Source: a virus (lineage: Duplodnaviria > Heunggongvirae > Uroviricota > Caudoviricetes). Taken from it: a stretch of DNA of 64,000 nucleotides. The stretch is from IMG/VR virus record IMGVR_UViG_3300044640_000771; one strand, given 5' to 3'. Positions 1 through 64,000 of the stretch are shown one piece after another. Within the stretch, counting starts at the first letter, position 1. The number at the start of each line of letters is the position of its first letter. The notes below the pieces were generated by a model. That model worked only from the letters and a program-made list of their open reading frames with translations. It was not told the DNA's origin and did no database searches. Made by a program: the position numbers and the translations under genes.

Positions 1-322
1 CAGTAGATACGGTAAGATGATACTCTGGAAGATCATATTCGTCAACGTTCTTGTTTGCAAGATGGACACTCCAAATACGAGTAACTTCCTGCTGAGACAT
101 GTAAGAAGTACTCTGCATTTCGTCAGCATCAATCTTAACCATAAAAGCTTCAATTACCTTGTCTTCAGTATGAGGAATGAAGATATCAATATCCTTGAAT
201 TGTACACCAACAATTGAGTCTCGGATAAACCCGCCTGCGATTGCAGCCCCAGGAATATCCTTGACCAATTCTAGTGCGTGCATAGCAAGCTCATACTTAT
301 CATCTGGCAGATCAATCAACAT
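1..322 (-). CDS. nucleotidyltransferase (CCA-adding enzyme / poly(A) polymerase head-domain-like), N-terminal part; gene runs off the window edge
   Basis: Minus-strand translation from ATG at 322-320 reads MLIDLPDDKYELAMHALELVKDIPGAAIAGGFIRDSIVGVQFKDIDIFIP with no stop to position 1. The GGxxRD...DxD pol-beta NTase head motif is present. It lies 5 nt downstream of the deaminase stop. Confidence 0.5.
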   Translation of the reverse strand, partial: MLIDLPDDKYELAMHALELVKDIPGAAIAGGFIRDSIVGVQFKDIDIFIPHTEDKVIEAFMVKIDADEMQSTSYMSQQEVTRIWSVHLANKNVDEYDLPEYHLTVST

Positions 323-791
323 ATTCTAGCCTTTCTACAAAGATTCCACTACTGCGCAATAATTCTATTCCTTGTAAGTCCCTGTATTCTTCAGAATAAA
401 AGACACTGGATACTCCCGTCGCCAAAAGTGCAGCACTACAGTGCCTACAAGGGGCATGTGTGATATACATTTTTCCACCTCGCGTACTAATCCCTTCCAT
501 TGCACACTTATGTAAAACATTTTCTTCGGCGTGTTGTACTTCTGGTTTAGTTACGAGGATTCCGTTCACAATTTCTTCGCAGTCGTTTCCGAGTTCTTTA
601 GGGAGCCCGTTTACTCCTGGAACAATTACCCCTGTAGATGTTACCAGAACTGCCCCAACTTTCAATCGTTTTGCCTTGGATATGTCAGCGTGAAGCTTTG
701 CTGTTTGCATGTACAAATAGTTAAGTTCAGTTTGGGAAGCCATCCTTACCATGCCTTTCTGTGTACTCACCAATTTCAGAGATTTTATCAC
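312..791 (-). CDS. dCMP (deoxycytidylate) deaminase
   Basis: CDA zinc-binding motifs VQHAEENVL and HAPCRHCSAAL are present. Length and layout are ComEB/T4 cd-like. The true start is probably an internal Met (about 743-752), which avoids overlap with the upstream HNH gene. Confidence 0.8.
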   Translation of the reverse strand: MIKSLKLVSTQKGMVRMASQTELNYLYMQTAKLHADISKAKRLKVGAVLVTSTGVIVPGVNGLPKELGNDCEEIVNGILVTKPEVQHAEENVLHKCAMEGISTRGGKMYITHAPCRHCSAALLATGVSSVFYSEEYRDLQGIELLRSSGIFVERLEYVD

Positions 792-1314
792 TTCGAAAGG
801 CTACAGCAAGATTAAAAGCTTCTTTACCGTACTTTGCTATGGAAAAAGACTTTGTTCGTTTTGCTCCATCTTCTGACCAACAAACCCTCCAGCGTCCTTC
901 TTCCTTGTAAACACCAGTAACCCCACTTTTATTATTTACTTGCTTCGCATGGTTTTTGTTGTTAACTAATTGAGTTGTTAATCGTAAATTTGTAATTTTG
1001 TTATTCAACGGATTACCGTCTTTGTGATCAACAACTCTGTCAACAGGTATCGAACCCTGCAGGATATACCATATCAGCCGAGAAATTACGTAAGACTTTT
1101 CTTTGAATTTAATTCGCCAAGTTTTTACGTTAGTAATCCTATTGTGATGGATAAAACCAACTTTTTCACCGGAAATCTTAGAGATTAACCCGCTTTCGGA
1201 TGTGTCAGAATAGTCGTAAATTTCTTTAAAATGCGGGTTGTCATATTTTAATTTTACTTTACACATTTTGCACCTTATATGTTTGAATACCACTTGGGCT
1301 GGTATATTGCACAA
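727..1314 (-). CDS. HNH homing endonuclease (HNH_3 plus AP2-like DNA-binding domain)
   Basis: DHKDGNPLNNKITNLRL HNH_3 motif. C-terminal KSGVTGV...WRV...KYG AP2-like region ending HGKDGFPN. Paralogous to the ORF at 9938..10531. Likely true start MCKVKL near 1266. Confidence 0.8.
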   Translation of the reverse strand: MCNIPAQVVFKHIRCKMCKVKLKYDNPHFKEIYDYSDTSESGLISKISGEKVGFIHHNRITNVKTWRIKFKEKSYVISRLIWYILQGSIPVDRVVDHKDGNPLNNKITNLRLTTQLVNNKNHAKQVNNKSGVTGVYKEEGRWRVCWSEDGAKRTKSFSIAKYGKEAFNLAVAFRSDKISEIGEYTERHGKDGFPN

Positions 1315-1609
1315 CCTTAATACCGAAATCTTTAATCATTTCCTGGCAGGTTGGACATGGCATTGCTAGCGCCATATCACCCTTGGCATCGAAACGCTGT
1401 ACAAGAATCTTATAGATTTCTTTACGGCCAGCAGACAGGATTGCAGCCAACTCTGCATGCTGATAAATCTTCATTTCGGATTCACCTGCACGTTTAGCAT
1501 AGAGTTGCATCAAGGGGTGAGACTTACGATAGTCGTTAGTCCCTGCCCCTATCACCCTACCTCTGCGATCAAAGGCAGTAGCTACAATCTGAAACCTACG
1601 ATTAGCCAT
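1259..1609 (-). CDS. small CDA-fold deaminase (cytidine/dCMP deaminase superfamily), second deaminase paralog
   Basis: 116 aa with QHAELAAI and AMPCPTCQEMI (HxE...PCxxC) zinc-binding signature. Confidence 0.6.
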   Translation of the reverse strand: MANRRFQIVATAFDRRGRVIGAGTNDYRKSHPLMQLYAKRAGESEMKIYQHAELAAILSAGRKEIYKILVQRFDAKGDMALAMPCPTCQEMIKDFGIKVVQYTSPSGIQTYKVQNV

Positions 1610-2115
1610 TACATCAGTTTAGAAATCTTCTTTAGCTTGCGCTGGATATCTGCAAGATTCTTTGCCTTTTCCTTAATGTCAGCCTTGGATGCCTTCCACT
1701 TGTTCAATGCCTGGAATTCAACCTCAGTATAAGGATCATCAGGATTGCACGATTCCCACAGAGCAGCGATAGTTCGATTAGCTACACGCTTGTGCTCTTC
1801 GAAGGCTGAGAGGATGATGCGCAAGGTGTACATCAGGCGCTGAACATCTGCTTGAGTCAGATCGTCAGGGTCATAAGAATATTCGAATTGAACAGGTTCG
1901 AAGTCCACCTCTTGGGCAATCTGTGATTTCAAAAGTTCACCAATTGCTCGACTTGTAGTTACACCTCCACCAACAAGCAGAGTAGGTTCACTGGTCTGGT
2001 GCAGCAGTGCAGTCTTCATACCATTTTCAAAGAACACCCGAGCAATGTCACCTTCATTAGAGACAGGATCAACATTGAAACGCCGGCACAGAGATTCAAA
2101 CTTTTCTTCTTGCAT
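1609..2115 (-). CDS. hypothetical protein
   Basis: 168-aa ORF in an operon with flanking minus-strand genes. Contains a TLLVGGGVTTSRAIG segment. No confident family assignment. Confidence 0.45.
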   Translation of the reverse strand: MQEEKFESLCRRFNVDPVSNEGDIARVFFENGMKTALLHQTSEPTLLVGGGVTTSRAIGELLKSQIAQEVDFEPVQFEYSYDPDDLTQADVQRLMYTLRIILSAFEEHKRVANRTIAALWESCNPDDPYTEVEFQALNKWKASKADIKEKAKNLADIQRKLKKISKLM

Positions 2116-2118
2116 AAA

Positions 2119-3342
2119 TTACTCCTTTACGGTTTGTTCGCTATTTGCGAATTGAGAATGCGATGCCTTGTTTAGCTCGCTGATAAGCATTGTAGCAAAT
2201 TCTTCTGCACTGTCAAGGTCCACTTCATGGTTGTGTTTCTTGTAGTGCTGGTTGAAGGTATAGACTGCCTTCTTGCCCATCTGGTGGCGCATAATACCCA
2301 AGGTACTATAGTGTTCCCCATCCTTACGAATTTGGTAGCAAACGTAAGTACCTTCTGCAGCTTGATTTCCATAAAAGCCTACACAGTGCTCCATGTCTTG
2401 ACCCTCTTTGTGATACTCACGGATAGAGTTCAGTCGGATTGCAGTGTATTCATTCTTTTCGTAAATCTTCATCGGATTGTCTTCGTATTCGATTGGATCG
2501 TCAAGGTTCCTGCTTTGTCGTGCTTGTTCACGGATACGATTCTGGTTGTTATACAGTTGAATCATGCGGTCATGCTCTTCCTTGAGCCTGTCTACACTCC
2601 AATTCTTAGACATTTCTCGGTTAAGGATGCGACACAAACGCTTGGTATCTTCGTGCAGGCTGGCGACCATCTTGCACCTGTCCTTGTTGGTCCAACTGCC
2701 CTTCAGTTTATCTTTGATATACAAGATTGTATCTTTTCCAACAGGAAAATTCCTGCTATTAAGCAAGTGCAACAAAGAGCTAGGAATGTCTTCGTGTGCA
2801 TCTTTGTCTCGAATGCTAGCGAAGCTCAGTAGCTTATTCCGGCTAAAGCTATTCTTGTGGAGCTTCTTCCAGAGTCCCTTGCCTAGTTCAGCCTTGAGTT
2901 CCTGTGGGCTACGTTCAGAAGCATACACCAAAGGGGCTACGTTGTAAATCCCATCCTTCTTCACTTGATCAAGCTTGTTAGCAACACGACGAAGCCTAGC
3001 CAATGCTTCAGGTTTCACTCCTTTCTGCATCCAGCACAAGGCGAAGTTCCTGACATGATGATTGTCAATAGAAGCAACGAAGGTCTTGTATGAAATAGCA
3101 TTGTACCACTTCAGGGCAGCAGCTGGAGACATACCAAGCTTATCCCCTGCTTCCTTGTAGTAAGACTTCATATCCTTGCGGGGAACAGCTAGACCTAGCT
3201 CAGAGATCATTTGCTTGCAGTTCTTGTACTTGCGGTAATACCTGAACTCCGTGAAGTAGATGCGAACAAATGGACCACGCTTGTCCACTCCTGTTTCAAC
3301 CAAGTTCTTACCAGTTCTCTCTTCCATGCTCGCTACTTGCAT
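2119..3342 (-). CDS. hypothetical protein (407 aa) with C-terminal HCVG motif, possibly PcfJ-like
   Basis: Long basic ORF. AAGGA SD upstream of ATG at 3342. C-terminal EGQDMEHCVGFYG motif. Family uncertain. Confidence 0.45.
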   Translation of the reverse strand: MQVASMEERTGKNLVETGVDKRGPFVRIYFTEFRYYRKYKNCKQMISELGLAVPRKDMKSYYKEAGDKLGMSPAAALKWYNAISYKTFVASIDNHHVRNFALCWMQKGVKPEALARLRRVANKLDQVKKDGIYNVAPLVYASERSPQELKAELGKGLWKKLHKNSFSRNKLLSFASIRDKDAHEDIPSSLLHLLNSRNFPVGKDTILYIKDKLKGSWTNKDRCKMVASLHEDTKRLCRILNREMSKNWSVDRLKEEHDRMIQLYNNQNRIREQARQSRNLDDPIEYEDNPMKIYEKNEYTAIRLNSIREYHKEGQDMEHCVGFYGNQAAEGTYVCYQIRKDGEHYSTLGIMRHQMGKKAVYTFNQHYKKHNHEVDLDSAEEFATMLISELNKASHSQFANSEQTVKE

Positions 3343-3377
3343 TGCTCATCCTTTCTTACAGTACTATCTACAGATAC

Positions 3378-3406
3378 ATTCTACGATATATCCTCCAAAG
3401 CAGCAA
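3378..3406 (-). promoter_or_regulatory. sigma70-like promoter candidate for the leftward operon (-35 TTGCTG, 17-nt spacer, -10 TAGAAT)
   Basis: Reverse complement of 3378..3406 reads TTGCTG-N17-TAGAAT, 36 nt upstream of the 3342 start. Confidence 0.35.
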
Positions 3407-3740
3407 CAGCATAGCCTTCTAGGCGTATCCCGCAGGACACCCTAGAGTGGCTAAAGCTATCTACTTCCTCCTGAAGTTTTCGAGCATTATTCAATAGCAA
3501 GCCAGGGTTGTCAAGTCCTCCTGATCAACAGCCGAGTTGCTATCCTTCTACCTAAATGCTATCATGCAGATGCAGTGACATAGTTCGGTTGGGATTATTC
3601 GTCAATGGCAACAGACGTAGAGATGCTCACGCAGTCTCAGTACCCATGTCTGCATTGTAGCATGCAACCAACGAAGAAGTCAAGTGTTGACAGGAAATTT
3701 GGTTGTGATACAGTTCAGGCTTCTTTTGAAAGGAGTTACA

Positions 3741-4163
3741 ATGAGCATTAAAATCTACGATATCAACGTTCTGGAATCACAGAACACATCACAACCTTAC
3801 ATCTTGTATTCGTATGAACCATACATTGATCGGATAGATTTCCACTCTCAGTGCATTCCTACAAAGATTCACAGTCTTCCTGTTCACCGTTTTGTTCAGA
3901 CAGACGAGAACGGAAAGCAGACGGATTTGTTTATTGCTATCGGACCTGAACTGTTGCGTGTACTGCAGGCATTGGTTCGAAGTGATGCTGCTGAACTGTT
4001 GGAAGAAAAGGAACAGCAAATCCGTAGTCTGCGATCTTTCATGGATGACACGTATGTTCTTCTGAACAAGTCAGAACGACAACTCAACAATATGCTTGCA
4101 GTCAATGGATTGCCGTGGTACACTCGTGTCATCAAAGCACTTCGAAAGGATTACCATGTTTAA
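3741..4163 (+). CDS. hypothetical protein
   Basis: ATG at 3741 is preceded by AAAGGAG. A TTGACA...TACAGT promoter-like pair lies about 50 nt upstream. 140 aa. Confidence 0.45.
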   Translation: MSIKIYDINVLESQNTSQPYILYSYEPYIDRIDFHSQCIPTKIHSLPVHRFVQTDENGKQTDLFIAIGPELLRVLQALVRSDAAELLEEKEQQIRSLRSFMDDTYVLLNKSERQLNNMLAVNGLPWYTRVIKALRKDYHV

Positions 4164-4368
4164 TTACTTCAGTAAACAGTCTCGCCTGAACCGCATGAAA
4201 GTCAAGCTTGCAGAAGCAAGGGCTGAGTTGAAAGCTGTTGAGAGTTTCGTAGGGGTAAAAAGTGGAGGGTATACTCCATCAGAAGCTCGTCGTATTGTTC
4301 ACCTGGAAAGCTACATTGCAGGTCTTCTGGTGGAAATCCAAATCCTAGAAGGAGAAATCAATGTCTGA
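4156..4368 (+). CDS. hypothetical coiled-coil protein
   Basis: MFNYFSKQSRLNRMKVKLAEARAELKAVE. SD AAGGA upstream. Confidence 0.35.
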   Translation: MFNYFSKQSRLNRMKVKLAEARAELKAVESFVGVKSGGYTPSEARRIVHLESYIAGLLVEIQILEGEINV

Positions 4369-4525
4369 TGTTGAACAATTCTACTACGCTATCCAATCCA
4401 AGATTGGTGGCACTGTTCCGTGGCATAGCCTGCACCCCATTCAACAGGCGCAGTTTGTACAGGCATTGAACCAGATCATGCAAATCTGCAGCAGCAATCA
4501 AATCTTTCAAGAAGAGAGTACTGTA
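4361..4525 (+). CDS. hypothetical small protein
   Basis: 54-codon ORF with GGAGAAATCA SD. Start/stop overlaps the neighbours. Confidence 0.3.
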
Positions 4526-4634
4526 TGAAGCAGTTTGGTATATACTACCTTACTCCGAAAGTATTCCGGCACGGCGGATGGTATCTGAAGCTCTGGGGTA
4601 AGCGGTATCGAATTATTAAAGTGGGAGAACACTG

Positions 4635-5057
4635 ATGGCACTAACCAAGAATCAAATCATTTTCAATACTATCAGTCCTTGGGATCATCCTTGTCAGGGT
4701 CAAGATAAGAAGGTACTATTCGTCTGCAGCGCGGGCATCCTACGTTCAGCTACTGCCGCTCGATTGTACTCGCATGTATACAACACCCGTTGTGCAGGTA
4801 GTGAAGACTACGCTCTGATCCCTGTTACACCTGACCTCTTGTTGTGGGCGGATCAGGTGGTGTTTGTCAAGGAAGAAAACTACTGGAGCATCGTCAATCG
4901 ATTTGATCTTGACACGTTTCAAGTAGATGTGGTAATCTTGAACATTGATGACAAGTATGATCACATGGAAGCTGGTCTTGTTGAGTTGTTCAACAGTCAG
5001 TACGAAGAAGTACATCCGGTTATCTATAATCGAATTATCAATAAGGTGAATTCATGA
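4635..5057 (+). CDS. low-molecular-weight protein-tyrosine-phosphatase / arsenate-reductase-like protein
   Basis: N-terminal VLFVCSAGILRSATAA matches the CX5R(S/T) P-loop of the LMW-PTP/ArsC family. Confidence 0.5.
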   Translation: MALTKNQIIFNTISPWDHPCQGQDKKVLFVCSAGILRSATAARLYSHVYNTRCAGSEDYALIPVTPDLLLWADQVVFVKEENYWSIVNRFDLDTFQVDVVILNIDDKYDHMEAGLVELFNSQYEEVHPVIYNRIINKVNS

Positions 5058-5248
5058 ATAACATTCCACAAAATCTGTGCCTGCGAGAACTTGAGCGCTG
5101 GGTATACATTGAGGATATTCAGCCCCTGAGAGGGGTACTTGACTACCATTGGAATCAAGTATTCACAAAAGGGTTTGATCTTGGTGTTGAACATCAGAAA
5201 CAACGTCAGTTGAGAGAAGCTTATTCATCGACGGAGACTTGGAAATGA
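5054..5248 (+). CDS. hypothetical protein
   Basis: 64-aa ORF in an operon. Confidence 0.3.
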   Translation: MNNIPQNLCLRELERWVYIEDIQPLRGVLDYHWNQVFTKGFDLGVEHQKQRQLREAYSSTETWK

Positions 5249-5463
5249 GAAGCAGACCCTTCAAGATTGACATGAAGGATAGACTTTGGGACAAGCGGCA
5301 CTCTATCCATCGAGCCATCTCATACTTGTCTAAACGGTTCTGTGTATTTGTAGGTAGAAAGTTGTTGACAGGCGTAAGGTCTGCGCATAGAATGCCTGCT
5401 GCTAGGAAGTTTAGAACTCAGTTGAGAATTCAACGATATGTCAAAAGGAAAACAAATGACTAA
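5239..5463 (+). CDS. hypothetical basic protein
   Basis: 74-aa ORF rich in Arg/Lys. Confidence 0.3.
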   Translation: MEMRSRPFKIDMKDRLWDKRHSIHRAISYLSKRFCVFVGRKLLTGVRSAHRMPAARKFRTQLRIQRYVKRKTND

Positions 5464-6418
5464 TCAAATCGATGGTTTCAAACCAATGCTTGCCTGCGAC
5501 TGGCACGAAGAAAAGCTTAAATTCCCCTGTATTGTCCAACCGAAGCTAGATGGTGTTCACTCATTGAATCGTCATGGTAAGTGCCTTGGTCGCAGTCTAA
5601 AGTCGCATGAGAATCGCTATGTTACTGAGCAGTTCAGTAAGCCTGAATATCATGGTTTCTGTGGTGAAAAGATTGATGCCGACCTTGGAACTACTCACCC
5701 TGATCTTTGCCGAATTACTTCGGGTAACCTTCGTCGGATTGAAGGTGAACCAAATATTGTTTGGGTGCTATTTGATTATGTAACTGAAGAAACCAAGGGT
5801 CTGGGATATGTACAGCGAATGCACAAATTGGAAGAATACCTTGATTGTCTTGAATCGGATGACTTTGTTCCAGTTGACATTGTAGAATCAACTCTTGTTG
5901 AAAACCTAGAACAACTTCTGGAACTGGAAGAAGAGTATCTTAATCATGGATACGAAGGTATCGTCATCCGCGATCCTAACGCACCTTATAAGTATGGTCG
6001 TTGTGGTAAGACGTTCATGGGTGCATGGCGTGTAAAGCGTTTCATTGAAGAAGAAATCCTTGTTGACAAGATCAATGAAGGTATGCATAATGCAAATGAA
6101 GCAAAGACGAATGAACTAGGTCGAACCGAGCGCAGCACACACCAAGAAAACATGAAACCCAATGGCTTGCTTGGAAACATGGAAGGGACTACAATCAAGG
6201 ATATTCATGATCCGCAATCTGGTGAGCTATTGATTCCCAAAGGTGAACGTGTTACAGTGAGTCCTGGTGAAATGAATCACAAGATGCGAGGGTTCTACTT
6301 TGAAAATCCTAGTGAAATTGTAGGACATGTGATCAAGTTCAAGATGTTCCCGAAGGGTGTAAAAGATAAGCCTCGATTCCCTACATATGTGAGTCATCGT
6401 AATGAAAATGACACTTGA
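5456..6418 (+). CDS. ATP-dependent DNA ligase
   Basis: Adenylation motif I QPKLDGVH (KxDG). Motif GYEGIVIRD. SD AAGGAAAA before the ATG at 5456. Confidence 0.85.
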   Translation: MTNQIDGFKPMLACDWHEEKLKFPCIVQPKLDGVHSLNRHGKCLGRSLKSHENRYVTEQFSKPEYHGFCGEKIDADLGTTHPDLCRITSGNLRRIEGEPNIVWVLFDYVTEETKGLGYVQRMHKLEEYLDCLESDDFVPVDIVESTLVENLEQLLELEEEYLNHGYEGIVIRDPNAPYKYGRCGKTFMGAWRVKRFIEEEILVDKINEGMHNANEAKTNELGRTERSTHQENMKPNGLLGNMEGTTIKDIHDPQSGELLIPKGERVTVSPGEMNHKMRGFYFENPSEIVGHVIKFKMFPKGVKDKPRFPTYVSHRNENDT

Positions 6419-6935
6419 ACAAGCACTGGATTGGCTAATCGAGCATGACCCTGATCTTGCACAGCGATTCATTGAAAAGCACCTTGCAAGAATCGAACTG
6501 CACAAGCGACTGAAAGAACACAAGAAAGCAAAGCTTGACAAACACGTTCTACAGAGTCATAATTTCCGCTGTGGGTCAATTCAAACAATTTCGGAGGATA
6601 AAACCGTGAAACACTCAATTAAAGAACTTGACGCTATCCTAGACACTCCTTGTACCTTCAGGGATTGCTCTGCTGAGAATCTTCGGCTATACTTCTACTA
6701 CTTGCTCGATGCGGTATGGGTACAAGGTGAAAGCTTCAGCGGTAAGCGACCGTTTGGTAATTCTGGATGGGAAAACGAAGTCTACGCAGCACTGATTACA
6801 ACAGGAGCAATGTATGGTAGAATTGATGAAGAAGGTTACCCTTGGCGCTTCAACGAACTAGTAGCCAACAAGTTGATTTCTAAGTTAATCCTGCGCTGTA
6901 CTGGTGCAGATCGATACTTTGATATGGAGGATTGA
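6402..6935 (+). CDS. hypothetical protein
   Basis: 177-aa ORF that overlaps the ligase stop. Confidence 0.45.
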   Translation: MKMTLEQALDWLIEHDPDLAQRFIEKHLARIELHKRLKEHKKAKLDKHVLQSHNFRCGSIQTISEDKTVKHSIKELDAILDTPCTFRDCSAENLRLYFYYLLDAVWVQGESFSGKRPFGNSGWENEVYAALITTGAMYGRIDEEGYPWRFNELVANKLISKLILRCTGADRYFDMED

Positions 6936-7107
6936 ATGACTAAGAAAGAGTTGAAGCGTATCATGCTTGAGGTTATTGCTGAGGCAGATCAATACGACAA
7001 AGATAGCTGGTATTGTACCGATCAAGAAGTAACCCAGGTTGGAATTGAAGCCTTGGCTAAAAAGTTGAATATTGATCTCGATAAGGAAGACTAAATAAGG
7101 AGTTATA

Positions 7108-7284
7108 ATGCTGAAGATGCTACTTGTGTATTTTCTAATCTGTTCCCTGGTGTATGGTATCGGATACTTCTTCTTCACTGGAGGAAAGTATGCTATCATC
7201 AACACTAGTAAGTGGGTTGGTATTAGTATTTTTGTCGCTACGATTGCACTTGCTGTGATTAGTGGTATTGTTATTGTGTTTTAA
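7108..7284 (+). CDS. small membrane protein
   Basis: 58 aa, two hydrophobic segments. AAGGAG SD. Confidence 0.35.
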   Translation: MLKMLLVYFLICSLVYGIGYFFFTGGKYAIINTSKWVGISIFVATIALAVISGIVIVF

Positions 7285-7295
7285 AGGAGAAACTT

Positions 7296-8111
7296 ATGCA
7301 AATTATGAAGAATCTGAAAGCCCTGCTGGTTGCAGCAATGGTTGTTATCGCTGGTGCAAATCTTACGGGTTGCACTCGAATTGAGACTGGTGAAGTTGGC
7401 GTCCGTATCAATGCATCAAAGCAGATCGAAGGCTCAGAACTACCCCCTGGTAGTTGGAATCAAATTCTGGTTGGTAGCGTCTTGACCTTCCCGGTTAAGG
7501 ATGTTACAATGACTCTGGAGAACAAGACCCCGCTGACAGCAGACAATGCTGCACTAGCTGACTTTGATGTGAGTGTAGTCTATAACATCAGTCAGAGTTC
7601 GGTTGCTGAACTGTACAGTACCAAGGCACGAAGCTTCCATGCTGTGTTCGATGGCGACAATTATCTAATGTACAACTACATTAGTACTCTTGTCAACAAT
7701 GCTTCGTACAAGGCTGTCCGTCAGTACAAGTCTCTGGAAGTAGCAGACAATCGCCAGAAGATTGAACAGGATATTCGTGAACAAGTGCAAATTGCTCTTG
7801 CAGCAGAGAATCTTGATAAGTCCCTGACTATCTCTGCAGTTCAAGTTCGAAACGTTCAGCCTAATGCACAGATTCTGCAAGCTGCCACTGCATTCGTTGC
7901 AAGTCAGAATGAACTGCGTATCAAGGAAAATGAAGTGAAGATCGCTGAAGCTGAATCTCGTCGGATGGCTGCTCTGTCTGCTAATTCCAAGCAGAGTATC
8001 GACTACATGCAAGCACAAGCTGCTGTGAACTATTCTGAAGCTGTCAAGGCAGGTAAGGTTAATACCATCATCGTCCCTGTTGACTTCAAAGGCATGGTAA
8101 GCATTAAGTAA
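7296..8111 (+). CDS. SPFH/band-7 domain lipoprotein
   Basis: Signal peptide with LTGC lipobox. Prohibitin/HflK-like core followed by a coiled coil. Confidence 0.55.
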   Translation: MQIMKNLKALLVAAMVVIAGANLTGCTRIETGEVGVRINASKQIEGSELPPGSWNQILVGSVLTFPVKDVTMTLENKTPLTADNAALADFDVSVVYNISQSSVAELYSTKARSFHAVFDGDNYLMYNYISTLVNNASYKAVRQYKSLEVADNRQKIEQDIREQVQIALAAENLDKSLTISAVQVRNVQPNAQILQAATAFVASQNELRIKENEVKIAEAESRRMAALSANSKQSIDYMQAQAAVNYSEAVKAGKVNTIIVPVDFKGMVSIK

Positions 8112-8119
8112 AGGAAACT

Positions 8120-9895
8120 ATGTGCGCAGCATTCGTTAAACATACGAATTGCGAAGAGTGTGGCTCAACCGACAACAAGGCAGTTTATGATGATAATTCT
8201 AGCCATTGCTTTGGTTGCGGCCACACTGTACTTAGCGATGAGTATAAGAAAGAATTGAAGGAAAAGAAGCCCTTGCAGATGCGCGTTAGGGCTTCTGCTG
8301 TTTCTACAGAACAAAAACAAGAAAGGGTAGCAATGAGTAAAGAAATGATCACTGATGAAGAGAATGAAGAACTAAAATCAAGGACGGAATTATCTGGCAA
8401 AGGTTATCGTGGAATCTCAGACGAAGTACTGAAGTTCTACGGATGCCGCACAGAGTTTGATGATGAAGGTGATGTGTATGCACGATACTATCCGTATACA
8501 ATCGATGGTAAACTGTCAGGATATAAGGTCCGAAAGCATCCTAAGACATTCGGTGGTAACATCGGAAATACTGGTAAGGACTGTGACTTATATGGTCAAT
8601 TCCGCTTTAAAAATGGAGGTAAATACCTTCTAATTGTTGAAGGGGAAGAAAAGACACATGCTGCCTACCAGATGTTTCTTGATTATGCCCGAAGTAAATC
8701 TTCAGAATTTGTTACAGCCGTTGTAGGCTTAGGGCAAGGTGTAGGGTCTACCAAGCAACTAGCAAATGCTTACGAATTCGTAAACTCTTTCGATACAATT
8801 TATCTGGGCATGGATTCCGATGAACCAGGACAAGAAGCTGTCGAAAAACTGGTAGCGGTATTACCTAAAGGTAAGGTAAAAATCGTAAAGTGGAGTAAAT
8901 ATAAAGACGCAGACGATTACCTATTGAATGACGCTGGGAGAAAGTTTCTGAACGACTTTTATAATGCGACTACCTATGTACCTGCTGGTGTAGTAGGTAG
9001 TTCTGAGTTGTACCAACAGTTGCTAGACATGGCTTTGGTTGAGAAGATTCCACTTCCACCTTTCATGAAGAAGCTTGACAATATGCTAGGTAGTATTGAG
9101 CTAGGTACAATTGGAATTCTTGCAGCAGGCAGTGGAGCAGCAAAGACAACCTTCGCAAACGAATGCCTCTATTTTTGGTTGTTCAATTCTCCGCATAAAG
9201 TGGGCGTAGTGAGTCTAGAATTAACTTGCGCTCAGTATGGTCAGGCTTTACTGTCTCGACACATTGAGAAAAGAATTTCTTCAATTCGTGACCCACAGGA
9301 GAAGTTTGAGTTCCTGAAGCAAAGCAGTATCAAGGATAAAGCCGACAGTTTATTTAAAAACAACGAAGGACACGACAGGTTCATGCTCATTGACGAACGT
9401 GAAGGTGCTGTTTCTGTCCTTCAGGACAAGATTGAAGAACTTGTGATATCATGTGGTTGCAGAGTAATCATTCTTGATCCGGTATCTGACCTACAGGATG
9501 GATTGTCTATTGATGAACAGGCTGTCTTTTCTAAGTGGATGAAGGGGATGGTGAAGCGATACAACATGACGTTCATTCTCATTGCTCACATTCGAAAGTC
9601 AGGTAGTAATAAAGACGCAGCATCATCAGGTTCTTTTATTCCAGAAGAAGCGATCATGGGTTCAAGTACACTATTTAAGTCAGCAAGCTGGGTTGTCATG
9701 ATGCAGCGAGACAAGTACAATGACGATCCTATCGTTAGGAATACCACTCGACTTACTTTAAGTAAGAACCGCAGTGGTGGTGAGACAGGTAATGCTGGAG
9801 AAGTGTATTACGATCCTGAAGAGCACAAGCTGTACGACTACAAAGAATTGTTTGGAAAGGATTTCGAAGCTCCAGAACAAATGAAACGCAACTGA
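8120..9895 (+). CDS. DNA primase/helicase (T7 gp4-like: zinc finger, TOPRIM, DnaB-like helicase)
   Basis: N-terminal CEECGS...CFGCGH zinc ribbon. Walker A GILAAGSGAAKTT. Helicase C-terminal motifs. 591 aa. Confidence 0.85.
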   Translation: MCAAFVKHTNCEECGSTDNKAVYDDNSSHCFGCGHTVLSDEYKKELKEKKPLQMRVRASAVSTEQKQERVAMSKEMITDEENEELKSRTELSGKGYRGISDEVLKFYGCRTEFDDEGDVYARYYPYTIDGKLSGYKVRKHPKTFGGNIGNTGKDCDLYGQFRFKNGGKYLLIVEGEEKTHAAYQMFLDYARSKSSEFVTAVVGLGQGVGSTKQLANAYEFVNSFDTIYLGMDSDEPGQEAVEKLVAVLPKGKVKIVKWSKYKDADDYLLNDAGRKFLNDFYNATTYVPAGVVGSSELYQQLLDMALVEKIPLPPFMKKLDNMLGSIELGTIGILAAGSGAAKTTFANECLYFWLFNSPHKVGVVSLELTCAQYGQALLSRHIEKRISSIRDPQEKFEFLKQSSIKDKADSLFKNNEGHDRFMLIDEREGAVSVLQDKIEELVISCGCRVIILDPVSDLQDGLSIDEQAVFSKWMKGMVKRYNMTFILIAHIRKSGSNKDAASSGSFIPEEAIMGSSTLFKSASWVVMMQRDKYNDDPIVRNTTRLTLSKNRSGGETGNAGEVYYDPEEHKLYDYKELFGKDFEAPEQMKRN

Positions 9896-9901
9896 TGAAT
9901 A

Positions 9902-9925
9902 CCTCCCTTCGGGGAGGTTTTCTTC
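9902..9925 (+). terminator. rho-independent terminator
   Basis: CCTCCC-TTCG-GGGAGG hairpin followed by TTTTCTTC. Confidence 0.6.
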
Positions 9926-9937
9926 ATTGGAGAACAA

Positions 9938-10531
9938 ATGAAACACATAAAAGATTACAATGCAATAAATTGGGAAAGCTATTTTTACTATGATGAAACT
10001 TCGCCGAGTAAATTGCGATGGAAAATTGACATTTATAAAGGAATAGGAAGAGTTGCCAAGGTTGTGAGAAAACACGATGTAGCCGGGTCTTTACACAAGA
10101 CTAAACGGTACTGGAGAGTTGTTCTTAACAAATCAACATATGTTGTTCATAGAATAATTTTCAAAATGCAAAATAAAGAATATAATCTGCTAACTGATGA
10201 TTTAATAGATCATATCGATAGAGATAAAACCAATAACTCAATCGATAATCTCAGACTTGTTTGTAACAGTGTTAACCATAGAAACATGAAACTAAGCGTG
10301 AGAAATAAATCAGGAATTACGGGTGTTTGTAGAACAACGAATAAAGATGGAATATCTGTTTGGAGGGTTACCTTTCGTAAGTTAGATAGTACACAGGGTC
10401 AGAAAGTTTTCTCTATAAATAAATACGGGGAAGAAAATGCTAGACAGATGGCAATCGACTATCGTGATAGAATGATTGACGAACTTAATCGGCAAGGTGC
10501 TGGTTATACTGAGAATCACGGAAAGGACTAA
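9938..10531 (+). CDS. HNH homing endonuclease (HNH_3 plus AP2-like), paralog of 727..1314
   Basis: DHIDRDKTNNSIDNLRLVCNSVNH motif. KSGITGVC...WRV AP2-like. C-terminus ENHGKD. Inserted between the primase-helicase and polymerase genes. Confidence 0.8.
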   Translation: MKHIKDYNAINWESYFYYDETSPSKLRWKIDIYKGIGRVAKVVRKHDVAGSLHKTKRYWRVVLNKSTYVVHRIIFKMQNKEYNLLTDDLIDHIDRDKTNNSIDNLRLVCNSVNHRNMKLSVRNKSGITGVCRTTNKDGISVWRVTFRKLDSTQGQKVFSINKYGEENARQMAIDYRDRMIDELNRQGAGYTENHGKD

Positions 10532-10532
10532 C

Positions 10533-12704
10533 ATGGAAGAAGTTAAGTTTATCGATGGAGATTGGGTATATGACATTGAGACATACCCTAACTGTTTTAC
10601 CTTCTGTATTGTCAAGTCGAATGGTAAGTATCTCAAGGTATTTGAAATCTCTTCACGTAAGAATGAGCAGGAAGGGCTATTTAAGTGCCTAGACTATCTG
10701 TATGACAATAAACAAGTATTAGTTGGATTCAATAACATTGGATTCGATTATCCAATTGTTCATCAAATCTACTCAGAATATCGTCGCAGTAAACGTAAGG
10801 TGTTTACCGCAGAGTATATCTATGATCTTGCACAAGAGCAGATTGCTTCATTCAAGACGGGTTTCGGTAAGACTGTATCCAACAATGACACCTTGATTAA
10901 ACAACGTGATCTATTCAAGATTCATCACTTCGATAACAAAGCGAAGAGTACCAGCTTGAAGATGCTAGAGTTCAACATGAAGTCCGACAATATCGAAGAC
11001 CTACCATTTCCTGTAGGTACAGTATTGACAGATGATCAAATGGATACTCTGATTACATATAACAAGCATGATGTACTGGAAACTCTGAAGTTCTATCAGA
11101 AGTCAATCCCTGCGATTCTACTTCGTGCAGACCTGACTGAGAAGTACGGTATTGACTTTACGAACTACAACGATACGAAGATTGGTAAGGAATACTTTAT
11201 CAAGCGATTGGAAGACGCTATTCCTGGTAGTTGTTATCGGAAAGAAGGTCACAAGCGAGTTGTCAATCAAACCCGCCGACCAATTATCAAGATCAAGGAT
11301 TGCCTGTTTGATTACTATGATTTCAAGCGACCGGAGTTCCAGGCTATTCTGGAATGGTTCAAGAATCAACGTATTCATGAAACCAAAGGTGTATTCAGTA
11401 ATATTGATGAAGGTGATCTAGGCGATGTAGCGCAATATGCTGAGTTGAAAGAGAAACGTCAGAAACTCAAAGGGAAACCTACTGACCAAGATATTGCTGC
11501 CTTCAAATCAGAACATCCGAAGGGATGGATTCAGACTGAAGAATTGAAAGCTACTTACACTGAGATTCAACCAGATGGTACGAAGGTTAAGAAGCACAAA
11601 CTATCTTACTGGAAACACTGGAGAGTTGCAGAGACACTTAACATCGTAGTTGATGGATTCCGATTTGACTTCGGTACAGGTGGTATTCACGGTAGTATCT
11701 CCAACAAGATTGCAAAAGCTACCTGGAAGTATAAGATCAAAGATGCAGACGTAGCGAGTATGTATCCGAATATCGCTATCTCCAATAATGTGTATCCTTT
11801 GCACCTTAGTTCTAAGTTCTGTGAAATCTATCTGGACGTTTACGAACAGCGCAAAAGTTTCAAGAAAGGTACTCCTGAGAATGCCGTTATGAAGCTAGCC
11901 TTGAACGGAGTCTACGGGGATAGTAACAACAAGTACGGTCCTTTCTATGATCCGCAGTATACAATGACGATTACTATTAACGGTCAGCTGTCACTTTGCT
12001 TGCTTGCTGAACGACTGATGGAAATCGAAGGTCTTAAGCTTATCCAGGTTAATACTGACGGTGTTACGGTAGCTCTTCCAATTGATAAGGAAGACGAGTA
12101 CAATCAAGTCTGTGCTGATTGGCAGAAGAAGGTTAAGCTTGAATTGGAATTCGCCGATTACTCGCAAATGCTAATCCGTGATGTGAACAACTATATTGCT
12201 GTTTACACCAACGGTAAGGTAAAGCGCAAAGGTGCATACCAGTATGAAGACCTGGGCTGGCATCAAAACCAAGGCGGATTGATTATTCCAATGGCAGCAG
12301 AAGCAGCAATGCTACGCGGAGAAGATATTGAAACTTTCATTCGTTCGCACAAGAACAAGTGGGATTTCATGCTTCGTACTAAGGTTCCTCGTAGCTCAAG
12401 ACTGGTGATGCGGTTCGAAGATGGTAGTGAGGTTGACCAGCAGAACATTTGCAGGTATTATCCTAGCAAGCAAGGTGGGAAGTTGGTCAAGATCATGCCT
12501 GCACTTGCTAACAAGGAAGATCAAAGCGACCGTGAGCTAGGGATCGACACTGCCTGGAATGTGAAGGTCTGCAACAACGCTTGCCTTTTTGACTTCGATG
12601 ATGTAGACTACGATTACTATGTTGCTGAAGCCACCAAGCTACTTGTTGGCGTAGAGCATTCCGAACCACTACCTAGCCGAGAGGATGAAGAAGATGAAAC
12701 CTAA
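10533..12704 (+). CDS. family B DNA polymerase with 3'-5' exonuclease domain
   Basis: Exo I DIETYPN, Exo II FNNIGFDYPI, Exo III YNKHDVLE. Polymerase motif A DVASMYPNIAIS, motif B KLALNGVYG, motif C QVNTDGVTV. Start MEEVKF at 10533. Confidence 0.8.
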   Translation: MEEVKFIDGDWVYDIETYPNCFTFCIVKSNGKYLKVFEISSRKNEQEGLFKCLDYLYDNKQVLVGFNNIGFDYPIVHQIYSEYRRSKRKVFTAEYIYDLAQEQIASFKTGFGKTVSNNDTLIKQRDLFKIHHFDNKAKSTSLKMLEFNMKSDNIEDLPFPVGTVLTDDQMDTLITYNKHDVLETLKFYQKSIPAILLRADLTEKYGIDFTNYNDTKIGKEYFIKRLEDAIPGSCYRKEGHKRVVNQTRRPIIKIKDCLFDYYDFKRPEFQAILEWFKNQRIHETKGVFSNIDEGDLGDVAQYAELKEKRQKLKGKPTDQDIAAFKSEHPKGWIQTEELKATYTEIQPDGTKVKKHKLSYWKHWRVAETLNIVVDGFRFDFGTGGIHGSISNKIAKATWKYKIKDADVASMYPNIAISNNVYPLHLSSKFCEIYLDVYEQRKSFKKGTPENAVMKLALNGVYGDSNNKYGPFYDPQYTMTITINGQLSLCLLAERLMEIEGLKLIQVNTDGVTVALPIDKEDEYNQVCADWQKKVKLELEFADYSQMLIRDVNNYIAVYTNGKVKRKGAYQYEDLGWHQNQGGLIIPMAAEAAMLRGEDIETFIRSHKNKWDFMLRTKVPRSSRLVMRFEDGSEVDQQNICRYYPSKQGGKLVKIMPALANKEDQSDRELGIDTAWNVKVCNNACLFDFDDVDYDYYVAEATKLLVGVEHSEPLPSREDEEDET

Positions 12705-12849
12705 TCTGGTACTTATCGTAGGAAACCGCGCCATTCGATACGTTAATGGTGTCCGTGATCAAATCGCTGAGATTGACTGGACTACTGATCGACGGGAGAT
12801 TCGGCGCGGAATTGAATCTTTTCGGGTTAACGGGATTAAGGAGTAAAAC

Positions 12850-13347
12850 ATGAAAGACATTGACTGGAGCAAACAGCATTGCGGAGTACATCAGGCACAC
12901 ATTGAAGACTTGTGCCATCTGATGCCCGATCTTGTACCTTTGCTTGAAACATTCCCTGATAATGCTTTTGACTTTACTTGGGATGTAAAAGTTCACATGT
13001 TGATGCCCCGTCAATATCCTTGCATTCCTAATTGGCACGTAGACAACGTACCTCGTTCTAAAGATGGACGACAAGAGTTTGATAAGGTACAATTGGATAA
13101 ACCGATGTACCTCTGGATCAGCAACGGCCCATTGACCGAGTTTGAAGATGGTTATATTCGTCCTAAGACTTGGGTAAAATTCAATCAAGCCGATAGCCAT
13201 CGTGGAACTGCAGCACAAGAGTTTTGCTGGCGAGGGTTTATCCGTGCAACGCACAAAGACATTTTGCCTTACGATGATAGTCGGACACTGCAACAAATTC
13301 AACGCAGGCATTGTCAAGTATACGTACCGGAGGATTACAAATGGTAA
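12850..13347 (+). CDS. hypothetical protein (possible HxD...H metal-binding / 2OG-Fe oxygenase-like)
   Basis: NWHVDNVP and ADSHRG spacing is suggestive but weak. Confidence 0.4.
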   Translation: MKDIDWSKQHCGVHQAHIEDLCHLMPDLVPLLETFPDNAFDFTWDVKVHMLMPRQYPCIPNWHVDNVPRSKDGRQEFDKVQLDKPMYLWISNGPLTEFEDGYIRPKTWVKFNQADSHRGTAAQEFCWRGFIRATHKDILPYDDSRTLQQIQRRHCQVYVPEDYKW

Positions 13348-13559
13348 ATAAAATCTACGGAGATATTGACAAATTCATTGAAGCTAACTATCTTACCAGT
13401 CAACTGGAAGAGAGTCTAATGTCATGGCCAATTTTCCAGAAAGCATTGGGTGACAGCAAAGACAGTTACCTGATTGATGCGTTGGTAAAATGCCACGAAC
13501 GAGTGGTTCTAATTTCACAGAAACTTGAAGAATATCGAATTTCACTTTTGAAGGGGTAA
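13341..13559 (+). CDS. hypothetical protein
   Basis: Start MVNKIYG. Confidence 0.35.
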   Translation: MVNKIYGDIDKFIEANYLTSQLEESLMSWPIFQKALGDSKDSYLIDALVKCHERVVLISQKLEEYRISLLKG

Positions 13560-13562
13560 TGT

Positions 13563-13742
13563 ATGGATCGTAACGAAATTCGTGAACTGATCTTTGAAGA
13601 AATTCAAGATCGCCTAAGAGTGGATATTCAGCGCCGCTGGGATGAAGTAGTAGTCAAGCTATACTGGCGTATCGATCCAGTCTGGACGCCCGAGGGGTAC
13701 AAAACAGAAGTACCCATTGCAGAATCAAATTACTATATTTAA
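13563..13742 (+). CDS. hypothetical small protein
   Basis: About 59-aa ORF, MDRNEIRELIFEE. Confidence 0.3.
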   Translation: MDRNEIRELIFEEIQDRLRVDIQRRWDEVVVKLYWRIDPVWTPEGYKTEVPIAESNYYI

Positions 13743-13751
13743 GGAGTAAAT

Positions 13752-14003
13752 ATGCTCATCCTACTAGCAATCTATGTTGTGTCAGCTACGCTTATCACTT
13801 CAATGTTATACGCTAATTTGCAAAGTTACTACCCAACTATGGCAAATGCATATGCAAGGCGAGATTTAGGTTTTGCTTGGTCATACGGAATTATCCTCGG
13901 TTTCGTTGGTCCATTTGGAGTACTACTTGTTCTCTTGCTTTCAGGCTTTGCAGAGGATGGGTTTCTGAATCCATTTAAGTTTAATAGAAATACAAAGGAG
14001 TAA
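13752..14003 (+). CDS. small membrane protein
   Basis: Two transmembrane segments. AAGGAG SD. Confidence 0.4.
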   Translation: MLILLAIYVVSATLITSMLYANLQSYYPTMANAYARRDLGFAWSYGIILGFVGPFGVLLVLLLSGFAEDGFLNPFKFNRNTKE

Positions 14004-14006
14004 ACC

Positions 14007-14813
14007 ATGCCAGTACAAATCCATAAAAATGACAAACCTTGCTTGTACAAGCAATGGACTTTCCCAGGCGGAGAAGTCGGTGTACAATTGTTGGATACCG
14101 ATATCGAAGATCGGGATGAAATTTGGATTACCATTCGAGGTATCCCAACACCTGAAGATATGTTCGTTGCAGCAAACTTGCTGAATGCTATCCGAAATGT
14201 AAACAGCAAAGCTGAAGTCAACCTTTATATGCCCTACATTCCGTATGCAAGGCAAGATCGGGTTTGCAACAAGGGTGAATCTTTCGGGCTGATGGTATAT
14301 TTTGACATGATGCAGTATATGTTCGCTGATGTTGATCACTTCACTACGGTTGATCCGCACAGTCGAGTAGCAGAAGACTTGGTAAATGCTTTTGAATGCA
14401 CCATTATTCCACAGCACGTTATGGCTGGATCAATTTTGCATTCTTTCAACTATGACACTCTGATTGCACCCGACAAAGGAGCTACAGAAAAGGCTAAGAA
14501 ATTCAATCACAAGAATCTAGTAACTCTCAGCAAGTCCAGGACTGCAGAAGGTATCAAGTACGATGATTACGAGCATGATACTCTTTCGGGTTCCGTTCTG
14601 GTTGTAGACGATATCTGCGACGGTGGAGGTACGTTTCTGTCGCTGATTGATATGCTTAAACGTACCCAACCTCGTGTGACAAGTTATGCTCTGTACGTCA
14701 CACACGGTATCTTCAGCAAGGGTGTTGACGTTCTGCTGAAGGCTGGCTACAATGAAGTCTTTACAGCAAACAACATGCTTGAAATTGGAAGGAACAAATA
14801 TGTACACAATTGA
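14007..14813 (+). CDS. ribose-phosphate pyrophosphokinase (PRPP synthetase) family protein; candidate ADPR-PP synthetase (Adps-like) of a NAD+ reconstitution pathway
   Basis: PRPS motif YARQDR and PRPP-binding loop VLVVDDICDGGGT. Sits immediately upstream of, and overlapping, the NAMPT-like gene. Confidence 0.8.
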   Translation: MPVQIHKNDKPCLYKQWTFPGGEVGVQLLDTDIEDRDEIWITIRGIPTPEDMFVAANLLNAIRNVNSKAEVNLYMPYIPYARQDRVCNKGESFGLMVYFDMMQYMFADVDHFTTVDPHSRVAEDLVNAFECTIIPQHVMAGSILHSFNYDTLIAPDKGATEKAKKFNHKNLVTLSKSRTAEGIKYDDYEHDTLSGSVLVVDDICDGGGTFLSLIDMLKRTQPRVTSYALYVTHGIFSKGVDVLLKAGYNEVFTANNMLEIGRNKYVHN

Positions 14814-16362
14814 CCCAATCATCCAAACAGATTTTTACAAGATCCATCACAAGTTTCAGTACCACCCCAAGACTGAAATGATCTACAGTAACTTCACCCC
14901 TCGGTCAAATCGACTGGCACCTGTCTACGGTTCCAATCGTAAGATTCGTAAGGTTGTGAACTTCGGTTTGCAGGGTTTCATCAAGAACTTCCTGATTGGT
15001 ATCTTCAACAAGAACTTCTTCCAGCAAGACATTGCTGTGATCAAGGCTAAGTATGCTCGTCTGTGTGGTGTCGATACAACACACATTGAAGAGTTGCATG
15101 CTCTCGGTTACCTGCCGATTAAAATCAAGGCGCTTCCTGAAGGTGAACTGATCCCCATGAAGGTTCCGATGTTTACCGTCAAGAGCACCTTGCCAAAGTT
15201 CTATTGGCTGGTGAATTACCTGGAAACGGTTATGTCAGATGAAATCTGGAAGCCTACTACGGTAGCTACCATTGCCTTTGAGTACCGCAAGCTGCTGGAA
15301 CACTATGCAACGAAGACTGGTTCTCCGCTTGATTTCGTCAAGTGGCAAGGTCACGATTTCTCTATGCGTGGTATGTCCGGTATGGTCGATGCTGCTGCCT
15401 CTGGTTCCGGTCACTTGCTGCCATTCACTGGTACAGATACAATCCCTGCAATTGATTATCTTGAGCAATTGTATGGTGGCCTGAATACCTTTGTTGGTGC
15501 GTCGGTTCCTGCCAGTGAGCACAGTACTGCCAGTGCAAACATTCTCTTCAATGCTCGCCAGATCAAGGGTGAGACTGATACCGAAGAAGTTATGTATGAA
15601 GCTGAACGCGCTTTCCTGAAGCGATATATCACCGAGATTTACCCTACTGGTGTAGCTAGTTATGTCAGTGATACCTTTGACTTCTTCCGAGTTATCAATG
15701 AGATTGCCCCTTCGCTGAAGAAGGAAATTATGTCTCGTCAGCCTGATGCTCTAGGATTGAATAAGGTTGTATTCCGTCCTGACAGTGGTGATCCTGTTGA
15801 GATTCTGTGCGGTCAAGATGTAACGGATGAAAACATTGAACGCACTCCCGAGCAGAAGGGTGCTGTAGAAGTTCTGTGGGATCACTTCGGTGGTACAATT
15901 ACCGAAACAGGTCACAAGCTGCTTGACTGCCACGTTGGTCTGATCTACGGTGACAGCATCACTCTGAGCCGCGCCGAAGAGATTCTTCGCAAGCTTGAGC
16001 AGAAGGGATTTGCTTCTGGTAACGTAGTCTTCGGTATCGGTAGTTTCACCTATCAGTACTTGACACGAGACACCTTCGGCTTTGCTATGAAGGCTACTTA
16101 CCAAGTAGTTGACGGTGAAGGTATCGAACTCTTCAAAGACCCTGTTACCGACAGTGGTACTAAGAAGTCTGCTCGTGGTCTGCTACTTGTCACGAAGGAT
16201 GATCTTGGCTACAATCTGATTGATCAAGTCGATGGTGCAACAGAAGAGATTGGCTGTCTGCGAACGGTGTTCAAAGATGGTGTGTTGACAGTCGATGATG
16301 ATCTGGCTACAATTCGTACTCGGGTTGAGCAAAACCTGATCCAAGAACTGCAAGACTACTAA
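14800..16362 (+). CDS. nicotinamide phosphoribosyltransferase (NAMPT/NadV) family protein; candidate Namat-like enzyme
   Basis: N-terminal IIQTDFYKIHH (NAMPT TDSYK-like). About 520 aa, the typical size. SD GGAAGGA before the ATG at 14800. Confidence 0.85.
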   Translation: MYTIDPIIQTDFYKIHHKFQYHPKTEMIYSNFTPRSNRLAPVYGSNRKIRKVVNFGLQGFIKNFLIGIFNKNFFQQDIAVIKAKYARLCGVDTTHIEELHALGYLPIKIKALPEGELIPMKVPMFTVKSTLPKFYWLVNYLETVMSDEIWKPTTVATIAFEYRKLLEHYATKTGSPLDFVKWQGHDFSMRGMSGMVDAAASGSGHLLPFTGTDTIPAIDYLEQLYGGLNTFVGASVPASEHSTASANILFNARQIKGETDTEEVMYEAERAFLKRYITEIYPTGVASYVSDTFDFFRVINEIAPSLKKEIMSRQPDALGLNKVVFRPDSGDPVEILCGQDVTDENIERTPEQKGAVEVLWDHFGGTITETGHKLLDCHVGLIYGDSITLSRAEEILRKLEQKGFASGNVVFGIGSFTYQYLTRDTFGFAMKATYQVVDGEGIELFKDPVTDSGTKKSARGLLLVTKDDLGYNLIDQVDGATEEIGCLRTVFKDGVLTVDDDLATIRTRVEQNLIQELQDY

Positions 16363-16366
16363 TTGA

Positions 16367-18457
16367 TTGAAAGGGAACATCTTGAAACTGCAAACTAACT
16401 CTACCAGTATTGAAATCAGTGGGAACAATGATAGCTCACAGTTCAGCATTGCCATGAATGGTAAAGCTTTCCGTGTTCTGTCAGACACTCTCTACAAGAA
16501 CAAGATTGGTTCGATTGTTCGTGAACTTTCCTGCAATGCATATGACGCTCATGTGATGGCAGGTAAGCAAGATGTTCCCTTCACTCTGCACTTGCCTGAT
16601 GCATTTGAACCTTGGTTCTCTGTGCAAGACAAGGGTGTCGGTCTGTCTCCAAAGGATATCACCAGCGTTTTTACCGTCTACTTTCAGTCTACGAAAGATA
16701 ATAACAACGACGCTATTGGTGCATTCGGTCTTGGTGCTAAGACTCCCTTTAGCTACACCGACCAGTTCAGTGTAACTTCTGTCAAGGATGGCAAGAAGTA
16801 TATCTACTCTGCTTACATTACTGAATCTGGTGTTCCCAGTATTTCGGAAATGCATTCGGAAGATACTACCGAAGAGAATGGCGTAGAAATCAAAATGTCT
16901 GTCAAGCAGCAAGACTTCCGTACATTCAGGACCGAAGTTGAGAATCAACTGCGCTTCTTCAAGGTTAAGCCTGCAATTGAAAATGGTACTGTTACTTTTG
17001 CACAATTCGGCAATGTAGTCTTCGATACTGATTACGGTACGATTCACAACCGTAGCTATAGTGTTTATCCTGCGATCTATATCGTTCAAGGTAACGTTGG
17101 CTACATCGTTGATCGTAACGAAATCAAGAACAATATCTCTGCTGAAGCAAATGCATACCTGCATCTGTTGCACAACTACGATGTTATTCTTCGTTTTAAC
17201 ATTGGCGAAATCGGTGTCACTGCTTCCCGCGAAGGTGTAGAGTACAACGCGACTACTTGCAAGAACATTGAACAAAAGATCACTAATCTGAAAAAGTCTG
17301 TGATTGAACAGTTCGATGAAAAGCTTAAGAAATTCCCTACGGATTGGGAGAAGGTTGCTTATGTGAATACCGATGCGTTGATGCAGACATTGGGTAAGTA
17401 TCCTGATGGCGTCAAGGTTGACGGTGGTTACATGGTTAGTAATCTTGCGTTGCCTGATGTTAAGATTATCGCTCGTAGTACAATGCGTCGATCTGCACCG
17501 ATGTATTCTTACTCGGTGAACAAGGCTGGGGTTTCGCAGTACAACTTCAAGGTTCGTATTGATTCCAAGAAGGACGTTAAGTTCGTCATCAAGGATTCCA
17601 GCACGATGATTAGCGCTAAGTATCGTCAGTTGTATGCTGGTTTCAACGGTGTAATTTACGAAATCACTCCTTACGATGGTTTCGACCTGGAGGAATTCAA
17701 GAAGAGCATCGGTGGTTACGATGAATTCATCAAGGCATCGGAAGTTATTCTTCCTCCTGCTGTAAAGAAGAAGTATACTCGTTCGAATTACTACAAGTAT
17801 TGCGCTGGTGCATCCATGTCTATCCGTAGCTGGACTCGTGAGCCTGGGGAAGATATCGAAGACATTGAAGATGAAACACTGTACGTTGAAGTGAAAGATG
17901 GTAACGTAGTTGACATGGATTCGATTCGTCAGTACAATGCTGTTTCTTACTTCGAAGAAGTACCTGAACTGATCGCTATCCGTGAAGCTGACATTGCAGA
18001 AGCAGAAAGCAACGGTAATTTGATTCCGCTGAAGGACTACATTGAAAACAAGATCAAGGAGTACAATGTCAATTCTTCACTGAAAAAGAAGTATCTTGCT
18101 TTTGATGCTGCTTCGACTTATAAAAACTCGCTGTTCTATCAGCTGTTTAACGATGAGTTCGTAAAGCAAATCAAAAAGCTTGCGGTTGACAGCGAAATCA
18201 ATAAGTTGTATACCGCACTTCAGAAAGCAAGTAAGCGACCTGGGATGACAGATAAAGAAGTGAATATTTGTCAGTTCATGGGTTGGGATCGTGATAAGCA
18301 AAAGCTTCAACAGCGCAGGTATTCGATTGCTCGCAATTTTGTCAACAAGCTGGAGAAGAAGTATCCTTTGTTGCGAGTTGCATTGAGTAGTTCGTATTCA
18401 AATAACACCGTAGAAACTGCCGCAGCACAGTATGTTGCACTAATCAATAAGGAGTAA
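16367..18457 (+). CDS. rIIA: rIIA-like protein (GHKL ATPase fold)
   Basis: N-terminal region resembles T4 rIIA: IVRELSCNAYDAH (N-box), VQDKGVGLS (G1), GAFGLGAKTPFSYTDQFSVTS (G2). 696 aa. Probable TTG start. Confidence 0.8.
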   Translation: MKGNILKLQTNSTSIEISGNNDSSQFSIAMNGKAFRVLSDTLYKNKIGSIVRELSCNAYDAHVMAGKQDVPFTLHLPDAFEPWFSVQDKGVGLSPKDITSVFTVYFQSTKDNNNDAIGAFGLGAKTPFSYTDQFSVTSVKDGKKYIYSAYITESGVPSISEMHSEDTTEENGVEIKMSVKQQDFRTFRTEVENQLRFFKVKPAIENGTVTFAQFGNVVFDTDYGTIHNRSYSVYPAIYIVQGNVGYIVDRNEIKNNISAEANAYLHLLHNYDVILRFNIGEIGVTASREGVEYNATTCKNIEQKITNLKKSVIEQFDEKLKKFPTDWEKVAYVNTDALMQTLGKYPDGVKVDGGYMVSNLALPDVKIIARSTMRRSAPMYSYSVNKAGVSQYNFKVRIDSKKDVKFVIKDSSTMISAKYRQLYAGFNGVIYEITPYDGFDLEEFKKSIGGYDEFIKASEVILPPAVKKKYTRSNYYKYCAGASMSIRSWTREPGEDIEDIEDETLYVEVKDGNVVDMDSIRQYNAVSYFEEVPELIAIREADIAEAESNGNLIPLKDYIENKIKEYNVNSSLKKKYLAFDAASTYKNSLFYQLFNDEFVKQIKKLAVDSEINKLYTALQKASKRPGMTDKEVNICQFMGWDRDKQKLQQRRYSIARNFVNKLEKKYPLLRVALSSSYSNNTVETAAAQYVALINKE

Positions 18458-18460
18458 TTC

Positions 18461-19390
18461 ATGAAATATATCATTGGTTCGGATAGCGTCACTGTTTTTG
18501 TTGACGGCAAGCCCTGCACAGTAAATAAGCAGGCACCTACATATAATCTAGTCATCAAGGCACTGAAGAGTGGTAATGTTGATGAACTGCGCAATGCAAT
18601 CAATATTCGTCAGTCAATTGTTACGAATTTGAATAGCAAGGCCAAGGGTAAGGTTCGAATTGAATCTAGCCGAATCTTCTACGAAGATCGTGAAGTTACA
18701 GGTCTGATCGCAGGTCGTGTCTTTGAAGTGATCCGCCTTGGTCTGGATGTTCAACCGATGGTCAACTTCATTGAAAACCTGATGAAGAATCCTTCGAAGC
18801 GTGCAACTGACGAACTGTTCGGTTTCATGGATGCATGCGATCTGCCTATCACTGAAGACGGTCATTTCCTGGCATACAAGCGTGTACGTTCAGACTACAA
18901 GGATGTTTACTCTGGTACTATGGACAATAGCGTAGGTAAAGTTCTGGAAATGTCTCGAAATCTTGTTGACGAAGATAAGGATAACACTTGCTCTTACGGT
19001 CTGCATTTCTGTAGCTACGATTATTTGCAGCACTTCAGCGGCGATCGTGTCATGGTTCTGAAGATTAACCCTGCCGATGTAGTGGCTATTCCTTCAGACT
19101 ATAACAACGCGAAGGGTCGTGCTTGCCGATACGAAGTAGTTGACGAACTTCCTGTGAATGGTAAAATGCCAGAGTACAAGATTCAGGCAAACTACTCAGC
19201 TGACTACGCAAAGCCGGTTTCAACCTCACCAATCGGTCAGACGAAGCTGGGTGCCTCTTCTGTTCGTGCAATTAAGCACATGCTGGCAAATGGTGTAGCA
19301 ATCGCAGTTATCGCTCGTAAGTTCAACGTGAGTTCGCGTACCGTGGCTCGTATCCGTGATGGTCAAGTGGAGGCTTATAAGAATGTCTAA
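18461..19390 (+). CDS. rIIB: rIIB-like protein
   Basis: 309 aa directly after rIIA. Conserved rIIB block ITEDGHFLAYKRVRSDY...CSYGLHFCSYDYLQHF...IPSDYNNAKGRACRYEVV. Confidence 0.8.
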   Translation: MKYIIGSDSVTVFVDGKPCTVNKQAPTYNLVIKALKSGNVDELRNAINIRQSIVTNLNSKAKGKVRIESSRIFYEDREVTGLIAGRVFEVIRLGLDVQPMVNFIENLMKNPSKRATDELFGFMDACDLPITEDGHFLAYKRVRSDYKDVYSGTMDNSVGKVLEMSRNLVDEDKDNTCSYGLHFCSYDYLQHFSGDRVMVLKINPADVVAIPSDYNNAKGRACRYEVVDELPVNGKMPEYKIQANYSADYAKPVSTSPIGQTKLGASSVRAIKHMLANGVAIAVIARKFNVSSRTVARIRDGQVEAYKNV

Positions 19391-19640
19391 TGTAGCTAAA
19401 CTGAAAGAAGTACTTGCTAAAATCAAGGTAGACAACAAGTGCGATGCTGAAAAAGTTGTGCGAGAGCTTTGTTCATTCGTCAATGATGTAGAAGATAAAA
19501 TTGCAGAAATTGCAATTGAATATCAGATTCGTGCTCACATTGCCGGACCATACGGTGCGAGTCGTTGGGTAAGTCTTGAAGGTGATTCCTACTACGACAT
19601 TGAACCCGGCGAGTGGCAAGCTTCTGCTCAATCCTGTTAA
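19383..19640 (+). CDS. hypothetical protein
   Basis: Start MSNVAKLKEVL. Confidence 0.35.
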   Translation: MSNVAKLKEVLAKIKVDNKCDAEKVVRELCSFVNDVEDKIAEIAIEYQIRAHIAGPYGASRWVSLEGDSYYDIEPGEWQASAQSC

Positions 19641-19643
19641 CAA

Positions 19644-19661
19644 GAAGGGCTTCGGCCCTTC
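19644..19661 (+). terminator. stem-loop (weak terminator or RNA-processing hairpin)
   Basis: GAAGGGC-TTCG-GCCCTTC. The 3' T-tract is weak. Confidence 0.35.
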
Positions 19662-19679
19662 TATTCAAAGGAGAATACG

Positions 19680-19874
19680 ATGTATCTATCAAACGATGAA
19701 TATAAGCCCCTAGCTGTAAGCGCGGATGCCCTAGAAAAAGTAGTTGCTTTCATGATTGAAAATGAAATTAACTTTGTAAGGGCCACCGACGAAGATTCAG
19801 CAGATGGTATCGTGTCACTAGCCAATGATGAACTGGCTGAATGGCAACCATCGTGGGAAGAGTCGAGTTGCTAA
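19680..19874 (+). CDS. hypothetical acidic protein
   Basis: 64 aa, AAAGGAG SD. Confidence 0.35.
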   Translation: MYLSNDEYKPLAVSADALEKVVAFMIENEINFVRATDEDSADGIVSLANDELAEWQPSWEESSC

Positions 19875-19883
19875 GGAGGTAAT

Positions 19884-20102
19884 ATGAACCAAAAAGAATT
19901 CGATAACCTTGTCGATGAACATAATGAACTCGTACTAGAAAGTGAAAACAAGCTGGTAAAGATTGCTCTGGAGAATAATCTAAAACTTGAACTTGGTGCT
20001 GCTTATGGTGAAGGTCGAATGCTTCTTCTGGAAGATGACAACAAAGACTGGGGATCAGGCAAGAAGCGGGGCGAATGGTTGTACTCTTCGGAAAGTTGCT
20101 GA
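19884..20102 (+). CDS. hypothetical protein
   Basis: 72 aa, AAGGAGG SD. Confidence 0.35.
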   Translation: MNQKEFDNLVDEHNELVLESENKLVKIALENNLKLELGAAYGEGRMLLLEDDNKDWGSGKKRGEWLYSSESC

Positions 20103-20329
20103 TGAAATTCTGTTCTGATTGTAAACACTATCGTGAACAACTCAGTGGGCAATGGTGTTATCATCCTTCACTCGGTGTTCGGATTGTAGACGGCACTTCG
20201 AATCGAAAATACTGCGTTACAATGCGGCATGAACATGGAGATTGTGGGCCAAATGCCAAGTTGCACGAAGAAAAGACTTCCGCTACAATCATTCCATTCT
20301 GGAAAAAACTCTTTAAGTTGAAAGGATAA
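20102..20329 (+). CDS. hypothetical Cys-rich small protein (zinc-ribbon-like)
   Basis: MKFCSDCKHY...CYHP...CVTMRHEHGDC. Confidence 0.35.
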   Translation: MKFCSDCKHYREQLSGQWCYHPSLGVRIVDGTSNRKYCVTMRHEHGDCGPNAKLHEEKTSATIIPFWKKLFKLKG

Positions 20330-20330
20330 C

Positions 20331-21281
20331 ATGCTAGTTCTTATTGGTTCCCGCGCTATCGAATACTGGTGCAATGACTTCCGAAAAGTCGGTCCTGACT
20401 ATGATTTCATTGGTACAAAAGAAGAATTCAAGAGTTTGGTTACTCGTCTGATTCAAGACGGAAATCGCCTAGTTGAATTGAAATTCATCGAGGGAACCAA
20501 TAAGGCATACGCTAAGTTCAGCAAGTTCATCATTGACATGAGTATGGTTGATGTTGACGGTCCTCTGCGAGAGTCTGATGCGGAAATCTATGAGTATGCC
20601 AAGCATCGGTTTGGTTGCATTTTTCTGAAAGAACTTGACAACTACTTCATGCTTTCTACTTTGGAACTCAACTTTGTCTTGAAGGAATCCCATAAGTTCA
20701 AGAAGAATAGTCCGCACTTCCTCAAGACGATGCAAGACCTAGAGTTTCTTCGCAGGTTTACAAATGAAAACATTATCAATGTGTATCTTCGTGAAGTACT
20801 TGACCGACGCAAGAAAGCAACGTACAATTACCAGCATCCTAAGTTGAACACCAGCAAACAGGAGTTCTTCACGGATTCTGTACCGTATCAGTACGATCAT
20901 GATACAATTCATGAAGCGGTTAAGCACTTGGACAAACCTGCGTATCAGTACTACATGCAAGACGATGCCCAGGTAATGTGCAGTAGCGACAAGTTCTTCG
21001 CGCAGCCTGAGATTGTTCGGTTGTATGGTGTACTTGAAGAAAGCTATGTACTTGCCCTGGAACGTGCTGTGATTCCACACGGTACTAATCCAGAACGTGC
21101 ATTTGAGATTGCACTGGAGAAAGTTTGCACCAGCATTACCAGCGGATGGTTCCGTGAGTATGCTTACGAGAACTACTTCAAGGTGAAGAATATGTACCAC
21201 GCTAGCTATGTTGACAAGTTCAACCGAGCCTTGTACAATAACCAGATCAAACCATTTAAGGAGAGTTCTTATGCCAAGTAA
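20331..21281 (+). CDS. hypothetical protein with N-terminal nucleotidyltransferase-fold signature
   Basis: VLIGSRAIEYWCNDFRKVGPDYDFIG matches hG[GS]-x-DhD of KNTase-type minimal NTases. About 250 aa of unknown C-terminal region. Confidence 0.45.
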   Translation: MLVLIGSRAIEYWCNDFRKVGPDYDFIGTKEEFKSLVTRLIQDGNRLVELKFIEGTNKAYAKFSKFIIDMSMVDVDGPLRESDAEIYEYAKHRFGCIFLKELDNYFMLSTLELNFVLKESHKFKKNSPHFLKTMQDLEFLRRFTNENIINVYLREVLDRRKKATYNYQHPKLNTSKQEFFTDSVPYQYDHDTIHEAVKHLDKPAYQYYMQDDAQVMCSSDKFFAQPEIVRLYGVLEESYVLALERAVIPHGTNPERAFEIALEKVCTSITSGWFREYAYENYFKVKNMYHASYVDKFNRALYNNQIKPFKESSYAK

Positions 21282-21744
21282 AATTCAAACAGTCTACGGT
21301 AACGTACTTGACTTTACTGAAAATGCTGTTATGATTCATGGCTGCAATTGTCAGGGTGTGATGGGTAGTGGTGTTGCGTTGGCTGTACGGGAGAAGTATC
21401 CTGATGTGTTCGCTGATTATCGCACGTTGTGCAACCTCTACGCCGACGATTCCTCTCGATTGCTAGGTGACAATCAGTATGTGTATGTGTCGGAGAATCA
21501 TGTTATTGTGAATGCAATGACGCAAGACTTCTTCGGTGGAGGTAGGCAGATCAATTACGAAGCTATCTATCTGTGCTTCGAACGTGTAAATCAGTTCTTG
21601 ACAAACGTTGCATTTGAAGCTACACTCTACTTTCCAAAGATTGGTGCAGGACTCGGTGGTGGTAACTGGGAAATCATCAAGACAATTATTGAACAAACCG
21701 TTGACCAGAAGTTCAATCCGACTCTGGTAGAATTTTCAGGTTGA
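21271..21744 (+). CDS. macro domain (ADP-ribose binding/processing) protein
   Basis: VMIHGCNCQGVMGSGVALAV and IGAGLGGGNWEII match macro-domain glycine-rich motifs. TAAGGAG SD before the ATG at 21271. Confidence 0.7.
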   Translation: MPSKIQTVYGNVLDFTENAVMIHGCNCQGVMGSGVALAVREKYPDVFADYRTLCNLYADDSSRLLGDNQYVYVSENHVIVNAMTQDFFGGGRQINYEAIYLCFERVNQFLTNVAFEATLYFPKIGAGLGGGNWEIIKTIIEQTVDQKFNPTLVEFSG

Positions 21745-21769
21745 CTTCATCGTGTGAATCGGTTATAAT
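21741..21769 (+). promoter_or_regulatory. consensus sigma70-type promoter (TTGACT-N17-TATAAT) upstream of the SSB gene
   Basis: TTGACT at 21741-21746, exact 17-nt spacer, TATAAT at 21764-21769. About 100 nt upstream of the 21867 start. Confidence 0.7.
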
Positions 21770-21866
21770 GAAATATAAGAAGCAGGATGCTTCTGCCATT
21801 AGGCAATAGTTGGTAGACTAGCAATCAACACTACCAAATGTCAACTCTATGTGAAAGGATCACAAA

Positions 21867-22478
21867 ATGCTAAAACAACTAGAAGGTACTCTCGTTTACG
21901 TCATGTGCGACAAACCCACTCCTTGCTATGAAAAGGATAAGGGTACAGAATGGAAAGCTGGTATCGTACTAACTGACGAAGATACGGTTGATCTATTCGA
22001 TGAGACTTATCCTAAGCAGTCTGCTAAGAAAGTCAAGTCAAGCGAATTTGAAGAAATTTACAAGTGCAAGCTGCCAGAAGGTGCAGGTAAGAACGTATGG
22101 GTCATCACCCTGAAGAAGAATACCAAGCTATCAAACGGTGAAGATGTACCTGATAAGTATCGTCCGCACGTATTCGAAGTAACTGAAAGCGCAGGTAAGA
22201 AAGTAATGACCGACATTACCTTTACCAAGCTGGCTGGTAACGGATCAAAGGGTATTCTTACCATTGATCACTGGGCTGGTGAAAAGGGTAACGTAGCTCG
22301 TCTGAAGAACGTAGCTGTTACTGAACTGATCGAATATGTCAAGCCTGAAGGTTCAGACTACAATCCTGGTGATGAGTTTGATTTCGGTGATGCTCCTGCT
22401 CCAAAGGCTGAAGCAAAGAAGCCAGCTGCGAAGAAAGCAGTGAAGAGTGATGCAGAAGACGATGGCGCTCCCTTCTGA
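21867..22478 (+). CDS. ssb: single-stranded DNA-binding protein
   Basis: 203 aa with a lysine/alanine-rich linker and acidic C-terminal tail ending DDGAPF (SSB-type C-terminus). Strong promoter upstream. Confidence 0.65.
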   Translation: MLKQLEGTLVYVMCDKPTPCYEKDKGTEWKAGIVLTDEDTVDLFDETYPKQSAKKVKSSEFEEIYKCKLPEGAGKNVWVITLKKNTKLSNGEDVPDKYRPHVFEVTESAGKKVMTDITFTKLAGNGSKGILTIDHWAGEKGNVARLKNVAVTELIEYVKPEGSDYNPGDEFDFGDAPAPKAEAKKPAAKKAVKSDAEDDGAPF

Positions 22479-22600
22479 TGTGATTAAAACCACGTAGAGA
22501 AATCTACGCAGGATTAGCTGGTTACTAAGGTTCCTAGGGACTGAATGTGGTAGAATTCCAGCAAAGACATACAATTAGCCCTGATGTATGTTACTAATTA

Positions 22601-22677
22601 GCGTCCTTAGCTCAGAGGATCAGAGCAGTGGTCTTCTACACCATAGGTCGGGAGTTCGAATCTCTCAGGACGCACCA
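22601..22677 (+). tRNA. tRNA-Arg (anticodon UCU)
   Basis: Hand-folded cloverleaf. Acceptor GCGTCCT/AGGACGC, D-stem GCTC/GAGC with GG loop, anticodon loop CTTCTAC, T-loop GGGAG-TTCGAAT-CTCTC, CCA encoded. Confidence 0.85.
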
Positions 22678-22684
22678 GAACATT

Positions 22685-22770
22685 GGGCAACTGACCAAGT
22701 GACAAATTGGTACAGTCGGCAGATTCAAAATCTGTGGTTTTTCCCGGTTCGATTCCGGGGTTGCCTACCA
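22685..22770 (+). tRNA. aberrant tRNA-like element (tRNA-Leu CAA-like; possibly a pseudo-tRNA)
   Basis: Acceptor GGGCAAC/GTTGCCT plus A plus CCA. T-arm CCCGG-TTCGATT-CCGGG. Anticodon arm GCAGA-TTCAAAA-TCTGT. Leu-type D-arm GAC-AAATTGGTACA-GTC. However, 7 extra nt (ACCAAGT) follow position 9 and the variable region is only 7 nt. Confidence 0.45.
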
Positions 22771-22777
22771 GATCAAC

Positions 22778-22900
22778 GGGAGCGCAAGGTCATTCCTTGC
22801 ATTTATGGAAAGTAATTTTGTGAGTGTGTAGAACTGCCAAATGCCTAGGAATGAAGGTGAGACTGCACAAAACCAAATCCATATCTAGCTGCTCCCACCA
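22778..22900 (+). ncRNA. candidate small structured RNA with tRNA-like acceptor end
   Basis: 123-nt spacer begins GGGAGCG and ends TGCTCCC-A-CCA (7-bp terminal helix plus discriminator plus CCA). No T-loop or anticodon arm recognisable. An internal hairpin CAAGG-TCATT-CCTTG is present. Confidence 0.25.
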
Positions 22901-22906
22901 AACAAC

Positions 22907-22980
22907 GGGGTCTTAATTCAATGGTAGAATATTCGGCTTTTACCCGATCAACATAGGTTCGATTCCTATAGGCCCTACCA
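22907..22980 (+). tRNA. tRNA-Lys (anticodon UUU)
   Basis: Acceptor GGGGTCT/AGGCCCT. D-arm ATTC-AATGGTA-GAAT. Anticodon loop CTTTTAC. T-arm ATAGG-TTCGATT-CCTAT. CCA encoded. Confidence 0.85.
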
Positions 22981-22990
22981 AATCCAGATT

Positions 22991-23467
22991 ATGAAAACAA
23001 TACTTAAAATATACGGTCCATACCAACATGAAAATGGTAGATTATTTGTAGTAGCAAAATACAGTGACGGTAGTAAAGGAAGTATTTCTTATCCTAAATA
23101 CTTAATGGAATTACATTTGGGTAGAAAACTACTACCAAATGAAACAGTCGATCATATCGATAGAAACTATCTCAATAATGAAATATCAAACCTGCAGATT
23201 TTAGATAGATCGTTACATGTAAAGTTAGACGTAAAGCGACGACAAGACGAAATCTTAACTTGTATTTGGTGTAATGCAAATTTCTTAAAGACAGGAAAAA
23301 TTTTATCCACCCAAAACTCCAGAATAAAACATACAGCAGGCCCGTTCTGCAGTAAAAAATGTTCAGGAAAATACGGAGCATCAATTCTTCATGATGGCAT
23401 CGAGCCACTAGCAAGAGTGCAAAACCCTAAGAACTATTATCAATTAGATAAATCCTCAGTAGTTTAA
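22991..23467 (+). CDS. HNH homing endonuclease embedded in the tRNA cluster
   Basis: VDHIDRNYLNNEISNLQIL HNH_3 motif. C-terminal Cys cluster (CIWC...CSKKC). Starts 11 nt after tRNA-Lys. Confidence 0.75.
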   Translation: MKTILKIYGPYQHENGRLFVVAKYSDGSKGSISYPKYLMELHLGRKLLPNETVDHIDRNYLNNEISNLQILDRSLHVKLDVKRRQDEILTCIWCNANFLKTGKILSTQNSRIKHTAGPFCSKKCSGKYGASILHDGIEPLARVQNPKNYYQLDKSSVV

Positions 23468-23543
23468 TGGTAAAACAGCGGAATTATACCCCGTAGCGCC
23501 AGATAAGCGGCTAATATTGGTTCGAATCCAGTTTGAGGAACCA
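23453..23543 (+). tRNA. aberrant tRNA-like element (class II length, anticodon ambiguous, UAU if the canonical fold is imposed)
   Basis: Acceptor TCCTCAG/TTGAGGA plus A plus CCA. D-arm GTTT-AATGGTA-AAAC. T-arm ATTGG-TTCGAAT-CCAGT. The middle 39 nt fold poorly (A-C mismatch closing the anticodon stem, 21-nt extra arm). The 5' end overlaps the HNH stop codon. Confidence 0.4.
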
Positions 23544-23564
23544 CAATATCGAAAGGAGTAAGCA

Positions 23565-23718
23565 ATGTACTATCGTGATCTAGAATCCAGCATCTTCAAG
23601 GGTGCTTTCAACAAGGCAGTTCATGACTCAAACATGAAGAAGGCTGCTGCAGAGCGTTTGGCTAAGATTGCCAAGCTGAAGAAATCAAAGAAGAATAAGG
23701 AGATCGCAAATGACTGAT
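23565..23718 (+). CDS. hypothetical small basic protein
   Basis: MYYRDLESSIFKGAF..., AAAGGAG SD. Confidence 0.3.
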
Positions 23719-23964
23719 ACAGCAGTAGCAGCACCGGCTGCACCAACCAAGACTGAAATTGAAATCATCGAAGACATGATGGACCAACTAATCCAGATTG
23801 AGAAGTACAATACAATTCTTAAGGAAATCAAAGCTGAAGCTAAGGGTCAAGGTTATGATGCTGCTATCCTAGCTTCCGTAGCAAAGGCTAAACTAAACGA
23901 CTCCCTGGACGATCTGAGTGAGAAGTCTCAAGCTGTCCTGGACCTGATTGATGAGGTGAAATAA
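23710..23964 (+). CDS. hypothetical acidic protein
   Basis: 84 aa. Confidence 0.35.
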   Translation: MTDTAVAAPAAPTKTEIEIIEDMMDQLIQIEKYNTILKEIKAEAKGQGYDAAILASVAKAKLNDSLDDLSEKSQAVLDLIDEVK

Positions 23965-24167
23965 TGAAAGAACAATTCGCAGGTTACTCTATCTTCGGTA
24001 TTCTAGTGTTTCTGGTACTTGCATTGATCTTCGGCCCTTTGCTGACCATCTGGACACTGAATACTCTCTTTGTCAGTCTAGCAATTCCGTATACTTACTG
24101 GACTTGGTTAGCTGCTCTACTGCTTAACCTTACCATTGCAGGTGCAGGTAGTCTAAGTAATAAATAA
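23964..24167 (+). CDS. small membrane protein
   Basis: Two hydrophobic helices. Confidence 0.35.
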   Translation: MKEQFAGYSIFGILVFLVLALIFGPLLTIWTLNTLFVSLAIPYTYWTWLAALLLNLTIAGAGSLSNK

Positions 24168-24174
24168 ACACACG

Positions 24175-24210
24175 ATCCCTACTGGTTAATTCCGGTAGGG
24201 ATTTATTCTT
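24175..24210 (+). terminator. rho-independent terminator
   Basis: ATCCCTAC...GTAGGGAT stem with loop containing TTAATTCC, then TTATTCTT. Confidence 0.6.
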
Positions 24211-24221
24211 AGGAGAAGTCA

Positions 24222-25196
24222 ATGGAGAAACAAACTATTGCTCTATTTGACTTTGACATCATCGCATATCGTGCCGCCGCAGCCGTTGAGGAACGTACTG
24301 TGGCTGTAACGCATATTCCTACAAATAAGACTAAGGTATTCAAGACTAGGACAGAATTCAAGAAGTTCTTATCCGAAAAGAATTACCCTTTCGTAGATTC
24401 TGACTATGAGTTCAGGGATATCCAAACTCCAGAGCCAGTAGAGAATGCATGTCAAATTGTCAAGAAGCAAGTTAATACAATCAAACAAGAAGTCCAAGCG
24501 GATTACATTACCGGGTATGTAGGGGTAGGAAGTACAAACTTCAGATTGAAGCTGGACTTACCGGAACTATACAAAGGTCAGCGTGAGAATATGCTGCGAC
24601 CAATTCATTTAGATGAAGCCAAGAAATATGCACTGAAGAAATTTCCTGGAGAGCTAGTCGAGGAAGTTGAAGCGGATGATTATCTTGTAATCAAATACCA
24701 TGAGTACAAACAAGCTGGTCACGATCCTGTGGTTATCACTTTGGATAAAGATCAGAAAGGGTGTGTAGGAACTAAATACTACGACTGGACTCAACCTGAT
24801 GCAAAGATTATCGAAGTACCAGCCTTTGGATACTTGACTTATATCGAAGAAAAGAAGAAGATTGACGGTGTAGGATTAAACTTCTACTGCTATCAAATGC
24901 TTTGCGGAGATAATGCAGATAACTATGGTCCGTCTGATTTGCACAAGAAAAAGTTCGGCGATAAGTCTGCTCTGAAAGTACTAGAGAAACTAGAATGTGT
25001 AGATCAGTTATTTGGTGCAGTAGAGAAACAATACAAAGAATGGTTCCCTGAACCTGTTACGTATAAGACACAAACAGGATTCATTGTTACGAAAGACTAC
25101 CGTGAACTTCTTGATTTATACCATCAAGCTGCGTATATGAAGCGTGTAAAGAATGACACAACAGGCTTCTATGATCTATGGGAGGAATTTAAATGA
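24222..25196 (+). CDS. 5'-3' exonuclease / flap endonuclease (T4 RNase H-like / T7 gp6-like)
   Basis: N-terminal IALFDFDIIAYRAAAA (FEN N-domain) and H3TH-like LCGDNADNYGPS. Confidence 0.65.
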   Translation: MEKQTIALFDFDIIAYRAAAAVEERTVAVTHIPTNKTKVFKTRTEFKKFLSEKNYPFVDSDYEFRDIQTPEPVENACQIVKKQVNTIKQEVQADYITGYVGVGSTNFRLKLDLPELYKGQRENMLRPIHLDEAKKYALKKFPGELVEEVEADDYLVIKYHEYKQAGHDPVVITLDKDQKGCVGTKYYDWTQPDAKIIEVPAFGYLTYIEEKKKIDGVGLNFYCYQMLCGDNADNYGPSDLHKKKFGDKSALKVLEKLECVDQLFGAVEKQYKEWFPEPVTYKTQTGFIVTKDYRELLDLYHQAAYMKRVKNDTTGFYDLWEEFK

Positions 25197-25444
25197 CACA
25201 AACAAAACTATACCGTAAGAAACCAATTCCGGTTAAAGCGTATCAATATACGATGGACATGTTTCTAGCTCAAGCAGATGTACCAGGAGTTGCATATACT
25301 ATTACAGGTACACCTTTCATTCAAACCCTTGAAGGTAGAATGACAGTAGCGGTAGGTTCATATGTGGTGCAAGGTCCGCATGGTGAATACTGGGCAGTTA
25401 AAGAACACATCTTCAATGATACGTATGAAGAAGTCACTCTATAA
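25193..25444 (+). CDS. hypothetical protein
   Basis: 83 aa. Confidence 0.35.
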   Translation: MTQTKLYRKKPIPVKAYQYTMDMFLAQADVPGVAYTITGTPFIQTLEGRMTVAVGSYVVQGPHGEYWAVKEHIFNDTYEEVTL

Positions 25445-25961
25445 TCCCAAGGATGTAGCAAGGGTACGCGATGAATTATTTGACAAGCAAAATGAAAAGT
25501 GCGCTATTACTGGTTTGGCAATTGATAAAAGAGAGGCCGTCCTCGACCATTGCCACAATTCTAATCATGTACGTGCTGTTTTGCATCGTCAGTCAAATGC
25601 TACTTTAGGTAAAATAGAGAACATGTGGAATCGATACCTTGCATGGTGGTATCCACATGATCTTGCTACATTCCTAAGACAATGCGCCGACTACTTAGAA
25701 CGAAACCATCCACAGGAATACTATCACCCTGGGTGGAAGAAATCAGTTCTTGTATCCTTTAACAAATTACCTTCTGTGTATCAAATGGAAGTACTGCAAG
25801 ACTTGTATAATGCAGTTGGTCTTGATATACCAGTAGACAAGAAGAACAACAGCACGATTCGCAAGGCTCAATTTAAAAGATTGATATTGAATAGGTCACT
25901 TGGTTATGATATAATTGAGGCCACAATCCAAAACGTAAAGGATAAATTCTATGGTACATAA
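25425..25961 (+). CDS. recombination endonuclease VII-like (His-Me finger Holliday junction resolvase)
   Basis: CAITG...AVLDHCHNSNHVRAVLHRQSNATLGKIEN resembles the T4 gp49 zinc/His-Me core. Confidence 0.65.
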   Translation: MKKSLYNPKDVARVRDELFDKQNEKCAITGLAIDKREAVLDHCHNSNHVRAVLHRQSNATLGKIENMWNRYLAWWYPHDLATFLRQCADYLERNHPQEYYHPGWKKSVLVSFNKLPSVYQMEVLQDLYNAVGLDIPVDKKNNSTIRKAQFKRLILNRSLGYDIIEATIQNVKDKFYGT

Positions 25962-26856
25962 CAAAGAAACAATTGACTTCATCATCAAGTCTAAGGCAGC
26001 AGGCTATTCATCACGAGAGATTGCATCAATTCTAGGCATTGGAAAGTCAACTGTCAATGACATTTACAATCGGCATTCAGGTCGCACTCCCAAGATTGCA
26101 CTACTTGACTTGGAAACTGCTGCTGCAGTATCCTATCACTTCAGCAGATGGAACATCAACGTTACTGAAAATCACGTAAAGACAGAAGGTGGCAACATCC
26201 TGGTTGGATGCTACAAGTGGCTAGGCGAAGATAACACCTATTTCTTGAATCAATCTCCAAAGGAAATCAAGACTCTAGATGATTCTCGTATCGTAGCAAC
26301 TCTGTATGATCTGTACGAACAAGCTGATGCGGTTGTAATGCATAACGGTAAGAAGTTCGATCACAAAGTACTACAGACTCGTGGTTTATATCACAACTAC
26401 GGAAAGCTACCTACAGTAAAGATTATCGATACCCTAGAAATTGCTAAGAAGAAACTACGTTTCCCTAGCAACCGTCTGGACAGCATCGCTAATTATTTAG
26501 GTCTAGGACGTAAACTTGATACTGGCGGAATTGACTTGTGGAAGCAAGTTCAAGAAGGCGACAAAGAAGCAATGGAAAAAATGAAGGACTATTGCATTCA
26601 AGACGTAAATCTGTTAGAATCTGTTTTCATGAGGATGGCTCATCTTGGTATCGACGGTTATAACGCTGCTCTGTACTTCAACGATGATGAACGTAGATGC
26701 AATGTCTGCGGTGGAGTTCACGTAGAACCCACAGGTCGTTACTCTTATACTTCGGTCAGCGCATTCTCAGAATATGAGTGCCTAGATTGTGGAGCAATCA
26801 GCCGAGATAGAAAGTCTACGGTATCGAAAGATAAGCGTAGTAAATTACTAACCTGA
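25951..26856 (+). CDS. DEDD-family 3'-5' exonuclease with N-terminal HTH
   Basis: HTH GYSSREIASILGIGKSTVNDIY. Exo I IALLDLETAAA, Exo II VMHNGKKFDHKVL, Exo III YCIQDVNLL. C-terminal Cys cluster. Confidence 0.65.
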   Translation: MVHNKETIDFIIKSKAAGYSSREIASILGIGKSTVNDIYNRHSGRTPKIALLDLETAAAVSYHFSRWNINVTENHVKTEGGNILVGCYKWLGEDNTYFLNQSPKEIKTLDDSRIVATLYDLYEQADAVVMHNGKKFDHKVLQTRGLYHNYGKLPTVKIIDTLEIAKKKLRFPSNRLDSIANYLGLGRKLDTGGIDLWKQVQEGDKEAMEKMKDYCIQDVNLLESVFMRMAHLGIDGYNAALYFNDDERRCNVCGGVHVEPTGRYSYTSVSAFSEYECLDCGAISRDRKSTVSKDKRSKLLT

Positions 26857-26863
26857 AGAATTT

Positions 26864-26890
26864 CCCCTGGTTAATTCCAGGGGTTATTTT
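26864..26890 (+). terminator. rho-independent terminator
   Basis: CCCCTGG-TTAATT-CCAGGGG followed by TTATTTT. Loop motif shared with the 24175 terminator. Confidence 0.65.
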
Positions 26891-26907
26891 AATTTAAGGA
26901 GCACAAT

Positions 26908-27090
26908 ATGAAATATCAAGCCGAAGTTCATTTCGTAGTGAATACAAGTACAGGGGCACGAGTCTCGCCGTATTACACTCGATTTGGGGATGCAGTTAAC
27001 AAAGCCAAAAGGATTAACAAGTGCGCGTTTAATGGTGATCACCATATAGCGGTCACAGCAGAGATTAACGTAGAAGTAAAGGAAGACTAA
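26908..27090 (+). CDS. hypothetical small protein
   Basis: 60 aa, AAGGAG SD. Confidence 0.35.
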   Translation: MKYQAEVHFVVNTSTGARVSPYYTRFGDAVNKAKRINKCAFNGDHHIAVTAEINVEVKED

Positions 27091-27566
27091 TGGATTATAC
27101 TTACGATCAATTTGCAGATAAGGTACGGACATTTAACACTGTAGCAGGAAAAGATAAAGTTCCGACAAAGCAAGACCTAGTAAATCAGATGAAGATTATT
27201 CTGGAAGAAGTCAAAGAAACTATTGACGATCTAGAAGCAAATAACCGAGAAGGTGTACTTGACGGTTATACTGATATGATGGTAACTGTAGTTGGATTCG
27301 GTCATATGCTAGAAGCACTGAATATCCCTGTACGGGCAGCGCTGCATGCTACTGCAGATAACAACATGACAAAATTCCCTCGTCCTGATGATAACATTGT
27401 TAACGATACCCTTGCCCTTTATCCAGACATTAAGGTGCAGGCAATCTACAACAGTACGTATGACATGATTGTTTTCAAGGATGCTAACAATAAGGTACGA
27501 AAGCCAGCGGGATATGTAGCTAATTCTCTTGTGCATTTCGTACCAGATACATGGAGGTTAGAATGA
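27090..27566 (+). CDS. MazG-like all-alpha nucleoside triphosphate pyrophosphohydrolase (candidate dNTP pyrophosphatase)
   Basis: ILEEVKETIDDLEANNREGVLDGYTDMMVTVVGF matches the MazG/HisE EExxE...D helix pattern. Confidence 0.5.
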   Translation: MDYTYDQFADKVRTFNTVAGKDKVPTKQDLVNQMKIILEEVKETIDDLEANNREGVLDGYTDMMVTVVGFGHMLEALNIPVRAALHATADNNMTKFPRPDDNIVNDTLALYPDIKVQAIYNSTYDMIVFKDANNKVRKPAGYVANSLVHFVPDTWRLE

Positions 27567-28072
27567 TTAGCACAGGACAAAGCCACCCACTACGTAGAGA
27601 ATCAGACTATCCACTGATTAGAGAAGTATTCGAAGATACCAACAAGCCAAGTAATCCAAAAGATTCCATCGGTATTCGTAAAGTACCAATGTCGGTTGTA
27701 CCTGCAAATGTATTAGCTGAAGTTGCTGCTGCTCTGATGGAAGGTGCTAGTAAGTATGGTAGACACAATTACCGAGAAGTCGGAGTAAGAGCTAGTGTTT
27801 ATTACGATGCTGCAATGCGACATTTGATGGCATGGTGGGAAGGTGAAGACCTTGATCCTGATACTGCCAATACTATCTCGCACATTACAAAGACAATCTC
27901 TGCACTGGTAGTACTTCGTGATAGTATGATGCAAGAGAACTGGACAGATGATAGACCACCGAAATCTGTACCTTTTTATTCAAGACTAAACGCTGCATGT
28001 TCAGATATCCTTGACAAGTATTCTGACAAGAATCCTAAGCATGTAACAGAACTAAATAAGGTGGAAAAATGA
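27551..28072 (+). CDS. hypothetical protein (possibly nucleotide pyrophosphohydrolase-associated)
   Basis: 173 aa. NPKDSIG...KYGRHNY block. Family uncertain. Confidence 0.35.
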   Translation: MEVRMISTGQSHPLRRESDYPLIREVFEDTNKPSNPKDSIGIRKVPMSVVPANVLAEVAAALMEGASKYGRHNYREVGVRASVYYDAAMRHLMAWWEGEDLDPDTANTISHITKTISALVVLRDSMMQENWTDDRPPKSVPFYSRLNAACSDILDKYSDKNPKHVTELNKVEK

Positions 28073-28488
28073 CATTCAAACTAACTCGTGACTCAATGAT
28101 CGTAGCCAGTGTATTCGTATCTGAATCTGAACTGAAGGTTGCCAAGCCTGAGTTCTACTCTGGATATGAAGATAAAAATCCTACTGCATTTAAACAATGG
28201 TTGTATGAGTTAGGGGTAGACACCAATCTACCCGTAGCAAAACAAAAAGGATTAAAGCATCGCAATCGAATGAATCAAGTTGTTGTCTGTGATCGCTGGC
28301 TAGGAGAAGAACGACAAGACGAAGAATGGATTAACTCTGGTTATGCCAGCAGGGAAGCTAGAGATAAGTACTCAGGCAATCGTATTCTAGAAGACTTGTA
28401 TCGTTCACGTAATCTGACCGTAGATGCACAGAACATTCTGGAAGATAGAGATAAACATACTGTAATTGATGAAAGTAACTGGGAATAA
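28069..28488 (+). CDS. hypothetical protein
   Basis: 139 aa. Confidence 0.35.
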   Translation: MTFKLTRDSMIVASVFVSESELKVAKPEFYSGYEDKNPTAFKQWLYELGVDTNLPVAKQKGLKHRNRMNQVVVCDRWLGEERQDEEWINSGYASREARDKYSGNRILEDLYRSRNLTVDAQNILEDRDKHTVIDESNWE

Positions 28489-28489
28489 C

Positions 28490-29482
28490 ATGGAAAAACA
28501 TTTACTACCTGTTGAAGAATATAAAGAACCAATTGAATTTGCGAATCAGCAACTAAAAATCTTCTGGCTACCTGACGAGATTAAAGTAGAAAAGGATATC
28601 CAAGATGTTCTTGTGAATTTCACTGAATCTGAAAAGCACGCTGTTATCTCGGTACTAAAGCTATTCAGTATCTACGAAACTCACGCTGGTGACGAATACT
28701 GGGGTAAGCGATTCAAGGACATGTTTGATGGTGCAGAATTCCATAGAATGGCATCCGTCTTTAGTATGTTTGAACTTGCTGTGCATGCACCGTTCTATAA
28801 CAAGATCAATGAACTACTGCATATCAATACTCCTGAATTCTACAATTCATACCAGCAAGACGAAGTATTGAAAGCTCGTGTAGAACATCTTGGTGAGATT
28901 ATCGATCATCACAGTGATCTAGTATCTCTTGCTGCTTTCTCAATGGTTGAAGGTGTAATTCTGTACAGTTCATTTGCTTACCTAAAGCACTACCAATCTG
29001 AAGGTAAGAACAAGCTAATGAACGTTGTGAGAGGTATCAACTTTTCTGTACGTGACGAGAATCTGCATTCAATGGCTGGTGCATGGGCATTTAAACTTAA
29101 GATGAAACAGAAAGAAGAATATTGGAAGAGTAAGGGATACGATGTAGAGTTTCAGAAGCAAATAGTACTAGCTAAGATTCATCAAGCTGAAGACTTGCTG
29201 GTGGAACACGAAGATGCTATCATCGACAAGATTTTTGAGAAGGGTGATATCCCAGGTATTACTTCACATCAACTCAAGCAGTTTGTCCGTAGTCGTGTAA
29301 ACGAATGCAGAAAACAATTAGGTCTTGAGAAGAAATACGATGTGAAATACAATCCGATTGCCGACTGGTTCTACAAGGGTATCAATAACTATCAATTCAA
29401 TGACTTCTTCTCAGGGCAAGGTAGAGAATATAACCGCAATTGGGACGAGAGTGCTTTTACATGGGGAACGAGCAATGGGTGA
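28490..29482 (+). CDS. nrdB: ribonucleotide reductase small (beta) subunit, class Ia
   Basis: Ferritin-like di-iron ligands (VEGVILYSSFAYL, RDENLHSMAG). Confidence 0.85.
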   Translation: MEKHLLPVEEYKEPIEFANQQLKIFWLPDEIKVEKDIQDVLVNFTESEKHAVISVLKLFSIYETHAGDEYWGKRFKDMFDGAEFHRMASVFSMFELAVHAPFYNKINELLHINTPEFYNSYQQDEVLKARVEHLGEIIDHHSDLVSLAAFSMVEGVILYSSFAYLKHYQSEGKNKLMNVVRGINFSVRDENLHSMAGAWAFKLKMKQKEEYWKSKGYDVEFQKQIVLAKIHQAEDLLVEHEDAIIDKIFEKGDIPGITSHQLKQFVRSRVNECRKQLGLEKKYDVKYNPIADWFYKGINNYQFNDFFSGQGREYNRNWDESAFTWGTSNG

Positions 29483-31190
29483 CAATCTATATAAGAAACT
29501 AAGTCAAGAACGAAAAGAACTACAGGAGAAGGGCTTAGTCCCTTCTTGGTATTCTACAGGCGCATATCAAATGTTTAAGGATAAGTACGAGTATGACACT
29601 AAAGGTCGTTCAGTACGAGGTCAATTTGAACGAATTGCAAAGACTGCCGCAGATCATCTTCGTGGTACAAAGCTGGACACATATGCGGATCAAGCAGAAA
29701 CAGAATTCTTCAATCTACTATGGTCCGGCTTACTGTCTCCGAGTACACCAGTGCTGGCAAACATGGGTACTGACCGAGGAATGTCTGTATCCTGTAGCGG
29801 CGGATATATTGAAGATTCTGTAGGAGGTTTCTATGAAACTCTGCATGAAACTGCGTTACTAACTAAGTACGGCTTCGGTACATCTGCTTATCTAGGCGAT
29901 ATTCGTCCTCGTGGTTCTCCTATCAGCGTAGGTGGGAAAGCTTCCGGTGTTCTGCCGGTATTCAAGGACTATGTTAACGCGATGCGTAATATTGCGCAAG
30001 GTACTGCTCGTAGAGGCGCATGGGCGGGTTACATTGAAATCACACACAATGATTTCGATGAACTTGTAGATCACATTATGGCGGAACCCGATGATGCCAA
30101 TATCGGATGGATTGTTACTGATGAATTCATTCAGGGTCTAGAAGCAAATAACCTGGATTATATTCGTAGATTCCAGAAGGCAATGAAGATGAAGATGATT
30201 CTCGGTAAAGGCTACTTCTGCTTTATCGACAAGATCAATCGTAAGCGTCCTGCTGCTTACGTGAATCATAATCTATACGTGCGTTCATCTAATCTGTGTG
30301 ACGAAATTACTTTGTTCTCAGATGAAGAGCATACGTTCACTTGTGTGCTTTCTTCAATGAACGTATATAAGTACAGACTGATGAAAGGCACTGACGCTGT
30401 ATTTTGGGCTACGGTATTCCTGGATTGCGTAGCTGAAGACTTCATTCAGAAAGCCAAGGGAATCAAAGGTCTAGAGAAAGCTGTAAGATTTACTCAGAAG
30501 GGTAGAGCACTAGGATTAGGTCAGTGTGGTTTCCATACTCTGCTACAATCTGAAGGAATTCCTTTTGAGTCATTCGAAGCTCACATGCTGAGTCAAGAGA
30601 TTGCTGCTCACATCTGGAATGAATCAGAAAGAGCTAGTCGCTGGATGGCTGAATGGCTAGGTGAACCTGAGTGGTGCCAAGGAACAGGTCTTCGTAATAG
30701 TCATCGAATTGCTATTGCGCCGACAAAGAGTACTGCCTTACTGATGGGTGGAATCTCTGAAGGTATCAATCCTGATCCAGCGATGGCTTACAATCAGACA
30801 ACAGCCGCAGGAGAAGTTGACCGAATCAATCCAGTACTACTTGACTTGATGAAGAAGAAGGGTGTATACTCTCCGAAACACATTAAGGAAGTCCAGGATG
30901 CTCAAGGAAGTGTTCAGCATGTAAGCTGGCTATCTGACAAAGAAAAGGAAGTATTCAAGACTGCCTTTGAAATTAACCAGAAAGCTATCTTGCGCATGGC
31001 TTCTGCTCGCGGTAAGTACATCGATCAATGGCAATCGTTGAACGGTTTCTTTGCTGCAGATGAAGACCCTGCTTGGATTGCTGAAGTACATCGTGAAGCT
31101 TTCCTTGACGAAGGTATTCTTGGGATGTACTATGTGTATACTCAAGCTGGTGTTCAAGCTAGTAAAGGTGAGTGCGAAGCTTGCCAATAA
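29475..31190 (+). CDS. nrdA: ribonucleotide reductase large (alpha) subunit, class I, no ATP cone
   Basis: RNR catalytic barrel motifs (VLANMGTDRGMSVSC, NLCDEI, PTKSTALLMGGISEGINP). C-terminal CEAC cysteine pair. ATGGGTGA overlap with nrdB. Confidence 0.85.
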   Translation: MGDNLYKKLSQERKELQEKGLVPSWYSTGAYQMFKDKYEYDTKGRSVRGQFERIAKTAADHLRGTKLDTYADQAETEFFNLLWSGLLSPSTPVLANMGTDRGMSVSCSGGYIEDSVGGFYETLHETALLTKYGFGTSAYLGDIRPRGSPISVGGKASGVLPVFKDYVNAMRNIAQGTARRGAWAGYIEITHNDFDELVDHIMAEPDDANIGWIVTDEFIQGLEANNLDYIRRFQKAMKMKMILGKGYFCFIDKINRKRPAAYVNHNLYVRSSNLCDEITLFSDEEHTFTCVLSSMNVYKYRLMKGTDAVFWATVFLDCVAEDFIQKAKGIKGLEKAVRFTQKGRALGLGQCGFHTLLQSEGIPFESFEAHMLSQEIAAHIWNESERASRWMAEWLGEPEWCQGTGLRNSHRIAIAPTKSTALLMGGISEGINPDPAMAYNQTTAAGEVDRINPVLLDLMKKKGVYSPKHIKEVQDAQGSVQHVSWLSDKEKEVFKTAFEINQKAILRMASARGKYIDQWQSLNGFFAADEDPAWIAEVHREAFLDEGILGMYYVYTQAGVQASKGECEACQ

Positions 31191-31193
31191 ACC

Positions 31194-31215
31194 GAGAAGG
31201 GAGAAATCCCTTCTC
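31194..31215 (+). terminator. stable hairpin after nrdA (attenuator or RNA-stability element)
   Basis: GAGAAGGGA-GAAA-TCCCTTCTC 9-bp stem. No strong T-tract. Confidence 0.35.
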
Positions 31216-31231
31216 ATTCGAAAGGAGAGAT

Positions 31232-31681
31232 ATGAACTGGTTACAAAAACTAATTGCTAAGTTTCGTCGGAAGCCTATTGTTGCATCTTCTGTACCAGCA
31301 GCTGTACCAAAACGACTCACACCTGTATCGAGTGTGGCATCCAATGTACAATACAAGCAAGCTGTACGAAGTCACCTTAACGTGAGTGCTAGACCAAAGC
31401 CTAAGTATGTACCTCCGCAACCTGCACCAATTGGAAATATTACTCGTGAGTATCGTACCGAAACCAGAGTCGAAAGTTCATCAGATGTTGACTTGTTGAC
31501 ACCGCTAGTTGTTGCGTATATGATGCAGTCACAAACCAGCCCTTCGTATTCCTGCCCAGCACCAGAACCTGAGAAATTCTCTTCGGGTGGTGGTGGAGAT
31601 TACGGTGGTGGCGGTGCATCTGGATCATGGGATTCAGGTAGCTCAAGCAGTGATAGCGGGTCATCAAATGACAACTACTAA
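31232..31681 (+). CDS. hypothetical protein with Gly/Ser-rich C-terminus
   Basis: AAAGGAGAG SD. C-terminal SGGGGDYGGGGASGSWDSGSSSSDSGSS. Confidence 0.4.
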   Translation: MNWLQKLIAKFRRKPIVASSVPAAVPKRLTPVSSVASNVQYKQAVRSHLNVSARPKPKYVPPQPAPIGNITREYRTETRVESSSDVDLLTPLVVAYMMQSQTSPSYSCPAPEPEKFSSGGGGDYGGGGASGSWDSGSSSSDSGSSNDNY

Positions 31682-31895
31682 ACAGAGTGATTATGATTTT
31701 GTAAAAGAGATATTGCGCGCTTGGCGATGTATTCGAATTGATGCCAAAGGAAACAGAATGATTCATCATTTCGTTGCTTGGCTAGATGAAGATATCAATG
31801 CTTTTATAGAAGATGAAATTAAACACGGAAGTAAGTTCTATGACTACAAAGAGTATTTCGTTAATAAAACACTAAAGGAAATCTATGCCAAATAA
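31668..31895 (+). CDS. hypothetical protein
   Basis: Start MTTTKQSDYDF overlaps the upstream stop. Confidence 0.35.
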   Translation: MTTTKQSDYDFVKEILRAWRCIRIDAKGNRMIHHFVAWLDEDINAFIEDEIKHGSKFYDYKEYFVNKTLKEIYAK

Positions 31896-32139
31896 AGTAC
31901 TACTAAAAGCATCAGCATCATGGTGCCAACCCTGTAAGAATCTACAGAACGTAATTGATTCTACGGAATTAAACGTAGATGAAATTCAACTGATTGATAT
32001 CGATGAAAATCCAGACTTTGCATATGAGTATGGTATCCGTGGAATTCCTACGTTGATTCTATACGAAGATGGTTCAGAGGTTCGTCGTACATCAGGTGCT
32101 CTGACGAAAGAGCAATTGATTCAATTTGTTGGAGATTAA
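31885..32139 (+). CDS. thioredoxin
   Basis: WCQPCK active site. 84 aa. Sits downstream of the RNR genes. Confidence 0.8.
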   Translation: MPNKVLLKASASWCQPCKNLQNVIDSTELNVDEIQLIDIDENPDFAYEYGIRGIPTLILYEDGSEVRRTSGALTKEQLIQFVGD

Positions 32140-32140
32140 A

Positions 32141-32338
32141 ATGACGAAAAATGTAAGAGTTGAAAACGCCTGTACATCAACATTTGAAGTAATCGTAGAA
32201 GTGTGGGACAAAGGTTACCCCGCTGGAGAACCTGACAAACTCGTGGAAACCATTCCACTGAAATATCCTACTTCCATGACTCGTGAAGGTTTGTACATTA
32301 CGAGCACTCGATATCTTGTAGTAAAAGAAAAGACATAA
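32141..32338 (+). CDS. hypothetical small protein
   Basis: MTKNVRVEN. Confidence 0.35.
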   Translation: MTKNVRVENACTSTFEVIVEVWDKGYPAGEPDKLVETIPLKYPTSMTREGLYITSTRYLVVKEKT

Positions 32339-32344
32339 AGAAAT

Positions 32345-32373
32345 CCCCTCCTAGCTTACGCCGGGAGGGGTTT
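32345..32373. terminator. bidirectional rho-independent terminator between the convergent + and - gene blocks
   Basis: CCCCTCC...GGAGGGG stem with a T-run on the + side (TTTCGTCATTT) and an A/T-run on the other side. Lies between convergent stop codons at 32338 and 32376. Confidence 0.6.
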
Positions 32374-32375
32374 CG

Positions 32376-32924
32376 TCATTTGGATTGTAGGATAGCTTTC
32401 GCTTCAATGTTTCTTCGGATTGTTAATCCCTTCATTACTTTACCCTTAGACTTATTCCATTTCAAGCATTCGGATGCAGCACCTTCCCAATCCTTACTGT
32501 CAATTCTTTTCTTGAATGTACTGATTCGGTAGTTACCTAGTCCGATGTTGTACACCCAGGAAAGCACTGCAGCAATTCTTAGGATATTTTCTGTAGCCAA
32601 TGTAGGGGATAGCCCTAACAGCTTAGAAAGAAAGCCTGAGAGTACCTTTGCTTTGACTTCAGTGGCATATTCTAGCGTCCAGGTTTCTCCTAGTTGAATA
32701 GGAGTACCGTCAGCATGATATGTTAGACCCCAGGCAATAGTAATCGGTAGACCAGCTTCGGGTGAACGAACCCAATTACCAAATTCATCTTGCACTTTCA
32801 AGTTACGCGATCCAGGGTCTTCGTATGCCATGAATCTACCGTCTGGTGTCATCGGTCCAGTACCCTCGCAGGGAATAAGGAAGAGTTCTACGCAGGTGCG
32901 TTTAACGTCTTCTAGTTTATTCAT
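32376..32924 (-). CDS. endolysin, GH24 lysozyme family (lambda R / P22 gp19-like)
   Basis: C-terminal LSWVYNIGLGNYRISTFKK...W...GLTIRRNIE matches the phage lysozyme signature. GGAGG SD before MNKLEDV at 32924. Confidence 0.65.
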   Translation of the reverse strand: MNKLEDVKRTCVELFLIPCEGTGPMTPDGRFMAYEDPGSRNLKVQDEFGNWVRSPEAGLPITIAWGLTYHADGTPIQLGETWTLEYATEVKAKVLSGFLSKLLGLSPTLATENILRIAAVLSWVYNIGLGNYRISTFKKRIDSKDWEGAASECLKWNKSKGKVMKGLTIRRNIEAKAILQSK

Positions 32925-33579
32925 TTTTAAGCCTCCAGCCACGATGTACTTTTGACTTCGGGCGGAAAAGATGATCTATTTTAAAACCATAAGTATTTAG
33001 AAAGTCTTTTCGTGTGCCCTCAAAGCATAATCCAGATTCGTGTACTAGTTTATGTATTTTATTGTCTGAGTTTGCAATACTTATCTTACGCTTGGCTTCA
33101 TCTGAAATCGGTCCTGTTCTATAAGGATTGAGCTTTCGGTCTTTAGACATTTTAAGCTTAGTTTCTTCGGAGTGTTTGGTTCCTTGTTTGATTTTAGAAA
33201 GCTTTCTTTTAGTCTCTTCGGATCGTTTAGAGCCTAATGAATAGGTGTTTCCTTTACGAATCAAAGACAGATTCTTACAGTACTCTTCAGAACGCTTGAT
33301 CCCAGCAACACCTTCACCACCATCCGTGAGATTTACCAATGGACCTTGTTTTAAGTTCAACCGTCCATATAAAGATATCAACTCAGCTTCAAGTTCGAAA
33401 GCATACCACTCTTGCAGATCACCTTGGACAATTTCTGCGAAGTATCCGTGTTTGTTAACTATTTTGTGCCAAAGATTAGATCGACCGACTTTTGAATTCA
33501 GTCTGCCATCTTTTCCTTTTCCAACGTAAAATATTTCACCAGTTGTTTTCTTTCGGTGGATATAAACATAAAAACTCAA
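32917..33579 (-). CDS. GIY-YIG homing endonuclease with NUMOD3 repeats
   Basis: YVYIHRKKTTGEIFYVGKGKDGR GIY-YIG motif. Repeated KRSEETKRKLSKIKQG / HSEETKLKMS NUMOD3-like units. Confidence 0.8.
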   Translation of the reverse strand: MSFYVYIHRKKTTGEIFYVGKGKDGRLNSKVGRSNLWHKIVNKHGYFAEIVQGDLQEWYAFELEAELISLYGRLNLKQGPLVNLTDGGEGVAGIKRSEEYCKNLSLIRKGNTYSLGSKRSEETKRKLSKIKQGTKHSEETKLKMSKDRKLNPYRTGPISDEAKRKISIANSDNKIHKLVHESGLCFEGTRKDFLNTYGFKIDHLFRPKSKVHRGWRLKNE

Positions 33580-33602
33580 GATAACCTCGCTTTCTCAATC
33601 AT

Positions 33603-34097
33603 TTAGTGCTTCTGGTATTTAGAAATATCTCTTGCAATAAAGTAATAGGTAAGAACCATTGTGAGCACCATAAAATCGTCATTTGTCCAACTTTGTGCGA
33701 CGATAGTAGACCAATCCATTCCCATGTAAAATCCGTTAACAACGAATGTAAGTTTAAGGATTACATAGAACAGAAAGATTGTCAAACTTATGACAGGCCT
33801 TACCATTGCAGATAACGCAGACACCCATTTGTAACTATTACTGGCAATCTTACCTTCAGCTTCTGTGGCGGCTGCAATGGCATTCATTTGCGCCACAGAA
33901 AAATCTACGTAACGCTCTTCCATTTTATAGTCGCCTTTTACGCGCTCTAAATCTGTCTGGAGTTTGAACATGCTCAACTCGTGATTGCGCTCGTTCTTAC
34001 GATCCATGAATTTTAAAATCTCAGGTGCAAGCCTAAATAATCCCCCAAAGAGACTACCAATTACACCGCTCCCAGCAAGTCCAATTAAGTCGTTCAT
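33603..34097 (-). CDS. membrane protein of the lysis cassette (holin/antiholin candidate)
   Basis: Hydrophobic segments at the N- and C-termini. Between the endolysin and other membrane proteins. Confidence 0.4.
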   Translation of the reverse strand: MNDLIGLAGSGVIGSLFGGLFRLAPEILKFMDRKNERNHELSMFKLQTDLERVKGDYKMEERYVDFSVAQMNAIAAATEAEGKIASNSYKWVSALSAMVRPVISLTIFLFYVILKLTFVVNGFYMGMDWSTIVAQSWTNDDFMVLTMVLTYYFIARDISKYQKH

Positions 34098-34105
34098 AAT
34101 TTACC

Positions 34106-34423
34106 TCATGTTTCCGCATCAGGGATTCTACTATCCCTTAGCATTTCTTCCAGTTCAGTAATACGCTGGCGCATATCATCCATGATTTTGTACGCTTCAG
34201 TAAGTTCTTTACGTACTGCGTGTAATTCACCGGCTAGAAGTTTGTTTTGTTCGATCAATGTAGTAAGTTGATCTGTTTGAAGCTTACTAATCGAAGTTAC
34301 TTGTGTTAAGTCTACGTCTTTCTTTTTGAGAAAGAATGAACCGATGAGAAACACAATCACAACGAAAGCTGTGGTTCCTTCTGGAACTCCCTTCATCAAT
34401 TCTAAAATGGCTGTCACTTCCAT
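34106..34423 (-). CDS. i-spanin-like protein (N-terminal TM plus coiled coil) or holin
   Basis: AFVVIVFLIGSFFL transmembrane segment followed by a long coiled coil. Confidence 0.4.
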   Translation of the reverse strand: MEVTAILELMKGVPEGTTAFVVIVFLIGSFFLKKKDVDLTQVTSISKLQTDQLTTLIEQNKLLAGELHAVRKELTEAYKIMDDMRQRITELEEMLRDSRIPDAET

Positions 34424-34833
34424 ACTAACCTCTGATTATTTACCAAGAATGCATAGAGATTAGCTATTCCCAGTGTGAACATTATCACATAATTAAATAC
34501 TGATATTGAATCTGAATGTACAATACCCAAATAAATCATTAGTCCACCCATGACAAGAGAAGCGTAAACCCTTAGAGGTTCAGCATTGTCTAATACCACG
34601 AGGGCTAATAGTTGTAAAAAACCAACGATGGCAGAAAATACTAGTACACTGGTATACTCAGTATGATCTGCACCGAAACCAAAGAACATTAATACTGCAC
34701 TAATGAATATCGCAATTGCACTAGCCAGTTCAACGATACGAGTATCGTCAGGTAATAGATTCTTCCATTTGCATGACATAAAATCCTCACACATCTCTGA
34801 GGTCAATCGGGAACTGCTTCCTGGATTTCTCAC
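34414..34833 (-). CDS. multi-pass membrane protein (holin candidate)
   Basis: 3-4 predicted transmembrane helices. Confidence 0.4.
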   Translation of the reverse strand: MRNPGSSSRLTSEMCEDFMSCKWKNLLPDDTRIVELASAIAIFISAVLMFFGFGADHTEYTSVLVFSAIVGFLQLLALVVLDNAEPLRVYASLVMGGLMIYLGIVHSDSISVFNYVIMFTLGIANLYAFLVNNQRLVWK

Positions 34834-35041
34834 TCAAGTATGACCCGAAGCAGTGGGCTTTGTCAAAGAACAGCAGGGCATCAATCAGTGGTCTAAAAAT
34901 CTTACCGAAGATTTTACCCTTTTGTTCAGCACGGTAAGCACGGCTAGATAATGTTTCATCTGCCATGCCACCGAGCAATGCATTGAATACCTGATCGATT
35001 GCTACAAGAATCTGTAGGAAGTAATCAAATATTCGTTTCAT
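34787..35041 (-). CDS. hypothetical protein
   Basis: 84 aa, overlaps its neighbour. Confidence 0.3.
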   Translation of the reverse strand: MKRIFDYFLQILVAIDQVFNALLGGMADETLSSRAYRAEQKGKIFGKIFRPLIDALLFFDKAHCFGSYLSEKSRKQFPIDLRDV

Positions 35042-35304
35042 TATGGTCTTTCGCTATCCAGGATAGGAGAAGTAAGGATTGAGTTTACATCAATTGCAAA
35101 CCCCGCGTCAACAATCATCTGCAGAGCAACAGGGAGGTCAGGGCGATCCAGATCAATGAAAGTCCTTACTGAACAATCCTTGATTAGAGCCTGTACACCT
35201 ACGTTAGTTGAAGCAAGGATCGGATACTTGAAAGCACCGAATCTATCGAAGAAAGAACCTACGGATAGGTGCTTTGGTTTTACTGGTTCTACACAAATAA
35301 ACAT
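35041..35304 (-). CDS. hypothetical protein (possible fibre assembly/chaperone)
   Basis: 87 aa immediately downstream of the tail-fibre gene. Confidence 0.3.
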   Translation of the reverse strand: MFICVEPVKPKHLSVGSFFDRFGAFKYPILASTNVGVQALIKDCSVRTFIDLDRPDLPVALQMIVDAGFAIDVNSILTSPILDSERP

Positions 35305-36635
35305 TATAAAATCCTCGTATAAGCTGGAATAGCGTAGTTCGCACTGATTCCTGGATTGCCAAAAAATCTAATACCAATAGATCCGATCCAGTCGGGATTA
35401 GTTTGCCACACATCATTTGTAACATCAGCAACAGTAACTAGTCCAGATTCATTCATGAATACATTGACAATCTTGTTGTTAGCAAAAAGAAGCGTACCGC
35501 TCGATCTCACGTTCGGCTGTGGCAAAGTCGAGGCATCCGCACGATATGAAAACGTAGGAGTCCAAGTAACTCCACCATCGGTTGAACGAAGATAGAACGT
35601 ACCGTACATACTTTCAGATACTGTGTACAGGAATCTTGCATTAACTGGATCATACATAATCCGATTCTGCCCGGTAATACTTGGATAAAAACTATTCATG
35701 TTAATCACCGTCCAGTTTGCTCCATCGGTTGTTCTACGAATCTTTCCATTCTCCCCGGAAATAATCGTGACAGTCGGTGAACTTGCGATATAACCTTTTG
35801 AAGCAGCGCTCATTAGGGAGGTGTTAATACTGAACGAAGTATCATTATTCCATACCCCAGTATGTGTAAAACCGTCTGTTGTACGATTCATTGATACTGA
35901 ATTGGATTGCTGTTGACCAAGAACAAAGAAAGCATTAGCACAAGGACTCCAGAAAATACAATACATGGTGAAATTATTACCACCACTGATTGTTCTAGCG
36001 GTCCAAGCCGTTCCGTTTACTGAGGTGTATACTGCCCCGTTTGTACCGGCTTGTGTTCCTTCAATACGTGTTGCCACGATGTAGTTTTCAGCGGTATTCA
36101 CTGCTAAACTATTATGTGAAAATTGGGTATTACTAACGCCGTCCCAACCAGTTGACCCAGCGGTCTTATATCGAATCGTAAGCTGATTGGTGCTATCGCT
36201 ACATACTGAAACAATTGTGGTCCCAATCTTTGCAAAGTCGGTGGCGTAACCCATCACGGAAGGATTTGTCACAGCATTCCACACTACTAAATTGCTTGAA
36301 TACCACGCATATGTAGTGTTATTTGTAGTATGTGAAAGAGCTAGAACATAATTCGTACCATCATGAAAAAGACGGATACCTCCTTGAGTAAAAGTTGCTC
36401 CCGTCATTGCTGTAGTTGTGGCAAGGGGTGTGAAATCAATAAAACTACCTTGTGGCATTACTGTTTTAAATGAATCATACTTCGCTTCATATGCCTTAAG
36501 GAATCCTGTTCTTAAATACTCTTTTGATGAAACTGTAAAGAAAGGTGCCGCGCCGTCCATTGGAATCGCTTGACCCAACTCAATTCCGCCTCCACCCATA
36601 AATTGACTTAGTACACTCATTATGTAATTCTCCAT
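35304..36635 (-). CDS. tail fibre distal / receptor-binding protein with BNR (Asp-box) sialidase-like repeats
   Basis: Asp-box S-x-D-x-G-x-T-W repeats: TSVNGTAWT, RTTDGANWT, RSTDGGVTWT. Gly/Thr/Ser/Asn-rich, beta-propeller-like. Confidence 0.6.
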   Translation of the reverse strand: MENYIMSVLSQFMGGGGIELGQAIPMDGAAPFFTVSSKEYLRTGFLKAYEAKYDSFKTVMPQGSFIDFTPLATTTAMTGATFTQGGIRLFHDGTNYVLALSHTTNNTTYAWYSSNLVVWNAVTNPSVMGYATDFAKIGTTIVSVCSDSTNQLTIRYKTAGSTGWDGVSNTQFSHNSLAVNTAENYIVATRIEGTQAGTNGAVYTSVNGTAWTARTISGGNNFTMYCIFWSPCANAFFVLGQQQSNSVSMNRTTDGFTHTGVWNNDTSFSINTSLMSAASKGYIASSPTVTIISGENGKIRRTTDGANWTVINMNSFYPSITGQNRIMYDPVNARFLYTVSESMYGTFYLRSTDGGVTWTPTFSYRADASTLPQPNVRSSGTLLFANNKIVNVFMNESGLVTVADVTNDVWQTNPDWIGSIGIRFFGNPGISANYAIPAYTRIL

Positions 36636-37285
36636 GTGTTATTTAGATACTCAAACGTAGCCGTAGCATTCTTGTTATCAAGTCTGCAATTCTCAGGAAT
36701 ACCCATAATTGTTGCTGTACCACGAAGGACATTATTGGTATCTCTGTTATTCGCTACCGTAATTCTAACCTTCATATAGTTTGAAGGAGTAGGCAATGTT
36801 ACGTTTACATCACCAGCACCTGTTAGAATATAGTGCCAGTTATGCAGAGCAGTAAATGCCAAAGAACTTGTAGTTTCCTTAGCAATTTCACCGTTCAATA
36901 GTTCCCAGGCTGTTGTCAGCGCAGGATCAACTACGGAACCAGTGATATTAGACTTTGCCCTATACGTTAGGAAGCTAGTAGGACTCCAAGTACACTGACC
37001 TTCCGTGTAGTTAGTTCCAGAGACCCACTTAGGAGCGCTTGAAGCATTGCTGGCGGATACCGCACTAGCTTGTGCAGCGTTTGCACTTGCTTGAGCATTG
37101 TTTGCATATGTCAGTGCAGCATCTTCACTATCTGCCGCTGCGATTTGACTGTTGTTTACATCTGTCGCCAAAGAGTTTGCTTCGGTTGCAAATGTAGGTA
37201 ATGCGCTAAGGAAAGCGTCTGCTTCGTTAGCAAACGCAGAAGGATTCGACCTACTTGGTGGGGTCGGTAGGGCACTTATCGGCAT
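36620..37285 (-). CDS. tail fibre protein (proximal part)
   Basis: Ala/Ser/Asn-rich N-terminus (AANNAQASANAAQASAVSASNASSAP) typical of fibre shafts. Adjacent to the distal fibre. Confidence 0.5.
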   Translation of the reverse strand: MPISALPTPPSRSNPSAFANEADAFLSALPTFATEANSLATDVNNSQIAAADSEDAALTYANNAQASANAAQASAVSASNASSAPKWVSGTNYTEGQCTWSPTSFLTYRAKSNITGSVVDPALTTAWELLNGEIAKETTSSLAFTALHNWHYILTGAGDVNVTLPTPSNYMKVRITVANNRDTNNVLRGTATIMGIPENCRLDNKNATATFEYLNNTWRIT

Positions 37286-38139
37286 GTTGACTCCTTAACG
37301 GGGTATCCCGCATTATCTTCATTTAATTTGTTAATCTCCATATTCCTTCTTTCCGTTGCAAGCTTTAAGGCTTCAGATTCACCTAATTTCTTGCAGCTAA
37401 ATCTAACTGTGTGTTGCTTTCTATTCAAATCGTACCAAGTGGCGCAATAGTAATCTAAGGTTCCTGTCCTACTACCGTTTGGCACAGTAATTTTTACGAC
37501 TCCAATGGAATCGTTATTTATGTGCTTATTAGTTTTTCTGGAATTAAGAGCAGGCGTAGATAGTTCAAGATTTGATAGTGAATTATTAAAAGGATTAGTA
37601 TCTATATGATTTACAATCCATTTTTCATTGAAGTCTTGGTTTGAAATCGCCATGATAACTCTGTGACAATAATACGTTCTACCTTTCAACACGATTCGCC
37701 AGCACTTCGGTTTCCCGTTGGTACGAAAATACTTGTTTCCCGCTACACCATCTTTTCTTGCACTCAACACGTTATTTTTGGTTCCAGAATAAATATCTAC
37801 TTTCCAGCGCAACCCAGAAGGACTACTTTCATCGATGTAAAAATATTTACTAAATTCTTCTGGGCAAATAATCTTGGTTTCCATAGAAAGTTTACTATTA
37901 ACCAGTTTCCAATCAACAGGAGGATTATCTATTAGTTTTCTCTCGATTGAAAGTGCTTCCTCTTCACTCACATTCTCGACATATTTCTCGATTAGATAAC
38001 CACCTGATTCCGAAACAATACTATTCCATTTGACGCTTCTGTTATGCTTTGTAATCAACCTATTCCCAACACCCTTACCAACGTAAAAAACTTCATTGGT
38101 ATCTTTTCTTCGGTGGAGATAAACATAATAATCGTTCAT
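37276..38139 (-). CDS. chimeric homing endonuclease: N-terminal GIY-YIG plus HNH_3/AP2-like region
   Basis: YVYLHRRKDTNEVFYVGKG GIY-YIG motif, then SPSGLRWKVD...HRVIMA...NHIDTNPFNNSLSNLEL and IGVVKITV, as in the HNH_3/AP2 ORFs at 727 and 9938. Confidence 0.7.
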   Translation of the reverse strand: MNDYYVYLHRRKDTNEVFYVGKGVGNRLITKHNRSVKWNSIVSESGGYLIEKYVENVSEEEALSIERKLIDNPPVDWKLVNSKLSMETKIICPEEFSKYFYIDESSPSGLRWKVDIYSGTKNNVLSARKDGVAGNKYFRTNGKPKCWRIVLKGRTYYCHRVIMAISNQDFNEKWIVNHIDTNPFNNSLSNLELSTPALNSRKTNKHINNDSIGVVKITVPNGSRTGTLDYYCATWYDLNRKQHTVRFSCKKLGESEALKLATERRNMEINKLNEDNAGYPVKESTCR

Positions 38140-39035
38140 ACCAAGCCTTCGATTTCAATACTATACAAAGCGTATTCTGGATATGAAATGTCCATGTCAA
38201 ACGATTTATAGAATCCATACACAATCAAAGCTTCTTCATATGTCGGATTATCTGAAGCAATCCAAACTGAAGGAGAAGCACGAAGTGAATATAGTAACTG
38301 TTGTACTCGATTTAGTTGTGGATTCTTCACAATAACCTGAGTACTTAATCTCTTGCTGTATGCTCTTTCAACGAAAGTAACCGTACCGAAATCGTCAGTA
38401 TTCTTCTTAGAGAAGTCGATGATACCAGCGGTTGCTCCAAATTGAGTCATACCAATTTCTGTTAGTGTTCCGAAGATACATTCACCTACGGAAATATTTG
38501 TACTTGATGTAAATTCCAAAGTAATATGGCAGTTCACATACGGAGGGATGTTTGAGAATACTAACTGAGTACGTTTCAGCAGAGGATCGTAGAAGAAGTA
38601 CTGATACCAGTCAGTAACCGTAGCTCCACTCAAACCACCTGTGTATTCATATACGATAGGGCCACCGGCACCATTCCGTACAGTTAGTTTCGCAACATCT
38701 GCGTTTAAGTTAATCAATGCAAGCGAATCAATCGCTGCACCCGGTGAAATTACCACCGTCAAAGTTGTACCTGCTGTTGTAGCTGCCGAAATCGTTCTAT
38801 CGAACATGGCATATCTATTTGCAGGACCGTAATCTGACCACCATGCTGCATTAGCAAGTAAGTCAGGTTGTTTATTCGTGTTGGCGGCTTGTAGGCTGAT
38901 ATATAACCTAGTACCGTAAACTACAATGGCATCCTTTGCATACGTTGTAGCAGAAGACCATGTAGGGTTAGATTCACTAGCAGTAGATGATAACAACATG
39001 CTAGATTGAAATGCTTTTGGACTAATAACCTTCAT
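38136..39035 (-). CDS. tail protein downstream of TMP (distal tail protein / Dit-like candidate)
   Basis: 299 aa, beta-rich, first gene after the tape measure protein. Confidence 0.4.
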   Translation of the reverse strand: MKVISPKAFQSSMLLSSTASESNPTWSSATTYAKDAIVVYGTRLYISLQAANTNKQPDLLANAAWWSDYGPANRYAMFDRTISAATTAGTTLTVVISPGAAIDSLALINLNADVAKLTVRNGAGGPIVYEYTGGLSGATVTDWYQYFFYDPLLKRTQLVFSNIPPYVNCHITLEFTSSTNISVGECIFGTLTEIGMTQFGATAGIIDFSKKNTDDFGTVTFVERAYSKRLSTQVIVKNPQLNRVQQLLYSLRASPSVWIASDNPTYEEALIVYGFYKSFDMDISYPEYALYSIEIEGLV

Positions 39036-39080
39036 GTATATCCATCTAAAGAAAGAGGGGAGTATTTCATCCCCTCATTG

Positions 39081-42000
39081 TTAAACAACAGTTCTAGTTG
39101 CAACAGCATCACCGTCAGGTGTTACTCGTTCTAGAATCTTAGCTACCTTGCTTGTGTGAGTTACCCCAGCACGAACTTCGTAACGTAGACCTTCGATATT
39201 TGCGTTTAGTTTCTCAACCAAAGCTTCTAGATTAGAACCAGAACCTAGCATTCCAGCAGTAGTCTTAGCATCGTAAACACGACCTGATGAATTGAAGTTA
39301 ATCAACTCTGGACCGTTTTCACCTACAAGAGCAATACCACCAGCGTAGTTTCCTCCATCTGCGTAAGCAGGGATTGCTAGACCGTAGTTAGTATTGATTC
39401 TTGTACCTGTAGCTTCTAGACTTGCAGCTGTCAGCATTTGGATTCTGCGGAGTTCAATCATGCTTCTGGCTTGTTCACCAGCAATATCCAACAAAGCTCT
39501 ACTCAATTCTGGTAGGGACTTTGCTGCTTCTTGATCACCGTTTAGAGCCCTTACGGTTGCACTATCAAATGCAGACTGAGCTTGTGCTAGACTATTCGGA
39601 CCTTCGCCGGCTACTAGACCACGAATGCGCGCAAATTCTTCGAAGATAGAATCTGTAATAGATTTCCATGCGTCTTTGATTTGCTGCGCTGCTCTTGCTG
39701 CTTCTTCAGCGGCTTGTGCTTGTGCTCTTGCTGCTTCTTCAGCGGCTTGTGCTTGTGCTCTAGCTGCTTCCTCTGCTGCTTGCGCAGCAATCTTGTCGGC
39801 TTCAATCTTGTCTTCAATTGCCCAAATCTGTTTCTGTGCTTCGCGGTTAGCTGGATCAACCAAAGCTAATTCACGTTCACGAAGAGTCTTAGTATCACCA
39901 AGTAATTGCAGTCGCTTAGTTTCCAGGTTGTATGCTTCAGATTCAACTTGCTTCTTCTTATCAGCGGCTTCAGCTGCAGCTTTCTGTGAAGCTTCCACTT
40001 CCCAAATCTGCTTTTGAATACGTTGACTTTCAGCATCAGCTAGTTTGTCAAGAATAGCTTGTTGCTTATCTGCTGCACTCGCTGTTAACTGGAACAATTG
40101 ATCTTGCAGAGATTGTCTCTGAGCAATCAACTTATCTTCAGCGGCTTTCAATTCTTCAGTCTTCTTGGCAGCTTCTTCAAGCGACCAGATTAGTTTCTGA
40201 AGTTCTTGATTTGCAGGACTCATTGTTGCCAGTTCTTTTGCACGAATCTCTGCTGTACTGTGAGTCAGTTTGAATAACTCATCTTCCAGTTTGTTTCGTA
40301 CATTCAGATCGGCAATTTGAGCCTTCATAGCCTGATTCATGTCGTAAGCTGCAATCTCCAGTTCTGTCATACCTTCGATAGCAAGAAGTCGAGTAGCTGC
40401 ATTAGCTTCGGCAGTCTTGCCTTGAAGTTCTAGTAACTGAATAGCAAGTTGCCTACCTTCGTCTTTCATGTTAGCTAGACTCTCAGCAATATCTTGTGCA
40501 GTACGCCCTGTAGCTTCCGCCCAAGGGTTTAGTTCTGCAAAGGCACCACTCAGCATCATTAGTTTAGCAGCGAGGTCTTCGTTACCAGCAGCAAGAGCCT
40601 TCTCTACTTCTACTCTGTACTTTAGTCTGTCGGCAGGAACCGCAATTCCTAGCTTCTCAAACTCTTTAGACAAAGCAGCAGTAGCAGCATTAGCTTTCTC
40701 ACTGTCGTTATAGAAGTTCTGATAGAAACCACTAGCAACACCAGATAGATTCTCGATACTACCGAAAGCACCCAGTAATGAACTTACCGCTTCACCAGTT
40801 AGGTTAGCGAACATTGGCATTACTGAACCTAGATTCTCTAGAGCATTCTGAGTAGCGTTGATTCTGTCAACTACAGCACCAAGTTGTTCAACAGTAGGAG
40901 CATCGCCCAAACTATCCAACATACTAGTTGCCCACTCAGGTAATCCAATAGATTCCAGAGCTTTCTTAACGTCAGCAGCTACAGCAGCATTGAATTCCTT
41001 TAGACCGGCTTCACCGTCTGAGAATGACTTCCCAGGCCAGCGACCGTTACCTTCAGAACCGAATCCTGCTAGGTTTTCACCTAGCTTACCAATCATTAGA
41101 GAACCCCAAGCGCCATCCTTAGACGAATCATCTGCGAATGCTACAGCGGCTTCATAACCAGCAGTCTTACCGAAGTTCAAAGCCGTTTGATCTAGAATAT
41201 CAACGATACCCTTAGACATTGCAGCCATTGAAGTTTCTACATCCTTGCTGTAGAATCCCTTATCGGAACCTACACCGTAGACTCCCATACCTGTCTTTGA
41301 ACCAGAACCAGCACTGTAGGAAGCGCTAGCACCAGTATGCGGTGTACCAGAGTCATCTAGTTTCTTGTAGATTGCGTAAAGTGCAAGAGCAGCAGCGATA
41401 TAAGGAGCAGCAGCACCTAATTGCATAGCAATTCCGTTAGCACCACCAACCGCAGAACCTGCTGTCATACCTGCGCTCATTCCTGTACCGGCTACAGTGT
41501 TCATCGCTCCAGTAGCAAAGTATGATCCCATAGAAGACATACTTACACCAGAACCTAGTACTGAACCAAGCATACCACTGCCTGCAGAACCAGCAGCGGA
41601 CCCAGTTGCACTTCCTGTAACGTTTCCGAGTACAGAGTTTACAAATCCACCAGTGATATCCTTAACTACAGCGTTTACAAATAGTGTAATAGGCTTACGT
41701 AGTTCAGCGACAATTACATCGCGTAACTTCTTCTTACCAGCTTTACCACCTTCGAACAATGCTGTTACGATTGCGTCTGAGATTCCATCTTGAATTCTGT
41801 TAAATTCTTTCATGAAATCTTCTGCTGCTGATACTGCGACTTCCCGATTTGCAACTAATTGCTTTTCTTTACGAACGCGATCAGCATCTGAAACAGCTTT
41901 TAGATAACCTTCAATATCGAACTCAGCACCTTCAGTATTACCTTGAGCATCGACAAATTTCTTCCAAATTCGCATCTGTTCGATTGCAAACTCAGCGTCG

Positions 42001-45000
42001 GCTTGACGAATCTTTGCTTGACGAGTTACTTCACGAGTGATAACTTTTGTCTGCTCTTCGGTCTTACCTAGTACTTGCATTCTAAGATTCAGACTGTCGT
42101 TTTCTTTGTTGATTGATTCAACTTGCTTTTCGTAATCTAGAGCTAGAGAACTTCTCAGTTCGTAAATCTTATCTTCATACTTCAGAAGTTCTTTCTTTAG
42201 TCTAAGTTCTTCTTTTTGGAAAGCCTGTAGTTTCTCGGCGTTAACAGCTTTGTCTCTTTCCAGAGCAAGTTCTTCCTGTCTTTTGCTTGAGAACTTATCC
42301 CAGTTACTAGACGCTTTGATTTCATTGTAAGCAATTTCAGCTTTAGTAAGTTCTCTTGTCTTACCTGCAGCTTCTTCTCTTAGAGTAATAAACCTCTGAA
42401 TTGCAGCGTTGTAAGCATTATCGATCTTAAGTTGCTCTTTGGCACCGTCTTTAGCCGTCTTAGTTTTCTTCCACTCTAACTCAGCTAACTTTTCAAGGTC
42501 TTTCATTTGAACTTGATTCAGCGCTGTTTGATTACCAACAATCTTCGCTTCTTCTAGTTTTTTATCAATGAATTTCTGGACGAACTCTGTACGAGTCATT
42601 TCCTTCATTGTCAACTTATCAAGATCATCTTGAATAGATTTATTCAATCTTCTGGTAGCTTCAGTTGCACGAGCTTGAGCAGCTTGTGTAGCCATCATGT
42701 CTTTATCAGCTTCTTCTTGAAGAATCTTATAATTCAACTGATCACGAAGAATTTGAAGCTTTTCTTTGTCGGCAGCTAAAGCTTGCTTGTTAACAGGACC
42801 GAAACTATTTTCACGCCCTGCGATTCTTTCTTGTAAAGCTGCAATATCCTTTTCAAGTTTCTGAGTAGCGTTTGGATTGTAAATCAAACTCTTGATTCCA
42901 GACCATAAATCAGAGAAAGCCTTTCCTGTTTCAACAAGAATTGTACCAAGCGTACTATAATCTTGTTTCATTCGATCAACAGCTACCTGATTAACTCTTG
43001 CGGCTTCATTCATTGCAATTGTCTGAGCTTCTGTCTTGCGTCCGGAATCCTCCATTTGAATAGCCATCTGAAGGGTTTCTTGTGATACCATACCCGTAGC
43101 TTTTGCCAATTCAATTAGAGCCTCTACAGGTTCCTTTTTGAACTTGGCAAAAGATTTGACAGCATCTTCGGCGGAAATGCCAAGTTGTTCAGACATTTGC
43201 TTTGCGACTGGAACTAGAAGTTGCAGTTCTTGCTTAGTAAAATTACCCGCTTTAGCAAATTCAGTTATGTACTGAACCGCTGAACTTACGTTCATTCCAA
43301 CTTGTTCAAAACTAGCCGCAAAATCAATCGCTGCATTTTTAGTAAGACCGAGTGATCCACCAGTCAGAATAAGTGCTTTACTTAGTTCATCAGCTTCTTT
43401 AGATGCCTTGAAAAAAGCAACACCGTATGCTAAACTGAAAGCACCGAAAGCTAGAGTAATGGCAGTCACTGTTGTTGTCATCACAGCAATGATACCATTC
43501 ATTACTGTCAGAGCACCTGTTGTTTTACCACTGATCGCTTCTGCAAGTTCTAGTTCGGTTCTCCATCTGCGAATCGCATCACCGCCAAACGGACCTGAGA
43601 ATCTAGCACCCAAATTACCAACTGCGTCATACAGAGACTTAAATGCACCACCAACGAAAATACCGATGTTTTTACCAGTATCGATAAATGACTCCGCAAT
43701 CATTGCTGCAGCAACTCTCATTGCCGCGCCAGTATCTACCGCATCTTTCTTTGCGAGTTGGAATGCAGCTCTCAACTGGTCACCCTGCTGGATCATGATC
43801 ATGAAAGGATTCATACCACCAGCAAGAGAAACAGCAACGTCACCCATTTGAACAGATACTGCTCTAGCTAGGTTACGAAGGTCTTTATCCATTTCTTCGT
43901 TAGTCTTTTTCTGACCTGCAATGATTGTACTGCGATACTTTTCCATCATAGCAGTTGCTTCATCACCAGAAATACCAGCTTTACGAAGTTGCTCACTAAA
44001 TCTAAAAAGACGGTTTGATGATGAAACTTTCAATTCATCATTAAAACCTACAAGTGCATTATCTGCTCTTCGAATTTCACGGTCTAACCATTCAGCAGCC
44101 TTGGCAGCTTCACTCATCGCACCTGACTGCTTTACACTTGAACCTGTAACATTCTGCTTTGCAGCAGCTAGTTGCTTTTCAGCAGCAATCAGTTTCTCGA
44201 TATTAGCCAGTTCAACACCAGATGCAGCCATGTCGGTACGCTTTGTAGCTTCACCTTGAGACATACCACCGGCAACTAGCTTGGAAATCTTAGCCAATCT
44301 TTCAGCTGAGTCGATAGCGGCTTGGTTTGCGTCGATAATCTTTTGTGAAGCACGAGCAGCAGCATCGGCCTTCTCTTGTTCCAGCTTACGGAACTGAGCA
44401 ACTGCAGTATCCATCATAGTGATGTTTTCAGCAAGTTGTTTGTTCTGTAGCTTGTTTTGCTTTTCTAGTTCCTTGGCTGCAGCAACGTAGTTATTTACGC
44501 TACCTGCTACCTGTAGATATTCTCTTTCCAGTTTTGCCAAAGCAGCAGCAATAGCTTCCTGGGAAGACCCTTGTTGCTTCATTGAGTCTGACAAACGAAT
44601 CTGATCACGAGTCAACAGTCTAACTTGTTCGCTTGTTAGGTTGAAACCCTTAGCCAAATACTCTGCAGCATTTGACATTTCCATAGCTTTCTGCTTCAGT
44701 TGACCTAATCCAGATGCGCTTTGGTCAAAAGGATTCTTACCTGTTACCTTACTGATATCTTTAAATACATTAGCAAGTGCTTGCAGTTGATCAGAAGTAG
44801 CTCCTGCAGCAGTAGCAGTAGCCATCATTCCGGCTTGGCTCTTTGTGAACCCGTCTTCAATATACTTCTGATCGTTACGTAGGAACTTCAACACATCTGA
44901 TTGGTGTTGAATCATCTTGGATACTCGATCCAGATTCTTCGGTAGATCACCAGCGAGAGGTTTATTCAGTCTTTCAGCACCTTGTGCAGCTTCCTCTAGT

Positions 45001-45161
45001 CCAGTAGCTGCTGTAGACGCACCTTTCCCTAAGTCTCCTAGCCCTTTACCTGCGCTAGAAGAATTTACCTTTTGCATTGCTGCAGCCAGATTGTTTAGAT
45101 CATCTGCTGCTTGCTTGACTTCAGCAGTTTCAACTTTGAAACTTAACGTGGAGAGTTCCAT
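39081..45161 (-). CDS. tail tape measure protein
   Basis: 2026 aa, highly alpha-helical and coiled-coil. Hydrophobic glycine-rich segment. AEEAARAQAQ tandem repeats. Follows the gpG/gpT-like genes. Confidence 0.85.
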   Translation of the reverse strand: MELSTLSFKVETAEVKQAADDLNNLAAAMQKVNSSSAGKGLGDLGKGASTAATGLEEAAQGAERLNKPLAGDLPKNLDRVSKMIQHQSDVLKFLRNDQKYIEDGFTKSQAGMMATATAAGATSDQLQALANVFKDISKVTGKNPFDQSASGLGQLKQKAMEMSNAAEYLAKGFNLTSEQVRLLTRDQIRLSDSMKQQGSSQEAIAAALAKLEREYLQVAGSVNNYVAAAKELEKQNKLQNKQLAENITMMDTAVAQFRKLEQEKADAAARASQKIIDANQAAIDSAERLAKISKLVAGGMSQGEATKRTDMAASGVELANIEKLIAAEKQLAAAKQNVTGSSVKQSGAMSEAAKAAEWLDREIRRADNALVGFNDELKVSSSNRLFRFSEQLRKAGISGDEATAMMEKYRSTIIAGQKKTNEEMDKDLRNLARAVSVQMGDVAVSLAGGMNPFMIMIQQGDQLRAAFQLAKKDAVDTGAAMRVAAAMIAESFIDTGKNIGIFVGGAFKSLYDAVGNLGARFSGPFGGDAIRRWRTELELAEAISGKTTGALTVMNGIIAVMTTTVTAITLAFGAFSLAYGVAFFKASKEADELSKALILTGGSLGLTKNAAIDFAASFEQVGMNVSSAVQYITEFAKAGNFTKQELQLLVPVAKQMSEQLGISAEDAVKSFAKFKKEPVEALIELAKATGMVSQETLQMAIQMEDSGRKTEAQTIAMNEAARVNQVAVDRMKQDYSTLGTILVETGKAFSDLWSGIKSLIYNPNATQKLEKDIAALQERIAGRENSFGPVNKQALAADKEKLQILRDQLNYKILQEEADKDMMATQAAQARATEATRRLNKSIQDDLDKLTMKEMTRTEFVQKFIDKKLEEAKIVGNQTALNQVQMKDLEKLAELEWKKTKTAKDGAKEQLKIDNAYNAAIQRFITLREEAAGKTRELTKAEIAYNEIKASSNWDKFSSKRQEELALERDKAVNAEKLQAFQKEELRLKKELLKYEDKIYELRSSLALDYEKQVESINKENDSLNLRMQVLGKTEEQTKVITREVTRQAKIRQADAEFAIEQMRIWKKFVDAQGNTEGAEFDIEGYLKAVSDADRVRKEKQLVANREVAVSAAEDFMKEFNRIQDGISDAIVTALFEGGKAGKKKLRDVIVAELRKPITLFVNAVVKDITGGFVNSVLGNVTGSATGSAAGSAGSGMLGSVLGSGVSMSSMGSYFATGAMNTVAGTGMSAGMTAGSAVGGANGIAMQLGAAAPYIAAALALYAIYKKLDDSGTPHTGASASYSAGSGSKTGMGVYGVGSDKGFYSKDVETSMAAMSKGIVDILDQTALNFGKTAGYEAAVAFADDSSKDGAWGSLMIGKLGENLAGFGSEGNGRWPGKSFSDGEAGLKEFNAAVAADVKKALESIGLPEWATSMLDSLGDAPTVEQLGAVVDRINATQNALENLGSVMPMFANLTGEAVSSLLGAFGSIENLSGVASGFYQNFYNDSEKANAATAALSKEFEKLGIAVPADRLKYRVEVEKALAAGNEDLAAKLMMLSGAFAELNPWAEATGRTAQDIAESLANMKDEGRQLAIQLLELQGKTAEANAATRLLAIEGMTELEIAAYDMNQAMKAQIADLNVRNKLEDELFKLTHSTAEIRAKELATMSPANQELQKLIWSLEEAAKKTEELKAAEDKLIAQRQSLQDQLFQLTASAADKQQAILDKLADAESQRIQKQIWEVEASQKAAAEAADKKKQVESEAYNLETKRLQLLGDTKTLRERELALVDPANREAQKQIWAIEDKIEADKIAAQAAEEAARAQAQAAEEAARAQAQAAEEAARAAQQIKDAWKSITDSIFEEFARIRGLVAGEGPNSLAQAQSAFDSATVRALNGDQEAAKSLPELSRALLDIAGEQARSMIELRRIQMLTAASLEATGTRINTNYGLAIPAYADGGNYAGGIALVGENGPELINFNSSGRVYDAKTTAGMLGSGSNLEALVEKLNANIEGLRYEVRAGVTHTSKVAKILERVTPDGDAVATRTVV
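39688..39786 (-). repeat. 33-nt tandem repeat (about 3 copies) inside the TMP gene, encoding AAEEAARAQAQ units
   Basis: GCTCTTGCTGCTTCTTCAGCGGCTTGTGCTTGT repeated directly in the sequence. Confidence 0.7.
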
Positions 45162-45223
45162 ACTTACCTCTTATTGGTTATCAGCTTTTTGCTTTTTATT
45201 TAAATCAACTTTCAGTAATCCAA

Positions 45224-45248
45224 ATAAAAAACCCTCGATCAACGAGGG
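45224..45248 (-). terminator. rho-independent terminator between the gpT-like gene and TMP
   Basis: On the minus strand: CCCTCG-TTGAT-CGAGGG then TTTTTTATTT. Confidence 0.6.
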
Positions 45249-45252
45249 CTGA

Positions 45253-45588
45253 TTACTTCTTTGTTTTCGTCTTCTTCTTGGATTCTTTTTCTGCTTCTTC
45301 AGCATGTACTCGCAGAGCAATTCCATCCAACTGTTTGATTGCAGAAATTTCCCAGTCCATCGGAACAACATTATTTAGATCAAAGTAAGCCTTGATATCA
45401 GAAAATGTTATTGGGTTAATACCAAATGCTCCTGCTGTACGGGAGTTATGCAGGTCAATGAAGTATCTCCAAACAAAGGTCATCGTGTCAGGTAGCTCAA
45501 CTAAATCTTCTAGTTCTTCGATAGCTTTACCTGTTTGTCTAGCCGCTGCTTCCAGTTTAGCTCTCAAGGAGTTGGGACCACGCCCCAA
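45253..45588 (-). CDS. tail assembly chaperone-like (gpT-like position)
   Basis: 111 aa with Lys-rich C-terminus, directly upstream of TMP. Confidence 0.35.
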   Translation of the reverse strand: MGRGPNSLRAKLEAAARQTGKAIEELEDLVELPDTMTFVWRYFIDLHNSRTAGAFGINPITFSDIKAYFDLNNVVPMDWEISAIKQLDGIALRVHAEEAEKESKKKTKTKK

Positions 45589-45628
45589 TTTAAACTCCTG
45601 AGTAGCAAATTCTAGAAGTTGTTCTAGA

Positions 45629-46033
45629 TCACTTTGGTTGAAAGTTCAGAATGTCACCAGCTTCTTTGGTAATTTCTTCACGAATCCAAGGGTGAACCTT
45701 CAGTACTTCAGCGGCCTTTTCCTTGCTGAAAGGAACTTCCTTGCCATTCTCGGTAATACCTTCCCATCCGATTAGACGTACCAGGGCAGATTCTACGGCC
45801 ATATCTTCGGCTTCATCCAGGTCTAGCTCATCTTCACGATTCTTACGCTTGGCAATCGCTTGGCGTTGTTGGAATTCTTGGAACTTGCGGCGACCATACT
45901 GCTTGACAGTAGGTGAAAGATCACCGATGATTGTCAACTTAGCGCCAGATGATGCACCAGTGGGTAGCTTCAGTTCAAATGTGTAGCCTACTTCAGCTGA
46001 TTTTGAGAAGTCTTGTTTTTGAATGTCAAACAT
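45629..46033 (-). CDS. tail assembly chaperone (gpG-like)
   Basis: 134 aa, acidic, between the major tail and TMP genes. Strong promoter upstream. Confidence 0.4.
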   Translation of the reverse strand: MFDIQKQDFSKSAEVGYTFELKLPTGASSGAKLTIIGDLSPTVKQYGRRKFQEFQQRQAIAKRKNREDELDLDEAEDMAVESALVRLIGWEGITENGKEVPFSKEKAAEVLKVHPWIREEITKEAGDILNFQPK

Positions 46034-46085
46034 TTCATTTCCTTTCTTGTTGTTAATCGAAGGCTATAATGCCTGTGGAGTTCCT

Positions 46086-46114
46086 ATTGTAACATGAAAT
46101 GCTGGTAATGTCAA
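46086..46114 (-). promoter_or_regulatory. consensus sigma70-type promoter on the minus strand (TTGACA-N17-TACAAT)
   Basis: Reverse complement reads TTGACATTACCAGCATTTCATGTTACAAT. Sits between the major tail gene terminator and the gpG-like gene. Confidence 0.6.
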
Positions 46115-46125
46115 GATTGAAAGAC

Positions 46126-46157
46126 AAAATAAAAACCCCTCGGGATTAACCGAGGGG
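46126..46157 (-). terminator. rho-independent terminator after the major tail protein gene
   Basis: CCCCTCGG-TTAATC-CCGAGGGG 8-bp stem followed by TTTTTATTTT on the minus strand. Confidence 0.7.
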
Positions 46158-46170
46158 AATTCTTTAGCTA

Positions 46171-47400
46171 TTAAGCCTGACTGTCTTGGATAGTGATAGT
46201 TGTTACTTCACCACCAGTAGCGTTGCTAGCGTTCAATAGAGCTTGGAAGTCCATTGAAGCAGTAATCGCTGTTTCAGTGTCATCACGAGTAAAGCTGTTT
46301 AGCTTAACGCGAGGTAGGGTAATACTGATAACGTCAGCAGTTGCAGCGTTTGAAGCTGTCAGTGTGAAGATCAGTGATACTTCTGTTTCGTCCTTAAATG
46401 CGTTACGAGCAACGGCATCAGTGAAGTAAACAGATAGTGAACCATCTACAGCAGCACGACCAGTGAAAACTTCAGCAATACTGTTTGAACCTAGAACGGT
46501 AGCGTTGCTTAGGTTACGGTTTACGTTAATTGAAGCATCGGTAATAACCGCTACAGGAGTACCGTTGAAGATAACTACACCGTTAACACCAGCGAATACA
46601 CCACCAGTACCTTGTGTTGGGCTAGTGAAGTATTGTGATGTTGAAGTTAGAGCCAAGTCCTTACCCATGAAACCGATATCGACCGTAGCCATACCAGTAG
46701 CAGGTAGAGAGATACCTAGAGTATTTACCTTAACACCAGTATAAACTTCTGACTGAGCAATGTTAGCAAACCATTCTTCAACAGTGAAAGAATCGTTAGT
46801 GTGACCAGTCTGAGGAACCCAAGTCTTCTTACCAACTACAGCGATGGCAGTAGCTGCACTTGAAGAGCTAGGAGTGATAGTAGAACCGTTTACAACAACG
46901 ACACTTGCTACAGTAGCTGTCAGAGCAACGATAAGCAAGTTCTTATTCAGTACGTCAGCATTTAGACCAGTACCTGCGCTAATACGCATTACGTCACCGA
47001 TACGGAATCCGTCAGTAATCCAGCTACCAGTTACACGAGTAAGAGGATATACACCGGATACTGCAGCACCTACAGTCAGGTTACCTGTACCAGCGTGAGC
47101 AGCAGTAGCACCAGCTGTGAAATCACGAGTAAGAACAGCAGCCATAAAGTCTGCGTATGAACCAGCAGAAAGTTCACCATTTAGTGACCCTTCAGCAGAA
47201 CGTACACCGTGGCGCATGTCTGAGATTTGATAGTCAGTACGTAGTTCTTCTGACTGATATGTTTCTTTTGATAGGTTAAACGCAGCAGTAACACGACGCA
47301 TTGCTTTTGCGCCAGCACCGCCTGCAGCCGCAGTTCCCCATTGACCTGCACCTTCTTTCTTGTAAGCTACTACTTTGCTTACGCCTTGAGCTAATGGCAT
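46171..47400 (-). CDS. major tail (tube) protein
   Basis: 409 aa, beta-rich, position equivalent to lambda V. High expression implied by its own terminator. Confidence 0.5.
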   Translation of the reverse strand: MPLAQGVSKVVAYKKEGAGQWGTAAAGGAGAKAMRRVTAAFNLSKETYQSEELRTDYQISDMRHGVRSAEGSLNGELSAGSYADFMAAVLTRDFTAGATAAHAGTGNLTVGAAVSGVYPLTRVTGSWITDGFRIGDVMRISAGTGLNADVLNKNLLIVALTATVASVVVVNGSTITPSSSSAATAIAVVGKKTWVPQTGHTNDSFTVEEWFANIAQSEVYTGVKVNTLGISLPATGMATVDIGFMGKDLALTSTSQYFTSPTQGTGGVFAGVNGVVIFNGTPVAVITDASINVNRNLSNATVLGSNSIAEVFTGRAAVDGSLSVYFTDAVARNAFKDETEVSLIFTLTASNAATADVISITLPRVKLNSFTRDDTETAITASMDFQALLNASNATGGEVTTITIQDSQA

Positions 47401-47443
47401 ATATTTTCCTTTAAGTTATTGCTATTTACTTATCCCAAGAGAC

Positions 47444-47845
47444 TTAGATAGCCTCTACAGAATATCTGATTAAAACAGGAACAATTACCCTATCCCCAAT
47501 GATAGTGCATCCTGAAATGTACGGAGTTCGCATAATCTGCACTACGCTATTCCCTTCGGTTAAAGTTGTACCTCTCTTGAAGTGACTTCTTAACGCTTCT
47601 GCCCTTCCTAACACTTCACCTGTACCTTTATTACTGGGATAAAGTAGGAAAACTTGAAACTCACCATTATCTCTGAAGTAATCATCACCTAGAGTTGGAT
47701 TTTCCGGTCTACTTGGGACGAGTTGAACTCGTTGATAAGGTGTACCGTTTATAGGGGAGAAAGAAACTCCCTCATATGCTGTTGACAAGCTAGGCGTTAA
47801 AGCACTAAGATGTTTCTCCAGAGCTTTCTTTGTATTTTCGATCAT
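47444..47845 (-). CDS. tail completion / head-tail joining protein (gpU-like position)
   Basis: 133 aa between the head-tail connector genes and the major tail gene. Confidence 0.35.
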   Translation of the reverse strand: MIENTKKALEKHLSALTPSLSTAYEGVSFSPINGTPYQRVQLVPSRPENPTLGDDYFRDNGEFQVFLLYPSNKGTGEVLGRAEALRSHFKRGTTLTEGNSVVQIMRTPYISGCTIIGDRVIVPVLIRYSVEAI

Positions 47846-48387
47846 CGTTCCATAGCCTCGTCAAAGTATTGTTTTAGTCTAGGAGTACCTGCATAGATTT
47901 CCATGATAGCTTCGATAGCTTCGTCACCTAAACTCCAACCAGGATTACCTTTTGCAGATACATCATTTAGCATACTGAAACCAGGACCGTTGGCACCTAC
48001 CCAAAATGTTTCACCTAGAGTATAAGTTGATCTGGCTTTCTCTGTAGCTCTTGCATCTACTGTTTCATTCTCATAGATATTTCTATCGAAGTCGAAACTA
48101 GGTGTTGTATTCGTTGTCCAAGAACCCTTGTGGAAACCTACTTGAATGTTAATACCGTGTTGGTTGAAACGATTCTTGTACATGTTAAAGTACGCAGCTT
48201 CCATTGTTCCGGGATTGTCTTCACCGTACTGCAAGCTTTCTGCACTACCTAACTTTGTCTTATTAGAAGCAATCTGTGCGATATCACCAGCGAAACTAAC
48301 CACCATGTGTCCAAGTGCAAATTCCATCTTGTTGACAAGTTCTTGTAGTTCTTTTGCAACTTGGTCAGAATTTGAACTTACAAACAT
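47842..48387 (-). CDS. head-tail joining / tail completion protein (gpZ-like position)
   Basis: 181 aa. Confidence 0.35.
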   Translation of the reverse strand: MFVSSNSDQVAKELQELVNKMEFALGHMVVSFAGDIAQIASNKTKLGSAESLQYGEDNPGTMEAAYFNMYKNRFNQHGINIQVGFHKGSWTTNTTPSFDFDRNIYENETVDARATEKARSTYTLGETFWVGANGPGFSMLNDVSAKGNPGWSLGDEAIEAIMEIYAGTPRLKQYFDEAMER

Positions 48388-48734
48388 TAGATCACCCCGA
48401 GGATTCTGTGTAAGATAACTTGTCCATCTGCACTGTGTGATTGGACAGAATCAATCTTGTAAACCTTACCGTTGAATGTAATCAAGTCTTGAGGTTCGGG
48501 AGTGAAAGGTAGAGAAGCAGCACTAATATAGAACAGTCCGACTTCTTTACCGATTAAGTTTGGAAAGTTATACTGATTAGCACGTTGGTGCTTCATGTAC
48601 ATCTTTACAGTATAGTTTGTACTTGTGTTTGTAACAGAAGAAGTCTCAACGTCATATACACCTTCGACTACTCTCGTATACGTTGAAAGGATACCTTGTC
48701 TACTCAAAATGTATTCAACAGATTGTTTAAACAT
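48387..48734 (-). CDS. head-tail connector protein (gpFII-like position)
   Basis: 115 aa. Confidence 0.35.
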   Translation of the reverse strand: MFKQSVEYILSRQGILSTYTRVVEGVYDVETSSVTNTSTNYTVKMYMKHQRANQYNFPNLIGKEVGLFYISAASLPFTPEPQDLITFNGKVYKIDSVQSHSADGQVILHRILGVI

Positions 48735-48743
48735 ACAGTCTCC

Positions 48744-49154
48744 TTACGCTGAGAAAGGATCAGAAGTTGCAATGTTAATTTCTAGTCCTGGGGTATTGAC
48801 AAAGTTTGTATCTGCGTTAGAATTGTTCGCAAGCATGTCGGACTTGCTGATGCCACCAGCGTAACCGTTGGCTAGCGACAAGACAGGATTCATGTTAGGA
48901 TCACGTAAGAACATCTGTAGAGACATTCTGTATTGCTCTGCGGACTTACCACCCTTGACAGTAAAGATATCAATGGTTTGGTCACCACGCATTGAAAGCT
49001 GCATCAAGATTGACTTGGCAGCATCCATCGATGCACGACGAACTGAGTCATTATTCTTTGACAGGAAATATTCATATGTGCTATCATCCAGAATAGGAAA
49101 TTGCACATCAACATCGCCAACAGCGACTCTTACTTCTTGAATTGGAGTTAGCAT
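48744..49154 (-). CDS. head-tail connector / head completion protein (gpFI-like position)
   Basis: 136 aa. Confidence 0.35.
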   Translation of the reverse strand: MLTPIQEVRVAVGDVDVQFPILDDSTYEYFLSKNNDSVRRASMDAAKSILMQLSMRGDQTIDIFTVKGGKSAEQYRMSLQMFLRDPNMNPVLSLANGYAGGISKSDMLANNSNADTNFVNTPGLEINIATSDPFSA

Positions 49155-49196
49155 GTTTTATCCTTTATTGTTTGCTAAATACACATCATATGCACT

Positions 49197-49224
49197 TAGA
49201 AAACAAGGGAACCCGAAGGTTCCC
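49197..49224 (-). terminator. rho-independent terminator after the major capsid gene
   Basis: GGGAACC-TTCG-GGTTCCC followed by TTGTTTTCT on the minus strand. Confidence 0.6.
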
Positions 49225-49230
49225 AAGTTA

Positions 49231-50244
49231 TTAGTTGCTGCTAAATACGCGGCAGATCGTAGCAGGACGACGCACTAGGTGTAGTTGGTTAGATTCAGTT
49301 TGCAGAATCAGACCTTCATCCTTTGGATCACGGTATTGGAACGCATAGGCTTCTTGACCCAGTGTGTTAACAAGTGAAAGCTTGTTAGCTGGTGAGAAGT
49401 AGCTTACGAACGTATCCTGAGTACCAGTTGGGAACGCATAAGCATCACCAGCAGGGATCAGAGCGCTACCGTTGTATGAACCACGGTATTCAATGAACTC
49501 TACACCACCGTGCATGAAACGACGATATAGACCTGAACCTAGACGTTGACGTAGAGGCTCTTGTGTGCTAGCGTAGTACTTGTATGCTTCCTTGATGGTA
49601 GCGTGGTCAATCAGCTTTGCGAAGAAAGTAGGTGAACAGATGAAAGTAACACCAGTCATAACATCACCAGACAGTTGATTGTCTTGGATGTGAGCTACGA
49701 TTTCTTCAATCTTAGCAGTTAGGTTAGTTGTAGTCGTACCTAGTACGAAGTCAACTTCCTTACGAGTAATACCGAAAGAAGTGTAGTAGTTATCTACAAC
49801 AGTTCCGTTAGGAGCGTATACAGCACCGTTAGTCAGAGCATAAGCCTTAGCAGCTTCCATCGTAACAGCGTGGTTACGACGAATACGCTCTAGCTTACGA
49901 GCAACAACAGCAGCCTCTTGATCAACATTATCTGAACCGTAAGCGCGCTTACCTTGTAGGTCTTGCGGAGTTACAGCGTCATCTAGCGTGAAGTGAGGAA
50001 TGCTGAAGGCGTGAATCTGACGGCCATCGTCCTTGCTAACAAGGTTACGAGCACCACGTACAGTATCACCGATAACGCTTAGAGTACCAGAAGTTACTTC
50101 AACGTTAATAGTGTGCTGAGTTACTGACTCACTACGGAAAAGACCGAGTTCGTTAATCAGACCCCATGTGTTAGGGATAAGATTTAGTTCTTCGGTTAGG
50201 TCCACCATTTCGTATGGACGGTCAAATGATCTGATAATAGCCAC
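49231..50244 (-). CDS. major capsid protein (lambda gpE-like)
   Basis: 337 aa. Placement after the scaffold and decoration genes. Own terminator. C-terminal region resembles lambda E. Confidence 0.6.
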   Translation of the reverse strand: MAIIRSFDRPYEMVDLTEELNLIPNTWGLINELGLFRSESVTQHTINVEVTSGTLSVIGDTVRGARNLVSKDDGRQIHAFSIPHFTLDDAVTPQDLQGKRAYGSDNVDQEAAVVARKLERIRRNHAVTMEAAKAYALTNGAVYAPNGTVVDNYYTSFGITRKEVDFVLGTTTTNLTAKIEEIVAHIQDNQLSGDVMTGVTFICSPTFFAKLIDHATIKEAYKYYASTQEPLRQRLGSGLYRRFMHGGVEFIEYRGSYNGSALIPAGDAYAFPTGTQDTFVSYFSPANKLSLVNTLGQEAYAFQYRDPKDEGLILQTESNQLHLVRRPATICRVFSSN

Positions 50245-50245
50245 G

Positions 50246-50956
50246 TTAATTTTCCTTATTAAATTTTGTTTTCCAATTGTTATCTAGACTTGGATTCCAT
50301 CCAGACCTAAACATTTTGATTAGTGATTGTGAATTTCCAGGGGTTAGTCCCGTTAACTCACAAAACACTTTAATTGATATTTTGTGCCTAGAATTTGCGC
50401 ACATTGTTAACATCTGTTCAAAACTGTTGAAGTAAACATCTGCTTTCTCCCATAAAGTTAGATTTGCTCTAGAATTCTCCCAAGCAAGTCCTTTATTTAA
50501 TTTAGCAAGACGCTGTTTACCCTTGGTTACTTCCGATGCAACTCTACCTCTGTTCAAAGTCTTGAACTTTTCTCTATACGTTTCATCTTCAGCATACTTT
50601 TTCTTTAGTCCAAGACTAATTTTCATTTTGATGCTATCGGTGAAATGTTCCCTAGTTGTATTCGAATCATGCTTGCCACCAACTGAGTGATTCAATCCGA
50701 TATTTACCTTTGGTCGCAAAGATTTCTCTAAGTCAAGACAATATTCAGATGAACCAATAAGAAGAATAGTCATTCTATAATCATCATACTTTCGCATCGC
50801 GTTATAGAGTCTATGATTTTTCTTCTTGCTTTCTTTAGTATACAAATGATGTTTCCACCTTGAGTCTGGATTAATTGAAATTCCAATATAACCCTCTTCT
50901 AGTAGATTCGTATCACTAGGGCGATGTATCCAGTATAGATAACAAACGTCAGTCAA
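50246..50956 (-). CDS. GIY-YIG homing endonuclease inserted between the decoration and capsid genes
   Basis: CYLYWIHRPSDTNLLEEGYIGIS GIY...YIG motif. Basic C-terminal DNA-binding region. Confidence 0.7.
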   Translation of the reverse strand: MTDVCYLYWIHRPSDTNLLEEGYIGISINPDSRWKHHLYTKESKKKNHRLYNAMRKYDDYRMTILLIGSSEYCLDLEKSLRPKVNIGLNHSVGGKHDSNTTREHFTDSIKMKISLGLKKKYAEDETYREKFKTLNRGRVASEVTKGKQRLAKLNKGLAWENSRANLTLWEKADVYFNSFEQMLTMCANSRHKISIKVFCELTGLTPGNSQSLIKMFRSGWNPSLDNNWKTKFNKEN

Positions 50957-50958
50957 TT

Positions 50959-51357
50959 TTAGACCGTATCATTTACCTGAATACCCTTGGCTTCCAGTGA
51001 TGCGTAGATAGCATCCTTTTCAGCTTGCAGGTCTTGAGTAGCGTCAAGAATCAGAGCGCCCTTAGAAACGATAGCTGGACCCTTGATCAGAACCATCACT
51101 TTCTTGTCGGTGTTCAGAGCAGCAGTAACGTCTTCCATCAGGATAGCGTCAGCTACCAGTGAACCGTCAGCGGCACCTTGTACGGGAATCTTGTACTTAC
51201 CACTTGCGGTAACCTTACCCAGAACTGTACCAATCTTCAGATCACCAGCAGTACCATTGTAAGTTACAACAGCACGGCAGAAACCGTGATTAGCCCAGAA
51301 CTCGTCCTTAAGCATGTTGCTCAGGCGCTTGTTTTCAGTTGCGAATGCAATAGCCAT
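50959..51357 (-). CDS. head decoration protein (gpD-like)
   Basis: 132 aa between the scaffold and capsid genes, as in lambda. Confidence 0.45.
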   Translation of the reverse strand: MAIAFATENKRLSNMLKDEFWANHGFCRAVVTYNGTAGDLKIGTVLGKVTASGKYKIPVQGAADGSLVADAILMEDVTAALNTDKKVMVLIKGPAIVSKGALILDATQDLQAEKDAIYASLEAKGIQVNDTV

Positions 51358-51369
51358 TTTATTTTTCCT

Positions 51370-52335
51370 TTATTTCTGTGCGTATTTAGCTTTGAGTACT
51401 TTTGATACTTGAGATTCCGCAACGGGAGTATCTTCAACATCAACAGTAGCACCAGTTTCCTTGAACATTTCTGACTTCTCTACGATAGCCTGCATTCCTG
51501 CTAGCACTTCGACTGAAGCATCAAATTCAGCATCACTTTCTAGAAGAGAAAGGGCCTTGAATAGAGATTCTGCTTTAGCTTCGTCCTTAACAGCGGCTTT
51601 TAGTTTATCGAAACGAGACTTACGAATCATTTCTTGCTTTTCAGCCTTAAATACATTGAGTTCTTCAAGAGCCTTAGCAAGTTCAACCTTAATGGTGTCA
51701 TTTGCTTTCTTGATTTCTTCTAGTTCATCCATGTAATTTTTTCCTTTGTTAACATTCTCAGAAGGTTCAACCTTCGTTTGTGTTTCATCCGATTGTTTAG
51801 CTTTCGCTACGGCTTCGGTTGAGCCTTCTTCAGCTTTAGCTTTTGCAGCTTTGGCAGAATTCTTTTCGATCTTAGCAAGTACTTTCTCAAGCTTAGATTG
51901 TGACTTGAGTACTTTCAGATATTTATCTTCACCTAGTGCAAGAATATCAGCAGCGATATCCTTTGATTCATTAAGTGACTTCAATACTTCGAACTGATCC
52001 AGACGTTCTTGGATACGATTTTCATACCAATCTTCGTAACTGTCAGTATCTTCAACTTCATCTTCTACTTCAACGTAACCCATCATGCGCGCAAGTACTT
52101 CAGCATCTTCGTAATAAACGTTGAAGAATTTACGCAAGAACTCAGGAAGTTCCATAGTAACTCGGACTTGTTGCATCTTGGTTACGAATTCTTGAGAGAA
52201 TCCTGTAGCTTTCATTACAAGAGCGTAGTCATGACCATTTGCTGGCCCACCTTGCTGCTTGCTTACTAGAGCTACGTGAGCACCTTCGTGTTGGAAACTA
52301 ATGTCAGATAGCTTTCGTTTTGCTTTAGTTGTCAT
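51370..52335 (-). CDS. capsid scaffolding protein
   Basis: 321 aa, acidic, long coiled coil (EKVLAKIEKNSAKAAKAKAEE...). Immediately after the protease gene with an ATGA overlap. Confidence 0.55.
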   Translation of the reverse strand: MTTKAKRKLSDISFQHEGAHVALVSKQQGGPANGHDYALVMKATGFSQEFVTKMQQVRVTMELPEFLRKFFNVYYEDAEVLARMMGYVEVEDEVEDTDSYEDWYENRIQERLDQFEVLKSLNESKDIAADILALGEDKYLKVLKSQSKLEKVLAKIEKNSAKAAKAKAEEGSTEAVAKAKQSDETQTKVEPSENVNKGKNYMDELEEIKKANDTIKVELAKALEELNVFKAEKQEMIRKSRFDKLKAAVKDEAKAESLFKALSLLESDAEFDASVEVLAGMQAIVEKSEMFKETGATVDVEDTPVAESQVSKVLKAKYAQK

Positions 52336-52718
52336 TCTTCTTCACCTTCCAGTGTTTCAACAGCAGCCAAAGCGCCGATTGATAGTCCGTTAATTTCACC
52401 TGACTTCATCAGTTCCCATAGATTATCATCTAGAGCCTGTACTGTAGCTAGCCAAGTACCTTTCTTAACTTCCTTGTCACCTAGAATAAAGTCTGTTGGA
52501 CAGACATATGATTCTACGAATTCAAATGATTCGGATTCTACTAGGTGAAACAAGTTAGCTTGCATCGAGAATTTATTGAAGTTATGACATGCTTTACGCA
52601 CTTCATCTTCAGAAATAGTATCTCCGTGAGCATCAACTTCGTCAGGAACCAATACAATGTAAGTGGCCTGCTTTAGTTCTTCATTCACAGCTTTCGCAAT
52701 CTTTGTACGTTTTGTCAT
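52332..52718 (-). CDS. prohead maturation protease (HK97 gp4 / S78-like, short)
   Basis: DAHGDTI and C-terminal INGLSIGALAA resemble the S78 family D-x-GD and GLSIGF catalytic-Ser motifs. AAGGAG SD. Strong promoter upstream. Confidence 0.45.
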   Translation of the reverse strand: MTKRTKIAKAVNEELKQATYIVLVPDEVDAHGDTISEDEVRKACHNFNKFSMQANLFHLVESESFEFVESYVCPTDFILGDKEVKKGTWLATVQALDDNLWELMKSGEINGLSIGALAAVETLEGEEE

Positions 52719-52750
52719 AACGCTCCTTTAGAGTAAGCGCAATATAAGAA

Positions 52751-52779
52751 ATTATATCACAGTTTAATGGTAATGTCAA
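52751..52779 (-). promoter_or_regulatory. perfect consensus sigma70-type promoter on the minus strand (TTGACA-N17-TATAAT) driving the protease-scaffold-capsid operon
   Basis: Reverse complement reads TTGACATTACCATTAAACTGTGATATAAT. Shares the TTGACATTACCA core with the 46086 promoter. Confidence 0.7.
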
Positions 52780-52784
52780 GGTAA

Positions 52785-54104
52785 TCAATACGGTTTGATG
52801 AATACAGTAGTAATATCTTCAGTATTCAGATAGATAGTTGAGTCTGTATTAGGTCCGATGTATACAACTTCAGCATCCGGCATTATCTCAGCAAGAACGA
52901 AGTACAAGAAGTCGATATCAGAAGTAACCTGCGTCAACCCTTGAATCAAGTATGTACAAGAGCGTGAAGAAGTTAATCCAAAGCGAACCTTGAATTCTTC
53001 CGTCAGTGTAGAACTGCTGGCTTGTCTTACTGTATAAGTCTGAGGCTGGTTATTACCAACCTGTACTTGAATCACATAGTTTACACCCGCAGAACTATTT
53101 ACACTCTGCAGAATGCTGTAAGAGATTCCGTTCGTTGCGTTTACTTGAGTTCTAACCTTGTATGAGACACTGTAGGAAGTAATTACTCCCGTTGCATTCA
53201 AGATGTTATAAACTACATCGGTACTAGCAAGAGTGCTTGTTCTAATGTTGTAGCTTACAGATTGATTTCTTGAAGCTGAACCTCGGATCAGATAAGATAG
53301 AACGTCTGATTCACTTACTGAAGTTCTTACGAAATAACTAGCAGAATCTGTCTCTTGAACAGATGCTCGCACAGAATAGTTCGGTGAAGTAACTCTTTGT
53401 ACCTGCGCGCGGATCGAATATCCGCTTGCGGAAGTATTCAATGTAGCAGAACGAACTACATAAGAAGAACTGTCTAATTCAGTAACTCCGGTTCTTACGA
53501 AATAGTTACCAGCAGAAGCTCTTGTTAGTTCTGATCTTACATTGTAAGTTGCACTTCTACTTTGTTGAGCAGAAGTTCTTACGTTATAAGAAGCAGAATT
53601 AGAACCTGCTACTAATCCAGCAACACCATACGCAGCAGCAATTGATTTGTTAATCTGAGTGCGTACTAAATATGAAGAAGATGTTTGTCTTGTTGCTGAA
53701 GTTCTGATCGTGAAACTGACTGATCGATTTGAAACAATAAGTTCTAGAATGTTGTAAGAACCAGATACAGTTCTTGATGCTAGACCTCTGATTCCAAACA
53801 AAGCATTCAACAGTGATGTAACCTGAGTCAATCCTCCACCAGCAAGAGTACTGAAACTAGCTTCAACAACTGAAGAATAGTTTGTTCCGTCAGACCAAAC
53901 AAAAGCAATCTTGTAGTCTGTACTTGCGGTTAATCCACTTGCAGCAGTAGGCCAATCAAATTGTCCGCTGGTATTCGGATCAGGAGTATTACCTGCCCAA
54001 GTTGCAGCGGAACCATTTGGAGCTAAACCAGCGATAACGTTGTTAGCACTAGGAGTGTACCAGCCAGCAGCCGGTGCAATAATTGAATAGATAGTTCCTA
54101 GCAT
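52785..54104 (-). CDS. structural-like protein with 14-residue tandem repeats (x-SY-x-VRT-x7)
   Basis: About 14 consecutive repeats such as SYNVRTSAQQSRSA, TYNVRSELTRASAG, NYFVRTGVTELDSS. Paralog of 58272..59408. Confidence 0.5.
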   Translation of the reverse strand: MLGTIYSIIAPAAGWYTPSANNVIAGLAPNGSAATWAGNTPDPNTSGQFDWPTAASGLTASTDYKIAFVWSDGTNYSSVVEASFSTLAGGGLTQVTSLLNALFGIRGLASRTVSGSYNILELIVSNRSVSFTIRTSATRQTSSSYLVRTQINKSIAAAYGVAGLVAGSNSASYNVRTSAQQSRSATYNVRSELTRASAGNYFVRTGVTELDSSSYVVRSATLNTSASGYSIRAQVQRVTSPNYSVRASVQETDSASYFVRTSVSESDVLSYLIRGSASRNQSVSYNIRTSTLASTDVVYNILNATGVITSYSVSYKVRTQVNATNGISYSILQSVNSSAGVNYVIQVQVGNNQPQTYTVRQASSSTLTEEFKVRFGLTSSRSCTYLIQGLTQVTSDIDFLYFVLAEIMPDAEVVYIGPNTDSTIYLNTEDITTVFIKPY

Positions 54105-54111
54105 CTTAACC

Positions 54112-54909
54112 TCAGTATTGTACGTTTAGTTCTGGTTTAGCGGAATTGGCGGCTATGTCGATAACACCAGGGGAGGTTAGGTCAGGAATTAAAACACCTG
54201 AATCACCTGTTGGGGCGAAGAGAGGATAACTCGTTTTTGTTAGGATTTGCCAAGGATTTCGTGTTAGCTCTCGGATCTCTAGGTCGGCCAGGACTCTAGA
54301 GTAGTTGTATCCAAAAAGCAGTTCAGTATCACTTGGGCAAACACTAGTGTTATCTCTTGCCTGGAAGCTGCTTAAAGAGCCAGTATTAGCGTTGTTCTGC
54401 TTTACGCCATTAACCCATAGATTGAAAGCACCCTCTCCAGCTGTGTAGGCTACTGTAACCCAATCTCCTGCAGTATAGATGGCGTCCGACTCGACTATGG
54501 TGTTAGCTCTGATTGTGGAACCTCTTACCCTGCCTGTCGTCAAGATATCAATAGAGGCGCCTTCACCAGAGATGTTGTTGAATCCAAAAACAGCCCGGTC
54601 TGCAAAGCTTTTTATCCGAAATCGGCAAATAATTGTAAAGGGTGACGCTGTATTGATAGGCGCTTCGTTCTTAAACGTATATGAAATATTAGGCGAACTG
54701 ACACTGGTAGACATCACCCGCCCTTCTCTTGACACATGCTGACTCATCAAGTTGCCATTAGAATTGGCAAACCACAGCCGTCTGCTGATAAGCTCAAGAT
54801 GCGGCGTGACACCATTCCAGGCTCCTTCTAAACCCCTTGACAGAGGGTGCCCCCAATTTACCCAGATAGGTACCTGAGGCTGCGAGGTAAATACTTCATT
54901 TTTATGCAC
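54112..54909 (-). CDS. concanavalin A-like lectin / LamG-like domain protein
   Basis: Beta-rich. C-terminal LTRNPWQILTK motif shared with the two domains of the neighbouring 512-aa protein. Confidence 0.4.
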   Translation of the reverse strand: MHKNEVFTSQPQVPIWVNWGHPLSRGLEGAWNGVTPHLELISRRLWFANSNGNLMSQHVSREGRVMSTSVSSPNISYTFKNEAPINTASPFTIICRFRIKSFADRAVFGFNNISGEGASIDILTTGRVRGSTIRANTIVESDAIYTAGDWVTVAYTAGEGAFNLWVNGVKQNNANTGSLSSFQARDNTSVCPSDTELLFGYNYSRVLADLEIRELTRNPWQILTKTSYPLFAPTGDSGVLIPDLTSPGVIDIAANSAKPELNVQY

Positions 54910-54916
54910 AATTACC

Positions 54917-56455
54917 TCACTTCGGAAGGATTAATTGGGATTGGTTCTTGAAGAGTTGCCAGGGATTATTGCTGATAGAACGTACTTCTGCAAAACTCAA
55001 AGCTCTTGTCCAACCTGCGACCGTAATAAAATCTATAGCACCGATAGTCACTAGCCCTGTAACTAAGATTCCATGTCTACCTTGACCGTTCCAGTAGCTA
55101 GGAGCTTGATCAAACATTAGAATGCCATCAATATATAGTTTTACATTAGTTGCAGAAGTTACTGTAACAATATCGTAATACTTTCCTAGTTCTGCAGTAA
55201 GAGCAATTGGAGTCTTGATGAAAGTTCCTGTATAAAGTTCAACGTAGAAAGTTGCATTAGTACCAGCGTACAATCCGACACCTAAGTTAAAAGCATCACC
55301 CAAGAAGTTACAATCACCACTTGTGAATGAATTTAACTTCATTCGACAGTAACTCGTGAATATAGAAGCTCCCGTATTTAGGAAACCTACACCACAGTTA
55401 AGGTTAAAAGCCGTGTATGCTAGTCCCATCGGAGTAGGTTTTGCACCTACATTGTTTGTTAGGCTTGTAGATCGTTCACTCGTTGGCTGAGAGATTTTAC
55501 CCAACATTCCTTTTACATCAGCGTGACCAACGTAAGGTGGAGTGAATAAGTCAAACAATGATCTTGTAATCGAATTTGACCAAGCTATTTCAATTGCCGA
55601 AGCGTTAACTGGTTGTCGTGATAGAACCTTCTTAGTATCGCCAGTAGGAACATTGACGACAGTAGTATCACTCAACTTACGCTTAGACGTACCAAGTAAA
55701 GTAGATTCACGCAGAATCGGTTTTCTGTTTTCTTTGGTTGTGACATCCAGGGGTGTGTTAACTTTCTTATAGAACAATTGCCAAGGATTATCATGAAACG
55801 CTTTACACTCTGCTTCCCCCCAAGGAGTTGAACTATACCCCGCAATAACTATATCTGCATCTAAGTCCCATTCAGTACCTCCTGAATATCCACCAAAGTT
55901 AAGAGTCTTAGGTTCGCTATTGATTAAGGCATTACCGATTCCCTGTACACGACGAATACCGTCAAAGTACACATCCGTAGATCCCGATCTTGCACTAAAT
56001 ACCACACTGCGATTTCTACTGTTTGCAAGATTTGGGGCACCAGTTCCAGATGTTGCACCTACGTAAACTCTACCATCAGAAACCAATTGTAAGTATGAAC
56101 TTGCAGAAGTAGTCGATAGGAAAATACAATTGACACCTAGATCGTAAACTCCAAATCTTGGCATCCATACAAAGAAAGTTCCGGTAGCACCACCCATATG
56201 AGGATAATCAGCACTCTGGAAAACACGGGAAGTTGTCCCATCAAACCTTGATGAAATACCTGATTGTGTCAGCGCACTTGTCGCACCATTCACCGGTGTC
56301 CAAATAGCGCTTGTATTGACTAAATCGACTAACTTACCTGATCGCTGCATCAGTAGCATCTGCAACCCTCTACCTAATCCTGAGTAATCAACTTGGACAG
56401 CACCTTGAGGTTGCTTGGTACAAGGTAAATATCTGGGTAGTACTACATCTGTCAT
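54917..56455 (-). CDS. tandem LamG/lectin-like domain protein
   Basis: Two related domains ending FHDNPWQLFYKK and ISNNPWQLFKNQ. Confidence 0.4.
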   Translation of the reverse strand: MTDVVLPRYLPCTKQPQGAVQVDYSGLGRGLQMLLMQRSGKLVDLVNTSAIWTPVNGATSALTQSGISSRFDGTTSRVFQSADYPHMGGATGTFFVWMPRFGVYDLGVNCIFLSTTSASSYLQLVSDGRVYVGATSGTGAPNLANSRNRSVVFSARSGSTDVYFDGIRRVQGIGNALINSEPKTLNFGGYSGGTEWDLDADIVIAGYSSTPWGEAECKAFHDNPWQLFYKKVNTPLDVTTKENRKPILRESTLLGTSKRKLSDTTVVNVPTGDTKKVLSRQPVNASAIEIAWSNSITRSLFDLFTPPYVGHADVKGMLGKISQPTSERSTSLTNNVGAKPTPMGLAYTAFNLNCGVGFLNTGASIFTSYCRMKLNSFTSGDCNFLGDAFNLGVGLYAGTNATFYVELYTGTFIKTPIALTAELGKYYDIVTVTSATNVKLYIDGILMFDQAPSYWNGQGRHGILVTGLVTIGAIDFITVAGWTRALSFAEVRSISNNPWQLFKNQSQLILPK

Positions 56456-56485
56456 ATTATCTCCATAATAGCTACCCAGAGTAGC

Positions 56486-56971
56486 TTAGTTGTAAAAAGT
56501 TTCTACGTATTCAGCATAATGCCCCGAAGCTGCTAAAGCCGCCCCAGTCTGATTCTGAATGACAATACCCCATTTGCGAGGTACAAAACCTAAAGCACCT
56601 ACAACACTGCCTTCTAGTTTATTCGTTTGGCTAGGTACAGCCGATACAGACTGTAACCATTTTAGTGCAATATTACCAAACGAGCCCAATGTAATAGAAC
56701 CAGCAGTTCCAGTAACAACTTCTACAGTACCAGTAGCACCAGGATAACTATTGTCATCGTTAGTACCCCACACGAATACCGTAACCAGAGTACTAGCGGA
56801 TTGAGTGTGAGCGCCACAAACTACACCAACGTTTACAGTAATGTCTGTAACATTGTTTGTTGTAGAGCTAATCACTTCGTTTGATTGCGCCGCTGCGGTT
56901 GCGCTTGAAGCCAAGCTGTTTACAGCCGTACCCAAGTTAACAGCAGCAGGATTACTTCTTTGAATTGCCAT
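56486..56971 (-). CDS. hypothetical beta-rich structural-like protein
   Basis: 161 aa, Thr/Val/Gly-rich. Confidence 0.35.
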   Translation of the reverse strand: MAIQRSNPAAVNLGTAVNSLASSATAAAQSNEVISSTTNNVTDITVNVGVVCGAHTQSASTLVTVFVWGTNDDNSYPGATGTVEVVTGTAGSITLGSFGNIALKWLQSVSAVPSQTNKLEGSVVGALGFVPRKWGIVIQNQTGAALAASGHYAEYVETFYN

Positions 56972-56973
56972 TA

Positions 56974-57402
56974 TTAAACTCCCTGTTCGTCAAAAGCTGC
57001 TTGAACTTGTGACCAATCTACTGTATCAGGAACAGAAGCTAGACCTTTTAGGTTTGCAGCTTCAGTTGCTGTAATTGCTCCACCAGCAGCCAATTGATCC
57101 AACAGAAGTTGAGTAGCAGGATCGCCAAGGTCGATACCTTCTGTAGTACCTAGAAAACGAACTGCGCGCTTAACTAGGCTAGCCATTGGATGTGCAGTTT
57201 GTGAAAATACTTCAAGCTTTGTAAGTACAGCATCAGCCTCAACTGGTCCCGTAGGATACTTTGCTAGAATTCCGCGCTCACCCATTAGTGTCTGTACTGT
57301 CTTTGTACGACCAATGTTTAGAAACGCAGCAATTTCATGCATGTTTCTACGAGCCAGCATTTCAGCAGAGCATTTTGTTTGAATTTCATTCCATAGAGAC
57401 AT
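56974..57402 (-). CDS. hypothetical protein
   Basis: 142 aa, alpha-helical. Confidence 0.35.
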   Translation of the reverse strand: MSLWNEIQTKCSAEMLARRNMHEIAAFLNIGRTKTVQTLMGERGILAKYPTGPVEADAVLTKLEVFSQTAHPMASLVKRAVRFLGTTEGIDLGDPATQLLLDQLAAGGAITATEAANLKGLASVPDTVDWSQVQAAFDEQGV

Positions 57403-57427
57403 GGTATCTCCTTATTCTAATTGTCAA

Positions 57428-57922
57428 TTAAGGGTTGCTATCGCCTTGAACAGCAATAGTGAATGAATCAGCTACAGCAGCAGTACCAGCGTTAACAGTA
57501 CGACGAATCCAGATTGACTTAGTTGCACCAACAGCTAGATCACCAATTGAAAGACCAGCAGCAAAGTTAGCAGGTTCAGAGAACGTTACGCCTGAAGGAG
57601 CAGTTGTTTCGTTAGCAACAGTTTGTTCTGTTGCGTTGATCGCAGCAGTACCTAGACCAATAGCTACAGTAGTTGTAGCAGAAGGAGTATTCGTCTGGAT
57701 GAATACTTTCGGAGCAATCAGAGTTAGAGTACCGTTAGTATTCTTTACGTAGATACAACGATATTCAACCGTACCAGTTGTAGCTTCAGCACTTGGAACA
57801 TCGTCAAAAAGACTTGCAGTTGTTTCTGTTGTAGAAATTACACCACCCAAAGAAGCATTAGGGTTGGCATTACCAGCACCACCAGAGAAGTAGTATTTGA
57901 TATCGGTAGATAGAATCGGCAT
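57428..57922 (-). CDS. hypothetical beta-rich structural-like protein
   Basis: 164 aa, Thr/Ala-rich. Confidence 0.35.
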   Translation of the reverse strand: MPILSTDIKYYFSGGAGNANPNASLGGVISTTETTASLFDDVPSAEATTGTVEYRCIYVKNTNGTLTLIAPKVFIQTNTPSATTTVAIGLGTAAINATEQTVANETTAPSGVTFSEPANFAAGLSIGDLAVGATKSIWIRRTVNAGTAAVADSFTIAVQGDSNP

Positions 57923-57931
57923 TTTATTTCC

Positions 57932-58285
57932 TTAGTTACGAGTGACTTCCTGACTCACAGAGACACTTCCCTGCAGCAGTCGAATAGGTTTTGATAGAGA
58001 ATCTAGTAGTTCTAGATCGTACACATACTTCAGAGAAGTAAATGCTGTTGTGTCTGCCTCAGACAAGTTGATTTCAACAGAAGATGTTCCAGTGTCAATA
58101 ATCAGCTTACCGTTTGCAGTACTTGCGTCAACAGCTACTTGACTACTACTAACATATGGTCTAAACTGCATTCTGGCAGTCCAACCTGTCATGTTAGGTA
58201 GGGAATTATCCTCATTTCTTACGAGGAATTTTTTCTTATATGGAATCCCTTGTTCGATTTCCAGATCGAATTTAGTTGCGGCCAT
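57932..58285 (-). CDS. small conserved protein, paralog B of a duplicated module
   Basis: MAATKFDLEIEQGIPYKKKFLVRNED...YDLELLDSLSKPIRLLQGSVSVSQEVTRN. Paralogous to 60254..60592. Confidence 0.45.
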   Translation of the reverse strand: MAATKFDLEIEQGIPYKKKFLVRNEDNSLPNMTGWTARMQFRPYVSSSQVAVDASTANGKLIIDTGTSSVEINLSEADTTAFTSLKYVYDLELLDSLSKPIRLLQGSVSVSQEVTRN

Positions 58286-59408
58286 AATTGTCTTTCTTAT
58301 AGATAACAGAGATTAACTGTTTAGGTAACAGATATACGGTGCTTGAAGGATTAGTTGACAAGGTAATAGTGACTGCCGTATCATCGATTTTTCCAAGTAC
58401 GTTATAAGTAAACGAAACCTGTCGGTAAATTACCGAAGACAATTCAACATTATACCACAGATTTATCTGTTTTTCTACAGTTTGGCGAACAGAATAACTA
58501 CACAACCCAGAATTCGTAGTAGAAACTCTAACAAAGTATGAACTAGGTAGAGAATTCTGAATCAACTGTCTTACGTTATAAAGAGAAGTTATACTATCAG
58601 ATACTGAACTACGAACAAACCAAGACGATGAATATTGATTAACTGCAATCAGCGAGTTCAGAATGTCATAGTTAAACGACCTGTCTTTACTCGTGAAAGT
58701 TCTTATGTTGTAACCAGCATACGTACTTGACGAACTAGATTGTCTAACTAAATAGGACAATACACTGGTCTGTAACGTAGACAGTCTTACAAAATAAGAC
58801 TTACTTCCACTCTTTGAAACACTCTGACGGATGCTGTAGCTTCCGTTTTGTATTGTTACGGAGAATCCTCGTACTCTATAAGAAGCAGAACTATCTCTAT
58901 ATGCAGAAGTTCTTACGACATAAGATGGAGTGTTAGTTCCAGTCGATATCTGTCGGATCAGGTAGGACTGGTTTCTTGTGTTGGATACTGAAGTTCGAAC
59001 TGAATAACTTACGTTTTGTACGTTTGATACAAAACCAGACACACCATACGAAACTAATCTGGTGTTTTGTACTTGTTGTCTAATCGCGTAATTTACAGAC
59101 GCAGATTTTGTAGCAGAGGTATATACAGAATACGAGAACGCATCTGATGAATTCTGTTGCGTTCTAATCTGAAAGTTCGCAGAGATTGCAGACTGAACCT
59201 CTGATCTAGCAGCGTAGTTATATGCTAAGTTTCTAGAAACTGAAGTTCTTGTATTCCAGTTTGCTGAAGATGAAGCGGATACTTGGACTAAGCTTTGAAC
59301 AACATCGAAGTAATCATCAGATACGATTAAACCAGCGGGAGTGTCCCAAAAATCAGAACCACCGGAAAACCATATCGGTCTATCTGTTTCAGGACTTCTG
59401 ATTGACAT
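58272..59408 (-). CDS. structural-like protein with 14-residue tandem repeats (paralog of 52785..54104)
   Basis: SYSVRTSVSNTRNQ, SYLIRQISTGTNTP, SYVVRTSAYRDSSA, SYRVRGFSVTIQNG... Confidence 0.5.
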   Translation of the reverse strand: MSIRSPETDRPIWFSGGSDFWDTPAGLIVSDDYFDVVQSLVQVSASSSANWNTRTSVSRNLAYNYAARSEVQSAISANFQIRTQQNSSDAFSYSVYTSATKSASVNYAIRQQVQNTRLVSYGVSGFVSNVQNVSYSVRTSVSNTRNQSYLIRQISTGTNTPSYVVRTSAYRDSSASYRVRGFSVTIQNGSYSIRQSVSKSGSKSYFVRLSTLQTSVLSYLVRQSSSSSTYAGYNIRTFTSKDRSFNYDILNSLIAVNQYSSSWFVRSSVSDSITSLYNVRQLIQNSLPSSYFVRVSTTNSGLCSYSVRQTVEKQINLWYNVELSSVIYRQVSFTYNVLGKIDDTAVTITLSTNPSSTVYLLPKQLISVIYKKDNYGRN

Positions 59409-59411
59409 ACT

Positions 59412-60245
59412 TTATCCGTGAGCTAGTTTACCACCACCCCTTACAGTTCCTGTGCTGGTAGTAGAAGTTAATTGAATCATGAATAGTGCTGATGAATTCG
59501 GTACGTTAGCCAAACCCAATTGAGCCCAATCTGCCGTTTCTGTTTTATTTGCAACATTCAAAGACAGTAGAGTTCTAGGTCGAGTTGCTGTAACTCCGAA
59601 ACTACCTGCTGTTCCTGTAGTTGCTGATAACTGTACAGTATTTACTGCACGAATAAACTTGCCAGGATTAGCAGCATTCAAACCGTTCAACGGAAGCATA
59701 AATGAAGCGGGACGAGTAGCGGCAAGAGAAGCGCTCAAGTTAGCAGTTGTGCCATCGTTAAATGTAACAGTAACTGTAGCGGTAACAGCCGTACCACCTG
59801 TTGCTGTATACCATTCTAGCCACCACTGTACATCAGAGTAGTTAGAATCACCAATTCGTTCTGTTAAATTTGATGTAGCAAGATTTGCGTTTAGATCAAC
59901 GTTCACCGTTTGAGCAGTAGTTAGCGTACCATTTAGACCACCCACGTGCATCAATCTATCGTGGAACTCCACAGTAACTGCCGAGTTAGAACAAACAGCA
60001 TTTGCCCAAGCTAGATATGAAGTTGATGGACTAGTTTGCTGAGTAAAGTTGAAAGTACCTAACAGGCTATTATTACAAACAGCCGCTGCAGCAGGAATAG
60101 CACCTTGTCCTGGTTGACCTGTAGCTCTCCAAAGAGATACATACGTACCAGCTGCTTGTGAAGCAATGGAAGCTTTATCAATAACAAGACGACTGCTATT
60201 ATTAGCCAGCGCATCAATCAGTGCATCACGAGTTGAAATAGTCAT
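59412..60245 (-). CDS. hypothetical beta-rich structural-like protein
   Basis: 277 aa, Thr/Ala/Asn-rich (TATGGTAVTATVTVTFNDGTTANLSASLAA). Confidence 0.35.
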   Translation of the reverse strand: MTISTRDALIDALANNSSRLVIDKASIASQAAGTYVSLWRATGQPGQGAIPAAAAVCNNSLLGTFNFTQQTSPSTSYLAWANAVCSNSAVTVEFHDRLMHVGGLNGTLTTAQTVNVDLNANLATSNLTERIGDSNYSDVQWWLEWYTATGGTAVTATVTVTFNDGTTANLSASLAATRPASFMLPLNGLNAANPGKFIRAVNTVQLSATTGTAGSFGVTATRPRTLLSLNVANKTETADWAQLGLANVPNSSALFMIQLTSTTSTGTVRGGGKLAHG

Positions 60246-60253
60246 ATAAATCC

Positions 60254-60592
60254 TTATCTTGTAACTTCAGGACTAACCTGAACTTTTCCTTCAAGCAGTC
60301 TCACTGGTTCATCCGATGCATCTAACAATTCAAGATCGTAGTAGTATTCAGCATACTTCAAATTTCTAGTCTCTTCTTCCGAGAGATTCAAGTAAACAGT
60401 AGACGCAACGATTGAAATTCTGCCGTTGTAAGTACTAGACTCTAACTCTACTTTTAGACTAGAGTAAGCGATCCTGAAGTGCATCCTAGCGTTAAAACCT
60501 GACAAGTCTTTAGGACTAAGATTTTCATTTCTTACAATGAACCCCTGTTCGAAAGGAATTCCTTGTTCAATTTCAAGCAGATGATTTTTCAT
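60254..60592 (-). CDS. small conserved protein, paralog A of a duplicated module
   Basis: MKNHLLEIEQGIPFEQGFIVRNEN...YDLELLDASDEPVRLLEGKVQVSPEVTR. Confidence 0.45.
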   Translation of the reverse strand: MKNHLLEIEQGIPFEQGFIVRNENLSPKDLSGFNARMHFRIAYSSLKVELESSTYNGRISIVASTVYLNLSEEETRNLKYAEYYYDLELLDASDEPVRLLEGKVQVSPEVTR

Positions 60593-60887
60593 GTTCTAAC
60601 TTTCTGATCAAACGCTTGGCATCAAGAACAATCTCTTTTCCATTTCGCTCAAGTCTTCCGTATAGAACACCGTAATCATCGTGCAGCAACTTAGCTACTT
60701 TGCACCATTCCTCAAAGGTTATACTTTCACCGTCAGATTTCAACGCTGCATGTAAATATGCAGTGTTATCCCCCAATAGCTCAACTTGAATTACCCCGAT
60801 GTACGAATCTTTGTTTTCGTAGTTATCGGGGCTTCTGTATAACCTAAGAGTCAATGACGTTACTTGCGCGTGCCATTGAGTTTTCAT
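60573..60887 (-). CDS. hypothetical protein
   Basis: 104 aa immediately downstream of the portal gene. Confidence 0.35.
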   Translation of the reverse strand: MKTQWHAQVTSLTLRLYRSPDNYENKDSYIGVIQVELLGDNTAYLHAALKSDGESITFEEWCKVAKLLHDDYGVLYGRLERNGKEIVLDAKRLIRKLEHEKSSA

Positions 60888-60894
60888 GATTCAC

Positions 60895-62379
60895 CTATGC
60901 TTTGTTATCTAGATTATCAGATGAATTATCTTCACCGGCTACTTTGTCAGAAGTACCGTTTCCTGATCCCTTTTCCATTCCGTCGCCAGAACGAGAAGTT
61001 GCATCAGATAGATATTCCTCTCTCGGTTCTACATCTTCCGCAATAGGATCAAGGCCAGCGGCAGTTCTAACTGCGTTCAGCACAGGACGATCTTTCTCAA
61101 CAAGACCAACGGAAGTAACACGTTGCCAGTATTTGCTTAGAGTTTCCAGATCAACAGCATGTAGACCTTCATAGTCAAGTGTTGAACTTCTGGCTACATT
61201 CCAACCATTTAGCTCATACAATTGACGGATCACATCACGATTGAAAACCTCTACGATGTTGTCAAGCATTGACTCTACAGCAGAACCTGTTAGACTGTTC
61301 TTGATTTGACCTAGAGCAAAGGAACCTACTCCACCTTGACCTAGAATCAGAACGTCAGCAAACAATCCTGTGTAAATCATGTTCTGGTAGTACTCTTTCA
61401 CCTTACCAGTGTCAAAGTTCTTCTTACCACCTTCCGTACTCAATAGAGTAAGATCAAACAGAGCCTGTCTTGTTTCAGGATCGGTCTGAGAAGGTAGAAT
61501 AACACCAGATTGACTGTTGTTTTGAATATTACGAATGATGTTCTTAAAGTTCTCGTAGATAGCCTTCTGATCTGGACTAGCATCATCAGACATATACTGC
61601 GCAGGAATCTTTAGGACAGGCATACCTTGCAAATCGCGCGCAACACCAGCCGCTTCAATTTCCTGAATGACTGTAAGGTATCGCCACGCAAGGTAAACGT
61701 CACGAAGCGGAGATTTACCGTATGGATCATTTCTGTTTCTCCCTGTGGTTACAAGCATTACCTTAGAACGAGGAAGAACAACTTCTAGTTCTTGTTTGCT
61801 GCGGTTACCGTAGAGCTTTCCATTCTGTACGTTAGTCAGATTCTGCTTAACACCTAGAATTTCATTTCCGCTGTCATCAAAGATAAACTTCTCAATAGTT
61901 TCTTGACTTCTCAGTGCAATCTTCTTCAGAGCAATCTTGTTGTCTGAATACATGCTACCACTGTTAGTATTTCGTCTGCGGTATACCTTTTCAAGTACAG
62001 CAAATCCGTAAATATTAGAAGACAATGCATCTTTGATTACTTGTCGGAAAGGAACGTCCATGTCATGTAGACATTCCTCTACGAACTCAGCTTGTTTCTT
62101 TTCTTCTTCCGTTGCATTCTTAGGAGGTACAATTCTCCAAGTTACCTTTGAAATAAGATTCTCATAGAGTTGCAGACAAGCGTTGACACTTGTGTGGTAA
62201 CTCATTTCTCGGTAAGTCTTAATGTTATAGGGGAAGTTTAGCTCTCGCTTAATTTCTTCATTAGTTACACCGTCAAAGATCGAAAGACCTGAGTAGCCAA
62301 TTTCACCAATACGAAAACGTTCTGGTTGATCTTCTGGTGCAATCGCTTTTTCTACAGTTTCAGTTCTTTTTCTAGCCAT
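60895..62379 (-). CDS. portal protein
   Basis: 494 aa directly downstream of the large terminase. Acidic C-terminus. Size and position typical of a portal. Confidence 0.6.
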   Translation of the reverse strand: MARKRTETVEKAIAPEDQPERFRIGEIGYSGLSIFDGVTNEEIKRELNFPYNIKTYREMSYHTSVNACLQLYENLISKVTWRIVPPKNATEEEKKQAEFVEECLHDMDVPFRQVIKDALSSNIYGFAVLEKVYRRRNTNSGSMYSDNKIALKKIALRSQETIEKFIFDDSGNEILGVKQNLTNVQNGKLYGNRSKQELEVVLPRSKVMLVTTGRNRNDPYGKSPLRDVYLAWRYLTVIQEIEAAGVARDLQGMPVLKIPAQYMSDDASPDQKAIYENFKNIIRNIQNNSQSGVILPSQTDPETRQALFDLTLLSTEGGKKNFDTGKVKEYYQNMIYTGLFADVLILGQGGVGSFALGQIKNSLTGSAVESMLDNIVEVFNRDVIRQLYELNGWNVARSSTLDYEGLHAVDLETLSKYWQRVTSVGLVEKDRPVLNAVRTAAGLDPIAEDVEPREEYLSDATSRSGDGMEKGSGNGTSDKVAGEDNSSDNLDNKA

Positions 62380-62390
62380 GAAGGCACTCC

Positions 62391-63872
62391 TTAATCAGTA
62401 ATGTCAGGTAAAGCTAATCCTGAAGTCGGTATAGTTACACCAGATGATAGACGATCAACAGGTGAAGAGCTTGAGAAATCTGCAAGGTTAAAAGTAGGGA
62501 TAATCAAGTCTTTATTCAGCAACGTAAAACAGTCGCTTACACAGTCAACTTGGTCATCTTTTGTCTTACCTGAACCATCGAAGATTTCCAGTTCATCATA
62601 GAAATCCTTATTCCAGTGACCTTCAACTACATGCACGAAACCTGCCTGTGCTACACTAGCAAAAGGAGCAAATCGAGTTACCTTAGATTTGACAGGCTTC
62701 TGCAGCTTGCACAAGTAACCCATTTCTGCTAATCTACGCTGTAGATCACGAGCATAAGCCGCAGCAGCAGCGTTAGGGTCTTGAGGAATAGAAATCGTAA
62801 CGTCCATTCCATCCATCAAGGCAGTCTTGAAGATTAGTTGTTCTACTTCGTGTACTCTGTCCCTTAGACCTACTACATCTTCTACAGTGTAAATCTTAGT
62901 CTTTTCATCCTTGGAAATCAGAACCCCTCTAGTCCAGTCAGGATTAGGATATTGTTCTGAAGGCTTAGAGAAAGCCAAGTCCCATGCACGAATTCTCTTC
63001 TTTGCGTGAATGTTAGGATGCGGAACTTCCTTTACCCAATCTCGCTTGAATAGTCCAGAAGCTTCAGGTCTTGCAAACCAAGAACCAAGTAGCAGTCGTT
63101 CCATTTCTACGCGAGGCATAGACATTAGACGGCTAATATAGTCTGGTTGAGCCTTAAGCAGTGGAGGATTATCCTTACAAGTAGCAGGGATGAATGTAAA
63201 TGAAGAAATACCAGACTCTGCACCCTTACCGTGAACAGCTTCAGCTTCTTCCAGTGAATTGTACCAGAGCATACTATTGCTCTGACGGAAGAAGTATCGC
63301 TTGACACCAGCGAGTTCATCTTTAGGAATTCCAGTCATCGGATCAAGATAGAAGTCTTGAATCCACATTCTCAGGAATGAGTGATAATCAGGGTTAGTCA
63401 TCAAGAACATCTGTGGTCTATAATCTACATAAGCATTACGCATACGAGATAGCAAGTAAACCACCATGTCTTCAGTAAAGTCGGTAGCTTCGTCAAAAGC
63501 TACGAAAGAATATTGTCCACCCTTGTGGGAATACATATCGGAAGCATGTTGCATGTGAGAGAACTTAAGTAGTGCTCCGTTGGGAAACACAATCTCATTC
63601 TCTCTGTGACGGATACGAAGACCTGTCTTATAAATGCTTGTGTACATATTCACTGCTTCGTGCCAGATTGAACCTGGAGCAGTAATCATCTTACTAGTTC
63701 TACGGAAGATAACTCCAGTAGCTCTAGGGTGTTGCATGAATCGCAACGCAATTAAAAGTGAAGTATAGGTTTTACCTGAACCGGCGGCACCGCCGCACAG
63801 AGTAATATCTGTGTCACTGTTCAAAAATAATTCCTGCTTTTTACTAGCAGGTGCTAAAATCAGATTACTCAT
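62391..63872 (-). CDS. terminase large subunit
   Basis: Walker A LCGGAAGSGKTY. Walker B-like FVAFDEATD. C-terminal nuclease region. Likely ATG start at 63872 (the ORF track uses a TTG at 63899). Confidence 0.85.
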   Translation of the reverse strand: MSNLILAPASKKQELFLNSDTDITLCGGAAGSGKTYTSLLIALRFMQHPRATGVIFRRTSKMITAPGSIWHEAVNMYTSIYKTGLRIRHRENEIVFPNGALLKFSHMQHASDMYSHKGGQYSFVAFDEATDFTEDMVVYLLSRMRNAYVDYRPQMFLMTNPDYHSFLRMWIQDFYLDPMTGIPKDELAGVKRYFFRQSNSMLWYNSLEEAEAVHGKGAESGISSFTFIPATCKDNPPLLKAQPDYISRLMSMPRVEMERLLLGSWFARPEASGLFKRDWVKEVPHPNIHAKKRIRAWDLAFSKPSEQYPNPDWTRGVLISKDEKTKIYTVEDVVGLRDRVHEVEQLIFKTALMDGMDVTISIPQDPNAAAAAYARDLQRRLAEMGYLCKLQKPVKSKVTRFAPFASVAQAGFVHVVEGHWNKDFYDELEIFDGSGKTKDDQVDCVSDCFTLLNKDLIIPTFNLADFSSSSPVDRLSSGVTIPTSGLALPDITD

Positions 63873-63877
63873 TATAT

Positions 63878-64000
63878 CATGAATTGTCAGGAGAATCAAG
63901 GACTCTTAGAGACAACATCGGAGTATTATTTTCTTCTTGTACTTCGGTAGCAGCGTCCTCTGCTTCATCTTCTCCGCCATATAGGTCTAGAGATAGTTTT
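63878..64000 (-). CDS. partial CDS (C-terminal end; possibly small terminase subunit)
   Basis: Minus-strand frame ...KLSLDLYGGEDEAEDAATEVQEENNTPMLSLRVLDSPDNS-stop ends 3 nt before the terminase ATG. Confidence 0.3.

Follow-up and report, generated by a model that had tools for sequence, protein, structure and literature searches.

Our analysis suggests that two overlapping genes, located at positions 14007..14813 and 14800..16362 on the + strand of the window (the whole 64,000-nucleotide stretch of phage DNA analysed here), very probably form a NARP1 module and are a typical, ordinary copy of this known phage pathway. The first gene, adps, is predicted to encode an ADP-ribose pyrophosphokinase of the Prs family (NARP1 enzyme 1; 268 aa, PHROG 619) and the second, namat, a nicotinamide ADP-ribose transferase of the NAMPT family (NARP1 enzyme 2; 520 aa). 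This assignment is based on the placement of both proteins in NARP1 clades, the adenine clamp of Namat, the PP loop and C-terminal truncation of Adps, the adjacency of the two genes and the absence of a gene for NMN adenylyltransferase (NMNAT) in ~79 kb, all of which support the Adps/Namat reading preferred in the original prediction. It had also been stated there that the sequence alone cannot separate NARP1 from salvage. This statement is outdated because the structures of SPbetaL1 Namat (PMC12774641) and ICP1 Adps (PMC13586617) now allow NARP1 to be separated from KVP40-type NARP2 by sequence, and the locus carries the NARP1 signatures. We infer the substrates, expression timing and counter-defence phenotype of the pair by homology, and the choice of substrate from motifs that derive from a single structure each of Namat and Adps.

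In the proposed mechanism, a host NADase effector of the SIR2, TIR or SEFIR type would split NAD+ into ADP-ribose and nicotinamide. Adps would move the beta,gamma-pyrophosphate of ATP to the 1'' hydroxyl of ADP-ribose, yielding ADPR-PP, and Namat would then exchange the pyrophosphate of ADPR-PP for nicotinamide, so that NAD+ might be rebuilt directly with neither an NMN intermediate nor an NMN adenylyltransferase. With its NAD+ supply kept, the phage might thus escape NAD-depletion defences. Among 20,185 sequenced phages, 859 (4.3%) have been reported to carry NARP1, and 97% of the Adps-clade genes are next to a Namat gene (bioRxiv 10.1101/2024.02.11.579819).

The presence of a Prs-family ORF followed by a 520-aa NAMPT-family ORF agrees with the original prediction, whose coordinates are exact to the base. 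The 14-nt overlap of the two genes (14800-14813) is likewise borne out, and the genes lie adjacent on one strand in an operon-like arrangement. A longer ORF opens at 14752 in the namat frame, the 520 aa being counted from the ATG at 14800, and both starts are also used in the public annotation of metagenome contigs with identical sequence. The Shine-Dalgarno-like sequence AAGGAG is present 7 nt 5' of the adps start at 14007, and GGAAGGA, also Shine-Dalgarno-like, precedes the namat start at 14800. Since promoter and terminator counts in a scan of positions 9800-24300 are not above those of shuffles, and the only two strong hairpins found there (9901 and 24174) flank the gene block, we claim no operon boundaries. 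Both proteins recur across several independent metagenome assemblies.

The product of adps contains PYARQDR and VDDICDGGGTF, which hold the motifs that had been claimed for it, and belongs to the same family as the ICP1 Adps (PHROG 619; 2.3e-63, 215 bits). Its best curated equivalog, NCBIfam PRK00934, gives 9e-30 and 104 bits against a cut-off of 296. With TIGR01251 (cut-off 113) the protein scores 95.5 bits, while known Adps score 98-124 and E. coli Prs scores 423; E. coli Prs reaches 423-533 on the NCBIfam/TIGRFAM Prs models. All 11 matching curated Prs models place the window protein below their cut-off, at the level of validated Adps. A neighbour-joining tree splits the Adps-like clade from the Prs of E. 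coli, M. jannaschii and S. solfataricus in 100 of 100 bootstraps, with an outgroup consisting of these three sequences, two of them partial, and places the window protein within the most recent common ancestor of the ICP1, Felixounavirus and Kayvirus Adps, among members of validated function, in 93 of 100. The profile-HMM comparison that had been proposed as a check points the same way for both proteins: the first scores 160 bits with an Adps HMM versus 79 bits with a Prs HMM, and the second scores 591 bits with a Namat HMM versus 247 bits with a NARP2-Nampt HMM.

Residue-level comparison with ICP1 Adps, a Vibrio phage enzyme known from biochemistry and structure, reveals the same catalytic Lys, acceptor Arg, His and Asp, DDICDG PP loop and lid residue F221. 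Lys176 of the window protein (codon at 14532..14534, + strand) corresponds to the catalytic Lys185 of ICP1 Adps and K162 of SPbetaL1 Adps, and its alignment column is conserved across all Adps and Prs aligned. The replacements K185A in ICP1 Adps and K162A in SPbetaL1 Adps lead to loss of activity (PMC13586617; bioRxiv 10.1101/2024.02.11.579819). The PP loop D201-D-I-C-D-G-G-G-T-F210 (14607..14636, + strand), which is the ATP-donor site in ICP1 Adps, reads DDICDGGGTF as against DDMIDTGGTL in E. coli Prs; here C204, D205-G206 and F210 are of the Adps type, whereas true Prs carry I, D/S-T and L/M/I. Residues conserved in the window protein are F19, R82, H118, D156, K176, D201, D202, I203, C204, D205, G206 and F210, the ICP1 equivalents being F18, R87, H121, D161, K185, D212-G217 and F221; among them, R82, H118, D156, D201 and D202 match the ICP1 acceptor-site residues R87, H121, D161, D212 and D213. 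The THGIFSKG motif, shared with ICP1 Adps, and the DPHS motif are both present. The N-terminal insert of Prs and the C-terminal alpha11-alpha12 region, the latter missing also from ICP1 Adps, are absent, and the C-terminus is ~40 residues short of that of E. coli Prs, as in all other Adps. Adps have been described as having a remodelled PP loop and as lacking the alpha11-alpha12 module found at the C-terminus of Prs (PMC13586617). Identity to ICP1 Adps is ~38% over the C-terminal 70% (tblastn). In contrast to ICP1 Adps, the catalytic hairpin lacks 2 residues, and the adenine contact F92 and the ATP-lid residue F223 are not kept but replaced by C87 and S212. These two positions also vary in the Adps of Gary, skuden, Kayvirus and APT65 (F/M/E/V and F/E/G/F, respectively), therefore F92 and F223 are not family-defining.

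The second protein matches PF04095 (8.7e-36) and PF18127 (7e-09), and scores 533 bits with NCBIfam PRK09198 (cut-off 405). A phmmer comparison with PDB gives 494 bits for SPbetaL1 Namat (9W5X/9W5W), 222 for mammalian NAMPT and 181 for 7YQO, which we take to be a Xanthomonas Nampt. The protein is 54% identical to SPbetaL1 Namat and only 30-33% to four NARP2-type phage Nampts. The split between Namat-type and NARP2-type proteins is found in 100 of 100 bootstraps, and the window protein lies within the most recent common ancestor of the SPbetaL1, Felixounavirus and Gary Namats in 97 of 100.

The adenine clamp of Namat has been defined as a selectivity-clamp helix (SCH) with the consensus GS-X-Phi-X-Phi-X-Phi-TRD, where X is aromatic, and a selectivity-clamp loop (SCL) with R, K or Y at its third position (PMC12774641). 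The alignment places the SCH of the window protein at G414-S-F-T-Y-Q-Y-L-T-R-D424 (16039..16071, + strand). The stretch GSFTYQYLTRD matches the published consensus, F416 and Y420 being the counterparts of SPbetaL1 F392 and Y396, whereas NARP2-type (KVP40-type) phage Nampts show GMGGGLLQxxxRD at this site. In the SCL, S36-N37-R38 aligns to T38-S39-R40 of SPbetaL1, so that Arg38 (codon at 14911..14913, + strand) corresponds to the adenine-stacking Arg40; in SPbetaL1 Namat this loop is 7 residues shorter. All clamp residues (R40, F392, Y396, T398, R399 and D400 in SPbetaL1 numbering) are thus kept. The catalytic core is kept as well (F187, R190, D213, H241, R326 and D328, with F189, R192, D215, the catalytic His, R306 and D308 as SPbetaL1 counterparts), and insertions specific to Namats are shared by the window protein. 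Of the NAD+-contact residues examined from 9W5W, only A362 is not retained; it is Ser here and likewise in the ICP1, Gary and Felix O1-like Namats.

The lack of a nearby NMNAT gene, noted from the start, is confirmed. Pfam searches of 68 window ORFs revealed neither a CTP_transf_like domain nor NUDIX, NadR-type or PnuC domains (E<=1e-3), and precomputed Pfam hits in ~15 kb of flanks (8.4 kb on the left and ~7 kb on the right) include no NMNAT, Nudix, NadR or PnuC. The left flank was taken from a 99.99%-identical contig and the right one, which shares no overlap with it, from a relative at 96%; the search spans ~79 kb. Contigs of relatives reach 81-87 kb, which suggests that a few kb of the genome lie outside this span. 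The NARP3 components of the Bas30 type, namely a PnuC-like transporter and a NadR-like bifunctional enzyme, are also absent from the window in the Pfam scans.

It is conceivable that the two proteins are a true PRPP synthetase and a true nicotinamide phosphoribosyltransferase which together make NMN, following the logic of KVP40 and NARP2, with the last step from NMN to NAD+ left to a host NadR, NadD or PncC route or to an unseen phage NMNAT. The Pfam and NCBIfam family names favour PRPP/NMN enzymes, Namat-family enzymes do yield NMN from PRPP in vitro (PMC12774641; bioRxiv 10.1101/2024.02.11.579819), and the NMNAT search leaves a few kb uncovered. However, such classical salvage is unlikely here. 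Trees and HMM scores assign both proteins to NARP1 clades, apart from Prs and NARP2 Nampt, an intact adenine clamp stands where NARP2-type enzymes show GMGGGLLQ, and the Prs-like protein falls under every matching Prs cut-off, level with validated Adps. The Adps of SPbetaL1 does not act as a PRPP synthetase (bioRxiv 10.1101/2024.02.11.579819). The lack of an NMNAT in ~79 kb weighs in the same direction. Nmnat accompanies 94% of NARP2-clade Nampts, and no phage was found to carry both pathways (bioRxiv 10.1101/2024.02.11.579819). Comparison with KVP40 itself, whose NARP2 consists of Nampt and Nmnat/Nudix, shows a shared superfamily (PF04095/PF18127, PHROG 448) and a shared end product, NAD+; but the KVP40 enzyme belongs to a different clade (30-33% identity), lacks the adenine clamp and a Prs-like partner, and needs the Nmnat that was not found for the window phage in ~79 kb.

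A related idea is that the pair works as NARP1 under NADase attack and, in undefended cells, boosts NAD+ or PRPP through residual PRPP-dependent activity, to the benefit of phage nucleotide metabolism. Namat enzymes form NMN from PRPP if ADPR-PP is absent, which leaves room for such a secondary role, and Namat keeps about half of the NMN-forming activity of human NAMPT (PMC12774641). The large nucleotide-metabolism set of this phage (ribonucleotide reductase and dCMP deaminase, with ThyX outside the window) would also fit. Dual use is nevertheless quite unlikely, as SPbetaL1 Namat given both substrates makes NAD+ only, NARP1 phages do not raise NAD+ in defence-free cells (bioRxiv 10.1101/2024.02.11.579819) and PRPP synthesis is not a known activity of Adps. 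Decay of NARP1 is known from ICP1 isolate 2017_Dha_B, whose Namat has an in-frame stop and a change of TRD to TCD. However, it is extremely improbable that the present locus is a non-functional remnant of this kind, since both ORFs are intact and preceded by good ribosome-binding sites, every catalytic residue is present and identical proteins recur in the independent assemblies.

As a NARP1 module, the pair can be compared with several known systems. The Bacillus phage SPbetaL1 shows the same adps-namat two-gene order, and its SCH differs at one position (GSFTYQY(L/N)TRD), with the loop Arg kept; unlike SPbetaL1 Namat, the window protein has a ~17-residue insertion downstream of the catalytic His region, similar to one in Felix O1-like Namats, and the host is probably a freshwater betaproteobacterium rather than Bacillus. 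The Felix O1-like coliphage NARP1 (Bas63 genes 79-80) was compared through Escherichia phage skuden of the same genus (Felixounavirus), which shares the order Adps-Namat-rIIA, a Namat helix GSYTYQYMTRD and an Adps loop DDICDGGRTF. The virion module is related too, the window terminase and capsid matching the Felix O1/PAK_P1-like supergroup. However, identity to skuden is ~33% for Adps and ~44% for Namat, and in skuden an HNH homing endonuclease splits the two genes, which overlap in the window. In APT65, adps also comes first and the genes overlap, by 31 nt as compared with 14 nt here.

In the databases, the window Namat is closest to a chromosomal Acinetobacter protein (57% identity). Bacterial operons resembling NARP1 are found in Paenibacillus foliorum (pfNARP1) and in Acinetobacter (prs-like/nadV-like/nrtR), and in the latter the 57% homologue adjoins an Adps-type partner (DDICDGGATF). 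Members of the family of this homologue have been described as NMN-forming NadV, a point against the NARP1 reading. In contrast to the phage pair, the Acinetobacter operon lies on a chromosome, encodes NrtR, a repressor that responds to ADPR, and probably has a housekeeping or regulatory role in salvage, not one in counter-defence. A record named 'Acinetobacter phage MD-2021a', the closest match of the Namat among records labelled as phage, has a NadM-annotated neighbour and was considered as evidence for classical salvage. This was rejected, because the contig comes from a bacterial chromosome, the supposed NadM is the NrtR repressor (471 bits, cut-off 400) and the gene pair bears Adps and Namat signatures.

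The adps-namat pair is located directly 5' of homologues of rIIA (16382-18457, + strand; PHROG 612, 3.6e-126) and rIIB (18461-19390, + strand; PHROG 609, 6.9e-77; PF26926 Phage_T4_rIIB), with which it forms one accessory block. This block (12850-20329) is missing from both of the syntenic cultured relatives, Limnohabitans phage DC31 and Curvibacter phage P26059A, as expected of counter-defence cargo. A megablast search against 50,697 phage records returned a single small match (258 nt, 75%), and the host lineage is probably freshwater Betaproteobacteria. With this pair, NARP1 would extend to a lineage of uncultivated ~85 kb freshwater phages, whose cultured relatives infecting Limnohabitans and Curvibacter lack it, and its presence hints at NAD-depleting defences in abundant lake bacteria. 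The locus raises no new question. It provides a worked example of how the structural signatures published in 2026, namely the clamp motif of Namat and, for Adps, the PP loop together with the truncated C-terminus, tell NARP1 from PRPP/NMN salvage without data other than sequence, and these signatures could help to re-annotate the many phage genes named 'ribose-phosphate pyrophosphokinase / nicotinamide phosphoribosyltransferase'. A homologue of the anti-Gabija protein Gad2 is encoded just outside the window.

A macro-domain gene had also been noted downstream, and it is indeed present at 21271..21744 (+ strand; 157 aa, PF01661, 26.6 bits), 4.9 kb past the namat stop. In 15% of its operons, NARP1 is accompanied by Adpp, an ADPR-1''-phosphatase with a macro domain, and this extended variant, NARP1-AP, is defined operationally by a macro gene within two genes of NARP1 (bioRxiv 10.64898/2026.01.28.702374). 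The window gene is the 8th after namat, hence outside that distance, and is not operonic with the pair. Its product, a candidate detached Adpp-like phosphatase, matches PHROG 335 'phosphatase' (4.6e-40, 139 bits), a family that occurs in 2710 phage records and to which Adpp of Vibrio phage Gary, a validated enzyme, also belongs (171 bits). Gary, with the order Adps-Adpp-Namat, resembles the window in its Adps and Namat homologues and its PHROG 335 macro protein, and the motifs CNC..MG.G.A and P.IG.GL.GG.W are found in both macro proteins. However, in Gary the macro gene is flanked by adps and namat, the two macro proteins are 23% identical (BLASTP, E=7e-9, full length), and the window protein is nearer to those of T4-like and jumbo phages, its closest homologues, which have no NARP1 tie. 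The connection of the macro gene to the NARP1 pair is thus only suggestive. A gene with DUF7275/DUF7277 located 5' of the macro gene, for which no PDB homologue was found, was rejected as a NARP1 partner because it is a core gene that is also present in DC31 and P26059A, both of which are without NARP1. It is possible, though doubtful, that adps, namat, rIIA, rIIB and the macro gene make up one larger accessory counter-defence block inserted directly after the DNA polymerase gene, with the macro protein as a detached Adpp. RES NADases of the aRES type yield ADPR-1''-phosphate, which the macro protein would then turn into ADPR that might feed NARP1. Should this be true, such dispersed NARP1-AP would escape the published search within two genes, and NARP1-AP would be commoner than 15%. 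Among PDB entries, the macro protein matches BT1257 (1e-11) and yeast Poa1p (6LFU and 6LFQ, 4e-9 to 1e-8).

The predicted pair of overlapping ORFs is confirmed on the plus strand: adps (14007-14813, 268 aa) and namat (14800-16362, 520 aa counted from the ATG at 14800) share 14 nt, Shine-Dalgarno-like sequences precede both starts, and the same coordinates appear in the gene calls of identical public metagenome contigs. The second protein is unmistakably a member of the NAMPT family (PF04095, 8.7e-36; PF18127, 7e-09; NCBIfam PRK09198, 533 bits). The first protein contains the expected motifs (PYARQDR and VDDICDGGGTF) and is weakly Prs-like, with both Pfam matches below the gathering threshold and every one of the 11 NCBIfam models for Prs falling far short of its cut-off (best 104 against 296; TIGR01251 95.5 against 113).

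NARP1 was defined by Osterman et al. as Adps, which is homologous to Prs and pyrophosphorylates ADP-ribose, together with Namat, a NAMPT homologue that converts ADPR-PP and nicotinamide to NAD+, and it is present in 859 of 20,185 phage genomes (bioRxiv 10.1101/2024.02.11.579819). The same study described NARP2 as a KVP40-type Nampt plus Nmnat, and reported that the NAMPT-like proteins of the two pathways form separate clades, that Namat adjoins 97% of Adps genes and that Nmnat accompanies 94% of NARP2 Nampts (bioRxiv 10.1101/2024.02.11.579819). Lan et al. solved the SPbetaL1 Namat (9W5X, 9W5W) and described an adenine 'selectivity clamp' made of a helix, GS-X-Phi-X-Phi-X-Phi-TRD with X aromatic (F392, Y396), and a variable loop contributing R40 (PMC12774641). 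From the structure of ICP1 Adps, Liu et al. identified acceptor residues F18, R87, F92, H121, D161, D212 and D213, the catalytic K185 and a remodelled PP loop (C215-S220, F221, F223), and noted that the Prs C-terminal alpha11-alpha12 module is lost across the Adps family (PMC13586617). Because these criteria have been published, the view in the original prediction that sequence alone cannot separate NARP1 from PRPP-to-NMN salvage is outdated (PMC12774641, PMC13586617).

The second protein was aligned with Namats of SPbetaL1, Gary, ICP1, Felixounavirus (skuden), Kayvirus and APT65 and with four NARP2-side Nampts, from a KVP40-like Schizotequatrovirus, Yersinia JC221, Aeromonas Aes508 and Xanthomonas LucasX, the last encoded next to a NadM. 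The alignment reveals Namat-specific insertions common to our protein. Its clamp helix reads GSFTYQYLTRD, whereas the NARP2 Nampts have GMGGGLLQxxxRD at the same place, and the clamp-loop R40 of SPbetaL1 Namat corresponds to R38. All the ligand-contact residues of 9W5W that we checked are kept except A362, which is Ser here and likewise in most other Namats. Among PDB entries, the protein scores 494 bits with 9W5X/9W5W, 392 bits with 9KE8, 222 bits with mammalian NAMPT and 181 bits with 7YQO, which we take to be Xanthomonas Nampt. Neighbour-joining separates Namats from NARP2 Nampts in 100 of 100 bootstraps and places our protein within the SPbetaL1-Felixounavirus-Gary clade in 97 of 100. HMMs from which it was left out give it 591 bits for Namat versus 247 bits for NARP2 Nampt. 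PDB 9KE8/9KEO, a solved 'nicotinamide phosphoribosyltransferase', lies in the tree beside the SPbetaL1 and Kayvirus Namats; its clamp variant (GAQTYQRNTRD) is missing the first and third aromatic residues.

For the first protein, the best PDB match is M. jannaschii Prs (58 bits), the PDB copy searched having no Adps entry. A collection of 5.8 billion proteins yields 7,583 matches, of which the best 120 lie on metagenome contigs of at most 87 kb and, with few exceptions, measure 260-300 aa. We aligned 29 sequences: the window protein, 19 of these matches, six Adps-type references (ICP1, Gary, skuden, Kayvirus, APT65 and Acinetobacter) and three true Prs (E. coli, with partial M. jannaschii and S. 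solfataricus). Every Adps-like sequence falls into a single clade apart from the true Prs (100/100 bootstraps), and our protein is nested among validated Adps (93/100). The mapped residues are F19, R82, H118, D156, K176, D201, D202, I203, C204, D205, G206 and F210; C204, D205-G206 and F210 are Adps-specific, true Prs having I, D/S-T and L/M/I there. THGIFSKG and DPHS motifs are found, and the Prs N-terminal insert and about 40 C-terminal residues are missing. Two ICP1 Adps contacts are changed (F92 to C, F223 to S), at positions variable among NARP1 Adps in general. TIGR01251 gives 95.5 bits for this protein, 98 for ICP1, 100 for Gary and 124 for skuden against 423 for E. coli Prs, and the Adps HMM outscores the Prs HMM (160 versus 79 bits).

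Classical salvage, in which the pair would lead from PRPP to NMN, seemed to draw evidence from the best 'phage' match of the second protein (57% identity), a contig labelled Acinetobacter phage MD-2021a with prs-like, nadV-like and 'NadM'-annotated genes (CAKLQF020000015.1 50627-53844; locus 8093-11310). We discarded this neighbour as evidence, since the contig is plainly a bacterial chromosome despite its label, the 'NadM' is the ADPR-responsive repressor NrtR (NF050029, 471 bits versus a cut-off of 400), and the pair has Adps (DDICDGGATF, prs-like) and Namat (GSFTYNYLTRD, nadV-like) signatures. The locus resembles a bacterial operon of NARP1 type, with expression induced by the pathway's own substrate, ADPR. 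In the phage itself, a Pfam scan of 68 window ORFs revealed a replication/nucleotide-metabolism module and a virion module, and found no CTP_transf_like, NUDIX, NadR-type or PnuC domain. None is on record either in an 8.4-kb left extension from contigs of the same population (Gad2, AAA_33, metallophosphatase, ThyX and an HU-like protein) or in a right extension of about 7 kb from a 96% relative, and the predicted lack of an NMNAT near the pair holds over this range. Related contigs are 81-87 kb long, and the search therefore covered all but a few kb of the genome.

With both proteins on the NARP1 side in trees, HMMs and residues, and no NMNAT found in the DNA searched, the originally preferred reading is upheld, and on all sequence criteria the pair is very probably a bona fide NARP1 module. 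Its homology to characterized enzymes suggests that it would work by the NARP1 mechanism. The pair adds to an already known, common system, carried here by an uncultivated freshwater phage lineage. In ICP1 isolate 2017_Dha_B (MW794158.1, locus 3001-4467), an in-frame stop interrupts namat close to the N-terminus, the clamp reads TCD, not TRD, and the annotated product is a shorter 'hypothetical protein'; this isolate may be losing its NARP1.

The macro-domain gene predicted downstream is present as the eighth gene after namat (21271-21744, 157 aa). Its product matches PHROG 335 ('phosphatase') with 139 bits, as does Gary Adpp, a validated ADPR-1''-phosphatase, with 171 bits. The two align over their full length (23% identity, E=7e-9), and yeast Poa1p (6LFU, 6LFQ) is matched at E 4e-9 to 1e-8. 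NCBIfam also sees a DarG-like similarity, T4-like and jumbo phages encode the macro proteins closest to this one (about 39% identity), and the PHROG 335 macro family extends far beyond NARP1 (2,710 phage records). The protein is possibly a detached Adpp. A DUF7277/DUF7275 protein gene (PHROG 2141; 20331-21281, plus strand) shares its last 11 nt with the start of the macro gene; its product is kept in Limnohabitans phage DC31, Curvibacter phage P26059A and a metagenomic relative, and has no sequence homologue in the PDB.

Directly 3' of namat lie homologues of rIIA (16382-18457) and then rIIB (18461-19390), genes with a classical link to the evasion of Rex-type abortive infection. Felixounavirus skuden has the same Adps-Namat-rIIA order, and a metagenomic relative has the reversed arrangement, rIIA-rIIB-Adps. 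The nearest cultured phages, DC31 (terminase 75% identity) and P26059A (capsid 73% identity), are syntenic with the window at primase/helicase, DNA polymerase, DUF7275 and an SSB-like gene. Neither has a counterpart of the block at 12850-20329 (small ORFs, adps, namat, rIIA and rIIB) or of the macro gene, which makes the NARP1 module accessory cargo, located directly behind the polymerase gene. This post-polymerase block is accessory and variable, its position in the genome fixed; such a placement is expected for counter-defence genes.

A Gad2-domain gene (PF26128, anti-Gabija; 200 aa) lies about 1.3-1.9 kb outside window position 1, on the minus-strand side (11794-12396 of the left-hand extending contig), so the phage has at least one further candidate counter-defence gene. 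A MazZ-like ORF (27551-28072, plus strand) has a dATP/dGTP diphosphohydrolase N-terminal domain (PF18909, 88.7 bits); no adenylosuccinate-synthetase-like PurZ is seen in the window, and a 2-aminoadenine genome is therefore not indicated. On the minus strand at 312-1609, dCMP-deaminase matches fall in two separate ORFs (312-791 and 1259-1609) with an HNH/AP2 endonuclease ORF (727-1314) between them; a homing endonuclease seems to have split the deaminase gene in two. Further HNH/AP2 genes are located at 9938-10531 and 22991-23467, and three tRNA genes, Arg(TCT), Lys(TTT) and Ile(TAT), occupy 22601-23543 (plus strand) with an HNH endonuclease gene interspersed.

Follow-up and report, generated by a model that had tools for sequence, protein, structure and literature searches.

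Does a phage nucleotidyltransferase (NTase) gene whose end overlaps a macrodomain gene encode one half of an ADP-ribose-centered enzyme pair, or are the two genes independent of each other? We addressed this question in a 64,000-nucleotide stretch of Caudoviricetes DNA (hereafter, the window). In this stretch ORF1 (20331 to 21281, plus strand), whose translation begins MLVLIGSRAIEYWCNDFRKVGPDYDFIG, encodes a 316-amino-acid (aa) pol-beta-type protein of the phage family DUF7277+DUF7275 (phrog_2141). The next gene (21271 to 21744, plus strand), which includes GCNCQGVMGSGVALAV and IGAGLGGGNWEII, encodes an orphan DarG-like macrodomain protein, of the same type as T4 Tk.4/AdfM and SCO6735/BT1257. 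Both open reading frames are real, as a sequence-only reading of this DNA had held, with matches beyond chance (E 7.8e-66 to Pfam DUF7275 for ORF1 and E 3e-20 to Tk.4 for the macrodomain protein). That reading gave the second protein 158 aa; the macrodomain and its overlap with ORF1 stand, but the protein is 157 aa long. It starts at the ATG at 21271, which is preceded, across a 7-nt spacer, by the ribosome-binding site AAGGAG (21258 to 21263, plus strand) inside the 3' end of ORF1, so that the macrodomain gene overlaps the final 11 nt of ORF1.

A range of comparisons places the second protein among the macrodomains, with its active-site residues in place (N26, Q85, and the Gly-rich loop). It matches Pfam Macro PF01661 over residues 22 to 138 with 26.9 bits (cut-off, 22), DarG models, matched over the macro part only (E 4e-16 to 6e-17), are its top families in PADLOC and NCBIfam, and BLASTP aligns it with T4 Tk.4 over its full length (E 2.7e-20, 30% identity over 155 aa). 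Tk.4, the window protein, and two relatives share the motifs HGCNC, MGSGVA, TQ, and IGAG.G.GNW without variation. Among solved structures, BT1257 and SCO6735 are the best relatives of the window protein (E 1e-11), followed by Poa1p and DarG; N26 and Q85 align with N27 and Q85 of SCO6735, and the loop I124-G-A-G-L-G-G-G-N-W133 aligns with the Gly-rich diphosphate loop of SCO6735 and BT1257. The Asn/Gln pair and this loop are common to the window macrodomain and the ALC1-like subclass to which SCO6735 and BT1257 belong, although SCO6735 comes from a bacterium (Streptomyces coelicolor) and the window protein from a phage. In SCO6735, N27 and Q85 are essential for cleavage of thymidine-linked ADP-ribosylated DNA, and K34 and K89 are implicated in DNA binding (PMC9411070).

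Phage relatives point in the same direction. T4 becomes sensitized to DarTG2 when tk.4 is knocked out, and Tk.4 was the single significant hit in a genome-wide DarTG2 screen, genetic evidence that was reported in a preprint (bioRxiv 10.1101/2025.11.20.689424); AdfM of PhiKZ takes DarT2 marks off DNA (PMC13309987). T4 Tk.4, itself an AdfM, and the window protein are both stand-alone phage macrodomains of ~155 aa encoded among early genes, and in both a T-Q pair replaces the DarG Lys, whereas the PhiKZ gp104-type AdfM keeps this catalytic Lys (K78). The two differ in that they share only 30% identity and lie in other genomic neighborhoods. Compared with the DarG antitoxin of DarTG2 (~340 aa), the window macrodomain is without the C-terminal DarT-binding domain, has Gln in place of the catalytic Lys80, and scores 59 bits against the NCBIfam DarG model, whose cut-off is 250; no DarT gene was found near it in the window. 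Members of the macrodomain family occur in 2,330 phage records. From the homology to Tk.4/AdfM and the conserved active site we infer that the window macrodomain most likely works as a stand-alone DNA de-ADP-ribosylase, which would strip the ADP-ribose that host DarT2-type toxins put on thymidines of phage single-stranded DNA and so restore replication. Reversal of DarT-type DNA ADP-ribosylation, one of the roles offered by the sequence-only reading, is thus the best supported by homology to Tk.4/AdfM and SCO6735; the accompanying claim that the pairing has no characterized phage counterpart no longer holds for the macrodomain, since AdfM was described in 2025-2026.

A DNA substrate is nonetheless not guaranteed, because the equivalents of the SCO6735 DNA-binding lysines are missing: Ser33 stands in place of K34, and the mobile loop that carries K89 is three residues shorter. 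This loss favors the alternative that the enzyme acts on protein-linked (Glu/Asp) ADP-ribose, ADP-ribose-1''-phosphate, O-acetyl-ADPR, or ADPR-derived immune signals and not on DNA-linked ADP-ribose, as does the finding that SCO6735 also de-modifies Glu/Asp-ADP-ribosylated PARP1 (PMC9411070). Poa1p, an ADPR-1''-phosphatase, is likewise detectable as a relative, and PHROG and GenBank annotators label the family "phosphatase." That label, however, derives from a T4 record that notes an A1pp motif, with no assay behind it, whereas DarG is the best profile match and the nearest relative with experimental evidence, Tk.4, is the one gene that the DarTG2 screen picked out. We consider these other substrates unlikely.

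ORF1, for its part, appears to be a catalytically intact pol-beta-fold NTase whose core is MenT/ANT/Lnu-like and whose C-terminal domain is unique and highly conserved. The minimal-NTase signature in the sequence-only reading is borne out by an intact catalytic triad and, for the fold, by structure prediction and a fold search. Its hG[GS] motif is I5-G6-S7 at the start of helix 1 (the model has a strand at residues 3 to 5 and then a helix at 6 to 14), with G6 in 76 and S7 in 75 of 77 independent homologues. D23-Y-D25 lies on strand 2 (residues 23 to 28 of the model) and is kept in 76 of the 77, and the third carboxylate, D69, lies on strand 5 (67 to 72), where 72 of the 77 have E or D. The alpha/beta core (about residues 1 to 150; 20331 to 20780, plus strand) is superimposable on known NTases, with structural alignments to MenT1, MenT3, ANT(2'')-Ia, and LnuA; MenT1, MenT3, and MenT4 rank highest among the structural matches. 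Beyond about residue 150, ORF1 matches none of the solved structures, in agreement with the earlier description of a large C-terminal half of unknown kind. The mostly helical DUF7275 region (residues 116 to 293; 20676 to 21209, plus strand) has as its invariants K118, H121, K132, R160, H190-D191, H194, E236, E237, E244, R245, G272, and R275; 12 residues of the C-terminal part are invariant among the 77 homologues, and C266 is nearly so.

The family itself is well delimited. ORF1 matches phrog_2141 at E 2.4e-97 and DUF7277 at E 1.5e-6, and at E <= 1 its only Pfam matches are DUF7275, DUF7277, and a sub-threshold DUF7008; PADLOC and NCBIfam gave no match, and the family profile found none among PDB sequences. 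The family is present in 733 of 50,697 sequenced phage genomes (~1.4%), E. coli T-even relatives included. Bacterial homologues, considered as a source of clues to function, amount to 7 loci in 185,579 genomes and are probably phage DNA, because all are on MAG contigs and most carry the array of small-protein genes described below. The small NTases ANT(2'')-Ia, LnuA, and JHP933, which adenylylate antibiotics or whose substrates are not known, differ from ORF1 in having neither a C-terminal domain like its own nor linked tail-protein genes. The "nucleotidyltransferase" NrdC.11 of T4 was considered as a homologue and rejected, as it has no similarity to ORF1.

The wider neighborhood of the two genes is relevant to whether they act together. 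A Prs-like gene (14007 to 14813, plus strand) and a Nampt-like gene (14752 to 16362, plus strand) lie ~4 kb upstream of ORF1, with rIIA and rIIB between, and match the NARP1 NAD+ reconstitution pathway in composition, as summarized in PMC13464706. The sequence-only reading had placed the two enzymes in the same early operon as these NAD-salvage genes; the shared strand and upstream position hold, but the operon is unsupported, as promoter- and terminator-like sites are no more frequent than expected from shuffled sequence. Downstream lies a gene (21867 to 22478, plus strand) for a 203-aa protein with the C terminus DDGAPF, an SSB-like acidic tail, which is the conserved downstream neighbor of ORF1 in relatives that have no macrodomain gene.

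Several features of this locus could be taken to mean that ORF1 and the macrodomain form a two-enzyme, ADP-ribose-centered system, in which the NTase makes or modifies an ADPR-derived nucleotide for the macrodomain or both act on ADP-ribosylated DNA. The genes share 11 nt and are coupled in translation, the macrodomain gene directly follows the NTase gene in two of six related lineages sampled (L098 and L100, the nearest relatives), and the NARP1-like NAD genes are in the same gene block and, in L100, directly upstream of the module. Prs/Nampt genes also lie within 6 kb of ORF1 homologues at about 7 of 80 loci. The overlap is kept in three lineages, namely the window, L098 (ORF1 85% identical), and L100 (54%), so that the two genes are indeed co-expressed in this clade and may have a functional link specific to it. 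Outside these three lineages, however, the association disappears: among 80 diverse viral loci of the ORF1 family, none has an adjacent macrodomain gene and only 3 have one within 6 kb, and four relatives of the same clade (L099, L101, L005/6, and L007; 47 to 59% identity) have none at their ORF1 locus. The two families are widespread separately, with strongly different distributions (733 against 2,330 phage records), and none of 11 compared neighbor genes of Tk.4 in the T4 tk region is similar to ORF1, nor is the annotated T4 NTase NrdC.11 related to it. What is conserved beside ORF1 is another gene family. Co-occurrence analysis thus rejects a functional NTase-macro pair as a general module, contrary to the sequence-only reading, and we regard a joint ADP-ribose system as very improbable. 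The two proteins probably work separately, as the products of independent early genes that would be adjacent by chance and translationally coupled in the phage lineage of the window.

The conserved neighbors of ORF1, which the sequence-only reading had overlooked, are small proteins encoded upstream that share a C-terminal tail. Immediately upstream of the ORF1 family lie one to five tandem genes for small acidic proteins (phrog_899) that end in W-x-x-S-S-x-x-Cys-stop. The window has three: tail protein 1 (19383 to 19640, plus strand; called as an 85-aa gene product, with a mechanical ORF that starts at GTG 19356), a phrog_899-type protein that ends in GEWQASAQSC; tail protein 2 (19680 to 19874, plus strand; 64 aa), which ends in AEWQPSWEESSC; and tail protein 3 (19884 to 20102, plus strand; 72 aa), which ends in GEWLYSSESC. 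Between them and ORF1 lies a Cys-rich 75-aa ORF (MKFCSDCKHY...; 20102 to 20329, plus strand) that has no family match and is confined to the closest relatives. In 68 of 78 viral loci, the 3 kb upstream of the NTase gene contain one to five tail-motif ORFs on its strand, the nearest at a median gap of 187 nt; across 60 full-length loci, the 2 kb upstream hold 110 motif ORFs against about 26 in the other 11 kb, both strands counted. The motif is found in 3 of 338 ORFs of the window, all directly upstream of ORF1 (19383 to 20102), and in 5 of 800 ORFs of the whole genome of phage PN09 (99 kb), all within 2.5 kb upstream of the ORF1 homologue. Reverse look-ups that started from the small proteins found a DUF7277/DUF7275 gene downstream in three of three cases. 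In the E. coli Mosigvirus phage HY126, three tail genes accompany the ORF1 homologue.

The tail is a property of the proteins. An HMM built from the small proteins without their tails found 139 ORFs, 130 of which end in the motif and its terminal Cys. Both conserved Ser positions are encoded by codons of the TCN as well as the AGY box, so that selection acts on the protein sequence; a conserved DNA element was rejected on the same grounds and because the stop codons after the motif vary. An AlphaFold2 model of tail protein 3 (pLDDT 91) has a long helix and a small sheet whose last strand is W65-Y67, with lower confidence for the final residues; no fold match to it was found in the PDB. As these proteins are short, a profile search of a 5.8-billion-protein database gave only 25 matches. 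We also considered, and rejected, the idea that they are Nif11-leader RiPP precursors: one IMG/VR example gave a sub-threshold match (E 0.003), none of the 48 members of the small-protein alignment matched Nif11 at E <= 0.05, and the model of tail protein 3 is a folded domain, unlike a leader peptide. The literature that we searched on the Pfam and PHROG identifiers, phage RiPPs, and phage AMPylation holds no description of an NTase/tail-protein module, which appears to be undescribed.

Our best explanation of the locus, to which we give slightly more credence than doubt, is that the genes are independent, the macrodomain being an AdfM-type DNA de-ADP-ribosylase and ORF1 a tail-linked NTase module. 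ORF1 and its one to five upstream acidic tail proteins would then be a phage-restricted module, in which we infer from gene linkage that the NTase acts on the tails or is regulated by the small proteins that bear them; a role for these as regulators or inhibitors of ORF1 would fit the linkage equally well. If the tails are substrates, ORF1 may be one enzyme that modifies several small effector proteins, moving a nucleoside monophosphate (NMP) onto a hydroxyl or thiol of the common W-x-x-S-S-x-x-Cys-COOH tail. Nucleotidylylation might be followed by elimination and by closure of a thioether ring onto the terminal Cys, a step suggested by an S-x-x-C spacing equal to that of AviCys/lanthionine rings. 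Our working analogy is GlnD acting on PII or MntA on HepT, in which a minimal NTase puts an NMP on a hydroxyl side chain of a small protein encoded alongside it. The acceptor residues there are Tyr, however, and the likeness to ORF1 is one of fold, drawn by analogy. Extended to large lytic phages of many lineages, this idea becomes a shared post-translational system in which a MenT-fold NTase, with a unique C-terminal domain that would be catalytic, recognizes and modifies the tails, for example by Ser O-nucleotidylylation, and thereby switches on or targets host-takeover or anti-defense proteins; we put it forward tentatively, as a possibility that is on balance not probable. The lineages named for such a system are T-even relatives, Otagovirus, jumbo phages, and Felix-like phages.

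MenT-type enzymes act on tRNA and not on protein. As these are the best structural matches of ORF1, their substrate counts against a protein-tail reading. ORF1 might instead be a MenT/AbiEii-like RNA NTase that extends tRNA 3' ends, for host translation shut-off or for tRNA repair or maturation, with the small acidic proteins as inhibitors or specificity factors, like MenA-type antitoxins upstream of MenT. Small genes ahead of ORF1 do mimic an antitoxin-toxin order, and three tRNA genes lie 1.3 to 2.3 kb downstream in the window. The invariant K118 and the conserved D136 of ORF1 (the latter in 68 of 77 homologues) also resemble, by spacing alone, the K137/D152 catalytic pair of the MenT1 C-lobe (PMC10435456). 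A tRNA-linked function was rejected as a conclusion from neighborhood, since tRNA genes lie within 6 kb at only 15 of 60 loci. ORF1 further differs from MenT1, MenT3, and MenT4 (DUF1814, AbiEii-type toxins) in that no sequence homology is detectable, its C-terminal 160 residues are unmatched in these toxins, and it comes from lytic phages, whereas they come from toxin-antitoxin loci. Searches of Pfam, PADLOC, and NCBIfam and a family-profile search of PDB sequences did not place ORF1 in DUF1814/AbiEii, and no AbiEi or MenA homologue lies upstream of it. A tRNA-modifying ORF1 seems rather doubtful to us.

For phage biology, the macrodomain of the window extends the recently recognized AdfM class of orphan-antitoxin counter-defenses to a further lineage, and an AdfM-like macrodomain with NARP1-like genes nearby suggests a phage equipped against both NAD-consuming and ADP-ribosylating immunity. 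The ORF1 family, found in ~1.4% of sequenced phage genomes, has stood without an assigned function, and its conserved small-protein partners, with their strictly conserved C-terminal octapeptide that ends in Cys, had not been noticed before. An enzyme with tagged substrates is a concrete and cheaply testable hypothesis for this block of phage "dark matter" genes, and the ORF1/tail module could bring to light a novel protein modification at work during infection.

Clustering of the genes that neighbor homologues of ORF1, a 316-aa nucleotidyltransferase (NTase)-fold protein (20331-21281, + strand), revealed one recurrent family of small proteins encoded just upstream, all ending in the consensus G-G-W-x-[S/P/A]-S-S-x-x-C and then a stop codon. 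From one to five ORFs with this tail motif lie within 3 kb upstream of ORF1 on the same strand in 68 of 78 loci; the nearest is often just 11 to 26 nt away, and the median distance to it is 187 nt. Three further loci carry them just downstream instead. Across 60 full-length loci, the 2 kb 5' of ORF1 contain 110 motif ORFs, versus about 26 in the other 11 kb (both strands). The motif occurs in exactly 3 of the window's 338 ORFs of at least 40 aa, all directly before ORF1 (19356/19383-19640, 19680-19874, and 19884-20102, + strand), and a 75-aa cysteine-rich ORF (20102-20329, +; MKFCSDCKHY...C...C...C; no family match) alone separates this array from ORF1. Pseudomonas phage PN09 (complete genome, 99 kb) has the motif in 5 of 800 ORFs, all within 2.5 kb upstream of its ORF1 homologue. 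Reverse look-ups from the small proteins found a DUF7277/DUF7275 gene, the ORF1 domain pair, downstream in three of three cases, and the same arrangement is present in Escherichia coli Mosigvirus HY126, Ralstonia jumbo phage RsoM2USA, and five of seven loci on metagenome-assembled genome (MAG) contigs. These multicopy small proteins with a common C-terminal tag are conserved genomic partners of ORF1.

As a control for circularity, we built an HMM from the small proteins minus their last 12 residues. It found 139 ORFs, 130 of which end in the motif with its terminal Cys, so the tail linkage is not circular; five of the nine exceptions carry the motif with one or two extra residues after it. The two conserved tail serines use codons from both the TCN and AGY boxes, so the constraint, as judged from codon choice, is on the peptide and not on the DNA. 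The tail proteins span 60 to 155 aa, with a mean of 95 aa and a net charge of −9; 34 of 48 members hit phrog_899, a group without an assigned function, and a Pfam scan of them returned no family match. For the 72-aa member encoded in the window, structure prediction gave a confident model (pLDDT 91) in which a long helix accompanies a small sheet; the conserved Trp is in the last strand of that sheet, and the S-S-x-x-C end beyond it is modeled at lower confidence. A fold search with this model gave no significant match.

Tail-protein arrays also occur in the viral loci L088 (4001-6441), L085 (3876-4670), and most of L005 to L084, and the 75-aa cysteine-rich ORF is confined to the window's closest relatives (L001 to L004 and L098). 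DUF8296 proteins of 105 to 111 aa are encoded among the tail-protein genes that precede the ORF1 homologues of two relatives (L099, 3-338; L100, 3493-3810). In Otagovirus-type phages, a glutaredoxin gene follows the ribonucleotide reductase genes and directly precedes the first Cys-terminated tail protein (L088, 3774-4004; L089, 1875-2105; L090, 3671-3985), a placement that could simply reflect nrd-region synteny or could have a bearing on the tail's terminal thiol.

ORF1 matches two Pfam domains of unknown function, DUF7277 (residues 3 to 59) and DUF7275 (residues 116 to 293; E 8e-66), and phrog_2141, which has no assigned function. The NTase fold proposed by the sequence-only reading is borne out by a confident AlphaFold2 model built with 48 homologues (pLDDT 93.3, pTM 0.88), in which the canonical elements are in place: G6-S7 before helix 1, D23-x-D25 on strand 2, and D69 on strand 5. 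Two independent homologue samples show them to be near-invariant, including at loci whose BLAST alignment covers the C-terminal half alone. By model and conservation, ORF1 is a genuine, intact, and apparently active NTase with a conserved second domain. The helical C-terminal ~160 residues matched no solved structure by fold or profile search; their dense invariant polar residues (K118, H121, K132, R160, H190, D191, H194, E236, E237, E244, R245, and R275) point to a second catalytic or substrate-binding center. An HD-type hydrolase identity for this region was tested and found no support. At E ≤ 1e-5 the family numbers 2520 proteins, and 733 of 50,697 phage records carry it, among them phages of Escherichia (Mosigvirus and myoviruses of about 150 kb), Acinetobacter, Aeromonas, Pseudomonas, Vibrio, Gordonia, and Streptomyces, with jumbo phages also represented. 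Bacterial genomes are nearly devoid of it (185,579 of them yielded 7 loci, every one on a MAG contig), and our literature search found no paper mentioning DUF7277, DUF7275, or phrog_2141.

The window phage is lytic and so far known from metagenomes only, with identical contigs of up to 87.5 kb; a DNA search of INPHARED found no close relative, the one match, to Pseudomonas phage PHB09, spanning 78 nt. Its plus-strand early/replication block runs through ligase, primase-helicase, HNH, DNA polymerase, Prs-like, Nampt-like, rIIA, and rIIB genes, followed by four small ORFs, ORF1, and the macrodomain gene. The overlapping Prs-like and Nampt-like genes (14007-16362, +; phrog_619 and phrog_448) have the composition of NARP1 NAD+ reconstitution (ADPR-PP synthetase plus nicotinamide ADPR-transferase); in about 7 of 80 loci, ORF1 homologues have such a pair no more than 6 kb away. 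It immediately precedes the module in L100, and in L022, L038, and L091 it comes immediately behind the ORF1 homologue. Beyond the macrodomain gene comes a 203-aa protein (21867-22478, +; no family match), whose C terminus, an Ala/Lys-rich stretch and then acidic DDGAPF, resembles bacterial SSB tails and which is kept downstream of ORF1 in relatives at 46 to 92% identity. Three tRNA genes (Arg-TCT, Lys-TTT, and Ile-TAT; 22601-23543, +), broken up by a gene for an HNH endonuclease (22991-23467), and an exonuclease gene follow. At 91 nt, the tRNA-Ile(TAT) call is unusually long, and it overlaps the stop codon of the HNH gene; L007 and L055 have comparable calls of 91 to 92 nt, and the large phage contigs L019 (8397-8720) and L070 (11057-11445), which also encode ORF1 homologues, carry tmRNA-like genes (ARAGORN, flagged with an asterisk) within tRNA clusters. 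A 2026-aa ORF in the structural gene block (39081-45161, − strand) probably encodes a tape-measure protein or another large virion protein.

Both genes of the proposed NTase-macrodomain pair are real, and every sequence string quoted for them is present in the window. The macrodomain protein is 157 aa rather than 158, starting at ATG 21271 (+) behind an AAGGAG site and overlapping ORF1 by 11 nt; as for the "same early operon," the shared plus-strand early block stands and the operon is conjectural. The co-occurrence data do not support the pair as a functional unit: a macrodomain gene adjoins ORF1 homologues in 0 of 80 diverse IMG/VR loci and lies within 6 kb in 3. Within the window's clade, defined by the order rIIA-rIIB ... 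ORF1 ... SSB-like gene, it directly follows ORF1 in the window, L098 (ORF1 85% identical), and L100 (54%), the sole cases of adjacency among the loci compared, and is absent from L099 (59%), L005/6 (51%), L101 (49%), and L007 (47%), where another gene or the SSB-like gene comes next. Because it is present in some clade members and missing from others, the macrodomain gene occupies a variable slot, which argues against an obligate two-enzyme system; co-expression in the window lineage is real, and the sequence-only reading over-interprets the adjacency.

The macrodomain protein itself exceeds the Pfam Macro threshold. Among solved structures, BT1257 and SCO6735 are closest to it (E 1e-11), then Poa1p and DarG, and DarG models rank first in PADLOC and NCBIfam, matched over the macro part alone. 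T4 Tk.4 aligns with the protein end to end (30% identity, E 3e-20), and the window protein, two relatives, and Tk.4 share HGCNC, MGSGVA, N81, T84-Q85, and IGAG.G.GNW without variation. SCO6735 removes thymidine-linked ADP-ribose from DNA and protects cells against DarT, with N27 and Q85 essential (PMC9411070). [quoted passage not shown] SCO6735 N27 and Q85 align with N26 and Q85 of the window protein, but two SCO6735 lysines implicated in DNA binding are not conserved, and for this reason protein-linked ADP-ribose or ADPR-phosphate is a possible alternative substrate. Given the homology to Tk.4 and SCO6735, the conserved active-site residues, and the reported anti-DarT activities of relatives, we interpret the protein as a new AdfM of the Gln-type group and infer its substrate accordingly. 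It is an independent AdfM homologue and a member of a known anti-DarT family, one found in 2330 phage records and usually annotated as "phosphatase" or "macro domain protein," the former label being motif-based according to the T4 record's own note.

Some pol-beta NTases are known to nucleotidylylate partner proteins, as in GlnD-PII and MntA-HepT, and by analogy ORF1 may modify its own. The tail tag would be what ORF1 recognizes, and one enzyme would serve several small effectors. The main rival casts ORF1 as a MenT-like tRNA transferase inhibited by the small upstream proteins, a reading that its fold favors but that sits poorly with the multiple copies of the small genes, the weak linkage of ORF1 loci to tRNA genes, and the lack of any sequence relationship between ORF1 and MenT-type enzymes. 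We favor transfer of an NMP by ORF1 to a tail Ser or to the Cys; because of the S-x-x-C spacing, elimination and then thioether closure on the tail would also be permitted, a more exotic outcome. ORF1 is a new form within a known kind of enzyme, and its conserved tail-protein partners, absent from the sequence-only reading, appear undescribed and are the part most worth pursuing.

Follow-up and report, generated by a model that had tools for sequence, protein, structure and literature searches.

The window, a 64,000-nt stretch of DNA from a freshwater phage with 42% G+C that by protein similarity is related to Limnohabitans phage DC31 and Curvibacter phage P26059A, carries a tRNA island of 1.07 kb flanked by an SSB-like gene and small ORFs. 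On the plus strand, the island contains, in order, tRNA-Arg(UCU), two elements referred to as B and C, tRNA-Lys(UUU), an HNH_3 endonuclease gene and element D, a tRNA-Ile(UAU). Each of the five tRNA or RNA-like units has ACCA encoded at its 3' end, with a short A-rich spacer behind it. A first-pass annotation of this DNA had outlined these features, and all were present within 22480-23545. Taken as a whole the island is ordinary, homing endonucleases being a familiar component of phage tRNA islands. What is new is the architecture of two of its tRNAs, B and D, which are conserved yet apparently undescribed: neither was found described in the open-access literature that we searched. Among GenBank phages, megablast with the whole region returned no match, and a sensitive blastn search returned only generic tRNA matches and the tRNA-Ile of an Acinetobacter phage. 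A pattern scan of IMG/VR matched L169 and L170. Rfam searches at E<=10 gave nothing credible for C, for the leader or for B beyond a sub-threshold tRNA match; matches to 'Plastid-ycf2' and snoRNA families were discarded as antisense-tRNA or low-complexity noise.

Directly 3' of the stop codon of the SSB-like gene lies a hairpin with a CGTAGA-GAAA-TCTACG core (22490-22511), which is kept in the related locus L142. A terminator scan listed it solely as a minus-strand terminator-like site, and since no U tract follows it on the plus strand, it is not an intrinsic terminator in that direction. Further downstream, about 45 nt 5' of tRNA-Arg, the extended -10-like element TGGTAGAAT (22548-22556) has an identical copy in L142 and is a candidate internal promoter of the island. 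The module around it (22521-22567) shows 79% identity to positions 3533-3580 of L153, where it precedes the first downstream ORF, and TGGTATAAT motifs are repeated in the island of phage P26059A. A second candidate promoter, TTGACT-17-TATAAT, lies at 21741-21769.

The two canonical tRNAs fold cleanly, as originally noted, and both ARAGORN and Rfam agree. We took membership of RF00005 as a score at or above the gathering threshold of 29 bits over the full model; tRNA-Arg(UCU) (22601-22677, 68 bits), tRNA-Lys(UUU) (22907-22980, 64.6 bits) and D (51.7 bits) all pass it and cover model positions 1-71. tRNA-Arg, with its CCA encoded, comes after the SSB-like gene in most relatives. tRNA-Lys also encodes CCA and is canonical but for a U27.U43 mismatch; it is identical in L142 and shares 93.6% identity with its counterpart in L151.

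The free-standing HNH gene (22991-23467, 158 aa) has a G+C content of 33%, compared with 42% for the window. Its catalytic domain matches Pfam HNH_3 over residues 40-74 with 25.9 bits against a cut-off of 24.8, a narrow margin, and we consider its product a putative free-standing homing endonuclease, homing being suggested by this score 1 bit over the cut-off. The gene had been correctly recognized at first pass, as had its overlap with D: the last codons and the stop codon (23465-23467) form the first 15 nt of tRNA-Ile, with the stop codon in the D loop. Nuclease ORFs in L145 and L167 also end inside the following tRNA. The gene occupies the same site in L142, with two amino acid differences, whereas in L151 this site has no ORF and tRNA-Lys is followed by the next tRNA after 2 nt. 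Other nuclease ORFs are found at other junctions of related islands.

Element B (22685-22770) is a tRNA-Leu(CAA)-like unit with an encoded ACCA, assigned by homolog alignment, covariance and ARAGORN after deletion of an insert. It reads GGGCAAC-TG-[ACCAAGT]-GAC-AAATTGGTACA-GTC-G-GCAGA-TTCAAAA-TCTGT-GGTTTTT-CCCGG-TTCGATT-CCGGG-GTTGCCT-A-CCA. Its acceptor stem has 7 bp, its Leu-type D stem has 3 bp and a loop of 11 nt, and its CAA anticodon (22726-22728) lies in a UUCAAAA loop with U33 and a purine at position 37. The 7-nt insert ACCAAGT (22694-22700) follows nucleotide 9, and the variable region (22736-22742, GGUUUUU) measures 7 nt, compared with the long arm, usually of at least 13 nt, of bacterial class II tRNA-Leu. 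This is the structure that had been described from hand-folding. ARAGORN made no tRNA call on B as it stands, and Rfam gave only a local match (22701-22759, model positions 10-63), whose 25.3 bits fall short of the gathering score (29); when the insert was deleted in silico, ARAGORN called a 79-nt tRNA-Leu(caa).

Insert-free short tRNA-Leu genes are found in more than 100 IMG/VR contigs and in cultured Pseudomonas phages, where they are annotated as tRNA-Leu of 79 nt. Comparison with these copies shows that B consists of a short tRNA-Leu(CAA) body to which the 7-nt insert is added. Judged by these alignments, B is a member of a large phage family of tRNA-Leu that lack the long variable arm, within which it represents a rare subfamily. 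B departs from the main family by a 9-nt rather than 2-nt link between the acceptor and D stems, and by the D-loop sequence GGUACA rather than GGUAAA. The 2-nt link is seen in 101 of 102 parsed insert-free copies, the exception (L116, 8 nt) being a parsing artefact. A covariance model (R1) likewise separates the B subfamily, at 98-112 bits, from ordinary short tRNA-Leu, at 49-68 bits.

The insert-bearing subfamily comprises eight distinct sequences, from phages and metagenomes only, which differ in their acceptor, anticodon and T stems and carry either a CAA or a UAA anticodon. Across these eight, 99% of alignment cells are paired and 16 of 24 pairs show double changes, a level of covariation reached by none of 500 shuffles. 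All four stems covary, with the D stem changing from GAC/GUC to GGU/GCC, while U8, A13-A15, G18G19 and A73-CCA are invariant. B has the bacterial tRNA-Leu identity set (A73, A14 with U8, a Leu-type D arm and G18G19). A73 and A14 have been reported as leucine identity elements in E. coli, and mitochondrial LeuRS charges tRNA-Leu without a long arm (PMC9976931).

Insert-bearing copies are rare. A blastn search with B alone against 50,697 phage records recovered none of them, only the insert-free tRNA-Leu of Pseudomonas phages. Among 185,579 representative bacterial and archaeal genomes, the scan for B-type sequences turned up a single match, due to chance and without tRNA-like character, and a metagenome scan gave one true extra copy (L138, with the same sequence as L108) along with three chance matches. 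In 12 related islands, B-type and class II tRNA-Leu(CAA) never occur together: the former is present in the window, L146, L148, L152, L153 and L167, and the latter, at 83-93 nt, in L149, L150 and L151.

The insert lies where the canonical tRNA core packs tightly. It can pair with the first four nucleotides of the variable region or with the D loop, and three pairings of the insert have nearest-neighbour energies within about 1-4 kcal/mol of each other. In the thermodynamically preferred fold, the insert is paired to the D loop and G18G19 are masked; this fold has an energy of -24.5 to -27.8 kcal/mol, compared with -23.4 to -24.4 kcal/mol for the cloverleaf. If this fold were dominant in vivo, it would disrupt the tRNA elbow.

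Element D (23453-23543) is 91 nt long with an encoded ACCA. The first-pass annotation had folded it by hand as an aberrant element. Standard software disagrees: ARAGORN calls a tRNA-Ile(tat) and Rfam a full-length tRNA, so that D is a tRNA-Ile(UAU) whose variable arm is long. The annotation had allowed that software might fold both odd elements as standard tRNAs, which is so for D with ARAGORN and Rfam, and not for B with either tool. The UAU anticodon (23485-23487) sits in an AUUAUAC loop with U33 and a purine at position 37. The body is of class I type (D stem of 4 bp, D loop of 7 nt), and both A73 and A14 are present. The 21-nt extra arm seen at first pass is real: the variable region (23495-23515) contains the hairpin CGC-CAGAUAA-GCG (23497-23509). 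The anticodon stem had been judged too pessimistically as poorly pairing; it forms four pairs and one A.C mismatch (23482/23490), compared with five clean pairs in relatives. With seven acceptor and five T-stem pairs, D cannot be read as an allo-tRNA, a type with an 8/4 or 9/3 arrangement (PMC5389517).

We defined D-type tRNAs by a 7/5 cloverleaf, a UAU anticodon and a 21-nt variable region with an N-CG-N / CAGAUAA / N-CG hairpin. The family includes the annotated tRNA-Ile of Acinetobacter phage vB_AbaS_qsb1, 19 further copies called by ARAGORN across 20 IMG/VR contigs, and copies in L142 and L145. The window copy aligns to 20 members without gaps. UAU is found in all 21 aligned members as well as in L142 and L145, compared with the CAU anticodon of lysidine-dependent tRNA-Ile2. 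In nine D-type sequences, 97.4% of cells are paired and double changes occur in 15 pairs; the acceptor and T stems are fully compensated, and the core, including U12-A23, is invariant. The stem of the variable arm covaries as well, with A:U in seven sequences and C:G in two. The family is widespread in phages and prophages and annotated simply as tRNA-Ile. The scan of the 185,579 representative genomes of bacteria and archaea recovered no D-type copy. The D-type tRNA is the only candidate AUA decoder in two large sets of phage tRNAs, of 26 and 20 genes, where it accompanies tRNA-Ile(GAU) and a single CAU tRNA.

Element C (22778-22900) is a 123-nt RNA-like unit closed by a terminal stem, GGGAGC/GCUCCC, and followed by ACCA. 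It occupies the whole spacer between B and tRNA-Lys (22771 to 22906), with its ACCA end 6 nt 5' of tRNA-Lys, and a 6-bp hairpin (22784-22800) is immediately adjacent to the 5' strand of the terminal stem. The free-standing acceptor-like RNA proposed at first pass is thus present in the sequence, though it exceeds chance only moderately: its minimum free energy of -32.4 kcal/mol corresponds to z = -1.98, and a terminal stem with NCCA at both edges of the spacer arose in 224 of 20,000 dinucleotide shuffles of that spacer (1.1%). No homolog of C was found in GenBank phages, IMG/VR or related loci, and C is absent from L142, a relative 94-97% identical. An exact 17-mer scan of IMG/VR gave 10 matches, all due to chance, and a permissive blastn-short search of all related islands returned only words of 10-15 nt. 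As these searches yielded chance words only, we left C as an orphan. Readings of C as a tmRNA or a split tRNA were rejected, since a T arm is missing and neither ARAGORN nor Rfam gave a signal. An internal promoter was likewise rejected: TGTGTAGAAC, although similar to the leader element, has neither its final T nor the TGn register. The likeliest reading of C is as a passenger or a by-product of shuffling.

The island is mosaic, and the breakpoints between relatives fall at tRNA ends. Both flanks of L142 are 94-97% identical to the window, but in place of B and C there is a reverse HNH cassette of 527 nt with the repeat ACCAGAATAA on either side. In L146, the copy of B is identical at 85 of 86 positions, whereas the genome is only about 78% identical. 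Other islands have the orders Arg-Met-Lys-B, Arg-Ile-HNH-Lys or Arg-Met-nuclease-Lys-Leu, and more distant relatives carry small ORFs directly after the SSB-like gene.

We think it likely that the locus is a mosaic, endonuclease-shuffled tRNA island with four working decoders, two of which have a non-standard but maintained architecture. The island would mark a hot spot of recombination immediately 3' of the SSB-like gene and be transcribed with or after that gene, with candidate promoters at 21741-21769 and 22548-22556; host tRNA-processing enzymes would then cut the precursor into units. Its four tRNAs would decode the A/U-rich codons AGA (Arg), UUG (Leu), AAA (Lys) and AUA (Ile). B would be a tRNA-Leu(CAA) that lost the long arm and gained 7 nt after nucleotide 9 while keeping its leucine identity elements, and D a lysidine-independent AUA decoder built on a class I body whose variable region holds a conserved hairpin of 13 nt. 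C, given its acceptor-like end, would be matured like a tRNA. Nuclease genes inserted exactly at tRNA boundaries may drive a cassette-like exchange of tRNA modules, as SegB does in T4, where it causes preferential inheritance of the neighbouring tRNA genes (PMC2330249); the T4 tRNA region offers a precedent for such endonuclease-linked exchange (PMC2330249, PMC13096335). The analysis itself establishes what the genes are, which families they belong to, their covariation, and a mosaic with breakpoints at tRNA ends; for the island elements we infer transcription, processing, aminoacylation with leucine or isoleucine, and homing. In the window, AGA accounts for 27% of Arg codons, TTG for 18% of Leu codons and AAA for 37% of Lys codons. 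ATA makes up only 5% of Ile codons, so that the demand for D is not obvious.

It is conceivable, although we hold it doubtful, that B-type and D-type tRNAs are two unrecognized phage tRNA classes that swap the usual class rules, with their extra segments acting as functional handles. The long arm of B would be replaced by a short helix formed by the insert and the variable strand, and D would have acquired its invariant hairpin, whose CAGAUAA loop displays GAUAA, corresponding to positions 34-38 of tRNA-Ile(GAU). Such handles may draw in host synthetases or modification enzymes, or divert them, for instance by making a UAU tRNA acceptable to IleRS without lysidine; they may instead shield B and D from host tRNA-cleaving defence nucleases.

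Shielding is also at the heart of a somewhat less probable account, and on balance an unlikely one, in which the odd architectures are adaptations against host tRNA-targeting defences, or decoys, rather than a plain codon supply. Because of the insert of B, the hairpin of D and the A37-C38 loops, these tRNAs would be poorly cut by the anticodon or variable-loop nucleases that remove Leu, Ile, Lys and Arg tRNAs from the host. According to published reports, phage tRNAs evade tRNA-targeting defences by changes in the anticodon loop (PMC10264068) and counteract effectors, those of retrons among them (PMC11555353). The Arg, Lys and Ile tRNAs of the window all have C38, tRNA-Lys(UUU) and tRNA-Arg(UCU) are the commonest tRNA genes of these islands, and the rarity of ATA in the phage weakens a pure codon-supply case for D. 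No sequence feature, however, connects a nuclease site with the insert of B or the hairpin of D. This account overlaps with that of an island of four working decoders, because the RNAs would still be functional tRNAs.

The first-pass annotation had left three options for the odd elements, namely pseudo-tRNAs, unusual functional tRNAs, and integration or processing scaffolds, and for B and D the evidence favours the second over the others. That B and D, together with C, are decayed pseudo-tRNAs, functionless indel relics of endonuclease-driven recombination, is very unlikely. B does fail ARAGORN and scores under the Rfam threshold, D in the window has an A.C mismatch in its anticodon stem, and C, which resembles two tRNA ends around unrelated sequence, is missing from the closest relative. 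Nevertheless, the eight B-type and nine D-type sequences keep every stem through compensatory changes, and retain the anticodon loop, A73-CCA and the odd insert or hairpin across diverged phages, from which we conclude that B and D are not decaying pseudogenes; we rejected decay for these two on their covariation. B-type tRNAs moreover fill the tRNA-Leu(CAA) slot and never stand beside normal class II copies. With compensated stems, a 7-nt anticodon loop, a discriminator and CCA, B and D both have the appearance of functional cloverleaves. For C alone, decay is quite possible. Highly improbable, in turn, is a role of D as a recoding tRNA, charged by LeuRS (or, less likely, by SerRS or TyrRS), that would insert a residue other than Ile at AUA; a class II-type recognizer would charge it because of the long variable arm and A73. 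UAU class II tRNAs do exist: nematode nev-tRNA-Ile(UAU) is leucylated in vitro and reported to insert a non-Ile residue at AUA (PMC3333845, PMC4300185), UAU is common among allo-tRNAs (PMC5389517), and D has both A73 and A14. But D has a class I body with a 7/5 arrangement, unlike 8/4 or 9/3 allo-tRNAs, an extra arm of only a 3-bp stem and 7-nt loop that is unlike the variable arms of Leu, Ser and Tyr tRNAs, and U12-A23 that is invariant throughout its family. Near-complete phage tRNA sets in which the D-type is the only AUA decoder beside tRNA-Ile(GAU) also fit Ile decoding. We give hardly any credence to the last option, in which the elements are attP-like integration sites or pure processing scaffolds rather than translation adaptors, and their tRNA-like ends are recombination targets or entry sites for RNase P or RNase E in the maturation of their neighbours. 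All units do end in ACCA followed by similar spacers, the breakpoints of relatives fall exactly there, and C has an acceptor-like end without a tRNA body. A scaffold would not, however, need conserved anticodon loops (CAA or UAA in B-type, UAU in D-type) or a full cloverleaf; the island's neighbours in relatives are replication genes of lytic-type phages, and nothing indicating integration scaffolds was found at the island or related loci.

A tRNA-Leu without a long variable arm is already unusual in bacteria and their phages, and the conserved insert of B-type tRNAs falls between nucleotides 9 and 10, in a part of the tRNA core whose length is normally fixed. As standard finders miss B-type tRNAs, they are probably under-annotated, and we found no discussion of the D-type extra arm in the open-access literature searched. 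Both architectures offer a natural test of how far synthetases, RNase P and the ribosome tolerate changes in the core and variable arm. They also bear on how phages decode AUA without lysidine, and on whether tRNA-targeting defence systems select for tRNA shape. Finally, the related islands provide a clean natural example of nuclease genes at exact tRNA boundaries and of tRNA modules being swapped.

Among known systems, the closest to B are the short phage tRNA-Leu(CAA), such as the 79-nt copy of Pseudomonas phage vB_PpuM-Amme-3, which has the same body. Both have a 3-bp D stem, the D loop AAAUUGGUA.A, a CAA anticodon, a variable region of 6-7 nt and A73-CCA; the Pseudomonas phage copy also shares the CCCGG/CCGGG T arm of B and has a similar acceptor stem. 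The short form is called by ARAGORN and has a 2-nt link and A at D-loop position 21, whereas the B-type is not called and has 9 nt and C. Mitochondrial tRNA-Leu(UUR) also lacks the long arm, and its recognition by LeuRS occurs through A73 and A14 (PMC9976931), both of which B has; it is unlike B in being organellar, without an insert between nucleotides 9 and 10, and unrelated in sequence.

For D, the tRNA-Ile of vB_AbaS_qsb1 and the prophage-derived 91-nt tRNA-Ile(UAU) of IMG/VR have an identical layout, with the 21-nt region and the CAGAUAA loop. As in the D family, the vB_AbaS_qsb1 type carries UAU and is frequently next to tRNA-Arg(UCU). It differs from D in its acceptor and T stems, in a CGA/UCG rather than CGC/GCG hairpin stem, and in a fully paired anticodon stem, free of the single A.C mismatch found in the window. 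Nematode nev-tRNAs and bacterial allo-tRNAs resemble D in joining a long variable arm to a UAU anticodon (PMC3333845, PMC5389517), while D stands apart from them by its 7/5 arrangement, class I-type D arm, short 3-bp arm with a 7-nt loop, and carriage by phages.

The T4 tRNA region, with eight tRNAs, segB and the stable RNAs rnaC and rnaD, had been proposed at first pass as an analogy, and this stands for layout. In both phages, a free-standing homing endonuclease gene (putative in the window) is wedged between two tRNAs, and non-tRNA RNAs of ~120-140 nt, for which C is the candidate in the window, take up tRNA-like slots. C takes the place of a tRNA in a phage cluster, and its 3' end, closed by a stem, carries an encoded CCA: rnaD ends in ...GGCGCACCA (GGCGC-ACCA), and C in ...GCUCCCACCA (GCUCCC-ACCA). 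The analogy does not extend to sequence, of which C shares none with rnaC or rnaD, blastn-short giving only chance words of 7-8 nt, and rnaC has a T arm that C lacks; we regard the likeness of C to these RNAs as a resemblance of layout only. The endonucleases also differ in type, HNH_3 in the window, with an ORF that ends inside the next tRNA, and GIY-YIG in T4, and the tRNA-Leu and tRNA-Ile of T4 are structurally ordinary, unlike B and D.

Two of the four tRNAs in the island, a tRNA-Leu(CAA)-like element with a 7-nt insert (B, 22685-22770) and a 91-nt tRNA-Ile(UAU) with a 21-nt variable region (D, 23453-23543), represent conserved non-canonical architectures. The island lies directly 3' of an SSB-like gene (21867-22478; protein ending in ...DDGAPF) and is followed by a run of small ORFs. 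ARAGORN called three tRNAs in the entire 64-kb window, all of them here: tRNA-Arg(UCU) (22601-22677), tRNA-Lys(UUU) (22907-22980) and D, matched over the full Rfam model at 68, 64.6 and 51.7 bits, respectively. After tRNA-Lys comes an HNH ORF (22991-23467, 158 aa; Pfam HNH_3, 25.9 bits with the cut-off at 24.8) with a G+C content of 33% versus 42% for the window, whose stop codon falls within the D loop of tRNA-Ile, the two genes overlapping by 15 nt. ARAGORN, Rfam, Pfam and direct reading bore out the coordinates and anatomy of the cluster in the first-pass annotation, except for the third tRNA: the anticodon region of D, described there as poorly pairing, has four stem pairs and one A.C mismatch, and both ARAGORN and Rfam call a tRNA. 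Three of the four anticodon loops in the window end in A37-C38 (Arg CUUCUAC, 22633-22639; Lys CUUUUAC, 22938-22944; Ile AUUAUAC, 23483-23489), and tRNA-Lys carries a U27.U43 mismatch. The tRNA-Lys(UUU) of three related phages (L146 2005-2079, L145 3940-4002 and L108 4862-4936; L numbers denote loci compared with the window) has an unusual T arm, GGGAUCGUUGGCCC, rather than the usual GGUUCGAAUCC type.

We then examined B. After the 7-bp acceptor stem come U8 and G9, and an additional 7 nt (ACCAAGT) separate these from a D stem of 3 bp (GAC/GUC) whose loop reads AAAUUGGUACA. The anticodon arm is clean, with UUCAAAA as its loop; the variable region measures 7 nt, the T arm is perfect and the 3' end is ACCA. 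B is absent from the ARAGORN calls and Infernal yields only a local match of 25.3 bits; upon in silico removal of the seven nucleotides, ARAGORN calls a 79-nt tRNA-Leu(caa). A degenerate pattern covering the D and anticodon arms retrieved 105 matching stretches from IMG/VR. Of 102 parsed insert-free copies, 101 have the usual 2 nt between the acceptor and D stems (the exception, L116, is a parsing artefact), and their variable region measures 6-7 nt. Leucine tRNAs lacking the long variable arm thus form a large family in phages. ARAGORN labels these insert-free short copies tRNA-Leu, and a 79-nt copy is annotated as such in a cultured Pseudomonas putida phage (PP496413). Short tRNA-Leu(CAA) genes of 77-79 nt are found in more than 100 contigs (IMG/VR loci L018 and L032-L134; e.g., L018 8147-8477), and L018 also carries short tRNA-Leu with anticodons UAG and UAA.

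Within this family, B is a member of a rare insert-bearing subfamily. We gathered eight distinct insert-bearing (B-type) sequences, including that of the window. The L146 copy is identical to B at 85 of 86 positions, though the L146 genome is only ~78% identical, and the copies from L148, L152, L153 and L167 all lie within related islands. The L108 sequence, shared by L135 and L138, sits at a different genomic position behind its own TTGACA-17-TATAGT promoter, and the L169 sequence, shared by L170, is on a 141-kb contig and has anticodon UAA. Across the eight sequences, 99% of stem cells are paired and double changes affect 16 of 24 pairs, a level of covariation reached by none of 500 shuffles. 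The D stem changes from GAC/GUC to GGU/GCC; U8, A14, G18G19 and A73-CCA are invariant, as is the anticodon loop. Under a covariance model built for the subfamily, its members scored 98-112 bits against 49-68 bits for ordinary short tRNA-Leu, and none of twelve related islands held both a B-type gene and an ordinary class II tRNA-Leu(CAA). Altogether, the covariation, the invariant nucleotides, the model separation and this mutual exclusion argue that B is a working gene in the UUG-decoder slot rather than a pseudogene.

Three pairing states of the insert are each compatible with all eight B-type sequences. The insert could remain unpaired, which fits the B cloverleaf. It could instead pair with the D loop, joining U8, G9 and ACCAA to UUGGU(A)CA: every cell is pairable across the eight sequences, with only one-sided changes, and ViennaRNA favours this fold by 0.7-4.4 kcal/mol. 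Such pairing would explain why all B-types read GGUACA, with a C in place of the A found in more than 100 ordinary copies (GGUAAA), and would hide G18G19. Finally, the insert could pair with the first four variable nucleotides (G9:U, A:U, C/U11:G/A53, C12:G52), where again every cell is pairable and where the sole compensatory change touching the insert is found, at 11:53 (U:A in five sequences, C:G in three). This helix is energetically about neutral and would stack directly on the 3' strand of the anticodon stem.

The 91-nt layout of D recurs in the Acinetobacter phage vB_AbaS_qsb1 (under the annotation tRNA-Ile), in the related islands L142 and L145, and in IMG/VR, with 19 ARAGORN-called copies in 20 contigs, many prophage-derived and usually adjoining a tRNA-Arg(UCU). 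The IMG/VR members were retrieved by a pattern requiring a CAGAUAA loop, and the Acinetobacter phage, L142 and L145 copies by other routes. Acceptor and T stems are entirely different among members yet always paired, and nucleotides 8-63 are nearly invariant, including the 21-nt variable region. The 3-bp stem in this region shows covariation, with A:U in seven sequences and C:G in two, and its CAGAUAA hairpin loop is constant in all members, those from IMG/VR having been selected for it. In two phages, one with 26 tRNA genes and one with 20, a D-type gene accompanies tRNA-Ile(GAU) and a single CAU tRNA and is the only candidate AUA decoder. We therefore regard D as a genuine tRNA, for which the simplest reading is a tRNA-Ile(UAU) that does not depend on lysidine. 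We rejected an allo-tRNA, as D has a 7/5 arrangement and not the 8/4 or 9/3 of that class (PMC5389517); its class I-type D arm also sets D apart from nematode nev-tRNAs (PMC3333845). The hairpin loop (window 23500-23506) shares GAUAA with positions 34-38 of tRNA-Ile(GAU), whose anticodon loop is UUGAUAA, in phages carrying both tRNA-Ile types (L018 10391-10465, L030 7769-7843).

The entire spacer between B and tRNA-Lys is occupied by a 123-nt stem-closed unit (C, 22778-22900). Its ends pair GGGAGC with GCUCCC, followed by ACCA and 6 nt to tRNA-Lys, and a 6-bp hairpin adjoins the 5' strand of the terminal stem without a gap. Stacking of the two helices could give 12 bp, as long as the acceptor/T minihelix of a tRNA. 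Support for C as an RNA is modest: the fold z-score is -1.98, similar ends arise in 1.1% of shuffles (4.2% with ACCA held fixed), Rfam gave no match, no homologs were found in any collection searched, and C is missing from L142, the closest relative of the window. The T4 tRNA region has comparable units, rnaC (139 nt, with a T arm) and rnaD (119 nt, ending in GGCGCACCA), whose function is still unknown (PMC9697503); C has no sequence similarity to either. C may be a stable RNA of the rnaC/rnaD kind, or may be the ends of a destroyed tRNA gene.

A strong promoter-like site lies 5' of the SSB gene (21741-21769), and on the + strand no terminator-like site follows until 24174-24203. An extended -10-like element, TGGTAGAAT (22548-22556), sits within a module that is conserved in L142 and partly in L153. 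All five units encode ACCA followed by a similar A-rich spacer, and host RNase P and 3' exonucleases would be the expected processing route. Codon supply accounts well for tRNA-Arg and poorly for tRNA-Ile: AGA makes up 27% of Arg codons in the window, TTG 18% of Leu, AAA 37% of Lys and ATA only 5% of Ile. Evasion of tRNA-targeting defences is a credible additional or alternative pressure (PMC10264068, PMC11555353, PMC13096335).

The nearest cultured relatives by SSB-like protein are Limnohabitans phage DC31 and Curvibacter phage P26059A (42-45% identity), and metagenomic relatives reach 95%. The gene order DUF7275 gene, Macro-domain gene, SSB-like gene, small ORFs, exonuclease is conserved, and the content 3' of the SSB-like gene is variable. 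Distant relatives have nothing there, the window has Arg-B-C-Lys-HNH-Ile, L142 Arg-[reverse HNH cassette]-Lys-HNH-Ile, L146 Arg-Met-Lys-B, L145 Arg-Ile-HNH-Lys and L151 Arg-Met-[PD-(D/E)XK ORF]-Lys-Leu. L142 shares 94-97% identity with the window on either flank, and B and C are replaced by a cassette of 527 nt with a gene for an HNH_3-like protein on the opposite strand. The cassette is flanked by a 10-nt direct repeat, ACCAGAATAA (tRNA 3' end and spacer; 2206-2215 and 2739-2748). Despite these flanks, tRNA-Arg(UCU) differs between the window and L142 (2133-2208) in the D loop, the whole anticodon stem (GUGGU/ACCAU versus GUCCU/GGGAU) and position 38 (C versus A), a small mosaic patch within the gene. 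In P26059A (L001, KY981271), the SSB-like gene is followed by a ~1-kb unannotated gap (4657-5647) holding tRNA-Arg(UCU) (4746-4821), its sole Rfam match, an ARAGORN "tRNA-Pyl(cta)" (5023-5121) whose "acceptor" is actually a ~15-bp stem, and several more RNAs closed by terminal stems of 11-15 bp, some with promoter-like motifs (GGTATAAT) after them. On the 5' side of the SSB-like gene, window 20331-21744 encodes a DUF7275/DUF7277 protein and a Macro-domain protein, near which relatives add NAMPT/NAPRTase and rIIB-like genes.

Three times independently, a nuclease ORF terminates within the 5' portion of the tRNA that follows it: in the window, in L145 (3520-3948, a Pfam HNH_3-like endonuclease) and in L167 (1378-1761, a putative endonuclease with a CxxCH motif), the latter two inside tRNA-Lys. 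The window genome is rich in homing-endonuclease-like genes, with three other HNH_3 genes (727-1314, - strand; 9938-10531, + strand; 37276-38139, - strand), two of which have AP2 DNA-binding domains. In the IMG/VR relative L004 (312-1638), an HNH-like ORF (647-1156) splits a DNA polymerase homolog into two ORFs.

We found no discussion of the B-type or D-type architecture in the searchable literature; standard tools miss the B-type, and the D-type is silently annotated. The locus itself is of a known kind, namely a phage tRNA island that harbours homing endonucleases. Its behaviour matches that described for T4 SegB, which recognises a tRNA T-arm motif and drives the inheritance, and even the amplification, of neighbouring tRNA genes (PMC2330249, PMC13096335), although here we infer homing from sequence.
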